In this document: positions 1 to 64,000 of the stretch, piece after piece
Layout: each line of letters starts with the position of its first letter
Position numbering within the stretch: the stretch's first letter is position 1
From: Euglena gracilis
Lineage: Eukaryota
NCBI GenBank assembly: GCA_039621445.1
Contig: CP154954.1
Span: 36,937,703-37,001,702, forward strand
Direction: 5' to 3'
Length of the DNA stretch: 64,000 bases
Notes under the pieces: generated by a model
Told to the model about the DNA's origin: nothing
Seen by the model: only the letters and a program-made list of their open reading frames with translations
The model's database searches: none
Position numbers and translations under genes: made by a program

Positions 1-289
1 TTTTTTGACCGATTTGGACCCCATTTCCGGCCCTTTGCCTGTCCATCATGAAATCGAAAAATTTTCGGCCTCCCCTCAGTTTCAAGGTAGGAGGGGGGGT
101 CGGGTCTGCCCCCCCCCTCCGTGTTGAGAGGGCAGGTCCGACCACCCCCTGTGTTCTGGGTCATTTTCGGGTCAACAAATTCAAAAAAAGCAAAGAAAAA
201 TTCGGGTCAAAAAAATTCTGGGCTGGGCGATCGGGCTGCAGGCTGGGCCGTGCCGGGCCGGGCCGGGCCGCCGGTACGCCAAGTTGCCA

Positions 290-1100
290 ACTTCCAGAAA
301 TAATGTACGTTTTCTCGAGATATGTTTTTTTTAAAAAAAAATCGATTTTTTTACCAATTTCTGAACCCCGGCGAAATGGCAGAGCCAAAAGAGGGGGGGC
401 GCGGGCCAATCCTACCCAGTTTGGACCGCTTCGTGGGTGAGTAACTCGGGCCTGGCGGGGAGTTGTGGGTCAAATGGAGGTGATTCGGAAACTCGATATC
501 CAGTGTCCTGCGACTGAAAAGAAAAAAACGGTTGTAAGCTTCGCTCTAACTCAAAAGAGACAAGAACTCAACGACCCCCACTATAACCAGGTTTTGTGTA
601 GTGCTGAGCTCTTCACGTGTGCGATGGTTCCATGCTGCAGCAGGTGTTTGGGGCGTTTGGCAGTCGGGGCAGCCTGGCCCAGCCCGGCCCGGCCCGGCGA
701 CCCAGCCTGGCAGCCCGGGGCTCGGCAGGACCGCCTGACTGGAGGTCGAAAACATTTATTTTCAGCGCCAAAACAGTTTTTCCTGGTCCAGGAGGCCATA
801 ACACATGGTTTGGGGCATTTTTTTTTCAATGTTTCGAGGAACAATATGACCCCCTGGGGGCCACCTCGGGAAGCGGTGGATTATCACCATGACCCCGGCT
901 CTGTTCCCAAAATCTTATTCTTCAGTCGCAAGAGACTGGATCCCGAGTTTCCAAATCACCTCTGTTTGATCCCCAACTCCTCACCAGGCCCGAGTTATTC
1001 ACCCGCGAATAAGTCCAAACTGGGTCCTCTTCCGACTATCCCATTTAGTTGAGGTCCAAAAATCGGTCAAAAATATCTCGAGAAAACGTACATTAATTCC
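290..1100. mobile_element. Foldback / long-TIR non-autonomous element (second copy ~5945-6960)
   Basis: 412-517 (ccagtttggac...ctgcgactgaa) is an imperfect reverse complement of 921-1027. The 290-325 arm (aatgtacgttttctcgagata) mirrors 1070-1100. Confidence 0.6.
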
Positions 1101-4100
1101 GAAAGTGTCGGTCAGCAAATGTACCTCTGGAAGCCCTCTATCACCCCCCCCACCCCCGAACTCCGTTTTTTTTTTGGCTGCCAACACGCCTCCCAAAGGC
1201 GCAAAGCTGAATTTGAGTTTTCTGTGTGTGTTTTTGTGTGTGTTCAGGGTTCTGATAGAAGGAGGGAGGGTGTGTGGGGTTTAGGTTGAGGAATTTTGGA
1301 TTTTTTGGGGGGGAAGATTTTTCGGCCCGGCGCTTTGAGCCGGGCCAAAAATTGGCCACCCAGGCCACCACTGTTTAGGTGAGGGTGTATATGTTCTTTA
1401 TATCGAAACCTGCTGTGGTTTTGCATCACATTTTCGGGGGGTCCTATTGCCAAAAAGTTTGTAATGCAGGCCAGTGATGTTAGAGTGCAGCACATAAATG
1501 GTTTTCTTTTGCCTTGTTCAAACCATTGCTTGAAAACAGTTTTTTCGGATCTGGGAGGCCAAAAAAAAAACAACATTGCTTTGGGGATTTTTTCCCGACC
1601 TTTTTGACCTAAAAATGGCCAAAAAACGGCTGAAGTCAAAATAGGCCAAAATTTTTGCATGAGGAGGACATTTAGAATGCTCCTATGCAGCATACCATCC
1701 ATTATTCTCTCAAATGTAATCTTGCTAATCCGAGCTGTCACATTTGAAACAAAATATCCCCACCTGCATTGCTGAACATCGATAACCCCCCCCAAATTAC
1801 ACACCCCCAAATAACTCCCCCCCCCAAATTACACCCCCCCCCTCGGGGGCCGATTTCGGGCGCCCAAATAACACCCCCCCCTGTTTTCCTTTGGTTTTCC
1901 ATGTAAAAATAACACATCCCCCCAAATAACACCCCCCCCCCTAGTGCCCAAATAACACACCGGGGGGGGGGGTGTCTTATTTGGGGGGTTACATTCAATG
2001 CCTATGGAGCATTTTTTCACATTATCCGTGACGTTTCATGAGACACGACTCCGCATTATGCAGTTGCTCAGCCTACCTGAAATCTGGTGACTTCCAACCT
2101 TTTGGGCGATGGCCCTTTGAACGGACATAAACAGCCCAAGGGTTGGCGTCAGGCGTCGCTTAAAAGGGTCAGTTTTGGCAAACCACAAACTGATGATAAA
2201 GCATAAAGTAGGTCAAGAATTCGCCTGGGGCCCAAATGGCCATCATCTTCAAGTGAAAATTGTACAAAAATGGCCAGAATTGGCCAAAAAAAATGGGCCG
2301 AAACTTGGGCTGGGCGAGAAGTTACGGGGAAATCAAAATACTGTTAGACAGGGCATTTTTAGGGCTCCAAGTAGGTCTCTGTACATTTCCTTTGATTCCC
2401 CACCATTTTTCAAAAAAATCAGCAAAATCGATTTTTTTTTTGGCCCAGAAATCGGCCAGAAAGGGATGAGTTGGAAGCCTGCCGCGCTGTTCTGGTTGTC
2501 GATCAGCAAATGTTTCCCTGGAGGCCCTCTATCACCTCCCCCTCCCCTGAACGCCGTTTTTTTTTTTGGCTGCCAACATGCCTGGCCTGTGTTCTGGCGC
2601 GCTTTTATGGCCATAAATGGTCATTTTGGGGTGTTTTTTTGGGGGGGGGGCGTTTTTTTGGCAAAAAATCAGGTTTCCAAATATTTCGGCAATGATACAA
2701 AGTCAAAAAGAAATGTGCAGAGACCTAAATTGAAGCCCTTAAATTGCCCTATCCAACAATATTTTGATTTCCCCGCAGCTGCCCCGCCAAATATGGCCGA
2801 TTGACGGCCCAAAACTGCACGGCAGGCTTGCGACTAGCCGTTTTGGCCGCTTTTTTTTTGGAGGGGGTCGAAAAGTCGATTTTCTGAAATTTCTTAAAAA
2901 TGGTGGGGAATTAAAGGAAATTTCCGAGAAATAAATTGAAGCCCTTAAAATGCCCTGTCTAACAGTATCTTGATTTCCTCGCAACTCCCCGCCCATCCTG
3001 AGTTATGGCCCCTTCTTGGTCAATTTCGGTCATTTTGTACAGTTTTGGCCTATTTTGACTAAGCCGTTTTGGCCATTTTTAGGTCAAAACAGTCGAAAAA
3101 CATCGGAAAAATTTTATTGTTCCAAACGGTGTTCTTTTGGCCTCCCATACCCGAAAAACTGTTCTCATGCCAAAATGAGAGTTTTTCAACCCCCCCCCCC
3201 CCTGCCCCCCCACCCCCCGTTTCTGGCCCGAATCCCATGCACTTTGGGTCATCTCTGGATCAAAAAAGTCGAAAAACATCGAAAATTTCTGCCTAGAACC
3301 TTGTTTTTTGGCCTCCCGGACCAGGAAAAACTGTTTTCGAGCCAAAAAACAGCATTTTTTGACCCCTGGGGCCCCGTCTGTGGCCCGAACCCATGAAACC
3401 CATGTGTTCTGGGTCACTTTCGGGTTAACAAATTTAAAAAAAGCGAAAAAATTTTCGGGTCAAAAGAATTCTGGACTGGGCGACCGGGCTGCAGGCCGGG
3501 CCGTGTCGGGCCGGGCCAGGCCGGTACGCCAAGTTGCCAACTTCCAGAAATAATGTACGTTTTCTCGAGATATTTCTTTAAAAAAAAATCGATTTTTTAC
3601 CAATTTCTGAACCCCGGCGAAATGGCAGAGCCAGAAGAGGGGGGGCGCGGGCCAATCCTACCCAGTTTGGACCGCTTCGCGGGTGAGTAACTCGGGCCTG
3701 GCGGGGAGTTGGGGGTCAAATGGAGGTGATTCGGAAACTCGATATCCAGTGTCCTGCGACTGAAAAGAAAAACACGGTTGTAAGCTTCGCTCTAACTCAA
3801 AACAGACAAGCCAAAAATATCTCGAGAAAACGTACATTAATTCCGGAAGTGTCGGTACATCTGGAAGCCCTCTATTACCCCCCCCGAACCCCGTTTTTTT
3901 TTTTGGCTGCCAACGCGCCTCCCAAAGACGCAAAGCTGAATTTGAGTTTTTTGTGTGCGTTTTTGTGTGTGTTCAGGGTTCTGATATAAGGAGGGAGGGT
4001 GTGTTGGGTTTAGGTTGAGGACTTTTGGATTTTTTGGGGGTGAAGATTTTTCGGCCCGGCGCTTCGAGCCGGGCCAAAAATTGGCCACCCAGGCCACCAC

Positions 4101-4949
4101 TGTTTAGGTGAGGGTGTATATGTTCTTTATATCGAAACCTGCTGTGGTTTTGCATCACATTTTCGGGGGGTCCTGTTGCCAAAAAGTTTGTAATGCAGGC
4201 CAGTGATGTTAGAGTGCAGCACATAAATGGTTTTCTTTCACCTTGTTCAAACCATTGCCTGAAAACAGTTTTTCTGGGTCTGGGAGGCCAAAAAAAAACA
4301 TTGTTTTGGGGATTTTTTTCCGACCTTTTTGACCTAAAAATGGCCAAAAAACGGCTGAAGTCAAAATAGGCCAAAATTGTACAAAATGGCCAGAATTGGC
4401 CAAAAAAATGGGCCGAAACTTGGGCTGGGCGAGAAGTTACGGGGAAATCAAAATACTGTTAGACAGGGCATTTTTAGGGCTCCAAGTAGGTCTCTGTACA
4501 TTTCCTTTGATTCCCCACCATTTTTCAAAAAAAAATCAGCAAAATCGATTTTTTTTTTGGCCCAGAAATCGGCCAGAAAGGATGAGTTGGAAGCCTGCCG
4601 CGCTGTTCTGGTTGTCGATCAGCAAATGTTTCCCTGGAGGCCCTCTATCACCTCCCCCTCCCCTGAACGCCGTTTTTTTTTTGGCTGCCAACATGCCTGG
4701 CCTGTGTTCTGGCGCGCTTTTATGGCCATAAATGGTCATTTTGCGGTGTTTTGGGGGGGGGGGGGGCGTTTTTTGGCAAAAAATCAGGTTTCCAAATATT
4801 TCGGCAATGATACAAAGTCAAAAAGAAATGTGCAGAGACCTAAATTGAAGCCCTTAAATTGCCCTATCCAACAATATTTTGATTTCCCCGCAGCTGCCCC
4901 GCCAAATATGGCCGATTGACGGCCCAAAACTGCACGGCAGGCTTGCGAC

Positions 4950-5311
4950 CAGACAATTGCTTAAGCACTGTCCCACCCCCCCCCCCCCCCCCGGGGGGTG
5001 GGTGACTGGTTTTTTCAGAGTGACTGACTGGTTTTGGGCCCGGACCCCCTCCCCCCCCGGGGGGGTGTCGGCCAGGAGTGGGCAAAAGTGGCTTGAGTGA
5101 CCCCGGCGCCGAAGGCGCCGGAAAATTTTTTTTGGCCTAAAATGGCCTAAAGTGACTGGAAAGTGGCCGTTTTTCTGAGTGGCCGCCCCCCCCCCCCCCC
5201 CGGGGGGGGTAGTGACTGACTGGCTTCCCAAAAAAAAGTGACTGACTGGTTTTTAAAAAAGTGGAGTGACCCCCCCTCCCCCCCCCCCGGGGGTCGGTAA
5301 GCAATTGTATG
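4950..5311. mobile_element. hAT-like MITE, family 1
   Basis: TIRs CAGACAATTGCTTA / TAAGCAATTGTATG and 8-bp TSD CTTGCGAC (4942-4949, 5312-5319). An empty-site paralog lies at ~2825-2840. Confidence 0.93.
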
Positions 5312-7929
5312 CTTGCGACTAGCCGTTTTGGCCGCTTTTTTTTTTGGAGGGGGTCGAAAAGTCGATTTTCTGAGATTTCTTAAAAATGGTGGGGAATTAA
5401 AGGAAATTTCCGAGAAATAAATTGAAGCCCTTAAAATGCCCTGTCTAACAGTATCTTGATTTCCTCGCAACTCCCCGCCCATCCTGAGTTATGGCCCCTT
5501 CTTGGTCAATTTCGGCCATTTTGTACAGTTTTGGCCTATTTTGACTGGCCTCCCATACCCGAAAAACTGTTCTCATGCCAAAATGAGTGTTTTTCAACCT
5601 CCCCCCTGCCCCCCCCACCCCCCGTTTCTGGCCCGAATCCCATGCACTTTGGGTCATCTCTGGATCAAAAAAGTCGAAAAACATCGAAAATTTCTGCCTA
5701 GAACCTTGTTTTTTGGCCTCCCGGACCAGGAAAAACTGTTTTCGAGCCAAAAACCAGCATTTTTTGACCCCGGGGCCCCGTCTGTGGCCCGAACCCATGA
5801 AACCCATGTGTTCTGGGTCACTTTCGGGTTAACAAATTTAAAAAAAGCGAAAAAATTTTCGGGTCAAAAGAATTCTGGACTGGGCGACCGGGCTGCAGGC
5901 CGGGCCGTGTCGGGCCGGGCCAGGCCGGTACGCCAAGGTGCCAACTTCCAGAAATAATGTACGTTTTCTCGAGATATTTTTTTATAAAAAAAATCGATTT
6001 TTTACCAATTTCTGAACCCCGGCGAAATGGCAGAGCCAGAAGAGGGGGGCGCGGGCCAATCCTACCCAGTTTGGACCGCTTCGCGGGTGAGTAACTCGGG
6101 CCTGGCGGGGAGTTGGGGGTCAAATGGAGGTGATTCGGAAACTCGATATCCAGTGTCCTGCGACTGAAAAGAAAAAAACGGTTGTAAGCTTCGCTCTAAC
6201 TCAGAAGAGACGAGAATTCAATGACCCCCACTATAACCAGGTTTTGTGTAGTGCTGAGCTCTTCACGTGTGCGATGGTTCCATGCTGCAGCAGGTGTTTG
6301 GGACGTGTGGCAGTCAGGGCAGCCTGGCCCAGCCCGGCCCGGCCCGGCGACCCAGCCTGGCAGCCCGGCGCTCGGCAGGACCGGGCGGACCAGCCCGGCC
6401 CGGCCTGGCCCAGCGTGTCCAGAAATTTTTGACAAATTTCCGGAATTTTTTCCGGGAAATGTTCCAAAACCCATGGGTTTTGGGCTAAAAAATCGGGGGC
6501 TGGGGGGGGGGTCGAAAAACACTCATTCTCGGCTCAAAAACCCCGAACCAAAAATAACCCAAAACGCATGGATTTCGGGCTGAAAAACGGGGGGCTGGAG
6601 GTCGAAAACATTTATTTTCAGCGCCAAAACAGTTTTTCCTTGTCCAGGAGGCCATAACACATGGTTTGGGGCAATTATTTTTTCGATGTTTCGAGGAACA
6701 ATATGATCCCCTTGGGGCCACCTCGGGAAGCGGTGGATTATCACCATGACCCCGGCTCTGTTCCCAAAATCTTATTCTTCAGTCGCAAGAGACTGGATCC
6801 CGAGTTTCCAAATCAGCTTTGTTTGATCCCCAACTCCTCACCAGGCCCGAGTTATTCACCCGGAATAAGTCCAAACTGGGTCCTCTTCCGACTATCCCAT
6901 TTAGTTGAGATCCAAAGGTTGGTCAAAAATATCTCGAGAAAACGTACATTAATTCCGGAAGTGTCGGTACCTCTGGAAGCCCTCTATCACCTCCCCCCCC
7001 ACACCCCCGAACTCCATTTTTTTTTTTTTGGCTGCCAACACGCCTCCCAAAGGCGCAAAGCTGAATTTGAGTTTTTTGTGTGCGTTTTTGTGTGTGTGTG
7101 TTCAGGGTTCTGATATAAGGATGGAGGGCATATGGGGTTTAGGTTGAGGACTTTTGGATTTTTGGGGGTGAAGATTTTTCGGCCCGGCGCTTCGAGCCGG
7201 GCCAAAAATTGGCCACCCAGGCCACCACTGTTTAGGTGAGGGTGTCCCCTCCTCCTGGACCGGAGGGTAGGTGCGACCCCCCACATGCCTTATATCTGCT
7301 TTATGTCGAATCGTGCTGTGGTTTTGCATGACTTTTCGGGGGTCCTATTGCCAAAATTTTTGTAATGCAGGCCAGTGATGTTAGAGTGCAATATATATTT
7401 TGCTTTGTAATAGAAGGATCTTTATATGGTTTTCTTTCGCCTTATTCAAACCAGGCACTTTCCTGTGGGCAGAGTATAATTTTTTTGTAAGTGTGCAAAA
7501 TGAATAAAAGGTATGGTTCAGATGCATTTTTGAATGCGTGTTTTTGTTGTTGAAATTGACTTGCTCTCATTTTGACAGACCCTTGAACCTCTGGCAAAGA
7601 TTCCGGAAGCAATGTTGTGTTGGTTTTTGATTTTGGATTGTTCATTTTTCGAATTGTCTTTTAAGGCAAATGGATTGGCATTTTGTTTTTGTCTGCTAGA
7701 TTTGATTGAATCTGTCCCTCGAGTTCTCTCCCAAGGCAAGAGGGAGTATTGCGCAAATCAGGTGCTGTGCATTTGCTTTTCCGTCGCTTGTTTGGCTGGG
7801 TACTGCCCTTTTGTAATGTTCGTTGCCCCATGGAGTCCTGCTGTTTGCTTTATTTTTATTAGGCATTTTTTTTAAAAAAAAGAACCGCCATAAAAAGCAT
7901 GGCTTTTGCCGAACGTGGGGATGGCGGTC

Positions 7930-8055
7930 GACCCCTCGGGCTCCGCACTTTGCCATTGTGAGGCCATGCCTTGCTCGCCGGCGGTTTGTTGTGTGATTGT
8001 TCGCGGCGCTGGGTTAGGGGGTCCCGCTTAGTGCCTTTTTCGCCGGAGTTGGCTG
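7930..8055 (+). repeat. DIRS left terminal inverted repeat
   Basis: Reverse-complement matches to 35243-35275 and 35482-35583. Confidence 0.85.
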
Positions 8056-8219
8056 ATTCTTACCTTGCCCTTCGACACCAAGAAGAAAGGAAAAGAGTTC
8101 ACGAACGAAGAAGAACAAGAAAAGAAGTCAATACCACTTCAATATCCAGAAGGACACGCACCAGAGGAATATCAATTGAAAAGCCAATAATCAAATTTCA
8201 ATTTCGACTTCAATGAGCA

Positions 8220-8509
8220 ATGCAGTGGGAAAGAAAGTGGAATTATTTGGTCAGGGACGTCCTGGAGCAGTGGCCGCAGCAGCTGGAGAGCTTGGAGATG
8301 CAGTCGACACGTGGCAAACCGTGGCCGTTTCCCTCCCCAGACCCCCACCCCAGAAATTTCCCAGCACAAAACCCCCCCAGTGACGGCCACGGTCCTTGGA
8401 CCACTGTGGCCGGAAGGCCCAGAAAACAGAAGTCAGCCCCAGCCCTTGGGGGGCAAAAGATGGGCCATGGGGGCCCAACACGCTTCAGAATTGGCGATCC
8501 AAAGCCCAC
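8220..8509 (+). CDS. DIRS ORF1 (gag-like), segment 1 of 3
   Basis: MQWERKWNY...GDPKPT continues in frame into 14910 once element A and one TSD copy are removed. Confidence 0.75.
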
Positions 8510-9020
8510 TGTAAAGGGGTCCTAACCCAACATTTGGCCAAAATTTGCCTGAGTGGGGCCGAAAATCACTGAAATACCACTTTTTGGTTTTCAGTCGAAT
8601 TTAACCTACGGAAAAGATTATTATGGTTCGGCTTGAAAGCCTGAACTCAATTTTTGATCTTGCTGGGCCGATTCTTTGAAATTTTCAAGACCGGCCGACC
8701 AATTTTCCACAGTAGGATTTGCCATTTCCCCCCAATTACCCTAAGAAAGTCCCCACTCGAACCCAGCAATTTCAAACCAATCTCACACACAGGGTTCTTA
8801 GCCCATACCAATGCACTGGACAAGACTACAAAAAAATATCAATTGATTGTGCATGCAAGATACAGAATTTGAAAAAAAATGAATTTCAAGGTGCAGCTGA
8901 AAAAGTCCAAGGACAAAAAAGAAAACATTGAAGATTTTAGCTTCGAAGCCCGGCGGCCGCCTCAACAAAAAGCCGAGGCCGAAGGATCCGCAAAAAACTC
9001 GAACCAAGAAAGGGTTTTCA
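8510..9020 (+). repeat. 5' LTR of element A
   Basis: Direct repeat of 14383-14905 with a handful of substitutions and a short indel near the 5' end. Confidence 0.95.
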
Positions 9021-9038
9021 TGGAGGTCCTACCTGGAT
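9021..9038 (+). promoter_or_regulatory. Primer-binding site, probably tRNA-Gln
   Basis: TGGAGGTCCTACCTGGAT directly follows the LTR and resembles the complement of eukaryotic tRNA-Gln 3' ends (...GGACCUCCA). Confidence 0.75.
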
Positions 9039-11514
9039 CCTCCGGCCAGAGCGAGGCCCGCCAGGCAGTTGAAGCAGAAGAAGGACAAAGAAGAAAGTCA
9101 AACAAGATTGAAGCTGAAGAAACAAGCACGTCATTGACAGCTGCAGCTGGTGGAGGGGGGCCCTGCAATGGCCCCCCAGCGCGCGGTATTGAAGCTGCAG
9201 AAGCTCAGCAGGCGGACACATACAACACACGACCATGGTGTGCCAGCATACAACCCCCACCCACAGCCCTAAAGCTTCTAAAGAACCCGAAGAATTATAG
9301 GCATTCAGAAGTGTCATGTGGGGAAATTTTGGTGCCACAATGCATTCCATCTGCTGATTTTTCAGAAAGATCATTCTTGCCAAATTTACTTCTCGCATCA
9401 CCACAGATTTTTCAGAAAAGTGACCTCCCAGCAGATTTTCATGGGTTACCACTGAATTTTCAGACCCGAGAAGGTTTTTCACAGTTAACTTGGCCAATTT
9501 CAGCAAGAATTACGATGAGGACCCAGAATTTTCTGGAATTTTCTGAAGTCTCCCCACAGTTTTTGCCAATGGCATCCATTTTCAGCAAGATTTGTTGTGG
9601 AGGGCAGGGTCCCATTTACAAAGTGGCACGTATTTTCCCCCACAAAGAAACCCAGGCGTTGTCTCACCCAAGGATCTTTCAGGTTTCAAGTGAAAAGAGT
9701 GAATTTTCCCTTGTGCATTTGGCAGATTTTCAGCCAAAACGGTCGGAGATGGGTGATATCCTCTGTACGGGACAACTTTCCCTGGTGCCACAGATTTTTG
9801 CTGTGGTATTCATATTTTTTTCAGCCAATCTTGTCGGAGATGGGTGGAATCCTCCGTAGGGTAAATTTTTCCCTTTTGCCCCAGGCTGGGAGCGGGCACG
9901 GAGCAGACTTTTTAGCTGGTGGAGGAGAAACGGGAAGTGTCCCCCTCACACAAATTTCAGCCCCCCCTGCGGAAATGGAGATGGAGGGGGGAACAAAGAT
10001 CCTTGGAAAGAACGTGCAAGGAGGAGAGTGCACAAAATAATTCAGTTTGAGGTGCTTGGCAAAAAATGTTTTCAATTTCCCTGGGCAAAGTTGGAAAAAA
10101 ATGCAGATCCCCCAAAAATGGAAACCGCTTTGGTCAAAAGTGATCAAAATTCAGCGGGATTCCAGCCCAATTTTACTTTGGACAACAGCGCCAAAAGGCA
10201 AGAACTTTTTGACGAGAAATTACCAGTTTTGGGTTTGGAAAACTCAAATCAAACGCCGTTTCAGGCAGTTTTGCTGAAAATTCAAGGTTTTGTAGAAATT
10301 TTCACTTTGGTGATTGGGATTGAGCGAAGCTTTTCTCAATTGGAGTGCCTCAGAATTTTCAAACAGACACAATCCCAGTTTATTGCGGAAGGGGGTCAAC
10401 GTGGACAGTTTTTTCCCCCTGCCCAGATCACTGGCCGCAAATTTTACTTTCACACCCCGGGAAGGGAGGCCCCCAACCCCGGCGTCGCTGTGGTGGCGGC
10501 GTCCGGGGGCCCACTCCCCCACACCGCTGTGGTGGCGGTGCAGGGGGGCCCAGCAGCAGCCAACACAAGGAGGACAGCCCCACCCCCCAGCTATGGGTTG
10601 GGATTGAGCTATGGGTTGGGATCTGAAGGAATGAGAAGGACAGGGTTGGGACTTGAAGCGATGAGAAGGTCTGGGTTGGGACCTGAAGGAATGAGAAGGC
10701 GAAGCCCAGAGAGAGTGAGTGGGTTGGTTTTTCAAAATTTTTAAATTTTCCCCCCCGTCGCTCCCTACTCGGGCAACCTAGGCCCAGAGGTAAGGGGAGC
10801 TGCTTTTTTGGGTAACAGTGCTGGAGTGTTGGTCTTGCCCAAAGGGGAGGAGCACCATAAGGTGGTCTCTACCCCCTGTTGGCAAAGCCACACTTTGCAC
10901 GTTCCCATTACCCAACCCACAACAGTTTTTACCCCCCTCACTCTGTTTTTTGGTTCCCCCAGAATGGTGGATTTTCCTTCCGTAAGTTTGGAAGTAACAG
11001 CCTCACAAACAATACCCCTTTTGAATGCCCCCCAGCGAAGCGTGTTGAAATTTCCCGTTGAAAAGCATGAAAAATTTCCATCTGTGATGGCCCTGGTGCA
11101 AAATTTGCTCGCAGGGATGGGGGCAGGGGTATGGATGATGGGGGATGGAAACGTTTTTGGTTGCCAGATTTCAATTTTTGTTGGTATCCCGTTTTGGGAC
11201 ATGGTGAAAAATGAGGCAAAAATCAACAGATTTTCAGGTCACGGGCCTGAATTTTCTTTTCGTTGGCAGATTTTTACAACGAAACTGTCCAGACTTTCAA
11301 CAGCGTTTTTTGGGGATCATTGGAAGAATTTCGAGACAGAATTTTTGACGATTCAGGATTTTGTCAAATCTCCATCTCATGCGTACACCTGTCATGTGCT
11401 AAGACGGGAATTTCCCCAGATTTTTCACAAAGAAAGGAGGAATGAAAGCCAAAACGAAGAAGTAAACAGAAAGGAGTTGGCAAGGGACAAAATTTCGCTT
11501 CTTTCACTCAATGG

Positions 11515-13452
11515 GTGGTCATTTGGACAAAAATTGCTGTTTTCCCCCAGCGATTTTCATATCCCCCCGCTCAAATCGTGAGAGTGACACAGGGATGTCT
11601 TGAACAAACGGAGGGGGGATGGAATTTAAAGGGCCAGGTGCCCCCCCCTGAAACGAGTCAACCCCCCGATTGGATGGGGGGGACCAAATTCATTCAGAAA
11701 ACGCGAAACGAGACTTTTTCTCAGAATTTCATCAGAAATCCTCAAGAAGGGGGGGCGTTGTCAAAAAATTCTTCAGAGGTGAAAGAAGCACCGCTCCCAA
11801 ACCCCAACCCCACAACCTGTGTAATCAGAGCACCGTGTAAGTGTTGTGGTAAGGTTGGGAATAATGCCTCTAATTGTTGGACGAAAAATCTGAATGCAAA
11901 TCAAGCTCCCCCCGCACCCAGTTTTGGGCCCCATGCCCATGGGGGGGGAGGACGAGGCAAGGGGGGCGGGACGACCAATTTTAGAGACAAAGGTTGGGAA
12001 ACTGCCCAAGGAAAAAGTGGTGGCCAACGGTTCAGGGGCAGCACTTTTGTTCAAGTGCCCCCAGCGCTAAACTTGTTTCAGAAAATATTTGCGCCACAGT
12101 CAAACACTTTTGTGGACAAAGTCCAGCGATTTTTTTGGTCAAAAGTACCAAAGGTTTTGAAGCTTTTTACGGGAACAAAATCAGGAGGGGGGGTGGACTT
12201 GACTTTTGCATCTGTGCCTAAAACGAAATATGGTCAAGGCACCACCAAGTGTGAACGGAATTTGGAGTATGCCGATTCTCACACAAAAATGACACTTTCC
12301 AACACCCTATTTTTACAACCCCCCAGAATTTTCATTAAAATTCCCCGAAACGGCCTCAGGAAGGACCGTAAATTTTTGAAAGGGCTGATTTTTTTGAACA
12401 TTGATTTTTGTCAATGTAGTCCTTTTGACTACAAAAAGCCCACTCGTATTTGGGGAATGGTGGAGGGTTTTTCAAACCGTTTGTGTCCGGGTTTTTGGTG
12501 CAAGTACACCATCCCCGGTTCCAAAAGACATTTTCACCGTTCTGGTGGAAACATTTTTGGTGGGACGCCACATAAAAAATACCGAGTCCCAGATTTGGTC
12601 ATTTTTCAGGTTGACGGGAAAGAGGAAAGGCATATTCCAAAGGGGGAGAGTTTGGTGTTGGTCCCCCAAGGTACCCCCTCACGAATGACCCATGACGAAA
12701 GCGAATTTTGGATTTGGATGAACCCCAGATTTTGGGAAACGGTGGTGGAAGTGGACAATTTTCAGGTGGAAAAGGAAGAGGGGAAGGTTGAAACGCATTT
12801 TGCACCCCCTCATTTTTCCCAAGTGGAAAAAAGTGAATTATTTCAATTTTCTTTCGCCCGTTTGGGGAAAGAGAAGAAAAAATGGGTTGAACGGTCGACC
12901 AATAAAAATTTTGAGTCTGCCGATTTTACGCAAGGCACAAAATCCGACTTTTTTATTGGGCAAGTGTGGGAGGTGGAATCTGTTCATTTTCACGGGTTGT
13001 GTTTTGTGGAAGAAAGGAATAACGTTGGAATGAACAAAATGGGGATGAGCCCCACTCATTTGGAGGCGAGTGAGTGGGGGGCGTTCCAACGAAAAGTCGA
13101 TGTGTTGCACCGGCATAATTTCAGGGAGTTTAAACGTGTTATTTACGGAGAGGAGGTGGAACCCAACCCCGCCGTAAAGGACGGTGTGCAGAATTTTCAG
13201 AGAATTTTGGGAAAGAAAGTTGCCAAGGCATGGGACATGGCCGACGATTTTGTCGGTGAGGCTCGCGTAGGTACCCCCCAAGGAATTTTGGGTTCGGAGG
13301 AACAATTTTTGGAAAGGCAAGGAGGTGAGAATTTCACAGATTTGGATTTGCTTTTTGAAAAGCAAAAGGTGGACAGATTTTCCAAGCACATTTTTTCTCT
13401 AAGAGGCGGAAATTCCTGGCCAAGATTTGAGAGATGGCCCGGGAGGGCATAG
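11515..13452 (+). pseudogene. Degenerate gag knuckle plus C5 DNA-methyltransferase remnant of element A
   Basis: CKCCGKVGNNASNC is a decayed CCHC knuckle. KVLKLFTGTKS is motif I-like. IDFCQCSPFDYKKPTRIWG and KYRVPDLVI match the element C DNMT. The catalytic PC motif is absent. Confidence 0.65.
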
Positions 13453-14382
13453 GTTGATGTGACCCTCCCCCCACAAAAACGGATCCGTAAATCACATTCC
13501 CGTTACGGTTGTGGGAAAAGTGATGAATTGTCATTGCGGGGAACCAATCCCGCGGTTTGCGGGGCTGTTTTCGTTGATTCTGATTTTTGGTGTTTGGTCG
13601 CGACAAGCAACAGATTACGAAATTCAACAAATCCCCCCCCCAAAAAAAGCGCGCTACATTCAAAAAAGAGGGTAATTTGCTCCTTAAAAAGGGATTAAGC
13701 AAAAACCCCAACAACAAAGGGATCCCAACCAATAAAAAAAAGGAGTTTACTCCTTGTGAGAAAGAATCCCTCACGGAAGGCTAGCCTAACAATAAAAAAA
13801 AACCTGAAGCCTAACAACCAGATTTCTTGAATGACGGTTGGTCAAAAAATGGTTCGCAAGGGTTGGAAACGCGAAACCATGCCTAGGCCCCATTGTGGCT
13901 CGGCGTGCAACTTTCGTAGTTGCAACCCGACCCGCCTTGGGTGCCCGCAAAGTGTCATCCTAAGCATGAGTGTCGTGTGGTCTGTTGGGATAAAAACCGC
14001 ATACCTTATTGTGATTGTGAACACGCGACTCACACATACGCGGTACCGTGGCGGCGAAGGAGCGCGGCGTGTGGCGGCGGGCGGCGGCGACACCGCACTG
14101 TTGCTACACACCGTGATCCGCACCGTTGCGCCACTTTTGCGTTGCACCGTTGCACCATCTTCCCCCAGGGGTGCGGTGTGGCCCGTTGGGCTGCCCCCCC
14201 CCCCACCATCACTCGCATGGGGTAAGGCGTGGCCCTTTTGGCTGCCCCCCCCCTCGTTGCTCTTACCAACCGCACACACACTACTTCTTTTTTTTGCAAA
14301 CCAAATTATTTCTTTTGCGCGGACCCCTTCTTTTTTACTCACGTTTTTTGAAATCTCCCCGAGATTTTTCTAAGTGGGGGAG

Positions 14383-14905
14383 TGTAAAGGGGTCCTAACC
14401 TTGGTCCTAACCTAACATTTGGCCAAAATTTGCCTGAGTGGGGCCGAAAGTCACTGAAATACCACTTTTTGGTTTTCAGTCGAATTTAACCTAGGGAAAA
14501 GATTATTATGGTTCGGCTTGAAAGCCTGAACTCAATTTTTGACCTTGCTGGGCCGATTCTTTGAAATTTTCAAGACCGGCCGACCAATTTTCCACAGTAG
14601 CATTTGCAATTTCCCCCCAATTACCCTAAGAAAGTCCCCACTCGAACCCAGCAATTTCAAACCAATCTCACACACAGGGTTCTTAGCCCATACCAATGCA
14701 CTGGACAAGACTACAAAAAAATATCAATTGATTGTGCATGCAAGATACAGAATTTGAAAAAAAATGAATTTCAAGGTGCAGCTGAAAAAGCCCAAGGACA
14801 AAAAAGAAAACATTGAAGATTTTAGCTTCGAAGCCCGGCGGCCGCCTCAACAAAAAGCCGAGGCCGAAGGATCCGCAAAAAACTCGAACCAAGAAAGGGT
14901 TTTCA
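14383..14905 (+). repeat. 3' LTR of element A
   Basis: Preceded by PPT AAGTGGGGGAG; ends ...GGGTTTTCA followed by TSD CCAC. Confidence 0.95.
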
Positions 14906-14909
14906 CCAC

Positions 14910-15572
14910 ATATCAGGGGCATCTCCCCCACAGGCGCCCAGTCACCTGTACACAATTTGGCCAGAAGACGGGGAGATGGAACCAAGGCCAAGGAGGTCAA
15001 AACTACAAGGGCCATGGAGGCCAGTTTCACAAGCAAATCCCCTCAGGAAGGGGAAGAAAAGGTCTGTCGAACCCCCCAATTCATCTGGAACAGCAGCCCC
15101 TCTCAAGGGGGAAGGGGGTGGCCACAGCAGCCCCCCCAGATTTCCAGTGGGGTTGGAGGCCAAGAAGAACTCCAGGCCTGGAAGACCAACAGATGGATTA
15201 TGGAGAAAGGTTTATACATGGAGGCCTTGGAGGCCAGCAGGGTGGACCCACAGTGGCCACCAAGAAGCTAAGGGGCATCATCCCCAACCAGCAGGGTGGA
15301 CCCACAGTGGCCACCAAGAAGCTAAGAATGCTGCTGGAGAAATCCCCCGAGGGACCCACAGAGGCCCTCTGCCAAAAAAGGGGGGAAAAGGGACCCACAG
15401 CGGCCCTTTCAATGGCCCAGCCTCAGGAGGAAAAGGGACCCACAGTGGTCCTTTTGGAGGGAGGGGCAGGAACCCCTCCAGCAATTATTTCTCAATTCCC
15501 GATGGTTCAATCAAGGGGGGGACCCACAGAGGCCCCTATGGTATGTCAACCAACGACAGCAACGTGGAGAAG
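14910..15572 (+). CDS. DIRS ORF1, segment 2 of 3
   Basis: YQGHLPH...PTTATWR with internal GPT repeats; in frame with segments 1 and 3. Confidence 0.75.
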
Positions 15573-15888
15573 TGTGTACCAGGCGTATGCTTCTGTCCCC
15601 TTCCGTTGAGGAAGTTAGGATGGAAGCAGATCCTATTAGGATCTCCTAATGGGTGCCCCTTCTCTCTCCACAGGTGGTATTCTTCTTTATACCTTTTCCT
15701 TCCTTTCCATCGGACCGGACTTGGTTATCCAGTCCGTACTCCCTGCATTGCTCCGTGCTTTGCTTCTTGGGAAGTGGGAAAAGGGTTTTTACTGTTACTC
15801 TGATTTTCAGTTCCCAAGTAGGTGCGCCAAGGCGAAAGCGAAGGCTTTTGGGAATTGGGAAAGGGGAATTGGGAATCAGACGTACACT
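15573..15888 (+). repeat. 5' LTR of element B (TGTGTAC...GTACACT)
   Basis: Appears identical by eye to 31822-32137. Confidence 0.95.
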
Positions 15889-15912
15889 TGGTAGCAGATT
15901 CGGTCACGATCC
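15889..15912 (+). promoter_or_regulatory. Primer-binding site, initiator tRNA-Met-like (second copy at 15959-15980)
   Basis: TGGTAGCAGA... matches the usual iMet PBS start. Confidence 0.8.
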
Positions 15913-16139
15913 TACACATACAGCCCATACAGAAAGAAAGGCTACCAGGTATTACACTTGGTAGCAGATTGGTTCGATCCTACGCTGACTGGCAGCGGAG
16001 GGCCCCTGCACCGTTATTACACGGTCGCAGCGTCAGCTCCCGGCTTCTAGTCAACGTCTAAGCAGACGAGCAGGCTCCGGAAGGTTCTGTACGGTATTAC
16101 CCGTTACAGCCCCTCTGGTGCCAGCACAACTGCTTAGTT

Positions 16140-19100
16140 TTGTGGGTTTTTGCTGCTTTTGTCACCAGAAAGATGCAAATCACAGGCCCCAACCATCAAT
16201 TCAACTATGCCTTATTACAGGCATCATTGCAAGACATTGACCAAGAAACTGGGGATTGGAAGCTTTTATGTGAAAGTGCTTCCAGTTCCCACGCCGATGA
16301 GGCACAATTGATTCAATTGTCACAATTGCAACACTTGTCATCATTGACAGTGGTCGGCGATGAGCCCTCCACATCATTGGCTTCAGAGGCTAATGCGGCC
16401 TCTTCCGCACTCACCTTGCCACAACGGGGGTATTCGCCTCTGTCTGCGGCAATGGTGCAGCTGCACACACCGGAGAGACCCGTGGTGATTCCGCCACCGG
16501 GCTTCTCTGGTGGTGGTGGGCTAGAAACCCCGTGTTTCTTTCAACCCCCACCGGCTCTTCCACCGGCAAGCCCTTACAGAGCTTTGCCACCACCCCCCGA
16601 TATCGGGTGCTATCCCGCACTACCTTGGCAACCAGAGACTCGCCTCGTGGTGCCGGAATTCTCCGGTACATCCCAACCCATGGATGACTATGGGAAGGGC
16701 ACTGGTGAGCTCCTCACTGCTGAGGATGTGCAGGATATTGTTGCTCGGCTTCCAGGGGATCACCCCCTTGTGAGGCAGTTCAACCATGTGCAACAATGCG
16801 TTGCAGAGTGTGCAACCGCATTGAACAAAGTGCTTCAGTTTGATGAGGACAACCAGAAACATGTCTTCACCAAGCTGGAACAGTGCTGGAATTACTTGCA
16901 GGAAGTTGGCAGATATTGCCAGAGAAATTTCGAAAGTGCGGGTATTGACCTTGCAAACTTTCGGGAAACCTTTGACAGAATATGCCAACAGCTCCCGCAA
17001 AACTTTCGGCAAATTAGTGAATGCATGCATGAAGCGGAAACGCGGAATGACTCCAAATTTCTGCACTTGCATGGCTCACTACAACAGTTATCGGGACAAA
17101 TGGAGTCCTGTTCATCCGCGTTGTTGCATTTGCAACAACAGTTGCATGCACGAGATTCCTCGTCTGGAACATCCAGCAGTGGTGGATTTGTGTCTATGGA
17201 CCATTTCACCACATTGTCCGCAACTTTCCATGAATCGCAACACCGCATTATGCAGTTGTGCGACGAAACGGAAAAGTTTCGGCAATTCCAGTCACAAGCC
17301 AACGAGAATTTTGCTCCCCACACGTATGTGCGGCAGTTGGAGGAGCGACTTTCCTGCTTGGAGCAGAAAACCTGCTATTGTGACGCGAATCAGGTTGGAT
17401 TATCCAATCTGAGCGCGAAAGTCGCGGAAATGGCACAACGGCAGGATTCCCTGCAGTTGCAGTTGCAATCCGACATTGGCGGGATTAACTCGGCCATTGC
17501 GGGTTTGCAACAAAGCTATTCCGCACTTTCCCACCGAGTTCCGGACATTAGCGGCATTCAGACTGCTATTGGGGAACTCCAGACCCGGTATGCATCGGTG
17601 TCTACCAAAGTAACGGAAATTCAGTCTCTACCTGCAGGTTCCAGTTCTCGGATTACCGAGAACCCTGATTTCAAGGCATTTTATGACAAAATGCTCACTA
17701 ACAATCAGGAAACCTTGCAAGATTTCTGCAACAGCCTATTACGGCTTGAGGAATCGGTGAATCGGAATTCCGGATCCACGCAAAGTGAGATTACCAGGTT
17801 GGATGAGCGAATTTCCGCGTTGTTGGATAACCCACAACCTGGAAATTTGCCCATGTGTACCACAACCGTGTTGTCGGATAACCCTGCACCGGTTGCACCC
17901 ACCACCACACCAACCAAGGTGGCATCACCTTTGCAGATTCTCTCAGATGCTGTAAAAGCATTAATGGGACAACTCCAGTTATTGGATAAGTCTCACGGGA
18001 AACTTGTCCAAGATGTTACCGGAATTTCCGAAAGGATTCCGCACTTGGATGACTTCTCCCGTTACCGCAAGCGTATTCGCGCTTTGGAGGATGAAGTTGA
18101 CCGTATTTGCGGCCAACTCCAACTCGTTGAGCATTTGGAGCAAAGTGTGCATGACTTGTCTGTGTGTTTGGATAATGGGTCCAACCAACAGCGGGTTTCA
18201 CACCGCAATTCGGCAGTATGCATTGCCGAAGATGCGCCAGATGCTCCAGATTCGCGTTTCCACAACCCGAATCTGGGTGCACATGCACCACCACCACCCG
18301 TGTCCCGAGTGTCACAATCCGCGATTCCGCAAATTGTGCCACCATTGGCCTTGTCCACAACCCAAACCCAGTTTTCGGATGAATCTCCCATTACGGGAAC
18401 CGAATTCGCGGAAAACATGGCGATTCCGCCAAGTCTCCACCAAGAAATCCATCATTCCAGGCTTGTGCGTGGAATGAGCCAAACCCGTACACCGGGTGTG
18501 GGTCACGTGTTGCATGCGCGACATACCCCCACACCGGAGAGTCTCCCTATTACGGGTGACCAACAGGGTTTGCGACCGGATTTCCGGTACCAGGATTCAT
18601 CTTCACCAGAAATTTCGCGATTTCGACAAGAATCCGGAAAGGATACGCTTGGTGCTCGAGCGTACCCGGGCCCGAATCCACGGAATACCACCGAGGGCAA
18701 ACGGGTTTTTCAGAAAGACTTCAAGGGCACCATCGCAATCGCGAATAAGGTGAAACCCCAGTGGGATGGTGCTCCAACCACATGGAGACAGTTTTTCCGG
18801 GACTGGGAGTACTACTGGGCATTGAAAGGGCCAACCCAGGACACAAACCCGGAGGTGATCAAGATGGAATTCATCGATTGCCTCCCTAGGGATGAGAAGG
18901 AGCGTGCGCGACAACTCGTCATTCGCTACCGCGTTTCCTTTGATGACCTGGTGGAGCAATATGCTTCCACCAGTTCAAGTTTGGTCGCTAGGATTACCCT
19001 GGAGACCAAGTGGCGGCAATGCGCCCCACCCGATCGCAAGTGGTAGTCCATTGACCTTTGGTATGCCAAATGGTTAGGACTTGCCGCTGAAGTGGATGAA

Positions 19101-20149
19101 CTCAGTGAAAAGCAAATGCGCGAACAGTTTGACGCTGTTCTCATGCATTTCACGCCTAGCCTCATCAAGGATATCCACCGTGAGGAGTTGGCGGGTAATG
19201 CAATGACTCTTGACCAACGCTGGAATTATGTTTCCAAGCAATTGAAGCTATCACAGCTTCTTGGTCAGATTCAATCCGCGTATACCGCACACCCAACCGC
19301 TGGATTACCGGCTGGTTCGGTGAACGCATTGCAAAAAACACCGGTTTCACCTACTTCACCCATAACGGGATCGAAAACGCCATACCCGCGTTCTTCGGAC
19401 CAAGCCACGGATAAAGTGTGCTTTTTGTGTAACAAATCGGGACATATGTCTCGGGAATGTCCTAACCCTGAAGCGCGAAAGCGTATTCAGAGTCCGCGAG
19501 GCTCGACTTCATCACGAGGTTCGGGTTCCTCCGCGTTTTCACGCCAATCGGGCAATTCACGGTCATCGGGTCCCCGTTCCGGTGGTATTAGCCCCCGGAT
19601 CCCGTTCCGCGATGAGCGGAAACACGGTACCCCTCGGGGTAGGTCACCCGGTGCCCCGGCCAAGAAGCGTGATTCTCATCGCGAGACATCGCGATCGCGT
19701 TCGCGAAGCGGATCATCTTCTTCGCTATCCCCATCGGGAAAACCCCGATACACCGGTCATGTCGACGGGATACCCAGTCACCACGACGGTTTGACGGGAA
19801 ATCGGGAAACCGATCCCCCCGTTACCCAGACTCGCGACACAAATCTCGGTGTTCGCTTTGTGGATCGAGTGATCACCACTCATCCAAATGTCCGCGTTCT
19901 CGTTCTCCCCGCCCTGGCCAACGTCATCGCGGTATGAATCGCGGTGACAAGGGTCACTCCTCCAACCGCCATAAAGTCGGTTTCAAGATATCTTGTTTGG
20001 AGGATGACACCCCGGCTTCGGGCAGGGAGGGGGATGAGACCACGGATACCGATTTCGACGAGGCCCGCATGGCGGTGCGCACGTTGAAATCCGTTTATAC
20101 CTCTAAAAGACCCATAGCCGGCTATTCGGCCGCTTCGGACCTGGAGTAG
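16140..20149 (+). CDS. gag: Very large Gag-like region of element B (coiled-coil N-terminus, two CCHC knuckles; internal TAG at 19044 and a -1 shift near 19740-19850)
   Basis: ORFs 16140-19046 and 19092-19937 share a frame and are separated only by the TAG. Knuckles are CFLCNKSGHMSREC and, in the -1 frame, CSLCGSSDHHSSKC (19850). Confidence 0.8.
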
Positions 20150-21259
20150 GGGAGCCCGAGGTCCGAGGGCACGGACCTCTGGGCTGATGAACAGATGGAG
20201 GTAGGACCTGATCAACCCTGCCCCCCCTGCCCATCTGCCTTTCTGGTCGGTACCCGGAAAATTTTCGGGTCCCCCTCCCCCCACTCCAACTTTCCGCTCG
20301 GAATGTTGTGCAAAGTAGGAAAGGGTTCATGGGAAAGCTGGCAAGAAAACGCATTTTCGCCAGACCCTTCACTTTGCTTACCCCCCATGGAACTTTTGGT
20401 CCAAGCGGAAATCAAAATCCAAAATTTTTGTACAAAAGTCAAAATTCTCATTGACACTGGTTGTCGCATTGCACTACTTTTTCGGTTCGGGTTGATACCA
20501 ACCCCACTCTTGGTGAAAGCCAAGAAGCCGATCAAAATTACGACGGCTGACAACACCCCCATGTGCGGTGGTGACTTGGGATGCTTTTTGGACATAGTCC
20601 TACCCCTCATCCCCAAGCACCACTCACACCCCCCCCAACCGCAAAATTTTCCGGATACCTGGGGATACGAATCCGGAATCCATGGTTCTGACGTAATTAT
20701 GGGATACCCCTTTTTACGTCAGCACCGGCTGGTAGTGGATTGCCACTCCCACGGGTTGCGCACATCACCGTTCTCTTCATTGCCCCCCAAACCTTCATCA
20801 CCTGTGGTGTCAACCGCGATAGCCACCAATTTTTCCACACCGTTTTCGAAAACTTTTACCCCGTTACCAACCACACCAACCAACGTTTTCCACACCGGGT
20901 GTACCGAGAAAGTTTCCCCCCTGCCCATTGACACACCAACTTCCGTCCCCCATGAGGCAGGGCAAGCGAGTAGCGGTACCCCCCTCGTTCCACTGGGTTA
21001 CAAGACGAAAGCCCAAAGGCCTGAAGTACGTACGGTGTCGAGTAGTCGCCCAGCTGCATCAATACCCCGTTTTCCACCAGATGTATCCTTTCAGATACAT
21101 CGGTACACCCCCCAGCAGCTTCAAAAGCGCATCCCAACTTTTACACACACACCCACCAGAACAACATGCGCGACCAGGACCACTACTCCGACACTTCCTT
21201 CCAATGTGTGCACTGTAGGAGAATTTCCGCCCAGCCAGATTTCGATTGTGGATGTCTAG
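20150..21259 (+). CDS. Retropepsin-type aspartic protease plus low-complexity linker
   Basis: KILIDTGC and DVIMGYPFL motifs; in frame with gag across TAG 20147-20149. Confidence 0.85.
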   Translation, partial: GSPRSEGTDLWADEQMEVGPDQPCPPCPSAFLVGTRKIFGSPSPHSNFPLGMLCKVGKGSWESWQENAFSPDPSLCLPPMELLVQAEIKIQNFCTKVKILIDTGCRIALLFRFGLIPTPLLVKAKKPIKITTADNTPMCGGDLGCFLDIVLPLIPKHHSHPPQPQNFPDTWGYESGIHGSDVIMGYPFLRQHRLVVDCHSHGLRTSPFSSLPPKPSSPVVSTAIATNFSTPFSKTFTPLPTTPTNVFHTGCTEKVSPLPIDTPTSVPHEAGQASSGTPLVPLGYKTKAQRPEVRTVSSSRPAASIPRFPPDVSFQIHRYTPQQLQKRIPTFTHTPTRTTCATRTTTPTLPSNVCTVGEFPPSQISIVDV

Positions 21260-21587
21260 TCCAAACACCAACACTAATCCCGATTTCGCGTAACCATACA
21301 CTTGGTTGCGGATCGCAATGTGCGACCGTACATCAAGTGCTCCAACAACGAGGTATTGCCTTGTTGTTTGGGACCGCGAAATCCGTGTCACACACCTCCC
21401 CCACCTCCATCTGGCATGATATGGACTGGGTATGCACCCATCCAACCCATCAACCCTTGGGAATGCCCCTTGGGAGTGTGGATGACACACCCTTGACCTA
21501 TGTTTGCGGATCCCTGAATTGCGTTACCGCTCTTCAACCCGCGAACCAGGTCGACACCTACGCGATGCGCGTATGGAACGCATTTAA

Positions 21588-24500
21588 TTTTGTCAATACC
21601 GTATTTTGGAGGAATGGTTCTCCAAAATCGCGGCTTTGGCTGATTCCTTCGATTTGTCGTTGGAAATTGATGCGTTCTCATCAAAAGCGCATGCGCGCTT
21701 GTCGCGATATTGGTCGCGACATACCAACGCATTTCTTAAATTCTGGGGTGATACGGTGCTATGGATGCACCCTCCCCCAAAACTTATCCCGGATGTGGTG
21801 GAGAAAATCCTCCGCGATGAAGCGCGAGGAGCTCTCCTCATACCGGTCAATCTGAATGCGGATTGGTTTCACCAACTATCCTATGTGTGTTTTCATTGGT
21901 GGGATTTATCCGCTGATGTACCACTATTCGAGGATTTTTGTGGTATATTATTACCACCTGTTAAAGAAATCATTTTTCGCGTTTGTTTCTTTGACGCATT
22001 CGGAATATCCGATTTGCGTGTGCCAAGATACCTTGGTACGGATGTGGATGCCACACCCTCAACGCAGATTTCTGCGGTCATTGAGAGTGCGGACCAACAC
22101 CCCAAGTCTGCTGACTATTGTTCGCGAATTACTCGCGAATTTCATGGTGTACTGGATAATCCAGTTTACGCCTGCGACATCGACCCCGCGATTTGCGGTC
22201 CGTTCGGTGTATGCAAAATCGAGCTCAAGGATGGCGCTAAACCCATGCACCGGAAATTCTTCCGTTGTTCGGGTGAACGCGAACAGGCTCTCAACGAGAT
22301 GATTGAGAAGCTCATCCAGCGGAAGTGGATTATCCCTTCCAAGAGCGAGTGGACATCACAAGCTTTTGTGGTGCCCAAACCTGCTGACCAGTCTGGTCAG
22401 AAGAAGTGGAGACTAGTGCTGGATTACCGGTACTTGAACTCCCAAACGAAGGATGACCCCTTCCCGTTACCGCTGATCGAGGATTTGATCACCAAACAAT
22501 CGGATAATCGGTCGTGGTCAATCTTTGATCTGGAAGACGGCTTCCATCAGATGCATTTGCATCCTGATTCGCAACCGTACACGGCATTCGTGACATCCAA
22601 GGGTGTGTACCAATGGACGGTACTCCCCATGGGTGTTAAGAATGGCCCAGCCATGTTTCAACGCATGATCCAGTGGGTTTTGCGCGATTTACCGTTTGCT
22701 CTGGTGTACATCGATGATGTACTGGTGGGAACCCAACCGCCATCCGCGAAATCGGGCGAGGATATCCTCGACCCGCATTATCGCGATGTGCGCGCGGTAT
22801 TATCCGCGTTCCAAAAGCATGTGCTTTTTGCGAAGGGTTCCAAAATGCACCTGTTTCGCAAAATTATTAAGTTTTGCGGACACATCCTGAGCAACGGGCA
22901 GCGTAAAGCCGCACCCAGTAAGATGGAGGCCATTAAGAAATGGACTCCTGAGGTCATTAAGACCTTAACGCATTTAAAGGGATTTTTGGGATTAGCCCAA
23001 TACTACGCGATTTACATGAAAGATTTCGCGAAAATCGCGGTACCCCTAACCCGACAACTCAAAAATCGGACACCCGATAACGCAAAAGTCATTTGGGATG
23101 ACCAAATGCGCGAGGCCTTGAATAAAATCAAGGACTTGCTCCTCGAGAACGTGGTTCTCGACATCGCGGATCCATACAAACCGTATGTCCTGGAGGTCGA
23201 CAGCAGCGATTACGCTGTTGGCGGGGTTCTTAGCCAGCATAATGCGGCGAATGCACTCCGACCTGTGGCTTTCTTCAGCAGGAAGCTACAGGGCGACAAC
23301 GGGAAAGGACAGGTTAAATGGAGCATTCGCGAAAAGGAGACATATGCCATTGTGCTAATTCTCCAGAAGTTCCGCAGCTGGATAGCCAGCAGCCTGGTCC
23401 AGATACTGGTGTTGACGGATCATGAGAGCCTTCAACACTGGTATACCGAGGACCTGAACAAGGCCATGTCATCAGTTGGCAGAAGATGCCGATGGCATGA
23501 GTTCTTGAGCCAGTTTAACCTGGTGGTAGTTTATACCCCAGGTCATACGCAAAAAGTTGCGGATCCTCTCAGCCGAGCCCCCTGGTATTATCCTGGGAAC
23601 CCGGATGAGGGTGATGCGACTTTTCATGGCAGCCATGAGGCTGACCAGTTCGCACGTCGATCCGACGCTGCGGACAACATGCTCGATTCACTACCCGTTT
23701 CCCGGGTGTATCGCAGCATCGCCATTTCACCATTGCGTGGAAGGCGCCGGCGTGGACGCACTGCCACTGCCACTGCCGGACCCCGTCGCATTACGCGTAC
23801 GGAAACTCCTACCCCCCTATTTTTCCGCGAATGGGATTATTCGCGCGACCCGGTATATAGTACCATTGTGAATAGACTTCGTAATGGTGAATCCATAGAG
23901 AATTACTCTCTATCACCATTGCGGCTTATTTTCCGGAATGATTCTGGTTATAAATATTGTATACCCCAAGACCTGGTTGATGATGTGATTTTGAGCTATC
24001 ACAACCATGGTCACCCTGGGGCCCCCAAACTTCTTTCACTAGTGGGTCGCAGATATTGCACAACCCTGAGTGAAAAAGATTTATATTCGCGCTGTTTGCG
24101 AATTTCGCAACGGTGCCAAATTTGTCAGGCTGTGAAACCGCGCAGAGGTACCCCCCCTGGTACGATGGACTTTTTCCCCGTACCACCTGACATTTTTACG
24201 TCCCTCTGCATGGATTTTCTCGAACTTGAACCTTGCAAAGGATCAGATGACAAAATTTACGATTACGTTTTTGTTGTCGTCTGTCGGCTGAGTGGGTACA
24301 TAGTAGCCATTCCATGCCGGAAAGCAGGGTTGACAGCCCAAATTTTGGCATCCATATTCCTGGAGAAATGCATCTGCTTAATGGGTTTACCGAACGAAAT
24401 CGTGAGTGATCAAGATCACTTGATCTCTTCGCGGTTTTTCACAACTTTGTGCGGTTTACTCGGCATTGAGCAGCATTTTTCCATTATATACCGCCCGAAA

Positions 24501-25286
24501 GGCAATGGTAGAGCCGAGGCAGCCGTGAAATCCGTTGTCAATATGCTTCGCCTTTCACTGGCTGACTCGGGTAAGAATTGGTTATCCGTTCTTCATTGGT
24601 GTTTATTTTACATCAATACCTTGCCAGGGTTGGTATTACCACACTCACCGTACAAAATTGTTTTCGGACGAGACCCTCCGGCCATAGGGGATATCCCCTC
24701 GGAGAGACCCGCCCGAAGTAGCGTCAGCTGTGAAACGTGGTTTGCAGAAGTGGAATCACTCCGCTCTGCAGTCCAATCACGTATCACAGAAATTCATTCC
24801 AACAAACGGAAATCGTTTTTACAGAACTTCAACACACCTGTGTATAGTCCAGGTGACCGCGTGTGGGTACGGAATAACCGCACCCGCATGCAATCTTCCA
24901 AGCTAGATCCTCTTTGGCTCGGCCCATGCGAAATTTTGGAGAGGTTAGGTAGTAGCGGGCGATATAAAGTTGCCTTGCCCAACGGGATTGAGGACGTCCA
25001 TATGGACGACTTCAAACCGTACCTAAGCCCCCCAGACGGAAAAGCTATCCCCTGCCTATATTTCAAGCCCCGTTCCAGATTACCTGAAACGGACGACTTT
25101 GTGGTCGATAAGATAATAGACCACAAGGTCGACAGGGGTGTGCACTACTGGAAAGTTCGCTGGAAAGGGTATGGGCCAGAGGAGGACACTTGGGAGCCAG
25201 CATCCAGTTTTGTTGGATATATCCAGCAGGATTGGAAGCTGTGGAACAAGCGCAATAACATAGACATAAACATAAACACTTTCTGA
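21588..25286 (+). CDS. pol: Pol: Dam-like N6-adenine MTase domain, RT, RNase H, integrase, chromodomain
   Basis: MT: IDAFSS...NAF...LWMHPPP...LLIP...WF. RT: DYRYLN, FDLEDGF, PMG, YIDD (22707). RNase H: VDSS/EKE/TDH/VAD. Integrase: HHCC plus MDF/SDQD/AE and GPC. Chromodomain: [10 protein letters not shown]...[15 protein letters not shown]. Confidence 0.95.
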
Positions 25287-25481
25287 AACGATTTCGTTTT
25301 GGAGAATGCGTGTGTTTTATGTGAATGTTTCGCGTTTATACCCCCCCCTGCACTTCATTATTTCTCTATCTTTCTCGCAGAGTTTTGATTAAGATAGAAG
25401 CCTTCTTTTTTCAGTGCACCAGCACTCAAAGCGACTGACAACAAGGTTATCCTTAGTTGTCGTCGTCGTTCGGGTAGCATC

Positions 25482-28400
25482 ATGCTGCCTGGGCGCGGAC
25501 CTGGACCAGGTCCACCATGGCCGCAGCCTTCTGGCGCGCCATACCCCCAGTACCCTCAGTATGCTGAGGCCCCGATTCCGGGTGCCCCACATGCTGAGAG
25601 GGTTTCAGCCCCGGTATTCGCCGCGGCTACCAGCAGCCGGTCCGCATATGCGGTACCAGATCCATCTGCCGTCCAGCAGCCGGCACCTCAGCCACCAGCG
25701 CAGCGCAGATCGCGCCTGCCCCCGTATGCGGGAGAGATGATCTTCCGCACTACGGAGACGTTGGAGCGGGCGATGCGTATGTGCGCACACCCCCCAACGG
25801 AGCCCTTTATGCAAGCCCTTTGGGATGCATACTGTGCTCAGTTGTTGGTGGTAGCCAACACCCCTGTGGCTCAGTGGTGTCCCTGTGGTCAGGCCCTGAT
25901 GACAGGGAGACGGTATTTCTCGTCCGCAGCCGATTCCGGCTTCGAACCCGGCGAGACCATGATGGACCTGGGCGTGTATGTGCCGCCCATGCTGCAAACG
26001 GAGACGCCGGTGGGATCCCACACCGTGCATATGCGTGAGCACACGCCCCCACCGGTAGGTGAGGCTGTGCATGTCCCACCTGGGATGACGAGAATTTTTG
26101 CTCGCCCGCCCTCGCCGCAGCGAATGCCGCCGCGCGAGCCGCCAGCGGAGCAATTTGTCTCGCGGTACGCGACGCACACGGATTACCCGCGCGGCGCACG
26201 CGTGCTCCCAGCCGGACAGTCGGACGTGCCCTCTGAGGCATACGTCCAACACATGTTCATGCACTGGATGCCACAAGCATCACCGGTCGCCCCTGTCCCT
26301 GGCGTTGAGCCACGGCGGCAGGTGGAGCCCATAGTGGTGGAGGATGAACCTCCCCGCCATGCGGCAACTCGACCGCCCAGTGCACCTCCTGTCCAACCCG
26401 GGGATGTCCCGCGTCGGCAGGAGGCTCCCTACTACCACATGGCACCTCCGGGAACCGAGCAGGATGAGCTTGCTCGGCATTTCCTGCAGGAGCCAGTCAC
26501 GTCTGAAGAGCACCGGGCGAGGTATTACTCCTCGCTGGCCGCCCTTCAGGGCCGTGGATACACCCCGTACCATCCGTACCAACCGCAGCTGCGGGTGGCG
26601 ACCCCGGTATTACCCGGTGAGCCCCCGGCAGGAGCGGCAGGATTACCTGCCACCCTGAAGCGCGATAGGGTTACGGAGAACCTTACCCCACAGCCCAGGC
26701 GACCCAGCCCACGGGACGCGGAAGGCGGTGCGGCAATGCAGGTGGAAGCCAGCCAGGATACCCCGGCTGGGCAACCACCGGCAGTGGCACAGGCAGCGAT
26801 GAGCCGTCCTGTTGCCGCAATGCCACCGCCGATCCCTCCGGTATGGAAGGAGCCGCGACCCCCTACGCCGAAACCAAGCCCACGCCAGGCTCCTAGCCAG
26901 CGCCCAGCCACGCCGTCACCGCGACGTGCAGCGGAACGGCAAGGTCCCTCCCCAGAGATGGAATGGGAAGGTACCGAACCGACTCCTGCCGCACCGAGCG
27001 CCCGACCCTCTGGTATTCGCCAGACAGGGAAGGACAAAGGTAAGGCTGAGGGCAAAGGCAAGGGAGAAGGCAAAGGCGTGGCCGGCAAAGGTAAGGGTGA
27101 GGGCAAGGGTAAGGGTACAGCCCGTGAGGAGGAGGAAGAACCAGCAGAAGTCCTCTCGGACTTTGAGCAAATGCTCAGGTTCAAGGAGGAGCTGGAGGAC
27201 GAAGGCTGGCGAATGCAGCATGATTACCATGTTGCAGGAAACCGCCCCGTCACCCCTCCGGAGGCAGTCATCGAGGTGGTATTACACCACACCGAGAACA
27301 GAGTCAGACAATTCCATTACGGAATTGACCTGTACGCCTTCGAAGGTGAAGGTGGCAGACCCTTGCTGGATATCCAGCCGGGTTTCTGGGAACTCTGGTT
27401 TTGGCTGGGATACCCCTGCCAGAACTGGGGTCTCTTCAGCGACTCCACTGGCCGCAGTTACCTGCACCAGTTAGGATTTCGGGACCAGCATGTGTTGGCC
27501 CGAAGGCTGAAGGCAATCTTCGACTGTATTCACACAGTCGGGCCCCTCGGTGTGCAGTGGAAATACTACCCACTGAACCCCGACATCGAACGCCTGATCG
27601 AGGTGTTGTGGTGCAACAACCTCCAGGTGTGGCTGGTGAGCCATTACGGCTCCACCTTCCGCGTTAGGCGTGTTTCCCTGGCTTACCCACAGAGGTATGA
27701 CCTCTGTTGTAAGTACTGCCGGCAGGAATTTCCTGTCGACTTCTGGGGATTCGGCGTGCGCGGAAGTCCTCCACCGCCTCGGGATAACCCGGGCCTGGAG
27801 ATGGGACGCCGCATGCTTATGCATGTGTGCCGCGACGCCCCGGATGTCCAGGGCAAAAGTCGCCGCGTCCATAAGCAGCGTATTTTTATGCTGCAACAGT
27901 TCTGGTGGCGAGCCTGGACCACCTACGTCATGGAGGTGTATATACATCTCCGTGACCCCCAGGACGATAGGCCTGGTATGGAAAGCTTGCCACCAGACTA
28001 CGGCGACCCCGTTGAGGGACCTCGTCGTCGTCGGGTTATCGCCGACCTGCGCCCCAACTGGCACCTGGCCGGGATAGACCTGGAGGAACATTTGAGGCGA
28101 CAGTTTGGCGGTACCCTCGACAGGGAGGTATTCCTCCAGCTGATGAATCACCCGAAGGCCATCCTCGACCTGGGTATGCCGATTCTGGCATGCGTGCAGG
28201 AGTTCGAGGACGGGTTTTTCGAGGTCTGGGAAGACACGCGTTACCGCGGCTTCCTGGGCCCGAACAGGCCTGCAAACGCTTGGGTGCAGCCATCATGGCC
28301 GCCACCCTGGCCCAACAGCGCCAGTAGCAGTACGCTGGCCTTTTACAGGCTGGCGGATGCCCAGGGATGCCGATGGCACCCGACGATCCTCGTTCGCCCG

Positions 28401-28649
28401 AGGATCTGCGCGCCTTCATCGCCCCAGAGGATGAACCTCTGGCGCGAAGGAGACGGGAGGCGTCAGTCGCTTCCACCACCGCGATTCCGCGGCGGGAGGA
28501 ACGCGACCGCAGCCCCTCCGTCACCATACTGGAGGCAGCGCCGCCGTCTCCGACAGGAACGGCTGTATCATTCGTCTCTGCCCCGCGAGCGGCAGGGGAA
28601 CGATCGGTTTCCCCGGCCCCCGCGACGGCTCCCGTCTGTCCACCGGTAG
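25482..28649 (+). CDS. Extra 3' ORF of element B, part 1 (Pro-rich, GK repeats, globular W/C/H-rich domain; unknown function)
   Basis: 1055-aa ORF inside the LTR boundaries, preceded by a polypyrimidine-CAG acceptor-like site at 25380. Confidence 0.7.
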   Translation: MLPGRGPGPGPPWPQPSGAPYPQYPQYAEAPIPGAPHAERVSAPVFAAATSSRSAYAVPDPSAVQQPAPQPPAQRRSRLPPYAGEMIFRTTETLERAMRMCAHPPTEPFMQALWDAYCAQLLVVANTPVAQWCPCGQALMTGRRYFSSAADSGFEPGETMMDLGVYVPPMLQTETPVGSHTVHMREHTPPPVGEAVHVPPGMTRIFARPPSPQRMPPREPPAEQFVSRYATHTDYPRGARVLPAGQSDVPSEAYVQHMFMHWMPQASPVAPVPGVEPRRQVEPIVVEDEPPRHAATRPPSAPPVQPGDVPRRQEAPYYHMAPPGTEQDELARHFLQEPVTSEEHRARYYSSLAALQGRGYTPYHPYQPQLRVATPVLPGEPPAGAAGLPATLKRDRVTENLTPQPRRPSPRDAEGGAAMQVEASQDTPAGQPPAVAQAAMSRPVAAMPPPIPPVWKEPRPPTPKPSPRQAPSQRPATPSPRRAAERQGPSPEMEWEGTEPTPAAPSARPSGIRQTGKDKGKAEGKGKGEGKGVAGKGKGEGKGKGTAREEEEEPAEVLSDFEQMLRFKEELEDEGWRMQHDYHVAGNRPVTPPEAVIEVVLHHTENRVRQFHYGIDLYAFEGEGGRPLLDIQPGFWELWFWLGYPCQNWGLFSDSTGRSYLHQLGFRDQHVLARRLKAIFDCIHTVGPLGVQWKYYPLNPDIERLIEVLWCNNLQVWLVSHYGSTFRVRRVSLAYPQRYDLCCKYCRQEFPVDFWGFGVRGSPPPPRDNPGLEMGRRMLMHVCRDAPDVQGKSRRVHKQRIFMLQQFWWRAWTTYVMEVYIHLRDPQDDRPGMESLPPDYGDPVEGPRRRRVIADLRPNWHLAGIDLEEHLRRQFGGTLDREVFLQLMNHPKAILDLGMPILACVQEFEDGFFEVWEDTRYRGFLGPNRPANAWVQPSWPPPWPNSASSSTLAFYRLADAQGCRWHPTILVRPRICAPSSPQRMNLWREGDGRRQSLPPPRFRGGRNATAAPPSPYWRQRRRLRQERLYHSSLPRERQGNDRFPRPPRRLPSVHR

Positions 28650-30997
28650 GTGGAGACCAGGAACTTCCTGAGGAGGAAGGTGAGAACGTGGAGGATATCC
28701 TCTACGCTGCTCTGCATGCTCCGGCACAGCCTCGGCCAGACGAAGCACCCGCAGGGGATATACCTGTGGCTGCAACGCCTGTCCCGACGGCTGAGCCTCC
28801 AGCCGAGGTGACTGGTATGGTCGTCGAGGATATCCTCGAAGAACCTGCCAGTCCCACAGCACGCACCTCGTTAGGAGGCCGTGTGCTCGGCGCCGTGGTC
28901 ACTGGCATTACTGCCGTGGCTGCTGCACTAACGCCACGAGGTGGAGGCGTAGCATCAAGCTCCGCCGCAGAGGTCGTGGAGACACCAGATGTCGGTATCC
29001 CCACACCCCCATCTCCGGCAGAAGTGCAACCATCTTCAGGGGATGAACCCCAACCGACAGAGACATCTGTCGCACCGGCTACACCGGAGGATCAACCTCC
29101 CGTAGCACCTGCGCCAGCGGTTGTGGAGGATCAACCTCCTAGACCGGATGTCGAAATGGAAGTGGAGGAGATACCCCCACGACCACCGACACCGCGCAGG
29201 GTCCCTGCCGTCCCGAGGACAATGGCAGAGTTTCTGGGAGCGCCAGCGCCTGTGGAAGCACCGATTCCGGTGACGACCACAGTGCCACGCCTCGTCGGAC
29301 AGGATGAACCTGCTCGGCGACGGCCGGCTGAAAAACCCCAGGAACGTGTGCCGACCCCTCGGAGCGTCATGCGCGACCGAGCGGTCAGTATGCCCGCTTC
29401 GCCCAGACAGCAAACGTCTACTCCGGCACCATCGGCTCCTGGTACCAGGAGTAAGCCGCAGGCGTCGTCTCCTGATTCCGGGAGTGCGAAGCCGAAAGGA
29501 GGCAAACCGGGTGCTGCACCCTGTAAGCCCCCTTCCAAAGGCGGTGATGGGAAACCACCACCGAAAGGTGGCGCTGGAGGTCAGACTGGCGGACAGCCGA
29601 AAGGCCCTACGACAATGCACGACTATTCGGCCGTTGCATCGTCCGGGTACGGCCAGAGCAAACCGAAAGGTAAGGCTCGTGGTCGACAGGCCCAGTCTTC
29701 CTCCGGATCGACGGATGAGGAGTAGAATGAACCTGCTTCACCTCCTGTGTCTGCGGATGCCCAGCTCTGGACCCAGGATATCCTGACCAGACTAGGCACC
29801 GTGGAAGAGAGGACGAAGAAACTGGCTGCTATTAGGCACCAGACAGGGTCACTGAATCGATGGATTCAGCCCCTCTTCGTCCGCGGAGAACCTTTCCACT
29901 ATGTCCCGGAACATACCTGGACATTCTGGAACAGGCGCTCACCCAGAGTACTGGCACAGTACTTTGGCGAGGACTGCGTGTTGGATTTCCAGCACGGCAC
30001 GTCCTTTGCCTGGACGTGCACCGTGTGCCACCATGTGCGGCACAACCAACCGCTTGTGCATGTGTGCAAGCGGCAGGTGCAATCCTCGTGGTTCCATCAC
30101 AGGGCATATGTGCCGAACTGTGTGGCGCTCGTATGTGGCGAGTGCCTGAATGCCTGGAAGCACAGCTTGAACTACTCCTACAGTGAGAATGCTCACGACA
30201 GGGATATCCCTGCCTTGTGCATCAACTGTATAGGAGGCAAGTTCGTGCAGACTGCTGATGGAGCAGTCACCACCATTGTCCCCCAGCACTGGGAGACACT
30301 GGAGAAGTGGAAGAAGGAGTACAAGCAGGTGGAAGGCCGCCTGAAGCACTCCGACTTCAAAAAGGTAGAAAGCTACCGCCACACGGGAATGGCCCGTGAG
30401 TTCCAGATCGACGCTGGGGCAATGCGCCTCGCCGTCGAGGAACACGCCAAGGTAAGAATGCCTTACCTCTGGACTGATGGCGACTGGGAGACACAGGTTT
30501 ACCCCCTGTTCTCCAAGCGTCAGCATGGCGGATACGCCTTGCCACTGTGGCCTCCTGAAGAACACGATTTGGTGGACTTCAGAGGTTGGTTGGCGGCTGT
30601 ATTACGGCCCCATACCGCAAGAGCTCGGACAGCGAGGTGGATGTATGACATCAACTTCAAGCAGACCCCGGGGATGCCCCCGCAGGTGCCTGCGAATCAC
30701 CCCCGGATGAATTACATCATCTGGCCGGTGATGCTGCCCAGAATTTTCTGGGAGCAACTCCAACGGTATCTTCAGCATCATGCTGAACGTACCAGGGAGA
30801 AGCTGCCGGATAATTGGATCAAGGACTGGGAGACCCCTTCCTTTGATGTCAACGATGCGGAGCTCAACACCATTCGGAGTGAATCAGCTCCGCCGCGTTC
30901 CCCACGCCAACTGGAGTTGGTTGAGGACCCATTAGGGGACCCCCAACACGACTACTGGCGTGAAGTCCGCGAACGTGCAGCCGATAAAGGCAGGTGA
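28367..30997 (+). CDS. Extra 3' ORF of element B, part 2 (acidic/Pro-rich linker, in-frame TAG at 29723, RING-like Cys/His domain)
   Basis: ORFs 28367-29725 and 29747-30997 share a frame. Motif spacing is CTVC...HVC...H...C...CGEC...CINC. Confidence 0.65.
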
Positions 30998-31810
30998 GGT
31001 GTCTGTCAGCGCCAATGCGGCGTCTTTCAGCACCCTCGTCAGGTATTCGCCTGACACCCTGTTTGGGTATTCGCCCGAACAGCCCTTTCGAAGACCCTTT
31101 GCGGTGTTCGCCGCTAGTAAGTTCCCACCGGGATGCTGCCATGTGCAGGATTCCGTGCGCATGCATGCACACCCTTCTCCCCTCTCCCCTCTCGCGGGCG
31201 TGCGACACGCAGCGCACAGGGCCGACGGCCTCTTTTCCTTTCCCTCTCTTTTCTTTTCGGCCGTTTGAGGCCTTAAGGCTGCCAGACAGCACCATTTTTC
31301 TGGCCTAAGACAACCCCCCACTCCTCTCTACTTTCCCCCCGGGGCAAGTGCTGTCGCCGGCAGTTGGTTTTGTAGAGTAGGATTGCCTTTTGCGTGGTCA
31401 GATTTGACTGGCCATGCGCCCTGCCCAGGTTTGACTGGTCAGAGGCCCCCTCCTTCCACACCCTCCCCATGGGTTTTCCTGGAATGCCCATGGACCAACC
31501 CCACGTGCCTTTGGCACACCCAAACTGGGTGGATGGGTTTGCTTGGCAAGGAAACCTGCCAGCCCCATTTTCGCCAGTGGGCTATAATATACTATATACC
31601 CATAAGCCACCGCAGAATAGGTGAAACCATTTTGCGCGTTTTGGGCTTTTTGGGTCCCCTCCTTTCCGCCCCCCCCCCCTTTGAGTGGACCCCTGTGCGA
31701 CGGAAAGGGCCCCTGTGGATGCGCAAGGGTGCACCTCCCACAGACCAGGTCTGTGTCCAACGACCCTGTGGCCAGAATGCCTGGTCCAAAGGGGAAATCG
31801 GGCATAGCCC

Positions 31811-31821
31811 TGGGAGGGGGA
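31811..31821 (+). promoter_or_regulatory. Polypurine tract of element B
   Basis: TGGGAGGGGGA immediately precedes the 3' LTR. Confidence 0.85.
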
Positions 31822-32137
31822 TGTGTACCAGGCGTATGCTTCTGTCCCCTTCCGTTGAGGAAGTTAGGATGGAAGCAGATCCTATTAGGATCTCCTAATG
31901 GGTGCCCCTTCTCTCTCCACAGGTGGTATTCTTCTTTATACCTTTTCCTTCCTTTCCATCGGACCGGACTTGGTTATCCAGTCCGTACTCCCTGCATTGC
32001 TCCGTGCTTTGCTTCTTGGGAAGTGGGAAAAGGGTTTTTACTGTTACTCTGATTTTCAGTTCCCAAGTAGGTGCGCCAAGGCGAAAGCGAAGGCTTTTGG
32101 GAATTGGGAAAGGGGAATTGGGAATCAGACGTACACT
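31822..32137 (+). repeat. 3' LTR of element B
   Basis: Direct repeat of the 5' LTR, followed by TSD AGAAG. Confidence 0.95.
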
Positions 32138-32142
32138 AGAAG

Positions 32143-32467
32143 ACCAGATAGGCCAAACAGGGGCATTAAGCCCTATGGTATGTCTTCCAACAACAAGATC
32201 ATCCAGAGAGGTGAGCAGAGAGGGAGAGAGTGCATGCACATCCCCCCAGAAAAATTTTCTTTTTCCAAGGGCCCAAGCCCTAGAGGACCTAGGGGTGCAA
32301 TGTCCAACACCCCCAACCAAGCCCCCCCAGAATCATCTTATCCAGAAAATAAATTCAATGGAGGAAACATGGGGAGACACCCTCCTCCATCAAAGGCTGC
32401 AAAAAAGCCCAAAATGTCCAGCCCCCCCAGCCCAGCCCCCCCAAAATCATCTAATCCAAGAAATTAA
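32143..32467 (+). CDS. DIRS ORF1, segment 3 of 3
   Basis: The three segments sum to 290+663+325=1278 nt and give an open 425-aa frame. Confidence 0.7.
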
Positions 32468-33930
32468 TTCCATGCAGGAAAAGTGGGGAGACACCCCCCC
32501 CATCAAAGGCTACAAAAGAGCCTGAAATGGTGGAGAAAAAATGCCCCCCCCCAACAACGTGTCAACTAATCAGGGATGGCATTCAAACCCCTTGGGTGAA
32601 CCCACCAAATTGTCCACCCACCCAAAACCCAGGGCAAATTTGAACCTGCACCAAGCAGAAAAAATACTCCTGGATTACGAAAAATGTGGATCCGTAAAGA
32701 GGGTGAGGGATTCAACCACCCAGCATCTAATCCCCTGGTTTCTGATTTCGAAACCAGAAGGGGAACAGACAAAATGGAGACTAATAAGCGATTGCAGGGA
32801 AACAAATCAAAGGTTCCAAGTGAAACCTTTCAAGCTAAGCTGGATCACATCCAGCACATTTTTCCAGTTTTGCAAAAAGGCCACTGGGCATCCAAAATAG
32901 ATTTAAAGGATGCTGACTTCCACATCCCAGTGAGCCCGGCCCTAAGGCCTTTTCTAAGGCATCAGGTGGGGGGGCAGAACTGGGAATTACAGGCAGGCTG
33001 TTTTGGCCTGAATGTAATGCCCCGGATTTCTATGTCAGTAGTGAAGACATTCGAAAAGCTGTGGAGGAAAATGGCATCCAGGTATTTATTTACCTGGACG
33101 ACATTTTACTGGTGGCCCCAACGCAAAACATCTTACAAAATCACCTGAACACAGTGGTCAGGGATTTAATTAAATCAGGATTCAAACTCAATGTGAAAAA
33201 GTCCACCCTGGAGCCCACCCAAATCGTAAATCATCTTGGATCTCAACTAAACTTCCAAGAGGGAAAATTACAGGTTCCCCTCCCAGAAAATAAAAACAGT
33301 AAAAAAGGAGCTGGGAAAAATGGTGAAAAAAGGTTACATGTCAAAAAGGCAACTGGCTGCCATTTTGGGCCAAATCAGATGCAATATAATGGCCTTGCCA
33401 TTTCTAAGGGCCTTTACGGATGCCCTGGCAATTTTTTTAGTGGAAAATTCCACAGGCCCCTGGGACTCAAAACATCCCATTTCCCAAAGAATAAAGGACC
33501 AATTAAGGGAAATAAAAATTCTGCTGTACACCTGGGGCGGCAGACCCTTCCCCCAAAGTGCAACCAGGGAGTTGCACTCAGACAGCAGCACCCATGCCTG
33601 GGGAGGGGGGGCTGGACATTCGAAAAGGCAAAATTGTGCAAGAATTTTGGAGGGAAAAATCCATTTTGCACATAAATGTCAAAGAATTAAGTGCAGCAAT
33701 AAGCACAGTTCAAAGCCTCAGCCAGCCAGGAGAAACTGTGTCCCTGTCAGTGGAGAATCAATTAATTTACTATTACTTAACAAAAGGGGGGGGGCAGAAA
33801 AGACCCCTTCAATTCCATGCTAAGGCCCTTTTTCAAATGGTGCATGAAGCACAACATAAACCTGCAAGTAAAGTGGGTCCCATCAAAGGAATGCCTGGCA
33901 GACCCCATAAGCAGGAGGGAAATGGACAGG
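32468..33930 (+). pseudogene. DIRS reverse transcriptase and RNase H (frameshifted)
   Basis: KWRLISDCRETN, SKIDLKDADFHIPV, CFGL, FIYLDDILL (33091), LHSDSSTHAWG, HINVKELSA, WVPSKECLADPISR. Confidence 0.9.
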
Positions 33931-34380
33931 GGGGATTATTCACTGGACCCCAAACTTTTTCAATGGCTGAGTCAGCAGTTCAAAAATGACATAAACATGA
34001 AAAAAGACCTTTCTGCCCCACCAGGCAACAAAAAACTGCCACAATTTGTGGCCAGGTGGCCCCACTGGGAAGCCACAGCAGTGGATGCGTTGCAATGTAC
34101 ACTGGACAACATGAGGGATCTTTATGCAAACCCCCCCTGGTCTGTAATTCAAAATTTTCTCCCCAGATTAAGAATGTTTCCAGAAGCCAAAGGTTTGATG
34201 GTCACCCCCTACTGGTATTCAGCCACATGGTGGCCACAGTTAATAAAACTGAAAGTACCAGGGACCCCCTGCCTGAAAATCACCCCTTACAAGGGTATGT
34301 TCACCAATTGCAGGAGGGAAAAAATGCCACCCCCCAGGTGGCCCCTGCTTTGCATGATTTGCTCAGGCAAATTTTGGTGG
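33931..34380 (+). pseudogene. DIRS Dam-like N6-adenine methyltransferase domain
   Basis: DYSLDPKLF...DLSA...N...VDAL...LYANPPWSVI...VTPYWYSATWW, in the usual DIRS position after RNase H. Confidence 0.85.
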
Positions 34381-34399
34381 GAAGCAAGTACAAAATTCG

Positions 34400-35230
34400 A
34401 CCATTAACGATTTCTGGGAAGAAACCCCAGTTTAAAGCGTTATCAAAGCGCTTTTACACTTTTATGGGCAATTTTGGACAATATGGGGGTACCCCCCCTT
34501 GAAGCCACCACTGACCAAGTGGTCGACGCTTTAATTCAACTATTTCAATTTTCAAAGGCCCAAGCACGCAATGCATACAGTGCTATGCTCTTGATCCCTG
34601 GCTTTGGAGGCCTGAGGCTTTGGAACCAAAATTTGGAGAAAAATGGTGTAATTTGGGATCCCCTCCCAATCCTCCTGGGGCTGGCACAGTCCCCCCTGCC
34701 CTCTGATATATGTAAATTGCGTACACGACTCATTTTCTGTTCACGAATCCTCTGCTTACACAGAAGTTCTATTTTGGCACAGGTCCAAAGAACCACCAGT
34801 GTGTTGGGGGGGGACCCTACATCAAAATTAAACGTAAAGGTCAAAAACTCCACAAGTGGGAGCGAGTTGTCTCCATTCCCCAGTGCCGCCAAATCAGCCC
34901 CTTTCATTTAATTATTGCATATGTGGCGGCAACACGTTTCTTTATGAAACCTGGGTGCCCCCTTTTAATTACGTTAAAACCCTCCTACAAAGCCATTAAG
35001 GCAGATACCATTGCTTCTATCACCAAAAACTTTTTGACCAAACAGGGGGTACCCCCCCAGGTTTGGGGACCCCACTCCACCAGAGGGGTTGGTTTGCTAA
35101 AAAAAATTGGGCCTTTCTGCCCAAGAAGTTTGTGAAATTGGTCAATGGAAGGGGGTGGAGGCTTTCACAGCCCATTATCAAAGACTTGGTGCCCAAGGTT
35201 CTTTGGAGAATGTCCTGGCCACCCTTTTTT
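34400..35230 (+). pseudogene. DIRS tyrosine recombinase (frameshifted)
   Basis: LCLHRSS (R), PHSTRG (HxxR, 35073), IGQWKGVEAFTAHY (W...Y). Confidence 0.85.
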
Positions 35231-35242
35231 CAGTGCACAATC

Positions 35243-35349
35243 TGGCCTCACAATGGCAAAGTGCGGAGCCCGAGGTGTCTCGTGCTCCCTCGAGGCAGGC
35301 CGAAAAGGGAGGAAGGGACACCAAGGACGAAGCACAAAGACATTGTGAG
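35243..35349 (+). repeat. DIRS internal complementary region
   Basis: Equals the reverse complement of the right-end/left-end circle junction. Confidence 0.85.
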
Positions 35350-35481
35350 CCCGAACCCCCCACCCATATACAAAAATTTGGCTTCAAACGCCCTCGGTCA
35401 GAAGATGGTGGCCAGGGGGGGGGGTGGGGGGAACCCCCGACAGAAAGAAACAGCGCCATGGTCGTCACGTCGGAGAGAACG

Positions 35482-35644
35482 CAGCCAACTCCGGCGAAAA
35501 AGGCACTAAGCGGGACCTCCTAACCCAGCGCAGCGAACAATCACACAACAAACCGCCGGCGAGCAAGGCATGGCCTCACAATGTCTTTGTGCTTCGCCCT
35601 CGGTGTCCCTTCATCACTTTTCGGCTTGCCTCGAGGGAGTTCGA
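35482..35644 (+). repeat. DIRS right terminal inverted repeat plus right extension
   Basis: Inverted copy of 7957-8055, followed by an inverted copy of 35285-35349. Confidence 0.85.
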
Positions 35645-35942
35645 TTTGCCCTTGTGAGGTCATGCTGTGTTTCGCCGGGTCCGGAGGTCCCGCTTATTCT
35701 TAAATTGCCCTTCGGCACCAAGAAGAAAGAAGCATCAAGCACTGCTCTAATCGCTGAAAAATAGGGCCATCAATCGTTCCGGAAGATTAAAAAAAAACAG
35801 AAAAATTTGACGAATGCGTAAGACTAATTTTTTGGACGGCAAAAAGAAACCACATCCTACTCGGTGGTAGAGCTCCGACCGGGGCTCTCATTTCACAGCC
35901 GGTTGGTGGAAAACACTGTGCGCTGCCCACGGGGTCCGTGTG

Positions 35943-36533
35943 TCAGGGTATCCCAAAAATTCCCCACTGTTTGAACATTTCTTTTCCAACCTTTTCTGCC
36001 GTGAGTCCCTTGGCCAGGTGGGGGGTTGCAACCATCCACACACTCAGCCTGTCCACACACAACGCCAACGTGTCGTATTTCTTCCCTTCAAAGGTCGTTT
36101 CAGGTAGTGAGAACAAGTCGATGGCAACACTGTCCATCAGGTGTGCAGGAATTGGTGTCGGTTCAATGGGGCACTTGTTTGGTAGGTGGCTGGGTTCTGT
36201 TGCTTGGCAGGTTTCACACATCGTCATCATTTTTCGTGAACAGAAAGCTACGGGTACTGTTTTCTTGGTCATGGCTGTTGTTGGGTCTGGGTTTTCTGCG
36301 GTGTCCTCCGCTAATTGTTCCAGAGCCGCACCTACGGCTCTGCCACTTGCATCCACCCTGAGTATGGACGGTTTGTCTGGGTTCACCGTTTGCAGTTTCA
36401 GGCTTCCCAGGAGATTTTCTTTGGTGGTCTGGAAGGATTTTCTCTCTTTTTCACCTAAAAACACAGGTGTCAGGCTTCCTTTCTTCCCCTGTCCCTTTTT
36501 TACCTTCAGTTTTTCCATCAGGTCTGCTGCCAA
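35943..36533 (-). pseudogene. Element C RNase H N-half fused by deletion to integrase core
   Basis: LRVDASGRAVGAALEQ...VAFCSRKM runs directly into CETCQ...VAIDLF...CVDRLS...FGIP. Confidence 0.85.
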
Positions 36534-36700
36534 TTCCGCCTACCCTGGGATGTATGAGGCGTAGTAGTTTGTGAATCCCAGGAATGCCCGCAGGGCTGTG
36601 ACCGTTTTTGGTTCCTTCCATTTGTCCAAGGCCATCAGTTTCCCAGGTGTAGGTTTTCCTTGTCCACCACCGAGCACGTGTCCACATAATCACACCTCAT

Positions 36701-37216
36701 TCACGAAAAATTTGCATTTCTTGATGTCTGCCATGTGTTGCTGTTTTTTTTCAGTGCCTCCATCACCCTTCTGATGTACTTGTCCTGTTGTTCGAGGTTT
36801 TTGTCTTCAGACCCCTGCCATACGGTTCCTACAATAATGTCGTCCACGTAGTGGTTTGCAATATCATGTACCTCCTCCAGGCTGTACTCGATCACCCTCT
36901 GGAAAATTGGTACGCCGTTTTTCATTCCCATGACCACCACTCTCCACTGTTTTGTTCCCTTGGGTGTGCTGCAGCAGGTGTAGGGTCTGGACTCTTTTTT
37001 CAGTGGTACCTGGTGGAAGGCGTCTTTCAGGTCCAGTACACTGTACATGGCCCGTTGTCCTCGTTGAACTAGGATGCCTGGTATCCTAGGGAGGGGATGG
37101 GCGTCTGTGATTATTGCCTCGTTCAGTGCTCTGGAATAAAACACCCCTCTCCATTTTCCACCTTTTTTGGACACCACAAATGTGGGGCTGGACCAGTCAC
37201 TCCTCCCGTCTTCCAC
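36701..37216 (-). pseudogene. Element C reverse transcriptase
   Basis: WSSPTFVV, KWRGV, LDLKDAFHQV, VMGMKNG, YVDD. Confidence 0.9.
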
Positions 37217-37669
37217 TTTCAGGACATGACAGGAGAACGCTGACAGGCGCTCATCGACATGGTGGACGAATTGGTTAGGGATGTGGATGGGTCTTTTTTT
37301 TCGCCACTGTTCCAGGCTTCAGCTCGATCTTTCCAAAACCCGGTGGTCTGCGTTATGGGGGGTCTGGGTAGATTCTGTCTCGCAAGACCACTAATTCATA
37401 GTTCTGCCGCAGTTGTTTCACCAGTTCTGCCACTTTTCGCCTTGCGTTTCCTGTCGTTCTGGCACCACCACAACACCGTGAACCCTGTGAGATTTCTTTG
37501 CCGATTTCTGAAGTTGTCTTGCCAGTGTTTCCAGTGTTGTTTCGCCTTCGGACAGTCTTTCCTCGTCCTGGCCCGCTTCAGCAGGAATCTGCAAATTCAT
37601 TGCTCGAACCGCTGAAGTGTTTTTCTGAAGTTGGTGTATTTTCTGTTCCCTGTGTTTCTGTTCCTTCAG

Positions 37670-38119
37670 CTAGTGCCAACTGGACAGCAGCCGCAGTGGT
37701 TCACCTATGAGGGCCAGCGATTGTAGGTGTGGGAAAACCCCCAGCTGGTGTTGTTCCATCCACGGACACCCGAGGATGGCATCCACTTCTATGTCGGCGT
37801 CATGGAACGTTCCAAGGGTGGACCATTCCTTTGTTCTGTCCGTGTTGTGCACCCGTGATGAAAACTGCAGTTCCAGTGTGACTTCGTGTAGTCCTCCAAT
37901 CCTTGTTCCGTCCGCTGTGATCAGGGTAAAGGGTTTTTGTGACCGTCTGAAATTTTGTTGGGCAATCAGGTTCTTTTTCACCAGGTTTGCCTGTGCTCCC
38001 GTGTCAATCAGGGCCTGTAGGAACATTTTTTTGCCGTCCGGCAACAGAGCATGGTCTTCGATGAGGAGTTGTTTTGATTTCTTTCTGCTGATGACCTGCC
38101 CTAGCAGGAGTTTGGACAC
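37670..38119 (-). pseudogene. Element C aspartic protease
   Basis: LQALIDTGAQANLV and DAILGCPWM. Confidence 0.88.
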
Positions 38120-38327
38120 CGGTTCACACAGTCGTTTTGGAAGATGAATGTTTGGTCGGGATCTTTTTTGTCAGTTGAATCTGGGTTTGGCTGTTGACCT
38201 GTCAGTTCTGGGCTACGCTGTGAGAGCATGTTTTGTCGTGCATTCCGGGCAGGTTGGGCTGCTGCAGCGGTTGTTGCTGCGCGACCTGGGCTTGGCTGGT
38301 TTGCCGTAGCCGTTCGTGGAACCCCGC

Positions 38328-38860
38328 CAGGTCCTGAATCAGTTCTTCTGGGATCCTGAATTTTTTTTGAAGGCTGGCATGTTGTGTTTGTTGCTGAGTT
38401 TCACCAGGTGACCCCGTTTTGCTGGTATCTGCAGGATGTCAGGGCTGCTCCAGATTCGTGTAGGTTTTTTGTAACCCCAATCTGTGTATTGACAGTAATC
38501 CACGTCAATATACGGGTACGGTTTCATGTAATCTCGTTTTCGTACCTTGGGTTATCCAACCACCATTTCTGCGGCTGCAGAAATTCCACAATTTGCTGGG
38601 CTTTCTTGGCAAGTCTGTCTCCCATTTCCATGTTTCGGGGTCTGGTAGTCAGCGCAATGATGAATTCTGTGCAGGGAACTCCACACACCACCGTGTGCAA
38701 TTCACCAGGTTTAAACTTTTTTCTGAAGTCCCAGTCCAGTACGTCCACCTGGTAATCCGCTTCCCACCTGGTGTCTGAATCCACCGTCACCACCTGGAAA
38801 CTCATTTTTTTATACACGTTGCTGACGGATTTTGTTCCACAGAACAGGTCAAGCATTTTT
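38328..38860 (-). pseudogene. Element C C5-cytosine DNA methyltransferase
   Basis: Motif I MLDLFCG, motif IV GVPCTEF, motif VI-like WWLDNP, VDYCQY...YKKPTRIW and terminal KFRIPEELIQDL; contains frameshifts. Confidence 0.85.
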
Positions 38861-39069
38861 GGTTTTAGATTTTCTGCTGTTGCCCGTTCTGGTGTCGCTG
38901 TGGCTGCCTCCTGCAGTTTTCTGATGTGTTTCTGTGGTTTTTCTGTCACCACCCTCCGCCTCGTTCTCCACTGGCGGGTAATCGTGGGCTGTGTCGAACG
39001 TCACCTTGGATGTCGGGTGTAGGGGGGTGAAATGCTTGTGGAAACCTGGTAGGTACTTGCACCGTGTTT

Positions 39070-39490
39070 TGTGTCCGCATACCAAAAACACTTCCACAGG
39101 CCACGGTGTATTCCTGCAGTTCTTGTCACCCTGTCCGAACAGTTTGTTCCTGCTGGGATGAACATTGACATCACTGCCAGCTTTTTGATTTCCCTGTACC
39201 GTCGTCTGTGAACCCATCTTGGTACCATGAGAAGTGCTTGGGCCTCGTCTGTTTGAATTTTTTTAACTACCAGTGAAATTTTGCTGAATGGGGGTTCATC
39301 CACAGCAGTTTTCCGTGACAGTTCTTTTCAAAGGCGTCAGTTCCGTCTGGGCTGCCCGACCCCCACCATTGCGGGAATCTTCTGTTTTTTTTTCAGTTGC
39401 AAAGGCATCCAGCTGGGTCTGGACCCCGAAGTGTGAGACAATTTCTGTCATTTTTTATTCCTTCGCGTGGTAGTTTTCAGACACCCACCG
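39070..39490 (-). pseudogene. Element C Dam-like N6-adenine methyltransferase
   Basis: Manual translation across frameshifts: QLDAFATEKN-RRFPQWWG...TDAF...LLWMNPP-FSKISLVVKKIQTDEAQALLMVPRW...LF...TPWPVEVF. Confidence 0.8.
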
Positions 39491-39780
39491 TGAAGCTGCT
39501 ATGCCGAACTTGCAGCTGACCTGTTCCCTTTTCGGTTCTGGGCTGTGGAGTCGTTTATTTTTGTCAGGATGTTTTGCATTTGGGTTTTTTCTTACCTCCC
39601 TTACCCAGTGTGTATGACAGCTGCGGCTGTGAACCTGGTTCCATTGTTCTGTTTTGTTGTTTCGGTTGTGTCTGCAGAGAGTCGCCCCTCTCGTCCCCTA
39701 GCCTCAGGCCGCAGCCCCTTCACTTCCGTTCTGTGTTTGAACTGGCTGCCAGCGTTTGCTGGAAGATGCTTCTGCTTCGG

Positions 39781-42533
39781 CTATCCCTGTGGTTGGTTGG
39801 CTGGCCCCTGTGAGTTGGTTTGCTGAGGCCGTGGTTCAGTTTTCCTTGCTGCTGGCTGTAGCTGTGGCTGCCCTTTGCCCTTTCCTTTCCCGCTCCCCTT
39901 CCCAGAATCGTATCGTTTCCAGAGTTGTATCCCTTTCATGAATCGTAGCATTTGCCGTAACTCTGGTTCCAGTTCTGGTTTCAGTTTTGGGTTGAACACC
40001 AGTTTTGACCTTTCCCCTTTCCTTTGCCTTTGCCCCAGTCGTTCTCTCCCCAGTCTGACCTGTTGGTGTACCCTCCCTGGCCAGGCTGTTCTGAAACTGC
40101 CATGGACACCTGCTGGCGTGGAGAAGGGGGTCTGGGTTTTTCAGGTGTTGGGGTTCGAGGTCCAAGGGAGTTGGGTCGGGATCTGGAAGATGGTGTCCGA
40201 CTTCTGGATTTTGTTTTCTCCTCCTCCTTGACTTCCCTGACGTAACCCCTGCGGTGCATAGACCGTGATCTAATTGCACGAGGTTGGTTCTGCCAGCCGT
40301 TGTACCCCCTACACAGGGAGTCTGACTGTTGTTGGCACCTGAGTTCGGTTTCCACCCGTTGGAACAGTTCATCCAGTGTCAGTTTGGCTTGTACTTGTGT
40401 GAAATGTGGCTTGTGTCCAGTCAGCAACGTTGAACCGTTTTTCATCAGGAGAAGTTCAGCAGCTCTGCTGCTGTGCAGTTGGATCTTGAGGTGTTGTCCG
40501 TCTGGTGCCACCTGAAAATTCTCACCTGTGGCCACTGTTGCTGCAATTAGGTCTCGTATGTCTTCCGTCGTTGCATCTGGGATGTTCGTAATGTTCGTGA
40601 CCCTTTCAGTTTCAGGGTCGGTCTGTCCTGATTTCTGCGGTCCTGTTCCCTGATGCAGCTTCTGTGTGCGTTTCAGGCATTTTTTTCAGCCACCAGGTTG
40701 TAAGCGTCTTCCTCTGATGGATTTTCCAGCCTGCTTTAGAGGAGTTTGAAATGGGCTTCACACTCCCTCCACGCTTCCAGTGTTAGTTCTCCTTCCGTTT
40801 TTGGTCTCAGGTTTTTCAGTTCCTCCTTGATGGCTGATTGCGTGTCTCCACCGTATTTCTGGTGCATCCAGTTCCAAAATTCCTGGTATTTTATTTTCTC
40901 ACCGCGTTCCTCTGTGCGTTGTAGTTCCAGTTTGCTGGCACTGTCCAGGCCGCCCTCCAGCAGTGACAGTTTCATGTCGTCAGTCAGGGACCCCTGACCA
41001 GCTGACACACGTTGCAGGTACGTCAGAAATTTCACCGCAAAATCTGCGAAATTTCCATGCAGTGTTGGTCTTACCAGGTTTTTTGACATCCCCGCTCCCA
41101 CTGGACCCAGCAGCAGCCCGAAGGATGCTGCCGGGGCCGTTGCCACTGGTGTCACCACTGTTTCCTCTCCTATGTGGTGGACGGCAGTTTGGGTAGACCC
41201 CAGCTGGGGTGCCACCCAGGTTGTTGTGGCTGAGTTCTGAGTTTCAGTTTCGTCTGCCCACACAAACAAGTCCCGTTTCCGGGACTGTGGGTTTTGTTGC
41301 GTCGTCACTGGCTGTTGAGTCGGCTGATTTTGCGTTGACTGTGGTACTGGGATTGTCGGGTTTGTCGTACGAGCTGGGTTGGTCGGCACTGCAGTCGGTC
41401 GTTGTTCTGTTTGTCAAGTCAGTTGGGCAGTTAACGGTGTCAAGGCAGTTTTTAGTTCTTGCTGGATGAGCTGCCCCACCGGGGAAGCCGGGTTAACGGT
41501 CCCCAGTGCTGCAGCTCCTCCTTCCGTTTTTGGGTGTTAGCTGCTCTGGCTGAACATACCTGTGAGGGGTTGTGGACTCCCTGTCCTCGTTTGACTGCCC
41601 TGGGATTCTTGTGTCCCCGTCCCTTGGTTACTTGCGGGCTGGCCCCTCAGGGCATGCCGTGGCTGGGCCAAGGGTTGTGGGGTTCTTATCCCCGTTGGCA
41701 GTGAGCCAGGAATTTCCATGATTTCTGTGATCTGCTGTGACGTTCCGTTGAAATGTTCTGGTACAGTCTGTTCTGGTTCACTGTCACCAGTTCCATGTTT
41801 AGGTGCGTTGTGTGCCACTACTATCGTCAGTTCTTCGTGTCTGCCGTTTATTTCTGTCATGAGTGCTTCGCCCTGATTGTTCACTGTGGCATGTAGTTCG
41901 CTGACCCATTCCGTCGTTGTTTGCTGTAGCCGCTGCAGTGTTTCTTCCATTGCTGATTCGTCTGTTCATTTTTGTGTCTAAACTGTTGAAATTTGTGGGT
42001 CAGCTGTCCAGTTTCGTACGCAAAGCTTGACCACCAGTCCCACTCAGTGTTCTGGTTCTGTGGTTCCGGCTGTGGAATCTTGTACGAGCTGTGCGATGGT
42101 TCCTGGTACGAAGTTACAGTTTCACCCTGGACGCGGTCTGGTTGTTCCGGGCTCTGGCGCACCGCCACCAGTGCAAAACTCTGGGTTCCTGGTTGCTGTG
42201 CTGTTGCGGTTTGTCAGTTTTGGTCGTTCTGACTGTCCGTTTCTGGCTGTTGTGACCAGTTTTGTGGTGCAACCACCTGTTCGTCGAAGTACGGTTCGTT
42301 GTTTTCGTCCAGTTCTGTGTAATCTGGTGCAGGACCGGTCTGTTCGGTGTCGCCTTGGTGCATGTGCACCATGATAACGACACGTGGGCTGTCATTGCAG
42401 GTCCGTGGCACTGTAATGTGTGTGCCGTTTTGTTCCGGTTCAGTGCACCTGTTGATGTCCAGTGACTGGTACATGGCGGCAAAGCCATCTGCAGGCTCCA
42501 CCACCCTAGCGATGGCGGTTAAGGCAGCTGGCA
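39781..42533 (-). pseudogene. Element C gag-like region (fragmented)
   Basis: Collinear ORF pieces at 42214-42630, 41881-42168, 41537-41950, 40736-41389, 39981-40535 and 39781-39999, upstream of pol, with GKGKGK repeats. Confidence 0.6.
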
Positions 42534-42967
42534 TTTCCAGTGTTTGGTTCAGGGCTGGGAAGCCATCCGCCTGCTCCGCCTGTCGGCCTACTGAAACCCA
42601 TTTGTGGGAACAGAACCAGGAGAGTAACAAAAAAGAAAGTCTTTCACTTGACTATTAGTTTTTATTGCCTTTGGGCTTATGCAGAGCACAAGGCAGGTGG
42701 AGAAGCCCTATGGGCTACAGACGGAAAATTCCAAGTGACCTGGCTGTCCGTTTCGGACTTCAAATGATACAAATCAAACTTGAAATTCAAGTGAAGAAGA
42801 AAATCGGAATACAAGTACTACCTGTGGAGAGGAGAACCAGAATATGGGTGAGGTATTCCTAATTCAGGCCGTTGGCCATCTTTAGGAACACCACCTCGCA
42901 TAGTGCTGTGTATGGGGCTCAGAGCTATATCTGGCCGTAGGCTTATACCTACATACACAGTACCATG

Positions 42968-43780
42968 AGTGTACGTCCAAAGCTTTCCCTTTTCCGCTTT
43001 TTGGGACTTTCTGTAAAAGCCTTTCACTTTCGCCTTTGTGCGCAGCCTACTTATGGTAGGGGAAAGTCTTTGGAGTAACGAAAGGTGGTTTTCCCCATTT
43101 CTTCCCAATTCCCCAAGAAGCAAAGCACAAAGCAAAGACTCAGAAGTTTTTTCTGAGATCAAGTTCAACTGTTCCGAGGGTTTTTCCCTGAGGCAAAACC
43201 AATGGTCAAACTTGGAAGTGATGACAGTGAATAATACCACCTGTGGGAGAAAGGAGAGAAAAGTGCTGACGTGTCCAGGGGCAGATCCCAGAAGGGTCTG
43301 CCACGATCTTACCAGCTGTGGATTTCCACAGTGGTGCGACCTTCAAAGAACCCACTCTGCAGATATCCTACAGAGCTGGGACGTGCCTGGTACACATCCG
43401 CCTCCCAGGGCTACGCCCGATTTCCTTCATGGACCAGGGATTCCCAGGTCCAGTCAGGATATGTGATGCTGCCCCAGGTGGGGTTCACTTCTCCATTCGG
43501 TGCCTCTCCTTTCCGCACAGTGGCATCCACCCGAAGCCCAAAAACGCGCAAAAGGTTAGCCGCGTTTCGCGGTTACCTATTAGCCGTTTCGGCTTAGGTG
43601 GGGTGTGAAAAAGCCCACTGTGGGAAACGGGGCTTGGCAGGTTTCCTGACAAAGTGTCCAATCCACCCACTTTGGGTGTGCCAAAGGCACGCGGGGTTGG
43701 TCAAGCGTATTCGCTGAAAACACGAGGGGAGAGGTGTGGCAGGGGGGGGGGCAGGCTCCTATCCTGGTCATACCCGGATA
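42968..43780 (-). mobile_element. Element D: 3' UTR, PPT and 3' LTR (43396-42968) of a B-related family
   Basis: Minus strand reads GCCCTGGGAGGCGGA|TGTGTACCAGG...GACGTACACT. The 3' UTR resembles B 31490-31620. Confidence 0.85.
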
Positions 43781-43922
43781 GGGCTCCTAGGCCGTGGTAT
43801 CCGCACTAGGAAACAAAAGCCTACGTACAAAACCGCCTGCCGGCGACAGCTTTGCGGGGGTAGGGGGAAAGTAGGGAGGAGAGGGGGGCTGGCTTAGGCC
43901 AGAACAGAATTTTCCGCTACCA

Positions 43923-43925
<3 letters not shown>

Positions 43926-43969
<44 letters not shown>

Positions 43970-43971
43970 TA

Positions 43972-44020
<49 letters not shown>

Positions 44021-44277
44021 TGTACATATATGTATATGTATATGTATGTATATGTATATGCATATTATATATATGTATATATATGTATATATATGTATAT
44101 ATCTATGTATATATGTATATATATCTATATATATTACATATATATGTATATATATGTACATATGTATATATAGTACATATATGTATATATATGTCCCTCT
44201 ATATATATACATATATGTATATATGTATATATATTTATGTATATATACATATACACACACATATCTATATGTGTATG

Positions 44278-44322
<45 letters not shown>

Positions 44323-44328
44323 ATATAA
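43926..44328. repeat. Degenerate (TA)n microsatellite
   Basis: About 400 bp of TA/TG/CA dinucleotides. Confidence 0.97.
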
Positions 44329-44354
44329 AGATACTTTTTCGCCTGTTCCAAACC

Positions 44355-44866
44355 CAGAGGGATGGATGGGAAGCCCTTCGGTATTGAGGTAGGTGGTGGG
44401 GGGGTCCCGACCACCCCCCCCCCCCAGGGGGTAAGGTGGTAGGGGTGGGGGGTCCGGACCCCCCTCCCAACATCTAGGGGGGGGGGTGGTCCGGACCCCC
44501 CCCCTCCTTGACAGGTGCCAAAAATAGCAGAAAATTTTCTTCCGGCGCGCAGCGAGCAAAATGAGCAAAAACATCCCTTTTTGCTCACTTTTGGACATAT
44601 TGCCCTTTTTTTGATGTGTTGGTGTTTTCCCCCCAAAAATTGTTCAAAAAATTTCAAAAAACGTTTTTGGATCGATTTTCAAAGAAAAATCAGGGATTTT
44701 TGACCGATTTTGACCCGATTTCTGGCCCTTTGCCCGTCCATGAAATCGAAAATTTTTCGGCCCCCCCTCAGTTTCGAGGTAGGAGGGGGGGGGTCCGACC
44801 CCCCCCCCCCCCCTGTCGGGGGGGGGGGTCCGACCCCCCCCCCTCAAGGCTTCCCATCCATCCCTG
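44355..44866. mobile_element. TIR MITE family (copy at 62907-63393; partial copy at 1-120)
   Basis: TIRs CAG(A)GGGATGGATGGGAAGCC / GGCTTCCCATCCATCCCTG and shared internal sequence between copies. Confidence 0.8.
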
Positions 44867-44934
44867 CACTGCCCCGAAACTCGATGCCGACCTTGCATCC
44901 ATCCAACCCCAGGGTACTAAGCGAGCGTTTAGGC

Positions 44935-45196
44935 CAGGATTTTTTTTAGTTGTGGACCCCGGTGGGGGGGGTAGGGTGAGTGGGTCTGGCCGAGCCCCCC
45001 CCCCCCCGGGTCCCCCCGAAGGGGGGTGGGATATATTTTTCGGCGCCAAAGGCGCCGAACAAGTGCTATTTTTAGCATTTTTCACAATCTTTCGGCCATT
45101 TTTTTTGTGGGTCCCCCGGGACCCCCCCCCCCCCAGGGGGCAGGGGGTGGGTGGGTGGGGGTCCCCTCCCCCCCCCCCGGTCTTAAAAAATTGCTG
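44935..45196. mobile_element. hAT-like MITE
   Basis: CAGGATTTTTTT...AAAAAATTGCTG with TSD GTTTAGGC/GTTTAGGG. Confidence 0.7.
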
Positions 45197-48100
45197 GTTT
45201 AGGGGCAACCACCCCCAGCCCCTTCTCAGGGTAGGCGGGGAGGTCCGGAAACTCCTCTCAAAATTACCAGAAAATTTTCTTCCGTGGCGCTTTGCACTGA
45301 CAGATTTATGTTGCTATCATCTGTTTTTTTGGGGTTCTTGGGGTTAAAAAAAAATCGGCTGTTTGGCATCATTGGCAGTTTCTTTTTTGGATTTTTTTTT
45401 GCAGTTGTGATTGTTTGATCCCCGGTGATTTGGCCTAGCTCCAGCCCGGGACCCCTACAGGGGGGGGGGGTCAGCAAGCAGCGTTTTTTTTAGCCAGCCC
45501 AAATTTTCCAGCCTCTGTGCTGTGGACCCTGGGGGGGAGGGAGCCTGAAACAACGCCCTGGTGGGAAGCGCAGTCGGCGTGTCAGGTGACAGATCCTTTT
45601 GGAGATTCAACTACGTTTTTTGCCTCTTTCTCTCAGGTATTTGTTAACAATGTGGAAGCGGCACATGATGCCCTTCGACAGATCCTGGAGGCCCTGGTCT
45701 TCATCCATTCTCCCCAGACACAGGCATTCCCCCCTTCGGCTGTGTGGTTTTCCTTTTCTGTGTAGAACTCTCACCATTTTGGGTGTGACAGCTGATATCT
45801 CCGTCGGAGCCGCTGCAGCGCCGTGAATCATTAACACCACCGCACATGATCATTAAACCTGCCCCCTATCTTATACCCACCTTGGGCCACAACAATTGCA
45901 GGAACCCCAAAACTGTCACGGCCCGTGGTTTGTTTTTTGACGTTTCATTGACATGCAATCTATAAGGATTGTTCTGTGGAGTAATGGCCAGCATCATATT
46001 TTATCTGAAATTCATGCCCCCACGCCCCGGTGTATGCCGAAAAATTGCTGAAATTTTGCCAAAATTTTGCTGTTGTGGGTGTTGACTAGCAATGGTTCAG
46101 GTGATTCTGGGGTTTTTTGGTAATGATGGGGTTTTGGGGGGTGGGGAACCCAGCTGACCTGGTCCCGGGGGCTGGTGGCACATTTTGGCACATCCCACCC
46201 CCGATTAAATCTTTAAATTGTCAAATTTTTTGCTTTTCGGGGCTCCCCCAAAGACCCCATTATTACCAGAACCACAAGGGCCACAAAATTTTGACGATTT
46301 TTGGGTGTGAATCTGGGCGTCGGGGCGTGATTTTCGGGGCCAGATTACCCCAATGCCAAGAAATGTGGTGTGTGCTAAAACTTGCCACCTGCCCCCGGGC
46401 AGGTCAGCTGGGTTCCCCACCCCCAAAAACCCCAGAATCACCTGAGCCGCTGCTGGTCACCACCCCACAATCGCAAAATTTTGGCAATTTTTTTGGTGTA
46501 AATGGGGCCATTGTTCGCTGTACGACCGCCTCCCCCCCCCCCCCAACGGCAGGAGCAAGATTTTTGGGTCGTGAAGGAACAGGGTTAGGGTCAGCGTCAG
46601 GGACCTGGTTCCGGGGGCTGGTGGCACGTTTCGGCACAGAGCATTTCCTGACATTGAGGCAATCTCGGCCCAAAAATCACGGGTATTTGTTTGCTGGACA
46701 AACCGCCGCCAAAAAATTACACGTCAGTTGCACCGAGGCCTGAATAGTGCTTTTATGTGTTATGTGGGTTGGGTTTTTCTTTTTGGTTAGTTTGTGGTTT
46801 GGCGGACATATGACCTGATTTTCATGACGTACGCCCCACCCCCCGATTGACAGCTGAAAATTGTCAAAATTTTGCTACTCGGGGTGGGCATGAGAAGCAG
46901 TGATCCCCTTCGAATAGCAGTCGGAGCAGTCAGTCGGAATTTTTTTTTTCTGAATTCCTTTTTTGAAGGTTTTTTTTAATGTTTTTCTGAGGTATTTTAA
47001 GGTGTTTCTGCATCATGCCGGCCATTTGAAGGCTTTTCTTTTATCATTTTCTGAAGGCATTTTGGCCAAACATCTTTTGGATTTTTTAAAAGGGGGTTTC
47101 AAATTTTTCCAAATGAAATGAAACGGAGAGTTCCGTGGCTTGAAGGCCAACCTTTTCCCATTGTGGGCTGGAGGTTTTTTGAACCTGGCCCAGGGGTTTT
47201 CTTAAGCCGGAGGGGACCCTATTCCCCGGGGGGGGGGGGTCCAGCCAGCCATCAAATCCAGCCAGCAGCCCAAATTCGGGCTGGGATCCCCGGGGTCGAT
47301 ATAAATATAGTTGCGTCCAGCCCGGCCGGAGGCTGGGCCAGCCGGCTGCAGGCTGGCCAGCCAAATGGGCTGCCCAGCTCACCTATCCCTTCATTTTTTC
47401 AGTAATTTTCCTGTTCCTCCAGTTCCGATCCAGCCTTGATCTAAATCCATCCATCAAAATGTCGAAAATGGCAAAAAAATCATTTTTTTTTGTTTTTCAT
47501 CGACCCAGCCCAGCCCCCCCCAGCTCCGGACCCCCCCCCCCCCGGGAGGTTCTTAAGAAAACCCGTGACCGGGCCCGCAGCACGCTGCACTTTCCCCAGA
47601 ATTCTGTGCGGTTGTCCCTCCCCGCACCTCTCTGCATTCAGGTCCTCTCCATGAAGGAGAAGGAGGGAAACAAAGGAAAAGGAAAAAGAACGAAGAAGTC
47701 CAAAGAAGAAGAAGGCGTAAGGAAGAAGGTGATGAATCAAGGAGGAAGAAGAGAAAAGAAGAAGAAGGAAGCCGATGATGGAATAAGTAAGAGGAAGATG
47801 AAGGAGGAGGAGGAAGAGGAAGGAATGATTGAAGAAGCAGGAAGAATGAGGAAGAAAGTAGGACGAGGAAGGAAGCCATTGCCAGCCCAACGCCCACCTC
47901 CTCTTGGCGGCCAGTGCCCCGTGCCTCCACAAAGGAGCTTGTGGTTGACGTTTTTTTTTGTGAATTGGACGCGTTGTTGTTTCCCCCAGGTGGACGTTCA
48001 TTACAGGAACAAAGCAGAGTATGTTGTTTTGAGTAAGGTTGCACGCGCGCACACACACACACACATACACACACACACACACACATGCACACACACACAC

Positions 48101-49235
48101 ACATACACACACACATGCACACACACACACATATACACACTCACACACACATACACACACACATGCACACGCACACATATACACACACGCGCGCACGCAT
48201 ATGCACCACAGCATGGTGGGTGGAATGCACACCACATGCAGAGCGGGCAACATAGTTTGTGGTGCAGTTTGGGGGAGTTTGAGGGGCACTTTGGGGGGCT
48301 GAGGGGCACTGAAGGGGAGGCAGCGGCGGCCAGGCGGCGCAGGAGCGGGGGCAAGCGAAGGAGCGGGGGCGGGCTGCGCTCTTCCCCCACCTCCACCTGC
48401 CCACCGGTCCGCTCGCTGCCAGGTGTGTGCTGCTGCATCAATGGGAAGGGGGGCTGGGCTGTGTGCAAGTGTGCGCGTTCCGCTTCAGCAGAAAGAAACC
48501 GACAATGATATCAAGAAAAGGCACATGCAGCGGATTGCCTGGTTGCCTGGTTTTCAAATCAGAAATGCTGTGCCCCGCATAATCTCATGCTGGCTTTTTG
48601 GATAATATTTTTGTCATTGTTGAGGAGCTCCGGTGTTATCAGTTGCTTCCTGGAGCTTTGCACCGGAACACTTCTGTCATCTGCTTTTGTCAATTTGGCG
48701 AAAATCCCCCCGAAAATGCAACGTTGGGAGCTTTTTTTGAAGCCACCCAAAAGATTGTGTGATCTGCTTTGGGCAGGGCTTTTCCCCCCCAGGTCTGTTA
48801 ATCCCCCCTCCCCCCACCCGGGGGTAGGGGGAGTGGGGTGGACCTGGTGGCTGCCCCCCTTGAAAACCTCATCACAGGGTGGACAAAAATTATGGCGGAC
48901 AAGAAGTTTTGGTAACCCCTCCCCCAATTTTACCATACTCATTCTTGCCGTAATGTTCGACCGGTGCTGGTTTCTGACCAACACTCAGCACCTGTGTGAC
49001 CCCTCCCCCTGCCTCCAATGGGTGGCTGAGTGGTTGACCCCACCGCGGGGATGGGGTAGGTTTTTGCCTGGCTGAAGGCCAGCAGAATTTTTCTGTGTTT
49101 GCGGCCAGTTTGACTGGTGGGTGGGTGGGTGGATGGACGCTTGACCCCGGGGGGGGGTTTCGAAAAAATGAAGGTGGGTTTGGTCTGTGAACGAGCCAAA
49201 GTATGTTCGACACATTGCAAAAAAGTGCTCAGAAG

Positions 49236-49526
49236 CAGGCTGTATTTTAGTCGTGTACCGACCCCACCCCGGGGGGGGGGTGCCTGCCTGGGCAGGCACT
49301 CCAAATCCGACCCCCCGGGGGGGGGGGGGTAGGGCACACGGCCAAAAGTGCCCTAGCACAACGCCTTTGGCGCCGGGGAGCCAAAAATGGCCTATTTTCA
49401 AAGGAATGTGCCTGGGCACAGGCCGAAATCCGACCCCCGGGGGGGGGGGTAGTGCCTGCCTGGGCAGGCGCACACAGGCACTCCGGACCCCCCCCTCCCC
49501 CCCGGGGTTGGTAAAAAAACAGCGTG
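49236..49526. mobile_element. hAT-like MITE, family 2 (related copy at 52895-53194)
   Basis: CAGGCTGTATTTTA...TAAAAAAACAGCGTG with 8-bp TSD CTCAGAAG. Confidence 0.88.
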
Positions 49527-50594
49527 CTCAGAAGTGGTTGAATACCAAATTTTACCAAAATATTTTTTTGTCCACTCCTGCTTTTTTGTTTGCCTAGCAA
49601 GCTCTTTGGCATTTTTTAGATGAAAATGAATATGAAGACGAGAAAACCCAACACATTAGTTTTGGGTCTGTTTGAGCCTGAGGGGCCTGAGGGCCTGAGG
49701 GGCTTGGAGGTTATTGAGTGTTTTCCCGTTGGTGGTGACTGGTTTTTTTGTGTTGAAAGGGGGCTGCAGCACGCTGCAGTTTTCCCCAGAATTTGGTGTT
49801 GTTGGGGTTGTTGGAATCCTCAATTTTGGTTACCTTGGCCTCTGCGGAGGCTCCGCGGAGGCTGGGCACCTGCGGAGGCAACCAGTTTTGTATGCGGGCC
49901 ACATCTGGAAGAAAATAAATAATGTTTTATGGGTTGACCACAACCTCCCCCCCCCCCACGCCCCCCCCCCCGCCCCCCTCCGCACACCCCCCCTACAGGC
50001 CGGCCCCCCTGCACCTCCCCCCCTCCCCCGCTCCCCAATGACAGAATCTTTTTGTGTGGACAAAGTTTGATGGACATGACGTAAATGGCAAACTGGTAAA
50101 CGGTAAAAGCAAATTCAGGTGGACAGGCTGTTTTTGTGGCAAACGGATAAATGGTTTTCAACAAGTTTGGCGGGCATGGCGTTAATAGCAAAGGGGTGAA
50201 CAGTCTGCTCCACATCAGGCGGACATGGCGCTTTTGTGACAAATGGCAAATGGCGTTTTTATGCAAGCATGTGAGATGGAAAAAAAATGTTTTGTTTTTT
50301 TGTGGGGATGTGGGCGGTGGCGGGGTGAAAACAAAATTTGAATTTTTTTAGGGGATACAAGGGCAAAAAAATGGAACGGTGGGGTAGGGGGTGGGGCAGA
50401 AACCCCCCAAATGTTTTTTGTTTAATTGCTTTTCTTGCGGAGAGTCGGGGGTGCAAAGATTAAAATACAATTCCTCTCTTTCTGGGCGTTAGTGTGGGGG
50501 CCGTGGGGAGGGTGTGCCCCCCCCAGGCATTTCACGTGACAAATCCGCGTTCAGTTCTTGGTTCACACCATGCTCTGGCAAAATTGGTTGGGAG

Positions 50595-50964
50595 CAGACA
50601 ATTGCTTAAGCACTGTCCCACCCCCCCCCCCCCCCCCCCCCCCCGGGGGGGGTGGTTTCCTGGTTTTTTCAAAGTGACGGACTGGGTTTTGGGCCCGGGC
50701 CCCCCCCCCCCCCCCCCCGGGGGGGGGTCGGCCAGGAGTGGGCAAAAGTGGCTTGAGTGACCCCGGCGCCGAAGGCGCCGGAAAATTTTTTTGGGCCTAA
50801 AATGGCCTAAAGTGACTGGAAAGTGGCCGTTTTTCTGAGTGGCCGACCCCCCCCCCCCCGGTAGTGACTGGCTGGTTTTTTGAAAATGAGTGACTGACTG
50901 GTTTTTAAAAAAGTGGAGTGACCCCCCTCCCCCCCCCCCGGGGGGGTCGGTAAGCAATTGTATG
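50595..50964. mobile_element. hAT-like MITE, family 1 (second copy)
   Basis: Same TIRs as 4950-5311, with TSD GTTGGGAG. Confidence 0.92.
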
Positions 50965-51509
50965 GTTGGGAGGGGAATGGTGGGTGGGTCCGGCTGAGCG
51001 GAGTACATCCCCCGGGGAGGGCATACTTTTTGGTGCCAAAGGGGCAAACTTTTCTCAAAAGGCGTGCTTTTTAGCATTTTTCGTGATTTTTTGGCCATTT
51101 TCAAGGGAAAGTGAGGGGGTCCCCGGGACCCCCTGGGGGGCCTCCCCAAGGGGTGGGGGGAGGGGAGCCTGAGCCCCTTCCCTCAGCTCATGCTCCGCAG
51201 AAGCAACCCAAAAGTTAGGATTCTACTTGCGCGGTGGACGCATATGGTTGCTCCCCACCCCCCTCGGCATTCAGGTCCCCTCCACCATGCAGCGCCGCGC
51301 CGCCCATTGAGCCCAACGCCCACCTCCCCCTGCCAGTCCAATGCCCCCTGCCACCAGAAAGCATCCCGCGGTTGTCATTTTTTTTTTAGGAGCTGGACCT
51401 GTCTTTGGTGGCCATGCAATGCACTACAGGCAAAAAGTTGTGCACATACACATGAGAACGCTTGTGCACATACACATGCACAATACGCACCCACACCCAC
51501 ACCCACCCA

Positions 51510-51547
<38 letters not shown>

Positions 51548-54500
51548 AACACATATACACGCAAACACACATACACGCTTCCGCACACCCACGCCCACAC
51601 CCACATACACATGTACACCCGCACACACATGTACACACGTACCTCCCCCCCCCCCATGCCTAATGAACACCCCTGCCCAATGAACAGGGGGTGTTCGGAC
51701 CGTCTAGATTGTCACCATATACCTTATCTACACAGAAACCGTACCCCAAGCCCAATGAACACCCACCCGTTTGGACCGTCAAGATTGTCACCTTAGTGTT
51801 CATTGGGCTTGGGGGGGGGGAGGTACGCACATGCACATGCGCAGCAAAGGTGGGTGGAACGCACATCTCATGCAGAGGGGACAACATAGTTTGTGGTGGT
51901 TTTGGTTTTCCTGGTTGGGTTTGTGTGAGCAGGGGGCACTGAAGGGAGGCAGCGGCGGCCAGGCGGCGCAGGAGCGGGGGCAAGCGAAGGAGCGGGGGTG
52001 CTCAGACCATCTTTTTAACGGTCATCTTCTCGGGGAGGTGTATTTTGTGTGCATTTTTTAGATTTTTTTTGAGAAATTCGAATTTTTGGAGAATTTCTGA
52101 AGCCAGGTTCTTTCCCACATTTTGGCAAAGTGAGTACCCCCCCCCCCCCAAGTGCTCACCCATCTTTTCCGTCGATTAGACAGGGGGTTTGGCCGGCCAA
52201 GGTGATTGCTGAAAAAAAATAATGCTCCCCCCCCCAACACCAAGAGGGGATTGCAGCCAGCCCATGGGCCACGCCAATGGGCATATGATGCCATTGCCAG
52301 GCACAATCCCACGCCACGCCAAGCTGGAAAGAAGCCAGCGTGGGCGACGGAGGGTTGAAAGTCCGTGTTGAGTTTGGTTCCTCCTCCTTGTCTTGTTGGT
52401 CCTCACGCTTGCCTTGCCACCTTCTTGGTCCTTTGCAACCTTGCCACGCTGCAACCTTTCAACGCTTGCATTGGGCCTCTCTGATTGGCCCTCTTTCTGC
52501 TGTGCTCCCGTTTCGCGCCGCTTTCAATTGCCTTTCCAGCCGTGTGGTTGGCCTCCCTCTACCATGCCGTTGTTGGCATTTGCCTGCCCTTCAACCAGTT
52601 CCTCTTGCCACCTCTTGCCACCCCCTGCCATTTGCCACCTTGGGCCCAGCCAGCAATGGGTGAGTGCAAGAATGAATAATGATAATGAGGAAGGGAACAT
52701 AAGGGTAAGCAGTGGGGGGTTAGCCAGTTTGGTGATTTGCCCTGGCATGTTGTCTGTTTGATCCGACTGACTGATGCTTGGATTGCCTGCTGACAAAATG
52801 TTTTGGGGGTGGCATTGGGCCAGGGCTGCAATCCCGGCTGCACCCACAGATGTTTGCTGAAGGAAAGTTGTTCTTTAAAGGGCAGAGCATCCCCCAGGCC
52901 GTATTTTTGTCGGGTGCCCCACCCCACCCCTGGGGGGGGGGGTGCCTGCCTGGGCAGGCACTCCCAATCCGACCCCCCCCCCGGAGGGGGGCTGGGGCAC
53001 TTGGCCAAAATTGCCCTAGCACAGACCCGGCCAAAGGCGCTGGGGAGCCAAAAATGGCCTTTTTTCAAAGGAATGTGCCTGGGCACAGGCCAAAATCCGA
53101 CTCCCCCCTGGGAGGGGGTTGTGCCTGCCTGGGCAGGCACTCAAAAGCACTCCGGACCCCCCCCCCCCCCACGGGGTCGGTAAGAAACAACCTGGCGCCC
53201 CCGGCGTTGATGAGGGCAGCCGGAGGCGGGCAGCGGCGGCAGCATATCGCAAGCTGATGGCAGCCCAGAGGTGCGTGCGTGCGTGGGGCACATGTCTCTC
53301 AAAACTTCAGACCAGGGTTTGATGCTCGGTGCAATGGCTTCAGTTTTGCCGAAACGCCCGCTGCAGGGCCGACTGCATGGGGGATACCCCATGCAGTGGG
53401 GTGAAGCATACCCATCACCCCACCCACCTGCCACCCCAGAGGGCCCCATGAAGCGTCAAAATTTTCTTTTCCGGCACTCTGCACCGAAACTTTTTTTTTG
53501 GCAATTTTCGGAAAAATTTGCCCCAAAATGTGCCCCAAATAATGTGTTGGGTCGATTTGAGGTGACATCCCCCCATCCCTTCTCGCCAGGCAAAAGATCA
53601 GTCTGTTTGGCCACCCCATTGTTCAGGTTGGTTGTTGATGATGATTTTGCCCCGGGTGTTTGCGAATGGGGGGGGGAAACGGTGGGAATACTGTGAAAGA
53701 GTTGGTGTCCGTCTCCAAACGGTTTTACACCAGGGGGTGGGGGCAGCTTCCGAACTGCTGGGATCAGCTTTCCTTCCATTCCTTCTCACCTTCAGACGGA
53801 CTTGGTTGGGTTGTGCTGCCTCCCTTTCAGGGAATTCTGCTTTTTTACATATGTTTTTTAAACTTTTTCAAGGGAGTTTCAACAGAGCTGGGTTGGGAAA
53901 TGGAATTTTCCTGCTAGCAAACCAGACCTGTACACCTCCTCTGGGTTGTGCTTGGGAAATCGTCTCGAGTCCATTTGCTTGTTTATTTGGGGCATCCGCT
54001 CCCTTGGTGAAATCAGTTGCTTTCCTGAAGGAAATGAATCGATGAAAGAAGGCCGAGAAAGCGCTGCCAAAAGACAAGGTTGTTTTTGCAAAGTACAAAT
54101 TTGGGTCCACCCACACACCAAAAGGACACAACGCAAACTTCTGGGGCAGGGGGGTCCGCCCATTTTGATCCGCAACCCAGCCACTTAGGGGGTGATGAGT
54201 CATCAAGGCAAAAATCTTCAGAAGTAGTTTTTTTAAGTCGTTTTTCTATGAAGGTTTTTATGAGGGTTTTTTAAGGCATTATCAAATTTTAAAGAATTTT
54301 TTAAGGCGTCTATTTTTCATGAGCGGTCAAAGAGCCGAGTTTTGTGTGGCTGTACAATGTTCCAGCGATGCCAAAAAGCATTTTTTCCCCCGCAGTTGAC
54401 CCGTTTTTGCCGAGTTTTTGCGATTTCTTTTTTTGCTCAAAATTCGGAGAAGTTTTCCCCAGCCAATTTTTTTCAGGTTTCTGAGGTTTTTGAAGGCCGC

Positions 54501-56606
54501 TTCATCATTCAGACGGGCCCAACAATTCTCCCCCCGTTCTTGCTTCCACGCCCCAGAGAGCCCTTGCCCCCCAGCGCTCCCCCCCCCCTCTCTCTCTCTC
54601 GGTGGTGTGCAGGGCGAGGACGTCCCTGGGGACCAGACTTGGCCGCTGCCGGAGCACTGGGCCAGCGCGGCGGGGAAGGCGGCCAGCTCCGCTGTGGCGG
54701 TCTGCCCCCCCCCCCTGTTGGCGTGAATGGTTTCGCGCCCCAGCCCACCACCGGCCCACCACCAGCCCCCACTGCCCCAGTGCTCCCCCGGATGCACGTG
54801 GGTTCATTGGGCCGAGCGCTCGATTAGGTAATTTGGTGCCCCACAAACGATCTGGACGGCTGCCAGCCGACCGGACCCCCCCCCCCCCCGGACCCCCAAG
54901 GGGGGTCCAGCCAAGCGGCCTTCACTTTTTCCAGCCAGAGCTCCCAACCGGTCTGTGCACCCACCCCAGGGTCCGATGATACAATCCATTGGGGGGCCAG
55001 GGGAGAATTCCAAGGCGGAAATTCTCAAATGTTTTTTAGGTTGTTCAGGCTGCTTGTTTTTAAACGGTTTTTACCATTTTGAAAAAGGTTCTATTTTCAA
55101 AGGGCGGTCCAAACGCCATCGAACCAGGTTTAAAAACAAAAAAGTTGAAGATTCCCCATTGTTTCGGCTTTTGCTTGTGGAGAGGCAACGTTCCAGCAAT
55201 GCCAGGGAGTCTTTTCCCCCCAGGAGTTGGCTTGTTTGTGTTCTTTTTTTGCCGAGATTTTGTCGCAGCATTCTTGCTCAGTCAGAGGAAATTTTTTCCA
55301 GAATACATTTTTAAAGGTTTTTTAATTGTCTTTCTGATGTGTTTTAAGGCATTTAAGAAATGTGGTTCATCATTGAAAGCTTTTTTTTATCATTTTCTGA
55401 AGACATTTTGGCTAAACATTTTTTTAAAAAGGGGTTTCAAAGTTTTCCAAATGATCATGAGAAGGAAAGTTGCATGGCTTGGAGGCTAAACTTTTCCTGT
55501 TGGGGCTGGGTGTGACCAGTTTTTTTTGAAGGTGACCAGCAGCAACGCTACATTTTCCCCAGAATTTTGTCCCTCCCCACACCCCTCGGCGTTCAGGTCC
55601 TCTCCAAGAACAAAAAGGAGGAAAACGAAGGAAAGAGAGGAAGGAAGAAAAAGGAAGAAGATGACATAAGGAAGAAGGTGACGAAACGAGAAGGAAGAAG
55701 AAGAAGAAGGAAGCAGATGATGTAATAAGAAGAGGAAGATGAAGGAGGAGGAGGAAGAAGGCAGAAAGAAGAAGTTGAAGGAAGAAGGTATGATTAAAGA
55801 AGAAGGAAGAAGAAGGAAGAAAATAGGATGAGGAAGGAAGTCATTGCCAGCCCAACTCCCACCTCCCCCCAGCCAGTGCCCCGTGGTACCACACAACAGC
55901 TTGTGGTTGACGTTTTTTTTTTTTGTGAATTGGACGCGTTGTTGTTTCCCCCAGGTGGACTTTCATTACAGGAACAAAGCAGAGCATTTTTTTGAGGATA
56001 TTTGCGCACACGCAAACGTGCACACACACGCGCGCGCACGCATATGCACTTTCAGCAAGGTGCGTGGAACACACACCACAGGCAGCACGGACAAGTTTGT
56101 GGTGGAGTTTGTGCTTTTGGTGTGTTTGTGTGAGCAGGGGGCACTGAAGGGAGGCAGCGGCGGCCAGGCGGCGCAGGAGCGGGGGCGAGCGAAGGAGCGG
56201 GGGCGGGCTGCGCTCTTCCCCCACCTCCACGTCCATCTGCCCACCGATCCGCTCGCTGTCAGATGTGTGCTGCTGCATCAATGGGAAGGGGGGGCTGGGC
56301 TGTCTGCAAGTGTGCGCGTTCCGCTTCAGCAGAAAGAAACCGACAACAGTGTCGAGGAAAAAAACATCTAGCGGATTGCCTGGTTGCCCGGTTCTCAAAT
56401 CAGGAATGCTGCGCCCCGCATAATCTCATGCTGGCTTTTTGGATAATATTTTTGGCATTATTGGAGAGCTCCAGTGCTAGTTGCTTCCTGGAGCTTTGCA
56501 CCGGAACACTTTTGTTTTTGTCATCTGCTTTTGTCAATTTGGTGAAAATCCTCCTGAAAATGCAACGTTGGGAGCTTTCCGAAGCCACCCAAAAGATTTT
56601 CTGATC

Positions 56607-56857
56607 CAGGCTTGTGCTTAGTTGGGTGGCTACCCCACGGGGGGGGGGGGGCGCTAGGGGCAGGCACCCCACCCATCCAACCCCCCAGGGGGGGTCGGGG
56701 TTTTGGGGGTGCCTGCCCATAGCAGGCACCTCCCGGCGACGAAGGCGCCGGGGGCCCGGAAGAGGCCATTTTCAATGAAAATTTTCTGGGTCCCCCTGCA
56801 AGCCCCCGGGGGATGTGTGTAGCACCCCCCCCCCCCCGGTCGGTAAGCACAAGCCTG
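56607..56857. mobile_element. hAT-like MITE
   Basis: Perfect 14-bp TIR CAGGCTTGTGCTTA/TAAGCACAAGCCTG and TSD TTCTGATC. An empty paralogous site lies at ~48755. Confidence 0.93.
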
Positions 56858-59800
56858 TTCTGATCTGCTTTGGGCAGGTTTTTTTCCCCCACCGGGGCTG
56901 TTGATCCCCCGTCCCCCCACCCGGGGGCAGGGGGAGTGGGGTGGACCTGGTGGCTGCCCCCTGAAAACTTTGTCACAGGGTGGACAAAAATTAGGTTGGA
57001 CAAGAAATTTTGCAATATTCGCAAATTTTACCATACTTATTCTTGTCATAACGTTCAACCAATGCCGGTTTCAACATTTAGCACCTGCGTGGCCCCCCCC
57101 CCCCCCGCCACCAGTTGGTGACTGGGTGGTTGGCCCCACCGCGGGGATGGGGTGCATTATGGGACAGGTTTTTTGCCCAGCCGGGCCAGAAATTTTTCCA
57201 GTGTTTTTGGCCGGTTTCGACTGATGGGTTGGTGGGGTGGGCCCAGAAAAAAATGTGCCCCCCCCCCCAGGTGTCACTGAGTGAATGTATGCTTCCGAAG
57301 CCTCAGCTTAAAATGACAAAAAAAATGGCTGGAAATGGCAAAAATAAAGACAACCATAAACGTTGGCAAATATTGGCGTTTGGTGGTTTTTTTGAGGTAA
57401 CGTGGCCAGAATCTGTTCAATTTCCTCAGCGAAAAGCACGAGCAAAAAAAACAAGTTTGACACATTGCAAAAAAAAAGTCTGCACCACATCAGGAGGACA
57501 TGGTGTTTTTGTGGCAAACGGGGGGCATGTGGGAGGGAGAAAAATGTTTTGTTTTTTTTTGTGGGGATGTGGGCGGTGTTGGAGTGAAAACAAAATTTGA
57601 ATTTTTAGGGAATACAAGAGCAAAAAATGAAAAAAAATGTCTTTTTTTTGGTGGGGTTGGGGTGGGCAGAACCCCCCAAAATGTTTTTGTTTTGGTCTGG
57701 TTTTTTTTTTGCGGAGGGTTGTGGGTGCAAGAATTAAAATTAAAAATTCCCCTCTTTCTGGGTGTTAGTGTGGGGGCCGTGGGGAGGGTGTGCCCCCCAG
57801 GCATTTCACGTGACAAATCTGCGTTCAGTTCTTTGTTCACAACATACTCTGGCAAAATTGCTCACCTGAGCCTCCACACAGGCTGGATATTTTAGGTTCA
57901 GGGCTTTTTCCATCTTGGACCCCGGGGGGTGTCCAGCTGAGCAAAGTTTTACAAGTACATTTTCCTTTTTGGTGCCAAAGGGTCGAAAATTTTTGAAAAA
58001 GTTGCTATTTTCAGCATTTTTAGCGATTTTTTGGCCATTTTCGGGGAAAAGTGAGAGGGTCCCCCCCCCCGGAACACTGGAAACCCCCCAGAGGGTGGGT
58101 GGGGGGACCCCCCGGTTCTTTTTAAAAAAAAAACCCGCTCAGGCTCCGCGGAGGCTGGTAACCCTGGGCTCTGCGGAGGCTACCAAAAAAGTCAGGATTC
58201 TGCTTGCGCGGTAGACCCCTGTGGTTGTCCCTCCCCACCCCCCTCGGCATTCAGGTCCGGTCCACCAATGCAGCGCCGTCGCGCCGCCTATTGCCAGCCC
58301 AACGCCCACCTCCCCCCGCCAACCCAGCGCCCCCTGCCACCAGAAAGCAACTCGCGGTTGACGTTGTTTTTTTTTTGTGAGCTGTACGTGTTTTTGGTGG
58401 CCATGCAATGCACTGCAGGCAGAAAGCTGAGCATTTTTTTTGAGAATGCTTATCCACATGCACACACATACGCACACATACAAACACACATACACGCTTC
58501 CGCACGCCCACGCCCACACACATACACACACATACACACACATGCACACATACTCACATGCACACATGCACACATGCACATGCACAGCAAAGGTGGGTGG
58601 AACGCACATCTCATGCAGAGGAGACAACGTAGTTTGTGGTGGTTTTGATTTCCTGGTTTGGTTTGTGTGAGCAGGGGGCACTGAAGGGAGGCAGCGGCGG
58701 CGGCGCAGGAGCTGGGCCAAGCGAAGGAGCGGGGGTGCTCAGACCATCTTTTTAACGGTCATCTCCTCGGGGAGGTGTATTTTGTGCGTTTTTTTTAGAA
58801 TTTTTTTCCGAAAAATTCGAAATTTTGGAGAATTTCTGAAGCCTGGTTCTTACCCACATTTTGGCAAAGTGAGTACCTCCCCCCCCCCCAGTGCTCACCC
58901 ATCTTTTCCGTCAATTAGACAGGGGGTTTGGCCGGCCAAGGGCATTGCTGGAAAAAAAATAATGCTTCCCCCCCAAGACCAAGAGGGGATTGCAGCCAGC
59001 CCATAGGCCACGCCAATGGGCATATGATGCCATTGCCAGGCACAATCCCACGCCACGCCAAGCTGGAAAGAAGCCAGCGTGGGCGACGGAGGGTTGAAAG
59101 TCTGTGTTGAGTTTGGTTCCTCCTCCTTGTCTTGTTGGTCCTCACACTTGCCTTGCCACCTTGGGTCCTTTGCAACCTTGCCACGCTGCAACCTTTCAAC
59201 GCTTGCATTGGGCCTCTTTGATTGGCCCTCTTTCTGCTATGCTCCCGTTTCGTGCCGCTTTCAATTGCCTTTCCAACCGTGTGGTTGGCCTCCCTCTACC
59301 ATGCCGTTGTTGGCATTTGCCTGCCCTTCAACCAGTTCCTCTTGCCACCCCTTGCCATTTGCCACCTTGGGCCCAGCCAGCAATGGGTGAGTGCAAGAAT
59401 GAATAATGATAATGAGGAAGGGAACAATAAGGGTAAGCAGTGGGGGTTAGCCAATTCGGTGGTTTGCCCTGGCATATGTTGTCTGTTTGATCCGACTGAC
59501 TGACGCTTGGATTGCCTGCTGACAAAATGTTTGGGGGGTGGCATTGGGCCAGGGCTGCAATCCCGGCTGCACCCACAGATGTTTGCTGAAGGAAAGTTGT
59601 TGTTTAAAGGGCAGAGCGCCCCCCGGAGGGTAATGCCTGCCTGGGCAGGCACTCAAAGGCACTCCGGACCCCCCCTCCCCCCCACGGGGTTGGTAAAAAA
59701 CAACCTGGCGCCCCCGGCGTTGATGACGGCAGCCGGAGGCGGGCAGCGGCGGCCGCATATCGCAAGCTGATGGCAGCCCAGAGGTGCGTGTGTGCGTGGG

Positions 59801-61821
59801 CCCGTGTCTGTCAAAACCTCAGACCAGGGTTTGATGTAGGGTGTCATGGCTTCGGTTTTGCCGTTACCCGTGACTGCAGGGAGGATGCCAATGACCCCAC
59901 CCACCTGCCAAGGGAAGGTGTCCAGACCGACCCCAGAGGGGCCCCCAGAGCGTCGAGATTTTCTTTTCCGCCGCCCTGCACCGAAACTTTTTTTGGCATT
60001 TTTCGGCAAAATGTGCCCCGAAATGTGCCCCAAATAATGTTTTGGGTTGATTTGGGGTGACATTCCCCCATCCCTTCTCGCCAGGCCAAAATCAGTCTGT
60101 TTGGCCGCCCTGTTGTTCAGGTTGGGGATTGACCATTTTGCCCCGGGTGCTTGCGAATGGGGGGAATGGTGGAAATCCTGTGAAAGAGTTGTATATCGTC
60201 TCCAAACGGTTTTACACCAGGGGGTTGGGCAGCTTCCGAACTGCTTGGATCAGCTTTCCTTCCATTCCTTTTCACTGCAGACGGATTTTCTGGGTTGTGC
60301 TGCCTTCCTTTCAGGAAATTATGCTTTTTTGCATATATTTTTTGAAACTTTTTCAAGGGAGTTGCAACTGACCTGGGTTGGGAAATGGAATTCTCCTGTC
60401 TGGCAAACCAGACTCTTCTGGGTTGTGCCTGGGAAATCATCTTGAGTCCATTGTTTATCGGGGCATCTGCTCCCTTGGTGAAATCAGTTGCTTTCCTGAA
60501 AGAAATGAATTGATGAAACACTCCAAAAGGACACAACGCAAACTTCTGGGGCAGAGGTCGACATAAAGGCAAGGTTGGGGGGTCCGCCCATTTTGATCCG
60601 CAACCCAGCCACTTAGGGGGTGACGAGCCATTAGGCAAAAATCTTCAGAAGTACTTTTTTATGTCCTTTTTTTTGAAGGTTTTTTTGAGGGTTTTTTAAG
60701 GCATTACCAAAATTTGAAGAATTTTTTAAGGCGTCTATTTTTCATGAGTGGTCAAAGTGCTTTTCGGACATCGAACCAACGTCGGTCCAGATTGAGAATC
60801 TTTTTTTTTTGAGCTTTGAGTGGCTGGACAATGTTCAAGCGATGCCAGGAATCTCATTTTTTCCCGCAGTTGACCTGTTTTTGCTGAGTTTTTGCGATTT
60901 CTTTTTTTGCTCAGAATACGAAAATTTTCCCGGGCCATTTTTTCTTTCGGTGTTTTCGGTTTGCAAGGGGGGGGTCCAGCAGGGTTCGATATAAGGAGGG
61001 CGTACATGGTTTAGGTGGGGGGGTGTCCCCCCCACCCCCCCTCCTGGCCCGGGGGGGGGGGCGGGTCCGGCCCCCCCCCCCCCCCCACCTGCAAGGGGGG
61101 TCCCCGGGACCCCCCCAAAAAGGGTCAATTTTTTCCTCCGGCGCTTTGCGCCGAAAATTTTTGCATTTTTGGTCAATTTTTTGCCCCAAAAGTGCCCAAA
61201 GTGGCACTTTTGGTCGTTTTGGGGGGTCAAAATTTTTCGGCCCGGCGCTTTGCGCCGGGCCGAAAATCGGTCACCCTGACCGCGCCACTGTTTAGGTGGG
61301 GGGGTGTCCCCCCCACCCCCCCCCCCCCCCGGCCCCCCAAGGGGGGCCGGACCACCCCCCCCCCCCCTCTCCTTTTTCGAACCCTGGGGTCCAGCCAAGT
61401 GTGCCTGCATGTTTTCCAGCCAGGAGCTCCCAACCGGGTTGTGGACCCACCCTCAGGGTCCGCTGGGGAACACCCCACTGTGGACCAGCCCGGCAAAGGC
61501 CGAGAAAGAAACCCCTCGCATTCTCTCCCTCATCCATCCCCCCATTCTCAGGTGATAGGACATTGACCTGCAAGGAGCTGTGTGCCTGGCCCTGGGGGGC
61601 CACAGTTGCATTCCTTCAAGCCCCCTGGGAATTGGGAAGGTCTTCCAGGTGTTCCCCAACAAGAAGGCGCAGTATTTGCAGCCGAAGGACGGTTGTCTTG
61701 AAGGTGTGGCAATGCTGCCGTCTTTGGAGTGGTTGTGTTCTAAAATGAGTTTCTTTTTTGAAGAGTGACGTAACCCCCCCATTTATAATCCCCCCATTAA
61801 CCCCCCGTTTTTGACCCCAAC

Positions 61822-62059
61822 CAGGGGGTTTTTTTTTAGCCTTGTGGACCCCTGGGGGGGGGGTAGGGGGGGGTCCGGCCGAGCCTCCCCCCTCACCCGG
61901 GGTGGGGGGGGGGGGTGGGATACATGTTTCGGTGCCGAAAGTTTTTGAAAAAGGTGCCATTCTTAGCATTTTTCGCGATTTTTTGGCCATTTTTGGGGGA
62001 AAAGTGGGTGGGATCCCCCCTCCCCCACTCCCGGTCTTTTTTTTAAAAAAAAACCCCTG
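61822..62059. mobile_element. hAT-like MITE
   Basis: CAGGGGGTTTTTTTT...AAAAAAAACCCCTG with TSD ACCCCAAC/CCCCCAAC. Confidence 0.75.
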
Positions 62060-64000
62060 CCCCCAACCCCCAAATTGTGATTTATGACTCCCCCGAAGGC
62101 AAAAAAATGCTGAGGAATCAAAAGGCAAAAATGTGCCAAAATTGTTGTGCTGAAAAAAAACAGGTGTGGGGTAGCCTGGCACTGAGGGGTTTTGGCAAAA
62201 TCCCGTGAAATTGCCCAAAATATTTTGTTTTACCCCTCTGGTGCGCAAGTCAGGGGTATTTTTTGGGACGGCTTTTTTGGCCACACACCAAACCTCGACT
62301 TATAACCCCCATCGCTTTGGACCGATGAAGAAAGTTAGTGGGGGTTTCAGAATTCCAAAAATGTCCAAAACAGCGGTCGTAGTATTTTTTTTATTTTTGT
62401 TTGACGTGTGTTTGCCCCCCTCCCCCATCCGGCATTCTTGTGTTTCCGGAGGCGCTGATTTTGGGCCAAGCTTTTGTTTTGGCGCGGACGGAATTTTTTT
62501 GTGTGGTGGGGTCGGGTCGTATCCCTCCCCTCAGCAGGCTTTCCCTTACAGCCCTGGGTTGGTTTGAGTCGGGGTCTGGGGCCGAGACCCCCCACCCCCT
62601 GGGTCAGGGTTAGCTTAAGCCGGAGGGACCCAAGGGGGGGGGGTCCAGCCAGGCAGCAGCTCCCAGCTGGCCTGCAAACCCTCCTGGTATCGTCCAAAGA
62701 AAGTTGGACCGGAAACAGGGGTTCAAAAACATGGCCGAAAAACTGCTGTTTTTGAAGCCCCCCACCCACCCACCCCCCGGGGGCCCAGGGGGGACGGGCA
62801 ACTCACTCATTTTTCCCCGAAAATGGCCAAAGATCGCGAAAATGCTAAAAATATCACCTTTTTCAAAAACTTTCGGTGCCGAAAAGTATATCCAACCCCC
62901 CCCCCCCAGGGTTGGATGGGAAGCCCTTCGGTCTTGAGGTAGGTGGTGGGGGGGTCCCGACCACCCCCCACCCCCCCCCGGGGCAAGGTGGTGGGGGGGG
63001 TCTGGACCACCCCCCCCCCCTAGACGTCCGGACCCCCACCCCCCTCCTTCACAGGTGCCAAAAATAGCAGAAAATTTTCTTCCGGTGCTGTGCGCCGGAA
63101 AATGAGCAAGAAACACCTCTTTTGCTGACTTTTGGCCATATTGCCCATTTTCTTTGATGTGTTCGTGTTTTCCCCCCCCCAAAAAAATGTTCAAAAGTTT
63201 CAAAAAACGAGCATTTTTGGATCGATTTTCAAAGAAAAATCAGGGATTTTTGACCGATTTCGACCCAATTTCCGGCCTTTTGCCCGTCCATGAAATGAAA
63301 ACTCCCCCCCCCCCCAGTTTCGAGGCACCCCCCCCCTCCGTGTCGGGAGGGGGGTCCGACCCACCCCCTCTCAAGGCTTCCCATCCAACCCTCCCCCCCC
63401 CCCCCCTGCCAAGGGGGGTCCAGCCGTGCCTGCATTTTTTCCAGCCAGGAGCTCCCAACCGGGCTGTGGACCCGCCCTCAGGGTCCGCTGGGGACTTTTC
63501 TAGGCAAGGGCCTAGAAAAGAAACCTCATACACTTGCATTTTCTCCCACATCCATCCCCCCATTCTCAGGTGACAGCCGAGAGGATGGCCATGTGTGGGT
63601 GTGGCACCCAGCTCTGCTGGCCATGGGGAGATGGATGGAATTACGTTGTTTTTATGACGGCGACAGCGGCACCATGCGATGCCCAGATGGCCTGGCCAGG
63701 TGGTGGGTGGTGAGGGTGCGGTGTGGTGCGGTATGGGTGTGGGGTGGGTGTTGTTTCCGAGTGCCAATGTGTGAGCAGAGTTTAAAAATCATTGATGGGA
63801 TTCAATCCCCCAACCCCAATCCCTCCGATTGAGTGATGCCCATTGATCACCTTGTTGTGGTCAATATGGCCCCCTCTGACGTTGCCTTTGGTTTTGGCTT
63901 TGATGGACCATCGCTGCTGACAGCCACCTGGGCCAGGGCTGGGCTTTTGGATTGCCTGTGTGTGCGTGTGTGTTGTGTGTGCGCGCGCGCGCGTGTGTGT

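Follow-up and report, generated by a model that had tools for sequence, protein, structure and literature searches.

The DNA at 21588-22007 of the window, i.e. the whole 64,000-nucleotide stretch of Euglena gracilis DNA analysed here, very probably encodes the DAM domain of a DAM-LTR retrotransposon, descended from the phage N6-adenine DNA methyltransferases (PF05869). Its motif IV is eroded: H61-P62-P63-P64 stands in place of NPPY, outside the (D/N/S)PP(Y/F/W) pattern. Because the domain is still conserved despite the eroded motif, we read it as a retained pseudo-methyltransferase; judged from sequence comparison, its being kept for nucleic-acid binding or scaffolding is the most likely account, held at about even confidence. 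We demonstrate below the identity, fold and position of the domain and show that it belongs to a very large family of variable sequence. Sighting a Dam-like domain in a chromovirus is less novel than an earlier reading of the sequence alone had implied, since DAM-LTRs, including chromodomain-bearing ones, were described by Fernandez-Moreno et al. in May 2026 (bioRxiv 10.64898/2026.05.21.726589). The eroded motif in a conserved clade is absent from the main text of that preprint.

The domain sits in an LTR element of 16.6 kb that runs PR, Cys4 motif, DAM, RT, RNase H, IN and chromodomain. The features of this element, in window coordinates, are as follows.

15568..15572 and 32138-32142, + strand: 5' and 3' copies of the TSD AGAAG, from the flanking sequence
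15573..15888, + strand: 5' LTR, 316 bp, identical at 316/316 positions to 31822-32137 (blastn)
15889..15905, + strand: putative primer-binding site, starting with TGG and abutting the LTR, assigned by position only
16062..19937, + strand: gag-like frame of 994 + 296 codons, ending in TGA (ORF list)
19044-19046, + strand: internal TAG of the gag-like frame
about 19416-19466, + strand: CCHC zinc knuckle in the gag-like frame (zf-CCHC, E 8.9e-6)
19673..21259, + strand: frame at -1 to gag, with an overlap of 265 nt (ORF list)
20147-20149, + strand: internal TAG in the -1 frame
20453-20461, + strand: D-T-G of the protease motif LIDTGC in the -1 frame, seen directly and common to P0005, P0007, P0009 and P0013
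21087..21088, + strand: first place where the window copy is one base shorter (frame change), by comparison with P0003 and contigs of other copies
21205..21255, + strand: conserved Cys4 motif CxxCxRIxxQxxFDCGC between PR and DAM (window, P0003, P0005, P0009, P0010, P0011, P0013)
21591..21592, + strand: second place where the window copy lacks one base relative to other copies, yielding the apparent start of the Pol frame
21588..22007, + strand: DAM domain (phage-Dam-like, PF05869-type), residues 1-140 of the frame (Pfam, PHROG, family HMM, alignment, fold)
21669..21671, + strand: Asp28, closing strand 27-29 (IDAFSS) and identical throughout a 12-row alignment with phage enzymes
21768..21779, + strand: motif IV HPPP, in the loop directly after strand 57-60, in register with NPPY/NPPF (alignment and model)
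22374..22889, + strand: reverse transcriptase (RVT_1, Pfam E 6.1e-26)
23094..23516, + strand: RNase H (RT_RNaseH, RT_RNaseH_2; Pfam)
23961..25007, + strand: integrase, with H2C2 zinc domain, rve core and Tf2-type SH3 (Pfam)
25098..25205, + strand: chromodomain, residues 1171-1206, after rve and SH3 (Pfam Chromo, E 6.8e-10)
25284-25286, + strand: TGA stop of the Pol frame
25398..30997, + strand: three more long frames of 1083, 465 and 423 codons, still within the element, where G+C is 62%
31812..31821, + strand: polypurine tract GGGAGGGGGA
31822..32137, + strand: 3' LTR

The element is a chromodomain-bearing Ty3/gypsy element: it combines LTRs with a Ty3/gypsy pol (PR, RT, RNase H, DDE integrase), the Pfam scan puts the DAM domain in one frame with RVT_1, RNase H, Integrase_H2C2 and rve, and the chromodomain lies C-terminal to the integrase, as in chromoviruses. 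Its description as a young chromovirus agrees with the identical LTRs and the Chromo match. The Pfam scan returned no protease family in the -1 frame and the Cys4 motif matched no family. The frames at 25398-30997 had no Pfam or PHROG match and no homologue at lengths 595-1896, and the idea of a cytosine methyltransferase or another known domain there was rejected; Rfam gave zero matches across the whole window.

The chromodomain is matched by those of MPP8, HP1 and Clr4 (E about 1e-8), and its F, W and Y are identical to MPP8/HP1 at three positions which we take to be the aromatic cage. The sequence-only reading had placed a methyl writer and a chromodomain reader in one polyprotein. Both domains are indeed present; however, the chromodomain resembles readers of histone methyl-lysine and not of methylated DNA, and with an HPPP motif the 'writer' may not write.

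The frame at 21588-25286 is open over 1232 codons and reads as had been quoted for the first ~140 residues, with MHPPP at residues 60-64. These residues are not, as had been supposed, the N-terminus of Pol. In the 76% identical relative P0003, PR, linker, DAM and RT lie in a single frame; PR, Cys4 and DAM share one frame in P0003, P0005, P0009, P0010 and P0013, joined by RT in P0003 and P0009. The DAM domain is therefore internal to a longer polyprotein, following PR and the Cys4 linker. The stop at 21585 and the frame change arise because the window copy is one base shorter than others near 21591 and again near 21087. Programmed frameshifting at these places was considered and rejected, as 21585-21594 holds no slippery heptamer and the other copies are simply one base longer. 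The extra base is also present in the sole contigs covering the two places in runs labelled or guessed to be RNA. Contigs of one RNA-labelled and one guessed-RNA run cover the DAM domain, and these were not counted as expression because RNA-labelled libraries can hold DNA. A reading of TAG as a sense codon was likewise set aside: all three internal in-frame stops are TAG, but the sample is too small, an internal TAA occurs in another element, and no other observation speaks for such a reading. The window copy is itself defective: its frames are broken at two places and interrupted by two internal TAGs, and it has private changes at the conserved L89 and S108 sites, where nearly all other contigs have Pro; this is an observation against the pseudo-enzyme reading.

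Sequence comparison shows a likeness to the phage Dam family that goes far beyond chance. Pfam Dam (PF05869) matches it at E 1.7e-5 and 25.0 bits, below the gathering score of 28.1, whereas scores rise as high as 42.8 bits among relatives that have the canonical motif; the TIGR01712 score is 13.5 bits against a cut-off of 97.05, so that neither curated cut-off is passed. PHROG phrog_111, 'DNA methyltransferase', matches at E 1.5e-5. A phmmer search of 1.84 billion representatives found 362 relatives at E<=1e-3, of which 85 pass E<=1e-10, and the family HMM gives the domain 162.6 bits. Word-index protein searches returned P0003 alone at lengths 677-2156 and P0006 alone at lengths 85-273, while metagenome contig scans with the clade alignment and P0003 yielded no confirmed locus. 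PDB sequence searches gave only weak matches to unrelated proteins with the domain alone (E >= 0.56) and zero matches with a 72-sequence profile. In alignment with three annotated phage N6-adenine methyltransferases, H61-P64 falls on N-P-P-Y, as the sequence-only reading had it, with D28, P62 and P63 invariant, and the domain and the phage enzymes share the order ExD ending strand 1, W..NPPY, VEK and LVP....WF.

The AlphaFold2 model of the domain (pLDDT 92.4, pTM 0.84) is that of a compact class-I SAM-methyltransferase (Rossmann-like) fold. A structure search of BFVD gave 19 matches at E<=1e-3, headed by models of phage N6-adenine methyltransferases (E 2.3e-10, TMq 0.73). The best solved-structure match is PCIF1/CAPAM (Foldseek E 1.1e-3, probability 1.00), with a VIA-align Z of 10.9 (3.0 A, 129 aligned), followed by PH1948 (Z 10.5), METTL5 (9.4), T4 Dam (8.9), E. 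coli Dam (8.4) and M.TaqI (8.1). All the PDB matches listed are SAM-dependent enzymes, mostly methyltransferases, with amino-methyltransferases on top. PCIF1/CAPAM is an RNA enzyme, much larger, with a helical domain and ~10% identity to the window domain, and the likeness is at the level of the fold only. The fold prediction proposed earlier as a check thus returned amino-methyltransferases and phage Dam models and no non-Rossmann fold, and Pfam, PHROG, the 362 relatives and the fold agree on a Dam-like N6-methyltransferase-type domain fused in a chromovirus-like Pol.

The motif IV change is shared by a lineage. In a tree of 103 domains, the comparison with DIRS and phage domains suggested at the outset, the window domain falls in a clade of 13 rows (SH-aLRT 97, or 99 when phage outgroups are included) whose representatives were drawn from 13 different 50%-identity clusters. 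The motifs in the clade are [N/H/Y]PP[I/V/L/F/P] besides one NPHY and one HPMF, and the nearest relative reads HPPL. NPP-aromatic occurs in 0/13 members, as against 47/103 tree rows and all three phage outgroups. P62 is kept in 13/13 and P63 in 11/13. Eight of the 13 members retain Asn at the first position, an observation against the pseudo-enzyme reading. There are 28 canonical positions whose conservation among the 47 canonical rows is 60% or higher; the window domain departs from them seven times (P25L, A31S, N35H, N61H, F64P, W88N, P108S), and among these A31S (12/13), N35H (11/13), a non-aromatic residue at F64 (10/13) and a replaced W88 (9/13) are clade-wide. None of the nine clade sequences scanned reached the Pfam gathering score. 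An independent origin of the two His-bearing groups was not upheld, as joining the 13-row clade with a 12-row HPP[D/N] clade is not rejected (p-AU 0.617).

The clade keeps a mean pairwise identity of 52% with 22 invariant columns. Among family copies, 9 of the 15 listed differences in the domain are synonymous against 22% expected (binomial p 0.0016), a count made from contigs among the 40 differences listed of 116, with transition bias ignored; the listed changes in the HPPP codons are all synonymous. Between the window and P0003, identity is 77% for DAM, 85% for RT, 91% for RNase H, 89% for the IN zinc domain and 70-77% for linkers, and the unstructured linker upstream of DAM is 48% identical with long gaps. 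That DAM is less conserved than RT, RNase H and the IN zinc domain in this comparison, near the linker level, is a point against retained function.

We propose that the DAM domain, translated inside the Gag-Pol polyprotein between the protease (with Cys4) and reverse transcriptase, has in this lineage stopped acting as a conventional adenine-N6 methyltransferase. In place of the Asn that contacts the target amino group there is His, and in place of the adenine-stacking aromatic there is Pro (Leu in the nearest relative; Ile, Val or Leu in most of the clade), with three more canonical positions replaced clade-wide. The resulting pseudo-methyltransferase module would ride on RT, binding nucleic acid or scaffolding, as METTL14 does for METTL3. 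METTL14, with EPPL, has lost the catalytic Asp/Asn as well as the stacking aromatic, is catalytically dead and serves substrate binding (PMC5023411, PMC7544214). By analogy with METTL14 and the ciliate MTA9, methyltransferase folds with an eroded motif IV, the window domain may work in this way, although those are cellular proteins of the MT-A70 family that form a heterodimer with an active paralogue. The earlier alternative between an altered enzyme and an inactive binding domain was fairly drawn; the sequence evidence leans to the inactive form without settling it.

That the domain is still an adenine-N6 methyltransferase, with HPPP as a tolerated motif-IV variant, is unlikely. Such an enzyme would methylate the element's cDNA or RNA:DNA intermediate, so that new insertions pass as 6mA-marked permissive chromatin kept by the host AMT1, as proposed for DAM-LTRs. 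The fold and layout are intact (Asp ending strand 1, motif-IV loop after strand 57-60), the P-P core and 20/28 canonical positions are kept, the domain is under constraint, and His could in principle accept the hydrogen bond made by Asn. In three species, the preprint also reports more 6mA on insertions of DAM-LTRs than on those LTR elements that lack DAM. Moreover, Phytophthora DAMT2 of another methyltransferase family, with EPPH, is active in vitro in one species (PiDAMT2) and not in another (PMC6211444); a non-canonical motif is thus no proof of inactivity, which counts against the pseudo-enzyme reading. However, the tetrad has changed at both of its functional side chains, its fourth residue is free to vary in the clade (P, L, I, V, F), and N35 and W88 have changed in coordination. 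The inactivity of METTL14 has been ascribed to its lost stacking aromatic (PMC5023411), and the D29A mutation in the DPPY motif of M1.HpyAVI abolishes AdoMet binding (PMC5173035). According to the preprint, eukaryotic DAMs, canonical or otherwise, have shown no activity, and canonical ones expressed in E. coli gave no 6mA, from which it follows that the canonical motif may not report activity in this family at all, a further point against the pseudo-enzyme reading.

We regard as improbable that the domain is a decaying passenger, drifting after its function was lost in the lineage while the element spreads without needing it. The frame breaks and the private replacements at L89 and S108 of the window copy fit such decay, as does the linker-level DAM identity to P0003; furthermore, when contig depth is summed in two DNA runs, about three quarters of it lacks the in-frame extra base near 21087 and 21591. 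Nevertheless, drift is at odds with the identity and invariant columns of the 13 clade representatives, with the fixation of replaced positions to new residues (Ser31, His35) where scatter would be expected, with the synonymous excess among copies, with the much lower conservation of the upstream unstructured linker, and with the single open frame for PR, Cys4 and DAM in five independent relatives.

A remodelled pocket that methylates something other than DNA adenine N6, e.g. element RNA or a protein, is very improbable. In its favour, the pocket changes are coordinated and fixed, the best PDB matches are the RNA adenosine methyltransferases PCIF1, PH1948 and METTL5, and the DIRS-type relative P0110 matches Pfam PCIF1_WW (E 2.3e-5). 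Against it, PCIF1 and METTL5 use NPPF, so that the fold match carries no information on the substrate, and the match to phage DNA methyltransferases is far better.

The eroded motif sets the element apart within a known class. Like the DAM-LTRs of Fernandez-Moreno et al., it holds a PF05869-type DAM inside the pol of a Ty3/gypsy-like LTR element; their main text assigns DAM-LTRs to five lineages, finds chromodomain forms in 30.9% of DAM-TEs, reports DIRS and LTR carriers of DAM co-occurring in one genome, as here, and predicts the same five-stranded sheet with flanking helices. It also reports Asn-Pro-Pro in almost all DAMs, followed by an aromatic residue, unlike the window's HPPP and its clade without any NPP-aromatic member. 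The element is still classed as a DAM-LTR because NPP-aromatic is a description of the family in the preprint and not a criterion. Another difference from the DAM-LTRs described there is the 5.6 kb of extra frames after pol, and the words 'inactive', 'histidine' and 'protease' are absent from its main text. The phage PF05869/TIGR01712 enzymes are free-standing and have NPPY, whose Asn and Tyr the window domain lacks.

The family HMM also finds the two other methyltransferase domains to which the domain had been likened.

33781-34404, + strand: DIRS-like MT copy, ANPPW
39454-39004, - strand: MT of a second LTR element (element C), NPPF, in three frame pieces (...LWMNP / EPPF...)

The DIRS-like copy has RT upstream of MT, is 24% identical to the chromovirus DAM and lies in the canonical part of the tree; in element C, MT is upstream of PR-RT-RNase H. 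The position between PR and RT therefore differs from both, as the sequence-only reading had pointed out. The DIRS1-type MT belongs to the same domain family and is picked up by the Pfam model that also matches DAM (PMC3783388); PMC3266345 gives its function as unknown. DIRS elements carry MT after RT-RNase H, lack PR, DDE integrase and LTRs, and use a tyrosine recombinase, whereas the window element has a DDE integrase, LTRs and MT before RT and is not of DIRS1 type.

It is possible, though we hold this at somewhat less than even confidence, that a whole successful DAM-LTR chromovirus lineage, the 13-representative clade, made a captured phage methyltransferase into a pseudo-enzyme under purifying selection; the lineage may extend to 25 representatives, should the HPP[D/N] clade be part of it. 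Motif IV would then have lost its Asn and aromatic while N35 and W88 were remodelled in step, and selection on retroelement DAMs would not be, or not only be, for methyl transfer. Their role might be something like binding the RNA:DNA intermediate or recruiting a methylase of the host or of another element. This would bear on the old puzzle posed by the 'MT' of DIRS elements and on the model of 6mA mimicry in the preprint, in which DAM writes 6mA and new insertions resemble active chromatin, and for which a heterologous assay by the same authors was negative.

Here a family that is large, young and multi-copy has a tetrad devoid of both its functional side chains in a domain that stays conserved, which makes it a natural test of the 6mA-writing model. 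Since the 64-kb window also holds two canonical carriers (DIRS NPPW, LTR NPPF), one host's methylome could compare all three. Equal 6mA enrichment on the eroded family would imply that the host writes the mark or that it is set in trans, and an eroded family thriving without 6mA enrichment would imply that the value of the domain lies elsewhere.

A domain of phage-Dam descent is present within the Gag-Pol of a young, very abundant retrotransposon family. The sequence-only reading had proposed a Dam-like domain in the Pol of a young chromovirus, and the Pfam Dam, phrog_111 and Chromo matches and the identical LTRs bear this out; the domain and its fold are real. Two identical direct repeats of 316 bp each (15573-15888 and 31822-32137) have an AGAAG duplication on both sides; a TGG-starting site comes directly after the first of them, the tract GGGAGGGGGA lies directly before the 3' repeat, and the LTR element is complete at 16.6 kb. 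Its pol frame, 21588-25286, contains 1232 codons without a stop in the standard code.

Features of the element (+ strand; residues are those of the frame 21588-25286, matched by Pfam unless stated)
16062-19937, +: gag-like frame with a CCHC knuckle
overlap from 19673, +: protease-motif frame carrying LIDTGC, -1 relative to gag
21205-21255, +: Cys4 motif CVHCRRISAQPDFDCGC, between protease (PR) and the Dam-like domain (DAM)
residues 15-96, +: Dam PF05869
residues 60-64, +: MHPPP motif, seen in the translation
residues 263-434, +: RVT_1
residues 503-643, +: RNase H
residues 792-852, +: Integrase_H2C2
residues 873-970, +: rve
residues 1089-1140, +: Tf2-type SH3
residues 1171-1206, +: Chromo (E 6.8e-10)
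25398-30997, +: three long frames (1083, 465 and 423 codons), downstream of pol and inside the element

The Dam match, obtained with residues 1-201 scanned alone, is slightly below the gathering score of 28.1 (25.0 bits, E 1.7e-5); the domain also matches phrog_111 'DNA methyltransferase' (E 1.5e-5) and, weakly, TIGR01712 (phage N6-adenine methyltransferase). The gag-like frame is unusually long, with 994 codons ahead of a TAG (16062-19046), and gives weak coiled-coil-type matches alone (NPV_P10, E 1.1e-6; an SbcC-like PHROG). The region 25398-30997, with 62% G+C vs about 51% in the remaining element, might represent a nested insertion, a gene with an accessory role or sequence captured from the host; its frames match nothing in Pfam or PHROGs, and a search at lengths 595-1896 gave no homologue.

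The sequence-only reading had named a fold other than Rossmann-type as the outcome that speaks against it, and a methyltransferase fold is predicted. The AlphaFold2 model of the domain (72-row alignment; mean pLDDT 92.4, pTM 0.84) comprises strands 4-6, 27-29, 40-42, 57-60, 80-86, 101-106, 114-116 and 130-136 and helices 8-20, 64-76 and 92-98. D28 is modelled inside strand 27-29 and HPPP in the loop straight after strand 57-60; this predicted placement agrees with a review that locates motifs I and IV at the C-terminal ends of adjacent parallel strands (PMC7544214). Foldseek against the PDB returns nothing at E<=1e-3, its best match being PCIF1/CAPAM (6irw_B, E 1.1e-3, probability 1.00, TMq 0.54), and the PDB matches listed are all SAM-dependent methyltransferases or methyltransferase-like domains. 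VIA-align over 48,161 chains, where Z 7-8 is common among unrelated best matches, ranks PCIF1 (Z 10.9; 3.0 A, 129 aligned), PH1948 (Z 10.5) and METTL5 (Z 9.4) at the top, with T4 Dam, E. coli Dam and M.TaqI at Z 8.9, 8.4 and 8.1. Among predicted viral structures, 19 match the model at E<=1e-3, with phage N6-adenine methyltransferases as the best matches (E 2.3e-10, TMq 0.73).

In a 12-row alignment, H61-P62-P63-P64 falls on the N-P-P-Y of three annotated phage N6-adenine methyltransferases (Aeromonas phage 4_4572, Planktothrix phage PaV-LD and Edwardsiella phage eiAU; genes located in a tblastn search whose query was P0152, a canonical relative), a register that agrees with the earlier reading of HPPP in place of the canonical NPP-aromatic motif. 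D28, P62 and P63 are invariant in 12 of 12 rows. Motif tetrads were compared across 143 domains, a sample biased toward the kin of the window domain that served as query: 61 have NPP[F/W/Y], 35 another N-first tetrad, 30 an H-first tetrad, 12 a C-first tetrad and 5 other tetrads. A maximum-likelihood tree of 103 domains, with the motif columns excluded, pairs the window domain with the relative P0003 (HPPL; SH-aLRT 99) inside a clade of 13 (SH-aLRT 97; 99 with the three phage enzymes as outgroup) that has no NPP-aromatic member; its tetrads are NPPI (four), NPPV (two), NPPL, HPPF, HPMF, YPPI, NPHY, HPPL and HPPP. A second group of 12 rows, with HPP[N/D] and the like, also has SH-aLRT 97. A tree constrained to unite both groups is not rejected (p-AU 0.617), so the motif may have eroded once or twice. 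This second clade (P0060, P0062, P0068, P0079, P0086, P0087, P0094, P0098, P0101, P0106, P0108 and P0150) is strongly conserved internally, several members are 330-437 aa long, and Pfam finds no transposon domain in the 10 members scanned; these could be fragments, or else a protein that derives from DAM but is not part of a transposon.

In the 47 canonical rows, 28 positions reach a conservation of 60% or more; the window domain retains 20 of them and differs at P25, A31, N35, N61, F64, W88 and P108. Several changes are clade-wide: position 31 is Ser in 12 of 13 rows, 35 is His in 11, 64 is non-aromatic in 10 and 88 is replaced in 9. L25 is common to the window and P0003, whereas S108 and L89 are private to the window copy, because almost every contig has something else there.

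The 13 clade rows, each representing a separate 50% cluster, share a mean pairwise identity of 52% with 22 invariant columns, vs 37% for the canonical rows. Among the 40 best-supported of 116 differences between family copies, 15 lie in the domain and nine of these are synonymous, vs 22% expected for random single changes (binomial p 0.0016), an expectation that transition bias would raise somewhat. Among the differences listed, the HPPP codons change at 21770 and 21779 only, both synonymously. Compared with P0003, however, the domain is 77% identical, vs 85% for RT, 91% for RNase H, 89% for the integrase zinc domain, 70-77% for the linkers and 48% for the upstream stretch, which speaks against strong constraint.

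The earlier description of the domain as the first ~140 aa of Pol does not hold, the frame start being a one-base break of this copy. The word-indexed collection contains a single close full-length relative, P0003 (1208 aa; 76% identity across the domain). It reads on in frame for about 300 residues upstream, matching the window's frame-1 stretch 21046-21591 and, beyond that, the end of the protease frame. Against P0003 the window lacks one base near 21087 and another near 21591, and public-run contigs on 20900-22300 have insertions or deletions at exactly those two places and no others. In two DNA runs the longer form accounts for 57158/203505 and 80256/332341 of summed depth at the first place and 86578/360794 and 126921/510361 at the second, i.e. 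24-28%, although contig depth does not equal copy number. In two RNA-labelled runs it makes up 10.6/28.8 and 46.1/95.8 of depth at the first place and is in the only contigs covering the second. No slippery site for a programmed frameshift is present near the second break. The one-base losses and the contigs from other copies therefore place the DAM inside the polyprotein, and the window copy is defective at both breaks.

The copy also has internal TAG codons at 19044 and 20147. With 29723, the long frames of the element contain three in-frame internal stops, all of them TAG, and the frames terminate with TGA (19935, 25284 and 30995); across six frames of the window TAG is the rarest stop triplet (589, vs 911 TAA and 1809 TGA). 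These TAGs may be nonsense mutations or may be read through, and three stops are too small a sample to separate the two. Another element in the window has TAG at 9857 and TAA at 10742. The family is very large and variable, with 10,600 and 12,449 contigs from two DNA runs on 1.4 kb, and the stretch, whole or partial, occurs in 20 of 24 runs listed, from 16 studies.

A HMMER search with residues 1-156 against the full set of 1.84 billion representatives recovers 362 proteins at E<=1e-3, 85 at E<=1e-10 and 5 at E<=1e-30. Pfam was run on 47 of the best 150 (those of at least 300 aa) plus 12 later; DAM precedes RVT_1 in a single protein in 11 of the 47, and in P0155.

Domain orders among the relatives (Pfam; DAM position in P0017 and P0121 from the HMMER search)
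DAM then RVT_1: P0003, P0009, P0017, P0025, P0029, P0032, P0036, P0045, P0065, P0102, P0121, P0155
DAM-RVT_1 with integrase domains: P0003, P0017, P0032, P0102, P0155
DAM-RVT_1-integrase with chromodomain: P0155
DAM adjoining copia-type RVT_2: P0137, P0152
DIRS order, RT/RNase H then DAM: P0110, P0149

Four members of the window's clade (P0005, P0009, P0010 and P0013) carry a LIDTGC-type protease motif, CxxCxR[IV]xxQxx[FY]DCGC and DAM in a single frame, and PR-Cys4-DAM-RT is therefore the normal order of the lineage. The Cys4 motif, common to P0003, P0005, P0009, P0010, P0011 and P0013, matches no known family; as a putative zinc-binding module that precedes a methyltransferase fold it resembles, by analogy only, the METTL3 zinc fingers (PMC7544214).

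Other elements of the window
39454-39004, -: DAM of element C, in three frame pieces, NP/EPPF
39000-38527, -: element C frame LDLFCG...GVPCTEF, after DAM and followed by PR, RT and RNase H
32600-35500, +: DIRS-like copy, with RVT_1 pieces at 32600-33672 and a methyltransferase with ANPPW at 33781-34404
44778-44846, -: tRNA-Val (GAC), the only tRNA found in the window

Element C is an LTR-type pol (35946-39454, -) unrelated to that of the present element (RT 37% identical). Its frame 39000-38527 matches two 'DNA methyltransferase' PHROGs (phrog_363, E 1.3e-4; phrog_757, E 5e-4) and, weakly, phage methyltransferase genes, with no Pfam family or PDB entry matched. The DIRS-like copy starts about 460 bases past the 3' LTR; its methyltransferase is 24% identical to the domain and groups with canonical domains. 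Three DAM carriers of three architectures thus lie within 20 kb. The region 8518-14702 looks like an LTR-like element: long frames at 8873-13452, which match no Pfam family, lie between direct repeats (8518-8817 and 14403-14702; at least 300 bp, 98%). An Rfam search of the window gives no match.

A methyltransferase-fold domain of phage-Dam descent is encoded within Gag-Pol, between PR and RT, and would be translated as part of it. Conventional adenine-N6 methyl transfer is unlikely, we infer, because the catalytic tetrad is eroded and the pocket changes are fixed. Precedents are METTL14, whose EPPL has no stacking aromatic and which is catalytically dead (PMC5023411; PMC7544214), and M1.HpyAVI, in which replacing the first DPPY residue abolishes AdoMet binding (PMC5173035). 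We therefore favour, at about even odds, a pseudo-methyltransferase that would bind nucleic acids of the element or bring in another factor. On the other side, a Phytophthora enzyme with EPPH is active in one species (PMC6211444) and Asn is retained in 8 of 13 clade members. Since no eukaryotic DAM has shown activity so far (bioRxiv 10.64898/2026.05.21.726589), the canonical motif may be the wrong yardstick.

The suggested pairing of a methyl writer with a chromodomain reader is not sustained. The chromodomain best matches those of MPP8, HP1 and Clr4 (E about 1e-8), with F, W and Y at the same places as in the MPP8 alignment, presumably the methyl-lysine cage. Judged from this likeness, its targets would be marks on histones and not methylated DNA, so the two domains would not act as writer and reader of a single mark.

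Earlier publications report the domain from DIRS alone and give its function as unknown (PMC3783388; PMC3266345). A preprint of 22 May 2026 (bioRxiv 10.64898/2026.05.21.726589) reports 10,030 eukaryotic DAM proteins and presents itself as the first to describe DAM in LTR elements other than DIRS; our literature search found no other paper on DAM in LTR elements. It infers that DAM passed from DIRS into LTR elements four times or more, names five lineages, and assigns 30.9% of DAM-TEs to chromodomain-bearing LTR elements. By its account, Asn-Pro-Pro is kept in almost all DAMs, the next residue being usually aromatic, and DAM-LTR insertions have more 6mA in three species; its E. coli assay was negative. 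Its 'EpiLTRs' have an added cytosine methyltransferase, and element C may likewise be a two-methyltransferase element, with the frame 39000-38527 as candidate second enzyme. The words 'inactive', 'histidine' and 'protease' are absent from its main text, although its supplements may list the family. The class is already described there and the present element is a further member; its eroded motif, with the clade to which it belongs, adds a detail that the main text there does not have.

What the first reader, a model, noticed from the sequence alone, without database searches (positions are those of the whole stretch)
38328..39490. Gypsy retrotransposon encoding both an adenine (N6) and a cytosine (C5) DNA methyltransferase in tandem
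Seen: between gag and protease of element C lie a Dam-like domain (LDAFA...DAF...WMNPPFS...VPRW) and, ~200 bp downstream, a C5-MTase (LDLFCG, PC, DNP, YKKPTRIW). Known: Dam-like domains are typical of DIRS elements, where they follow RNase H, and C5-DNMTs have been reported in dinoflagellate and charophyte retrotransposons. I am not aware of an LTR element carrying both. Inference: the polyprotein could package two MTases and double-mark new cDNA (6mA or 4mC, plus 5mC), for self-marking, epigenetic mimicry or protection. This copy is frameshifted.
Basis: partly seen in the sequence, partly recalled or inferred. Interest (0 to 1): 0.92.

Follow-up and report, generated by a model that had tools for sequence, protein, structure and literature searches.

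The report
Retrotransposon carrying two DNA methyltransferase domains

Summary
On the minus strand, window 35.9-41.4 kb reads gag-like ORFs, then a Dam-like domain, a C5-methyltransferase-like domain, protease, RT, RNase H and part of an integrase.

The window's own pieces are too broken to reach Pfam thresholds. An 87%-identical natural relative, P0005, is one open frame. It passes the gathering scores of PF05869 (Dam) and, narrowly, PF00145 (C5 DNA methylase), and runs on into the protease.

The C5 module is about 200 aa and belongs to a large family (2746 representatives). Its AlphaFold model (pLDDT 94) matches DNMT3, DNMT1 and M.HaeIII. Its nearest free-standing relatives are virus genes, from giant viruses and phages.

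The window copy is dead. It has eight frame changes, one in-frame stop, three deletions, a changed catalytic Glu, no LTRs, and a deleted and inverted integrase.

The novelty claim is superseded. A May 2026 preprint names LTR elements with DAM, DNMT and a chromodomain "EpiLTRs".

Function is untested.

The parts
39981..41413 (-). gag-like ORFs (40736-41413 and 39981-40685), upstream of the methyltransferase cassette
   Evidence: Named from position and open frames only. No Pfam family at a meaningful E, so the name gag is an inference.
39050..39484 (-). Dam-like (PF05869-type) adenine methyltransferase domain, broken into four frame pieces with one in-frame stop
   Evidence: Piecewise match to P0005 residues 1-150. 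The pieces are 39484-39389 (28/32 identical, one stop), 39392-~39290, ~39288-39145 and 39157-38939 (61/73). P0005 residues 15-107 score PF05869 31.9 bits against a cut-off of 28.1. The window pieces alone gave no PF05869 match.
38857..39049 (-). linker between the two methyltransferase domains
   Evidence: Aligned to P0005 residues ~150-212, with a frame change and a small deletion near 38945. P0002 shows the same Dam C-end, linker and C5 start in one frame.
38253..38856 (-). compact C5-cytosine-methyltransferase-like domain (motifs I, IV, VI, VIII and a C-terminal RIP..L helix), in three frames. It has two deletions, one of which removes the Cys cluster, and Asp in place of the family's invariant Glu.
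   Evidence: Family profile hits at E 6.6e-44, 5.3e-18 and 1e-5. The longest window piece, 38524-39000 (158 aa), hits PHROG DNA methyltransferase families phrog_363 (1.3e-4) and phrog_757 (5.1e-4). It is 87% identical to P0005. The model of the P0005 domain has pLDDT 94.3 and matches DNMT3A/3B, DNMT1, DIM2 and M.HaeIII. E104 is invariant in 38 of 38 rows of A2, while the window reads LDNP.
37670..38170 (-). aspartic protease (ALIDTGAQANL)
   Evidence: gag-asp_proteas E 8.4e-5 and RVP E 0.009, both below Pfam cut-offs. 62/75 identical to the protease start of P0005.
36701..37318 (-). reverse transcriptase
   Evidence: PF00078 E 2.9e-22, 79.8 bits. Matches the RT of P0077.
35943..36539 (-). RNase H remnant joined directly to part of the integrase core. 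The stretch that lies between them in relative P0077 is missing.
   Evidence: RT_RNaseH_2 E 8.4e-10. P0077 residues 1376-1548 map to 36746-36228 and residues 2024-2122 map to 36239-35946.
35871..35945 (+). next 23-25 residues of the integrase, encoded on the opposite strand. This is a local inversion or a second truncated copy. The element ends here.
   Evidence: P0077 residues 2126-2148 map to 35871-35939 on the + strand, 65% identical. ORF listing.
12199..12630 (+). second, degenerate C5-like domain inside a 668-aa open ORF (11446-13449) of another LTR element (LTRs 8518-9020 and 14403-14905). PC is replaced by PK and ENP by KIP.
   Evidence: tblastn with P0005: 34% identity over 141 aa, E 6e-18. 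Family profile E 9.2e-31. LTR pair 98.6% identical over 503 bp. No Pfam or PHROG family for the ORF.
21597..21929 (+). Dam-like domain of a third element, a chromovirus with identical LTRs at 15573-15888 and 31822-32137. The domain lies between protease and RT.
   Evidence: tblastn with P0005: 30% identity over 115 aa, E 7e-12. ORF 21588-25283 reads Dam (21.5 bits, below the cut-off of 28.1), RVT_1, RNase H, Integrase_H2C2, rve, SH3, Chromo. LTRs are 100% identical over 316 bp.

Best explanation
Window 35.9-41.4 kb (minus strand) is a dead, truncated copy of a very high-copy Ty3/Gypsy-type LTR retrotransposon family. Between gag and protease, the Gag-Pol polyprotein of this family carries two DNA methyltransferase modules.

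The first is a DIRS-type Dam-like domain (PF05869, NPPF motif). The second is a compact C5-cytosine methyltransferase of about 200 aa, in the PF00145 superfamily. It has FxGxG-like, PC, ENP and KPTRIW motifs, and a short Cys/His cluster where other enzymes have a target-recognition domain. Its nearest free-standing relatives are genes of giant viruses and phages.

Shown here: the architecture, the homology, the fold, the conservation of catalytic residues across the family, the existence of intact natural copies, and the decay of this copy.

Inferred: in intact copies both modules are translated with Gag-Pol, released or kept on Gag by the protease, and act on the element's own reverse-transcribed DNA or new insertions. 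I consider the C5 module the more likely active enzyme. It would deposit 5mC with low sequence specificity. Activity of the Dam module is doubtful.

The element is of the kind named 'EpiLTR' in a 2026 preprint.
For: - Gene order gag-Dam-C5-PR-RT-RNH-IN on one strand.
- P0005 (544 aa, 87% identical, one ORF): PF05869 31.9 bits against 28.1, PF00145 22.6 bits against 22, then the protease start.
- 7 of 151 family proteins carry both NPP[FYW] and PC..[FY]S motifs. 6 of 148 match PF05869 and 89 of 148 match PF00145 at E <= 1e-3.
- Long relatives: P0077 reads C5-PR-RT-RNH-rve-Chromo, P0007 reads Dam-C5-PR, P0067 reads Dam-PR-C5-RT start.
- Family size: 2746 representatives at E <= 1e-3 and 1234 at E <= 1e-10.
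- Invariant Cys of PC and Glu of ENP in 38 of 38 aligned members at 35-66% identity.
- The A2 profile against PDB: the 20 best matches are all C5 methyltransferases, best E 2.3e-4.
- AlphaFold model pLDDT 94.3, pTM 0.90. Foldseek top hits are DNMT3A/3B, DNMT1, DIM2 and M.HaeIII, E about 1e-7, TM 0.52-0.63 over about 180 columns.
- Viral affinity: phrog_757 E 1e-13 for P0005. 189 of 207 candidate IMG/VR stretches encode a relative at 32-40% identity. Their neighbours include an NCLDV capsid, an Rpb1 and a D5 primase. The nearest Atlas clusters are viral.
- High copy number and length variants at the window's lesions in DNA runs of the same organism label: 2348 and 3080 contig pieces laid.
Against: - The window's own pieces reach no Pfam threshold.
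- PF00145 is passed only marginally by P0005, and only over model positions 2-110 of 324.
- This copy has no LTRs in the window and no chromodomain, so its class rests on domain order and on relatives.
- No protein in my set carries Dam, C5 and Chromo together. P0077 has no Dam at E <= 1e-3, and P0005 and P0007 are cut by their contigs.
- No activity data exist for this C5 module.
- The preprint found no 6mA gain from eukaryotic DAMs in E. coli.
- RNA support is weak. 39 and 12 reads were laid from two runs, none at 99% identity or more. About 24-25 of the 39 lie on one 32-base low-complexity spot and run on into unlike sequence.
Confidence: 0.8

Rival explanations
1. The cassette is a chimera. 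On this reading a DIRS fragment and a viral or host methyltransferase gene inserted secondarily into a Gypsy element, or were joined by mis-assembly, and the family does not really encode both.
For: The window is a mosaic of nested elements. A DIRS-like element with its own NPPW methyltransferase domain lies directly beside element C. Element C is itself rearranged. The preprint warns of nested insertions and assembly artefacts in Euglena.
Against: Independent records from JGI and ENA hold Dam and C5 in one uninterrupted ORF with the protease (P0005, P0007), with protease and RT start (P0067), or Dam C-end fused to C5 (P0002). Short-read contigs of two DNA runs cover the whole 37600-40000 stretch at very high summed depth.
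Confidence: 0.04
2. The C5-like module is not a DNA cytosine methyltransferase in vivo. It could modify RNA, as DNMT2 does, or act only on RNA:DNA hybrids or ssDNA. It could also serve as a non-catalytic nucleic-acid-binding part of the polyprotein.
For: The module has no ordinary target-recognition domain. Only about 40 residues with a Cys/His cluster lie between motif VIII and the C-terminal helix. Element A in the same window keeps an open 668-aa ORF whose copy has lost the PC Cys and the ENP Glu. That hints at a use without catalysis. PF00145 matches only the first third of the model.
Against: The catalytic Cys and Glu are invariant in 38 of 38 members. The fold matches DNA-bound DNMT3 and DNMT1 catalytic domains. 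The closest families are annotated as viral DNA methyltransferases. Retrotransposon DNMTs of another type methylate CG de novo (de Mendoza 2018, abstract).
Confidence: 0.2
3. The Dam-like module is a catalytically silent remnant inherited from DIRS elements. On this reading only the C5 module matters, and the element is in effect a DNMT-retrotransposon rather than a dual-mark element.
For: The preprint reports no 6mA increase from DIRS, DAM-LTR or adintovirus DAMs in dam-deficient E. coli. It also reports that eukaryotic DAMs lack the CD-1 and TR-1 parts of prokaryotic Dam. Some relatives carry the C5 module without Dam (P0077, P0055, P0072). Element B's Dam reads HPPP in place of NPPF.
Against: The NPPF triplet and PF05869 match are kept in P0005, P0007 and P0067. 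The preprint finds DAM-LTRs enriched for 6mA and more transcribed in two ichthyosporeans (abstract and Results).
Confidence: 0.4

Closest known systems
EpiLTRs (Fernandez-Moreno et al., bioRxiv 10.64898/2026.05.21.726589, May 2026; Results and Methods read, figures and supplements not seen)
   Same: An LTR retrotransposon with both a DAM (PF05869-type) and a cytosine DNMT domain. The Euglena version co-occurs with DIRS-DAM and chromodomain DAM-LTRs, as in this window. Relatives of the window's C5 module carry a C-terminal chromodomain (P0077, P0091).
   Different: The text I could read gives no domain order for the Euglena type. It places the Cymbomonas DNMT at the 3' end of pol, whereas here the cassette lies between gag and protease. 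The preprint places the EpiLTR DNMT as sister to DNMT4, in a tree built from eukaryotic representatives. Here the module is closest to compact viral methyltransferases. I could not test whether the two modules are the same. The organism of the window is coded, so identity with the Euglena family is unproven.
DAM-LTRs and DIRS Dam domains (same preprint; DIRS Dam also cited in de Mendoza 2018, section 6)
   Same: A PF05869-type domain with an NPP[FYW] pocket inside a retroelement polyprotein. The window also holds a DIRS-like element (NPPW) and a chromovirus with Dam.
   Different: In DIRS the domain follows RNase H. In element B it lies between PR and RT. In element C and P0005/P0007 it lies between gag and the C5 module. 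In P0067 a protease separates Dam and C5.
DNMT-retrotransposons of dinoflagellates and charophytes (de Mendoza et al. 2018, Nat Commun 9:1341; abstract and section 6 read)
   Same: A C5 DNMT encoded inside retrotransposon coding regions with conserved catalytic residues. The proposed role is self-methylation of retrotranscribed DNA.
   Different: Those are DNMT3-type (DIRS, charophyte LTR) or an orphan Symbiodinium lineage in LINE ORF1, and none is paired with a Dam domain. The module here is a 200-aa viral-type enzyme.
Compact viral DNA methyltransferases (PHROG phrog_757 and phrog_363; ~200-230-aa ORFs on giant-virus contigs of IMG/VR)
   Same: Same length and same motifs over the whole domain, at 32-40% identity over residues 3-196. 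phrog_757 E 1e-13. The Cys cluster and the C-terminal RIP..L helix are shared.
   Different: The viral genes stand alone. On a 182-row tree the 79 viral-contig rows and the 16 TE-linked rows separate with a single change of label. The TE forms are therefore a sister group and not nested within the sampled viral forms. The tree is unrooted, so the direction of transfer is open.

Membership tests
Ty3/Gypsy (Metaviridae-type) LTR retrotransposon | pol domain order PR-RT-RNase H-IN | tested here: met
   PR at 38170-37670, RT PF00078 E 2.9e-22, RT_RNaseH_2 E 8.4e-10, and an integrase core matched by P0077, all colinear on the minus strand.
Ty3/Gypsy (Metaviridae-type) LTR retrotransposon | flanking long terminal repeats | tested here: not met
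   No direct repeat flanks 35.9-43.9 kb in repeat searches or in blastn at word size 7. The 3' end is truncated and inverted at 35943. The absence therefore fits decay of this copy and does not count against the family.
Chromovirus / EpiLTR | C-terminal chromodomain on the integrase | not testable with these tools
   The integrase C-terminus is missing from this copy. Relatives P0077 and P0091, which have the C5 module, carry PF00385 (E 1.8e-6 and 9.7e-8).
EpiLTR (2026 preprint) | DAM and DNMT in one LTR-retrotransposon polyprotein | tested here: met
   The window pieces are colinear. P0005, P0007 and P0067 hold both in one ORF.
EpiLTR (2026 preprint) | DNMT module belonging to the clade sister to DNMT4 | not tested
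   No DNMT4 or EpiLTR reference sequence was available. Supplements are closed and figures are not held.
Dam, PF05869 | profile match above Pfam's gathering score | tested here: inconclusive
   The window pieces alone gave no match at E <= 1. The 87%-identical intact relative P0005 scores 31.9 bits against 28.1.
Dam, PF05869 | catalytic (D/N)PP(Y/F/W) motif | tested here: not met
   In the window the motif is split by a frameshift in a C run. It is intact (NPPF) in P0005 and reads NPPY in P0007.
Dam, PF05869 | adenine-N6 methyltransferase activity | not testable with these tools
   The preprint reports a negative heterologous assay for other eukaryotic DAMs.
C5 cytosine DNA methyltransferase, PF00145 | profile match above the gathering score | tested here: inconclusive
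   The window piece gave none. P0005 scores 22.6, P0001 22.9 and P0003 24.2 bits against a cut-off of 22, while P0002 and P0004 fall below it. 89 of 148 family members match at E <= 1e-3, best 1.2e-8.
C5 cytosine DNA methyltransferase, PF00145 | motif IV Pro-Cys nucleophile | tested here: met
   GVPCTEF is present in the window. The Cys is invariant in 38 of 38 rows of A2.
C5 cytosine DNA methyltransferase, PF00145 | motif VI Glu (ENV) | tested here: not met
   The window reads LDNP, with Asp where the family has an invariant Glu (E104 in 38 of 38 rows). P0005 reads LENP.
C5 cytosine DNA methyltransferase, PF00145 | catalytic-domain fold | tested here: met
   Tested on the P0005 domain, not on the window copy. 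pLDDT is 94.3. Foldseek top hits are all C5 DNA methyltransferases, E about 1e-7, probability 1.00.
C5 cytosine DNA methyltransferase, PF00145 | target-recognition domain between motifs VIII and IX | tested here: inconclusive
   Only about 40 residues lie there, with nearly invariant C155, C160 and H170. That they bind zinc is my inference. The window copy has lost this stretch.

The most novel reading that the evidence does not exclude
The cytosine methyltransferase of these dual-methyltransferase LTR elements is not a derivative of a eukaryotic DNMT family. It is a compact, virus-type C5 enzyme of about 200 aa, with a Cys/His cluster in place of a target-recognition domain, and it is shared with giant viruses and phages. 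It has spread through many LTR-retrotransposon lineages in shuffled positions (gag-Dam-C5-PR, Dam-PR-C5-RT, C5-PR-RT...Chromo). It survives in non-autonomous elements as an open but catalytically disabled domain, which hints at a second, non-catalytic role.
Probability: 0.4. Interest if true: 0.6.

Novelty: new member of a known kind. Interest (0 to 1): 0.42.

Why it matters
Retrotransposons that bring their own DNA-modifying enzymes can set their own epigenetic state instead of only suffering the host's. A family with both an adenine-type and a cytosine-type module is the most complete case of this. That point was made in print in 2026, so this window mainly confirms it and supplies a further locus.

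- The C5 module looks like a compact viral enzyme and not like a eukaryotic DNMT.
- The module is very widespread (2746 representatives).
- Its position in the polyprotein varies between relatives.
- One 64-kb window holds four related elements: DIRS with Dam, a chromovirus with Dam, an element with Dam and C5, and a non-autonomous element with a degenerate C5. That shows module exchange at close quarters.

Tried and rejected
- Pfam on the window's own Dam and C5 pieces gave nothing meaningful.
- PDB sequence searches with the window piece and with whole P0005 gave nothing or a chance hit at E 0.48. Only the family profile reached C5 methyltransferases.
- No whole genome is held for the window, so I could not collect copies, date insertions or run dN/dS.
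- LTR search around element C found none.
- Rfam on the window gave no match.
- Earlier findings of this scan gave nothing in three look-ups.
- The listing of cluster members gave no informative names for 10 family members.
- RNA reads were too few and too unlike the window copy to show expression of this copy. One 32-base spot collects most X21 reads and is probably an unrelated low-complexity match. The strand could not be interpreted.
- I considered naming the host organism. The tools code it, so I did not pursue it.
- I considered folding the Dam domain. I did not, because the Pfam match of the intact relative and the preprint's own models already cover it.
- I considered and rejected the idea that the frameshifts are only assembly errors at homopolymers. 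Part of the short-read contig depth shares the window's state at the listed places. The copy also carries large deletions, an inversion and an in-frame stop.
Full report
**What is there**

The + strand of 36-42 kb has a strongly negative AT skew, -0.30 to -0.40. Its minus strand carries a run of open frames:
- gag-like ORFs at 41413-40736 and 40685-39981, which match no family
- the cassette in question
- an aspartic protease with ALIDTGAQANL at 38170-37670 (gag-asp_proteas E 8.4e-5, below Pfam's cut-off)
- reverse transcriptase at 37318-36701 (PF00078, E 2.9e-22)
- an RNase H remnant with part of an integrase at 36539-35943 (RT_RNaseH_2, E 8.4e-10)

One caveat applies: 'WMNPPFS' is read across a frameshift.

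**Are the two domains real?**

On their own the window pieces gave no Pfam match for either domain at E <= 1 and no PDB sequence match.

A word-indexed search with the longest piece (158 aa) found four short relatives from ENA. Two of them, P0001 and P0003, narrowly pass PF00145 at 22.9 and 24.2 bits against a cut-off of 22. The other two, P0002 and P0004, do not. P0002 shows the C-terminal end of the Dam-like domain fused in frame to the C5 start.

The search among longer proteins found P0005, from JGI. It is 544 aa and 87% identical to the query piece. It is a single ORF that scores:
- PF05869 Dam: 31.9 bits against 28.1, residues 15-107
- PF00145: 22.6 bits against 22, residues 216-318, model positions 2-110 of 324

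It then runs into the protease.

A full HMMER scan with the 203-aa C5 part of P0005 found 2746 representatives at E <= 1e-3, 1234 at E <= 1e-10 and 152 at E <= 1e-30. I scanned 148 of these proteins with Pfam: P0005 plus 147 of the 148 newly numbered proteins in the 150-row list, leaving out the 2513-aa P0077. Of the 148, 89 match PF00145, 6 match PF05869 and 3 match RVT_1 at E <= 1e-3.

A 38-row alignment (A2) shows an invariant Cys of the PC motif and an invariant Glu of ENP. It also shows a nearly invariant C..C..H cluster and an invariant Pro in a C-terminal RIP..L helix.

The A2 profile finds only C5 methyltransferases among its 20 best PDB matches: DNMT1 entries and Entamoeba 5-cytosine DNA methyltransferase, best E 2.3e-4.

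The AlphaFold model of the domain is confident, with pLDDT 94.3 and pTM 0.90. Its Foldseek matches are DNMT3A/3B, DNMT1, DIM2 and M.HaeIII at E about 1e-7, with TM 0.52-0.63 over about 180 columns.

I then ran a profile built from A2 against all 1527 open pieces of the window. It picks out three colinear pieces of element C (E 6.6e-44, 5.3e-18 and 1e-5) and one ORF of another element (E 9.2e-31). Nothing else scores below E 0.7. A2 contains an 87% relative of the window, so this test shows specificity of place but is not independent evidence of homology.

**Is the cassette part of the element?**

Yes. Several lines agree:
- P0005 and P0007 read Dam-C5-protease in one ORF.
- P0067 reads Dam-protease-C5-RT start.
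- P0077 (2513 aa) reads C5-protease-RT-RNase H-integrase-chromodomain.
- P0055, P0072 and P0076 read C5 then RT.
- In a motif census, 7 of 151 family proteins carry both an NPP[FYW] and a PC..[FY]S motif. Most of the 151 are contig fragments, so 7 is a floor.

No protein in my set has Dam, C5 and chromodomain together.

**State of the window copy**

I mapped P0005 onto the window piece by piece. The window copy shows:
- one in-frame stop near the start of the Dam domain
- eight changes of frame, near 39390, 39289, 39150, 38945, 38541, 38361, 38253 and 38152
- a small deletion near 38945
- a deletion at 38541 just after motif VI
- a 14-residue in-frame deletion at 38413/38414 that removes the Cys cluster

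The invariant Glu of motif VI is Asp in the window.

Relative to P0077, the stretch between RNase H and the integrase core is missing. The 23 residues that follow integrase position 2122 lie on the opposite strand at 35871-35939. No LTR pair flanks the element.

Short-read contigs of two DNA runs with the same coded organism label were laid on 37600-40000. 2348 and 3080 pieces were laid, at very high summed depth. At 38361 and 39289 a large share of the family depth has a different length from the window. At 38254 a small depth does. Loose ends at 38413/38414 and 38541 show that other copies hold sequence there that the window lacks. The lesions are therefore features of this copy or its sub-lineage and not of the family. 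P0005 shows that an intact form of the cassette (Dam, C5 and protease start) exists.

RNA support is thin. 39 and 12 reads were laid from about 5-6% of two runs, and none was 99% identical or more. About 24-25 of the 39 lie on one 32-base low-complexity spot.

**Where does the C5 module come from?**

It is far closer to viral compact methyltransferases than to any solved eukaryotic DNMT:
- P0005 hits phrog_757 at E 1e-13 and phrog_363 at E 2.8e-12. The window piece itself hits at 5.1e-4 and 1.3e-4. Free-standing 190-220-aa members hit at 1e-12 to 1e-17.
- In IMG/VR, 189 of 207 candidate stretches encode a full-length relative at 32-40% identity. The 80 loci kept have a median GC of 0.34.
- I scanned eight neighbouring ORFs on five of those loci, together with the methyltransferase ORFs of L010 and L066. 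Five neighbours have hits. Four are the NCLDV major capsid protein, RNA polymerase Rpb1, a D5-type primase, and a kinase with a 2-cysteine adaptor. The fifth is a TET-associated glycosyltransferase. Three neighbours had no hit. The two methyltransferase ORFs themselves also got no Pfam hit at E <= 1e-4.
- The ESM Atlas places the domain next to viral clusters of 212-219 aa, in which 16-64% of members carry PF00145.
- I built a quick maximum-likelihood tree of 182 rows. Of the 243 profile hits, I dropped 61 that covered fewer than 170 profile positions. The tree separates 79 viral-contig rows from 16 TE-linked rows with one change of label. P0005 sits in a 29-row group (SH-aLRT 96) with no viral-contig row. 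The tree is unrooted, so the direction of transfer is open.

**Literature**

A bioRxiv preprint of 22 May 2026 (10.64898/2026.05.21.726589) reports 10,030 eukaryotic DAM proteins, mostly in retrotransposons. I read its outline, Results parts 1-2, Methods and some passages. It defines five DAM-LTR lineages. It names 'EpiLTRs' in Cymbomonas tetramitiformis and Euglena gracilis, which combine DAM, DNMT and a chromodomain. It places their DNMT as sister to DNMT4. It reports no 6mA gain from eukaryotic DAMs in dam-deficient E. coli.

De Mendoza et al. 2018 describe DNMT3-type and orphan DNMTs in dinoflagellate DIRS and LINE elements and in charophyte LTR elements. They show de novo CG methylation (abstract and section 6 read).

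Passages of a 2025 MBE paper (PMC12344493) add that orphan viral DNMTs are common in eukaryote genomes.

My two full-text searches found no other paper on LTR elements with both enzymes.

I could not see the preprint's figures or supplements. I therefore cannot say whether its Euglena element is this family, whether its DNMT is this module, or what domain order it shows.

**How it most likely works**

The following is inference. In intact copies the two modules are made as part of Gag-Pol, just downstream of gag, and so are present in the particle where reverse transcription occurs. The C5 module has every catalytic residue and a DNMT3-like core with almost no recognition domain. That fits a low-specificity 5mC writer acting on new cDNA or on fresh insertions.

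The Dam module keeps NPPF, but its activity is doubtful given the published negative assay.

Element A in the same window keeps an open 668-aa ORF whose C5-like domain has lost both catalytic residues. This leaves room for a non-catalytic role.

**Verdict**

I file it as a new member of a known kind. The viral affinity of the C5 module is the one point that may be new.

Noticed in passing
window 15573-32137 (+): A 16.5-kb LTR element with 100% identical 316-bp LTRs, so it is very young. One 1232-aa ORF (21588-25283) reads Dam-like (21.5 bits, HPPP in place of NPPF)-RT-RNase H-integrase-SH3-chromodomain. It is followed by three large ORFs with no Pfam match (25398-28646, 28328-29722, 29726-30994) in a region of 62% GC, against about 50% elsewhere.
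   Followed up: partly
window 8518-14905 (+): An LTR element (503-bp LTRs, 98.6% identical) without RT. Its 668-aa open ORF (11446-13449) has a zinc-knuckle-like CxxC stretch and a degenerate C5-like domain (PC replaced by PK, ENP by KIP, the motif I-IV spacer shortened). It is probably a non-autonomous derivative of the same kind of element.
   Followed up: partly
window 7930-8055 and 32600-35607: A DIRS-like element on the + strand, with RT, RNase H, an NPPW methyltransferase-like stretch and further ORFs. Its right end (35482-35607) is a 90% inverted repeat of 7930-8055. The two LTR elements at 8.5-32.1 kb may therefore be nested inside one DIRS element.
   Followed up: partly
window 35871-35945 (+) against 35946-36239 (-): The integrase of element C continues on the opposite strand for 23-25 residues. 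This is a local inversion or a tail-to-tail second fragment.
   Followed up: partly
L001:1103-2533 (-), IMG/VR contig: On one viral contig, the only neighbouring ORF I scanned (476 aa, about 3.2 kb from the compact C5 methyltransferase gene) matches TET-associated glycosyltransferase (PF20691, E 4.2e-9). This suggests a base-hypermodification gene set.
   Followed up: no
window 1-7400, 43900-44320 and 46000-64000: Segmental and tandem repeats with 2.1-2.7 kb spacing at the left end, a (TA/CA)-type microsatellite block, and large duplicated segments at 47-54 kb against 55-61 kb. I did not classify any of them.
   Followed up: no
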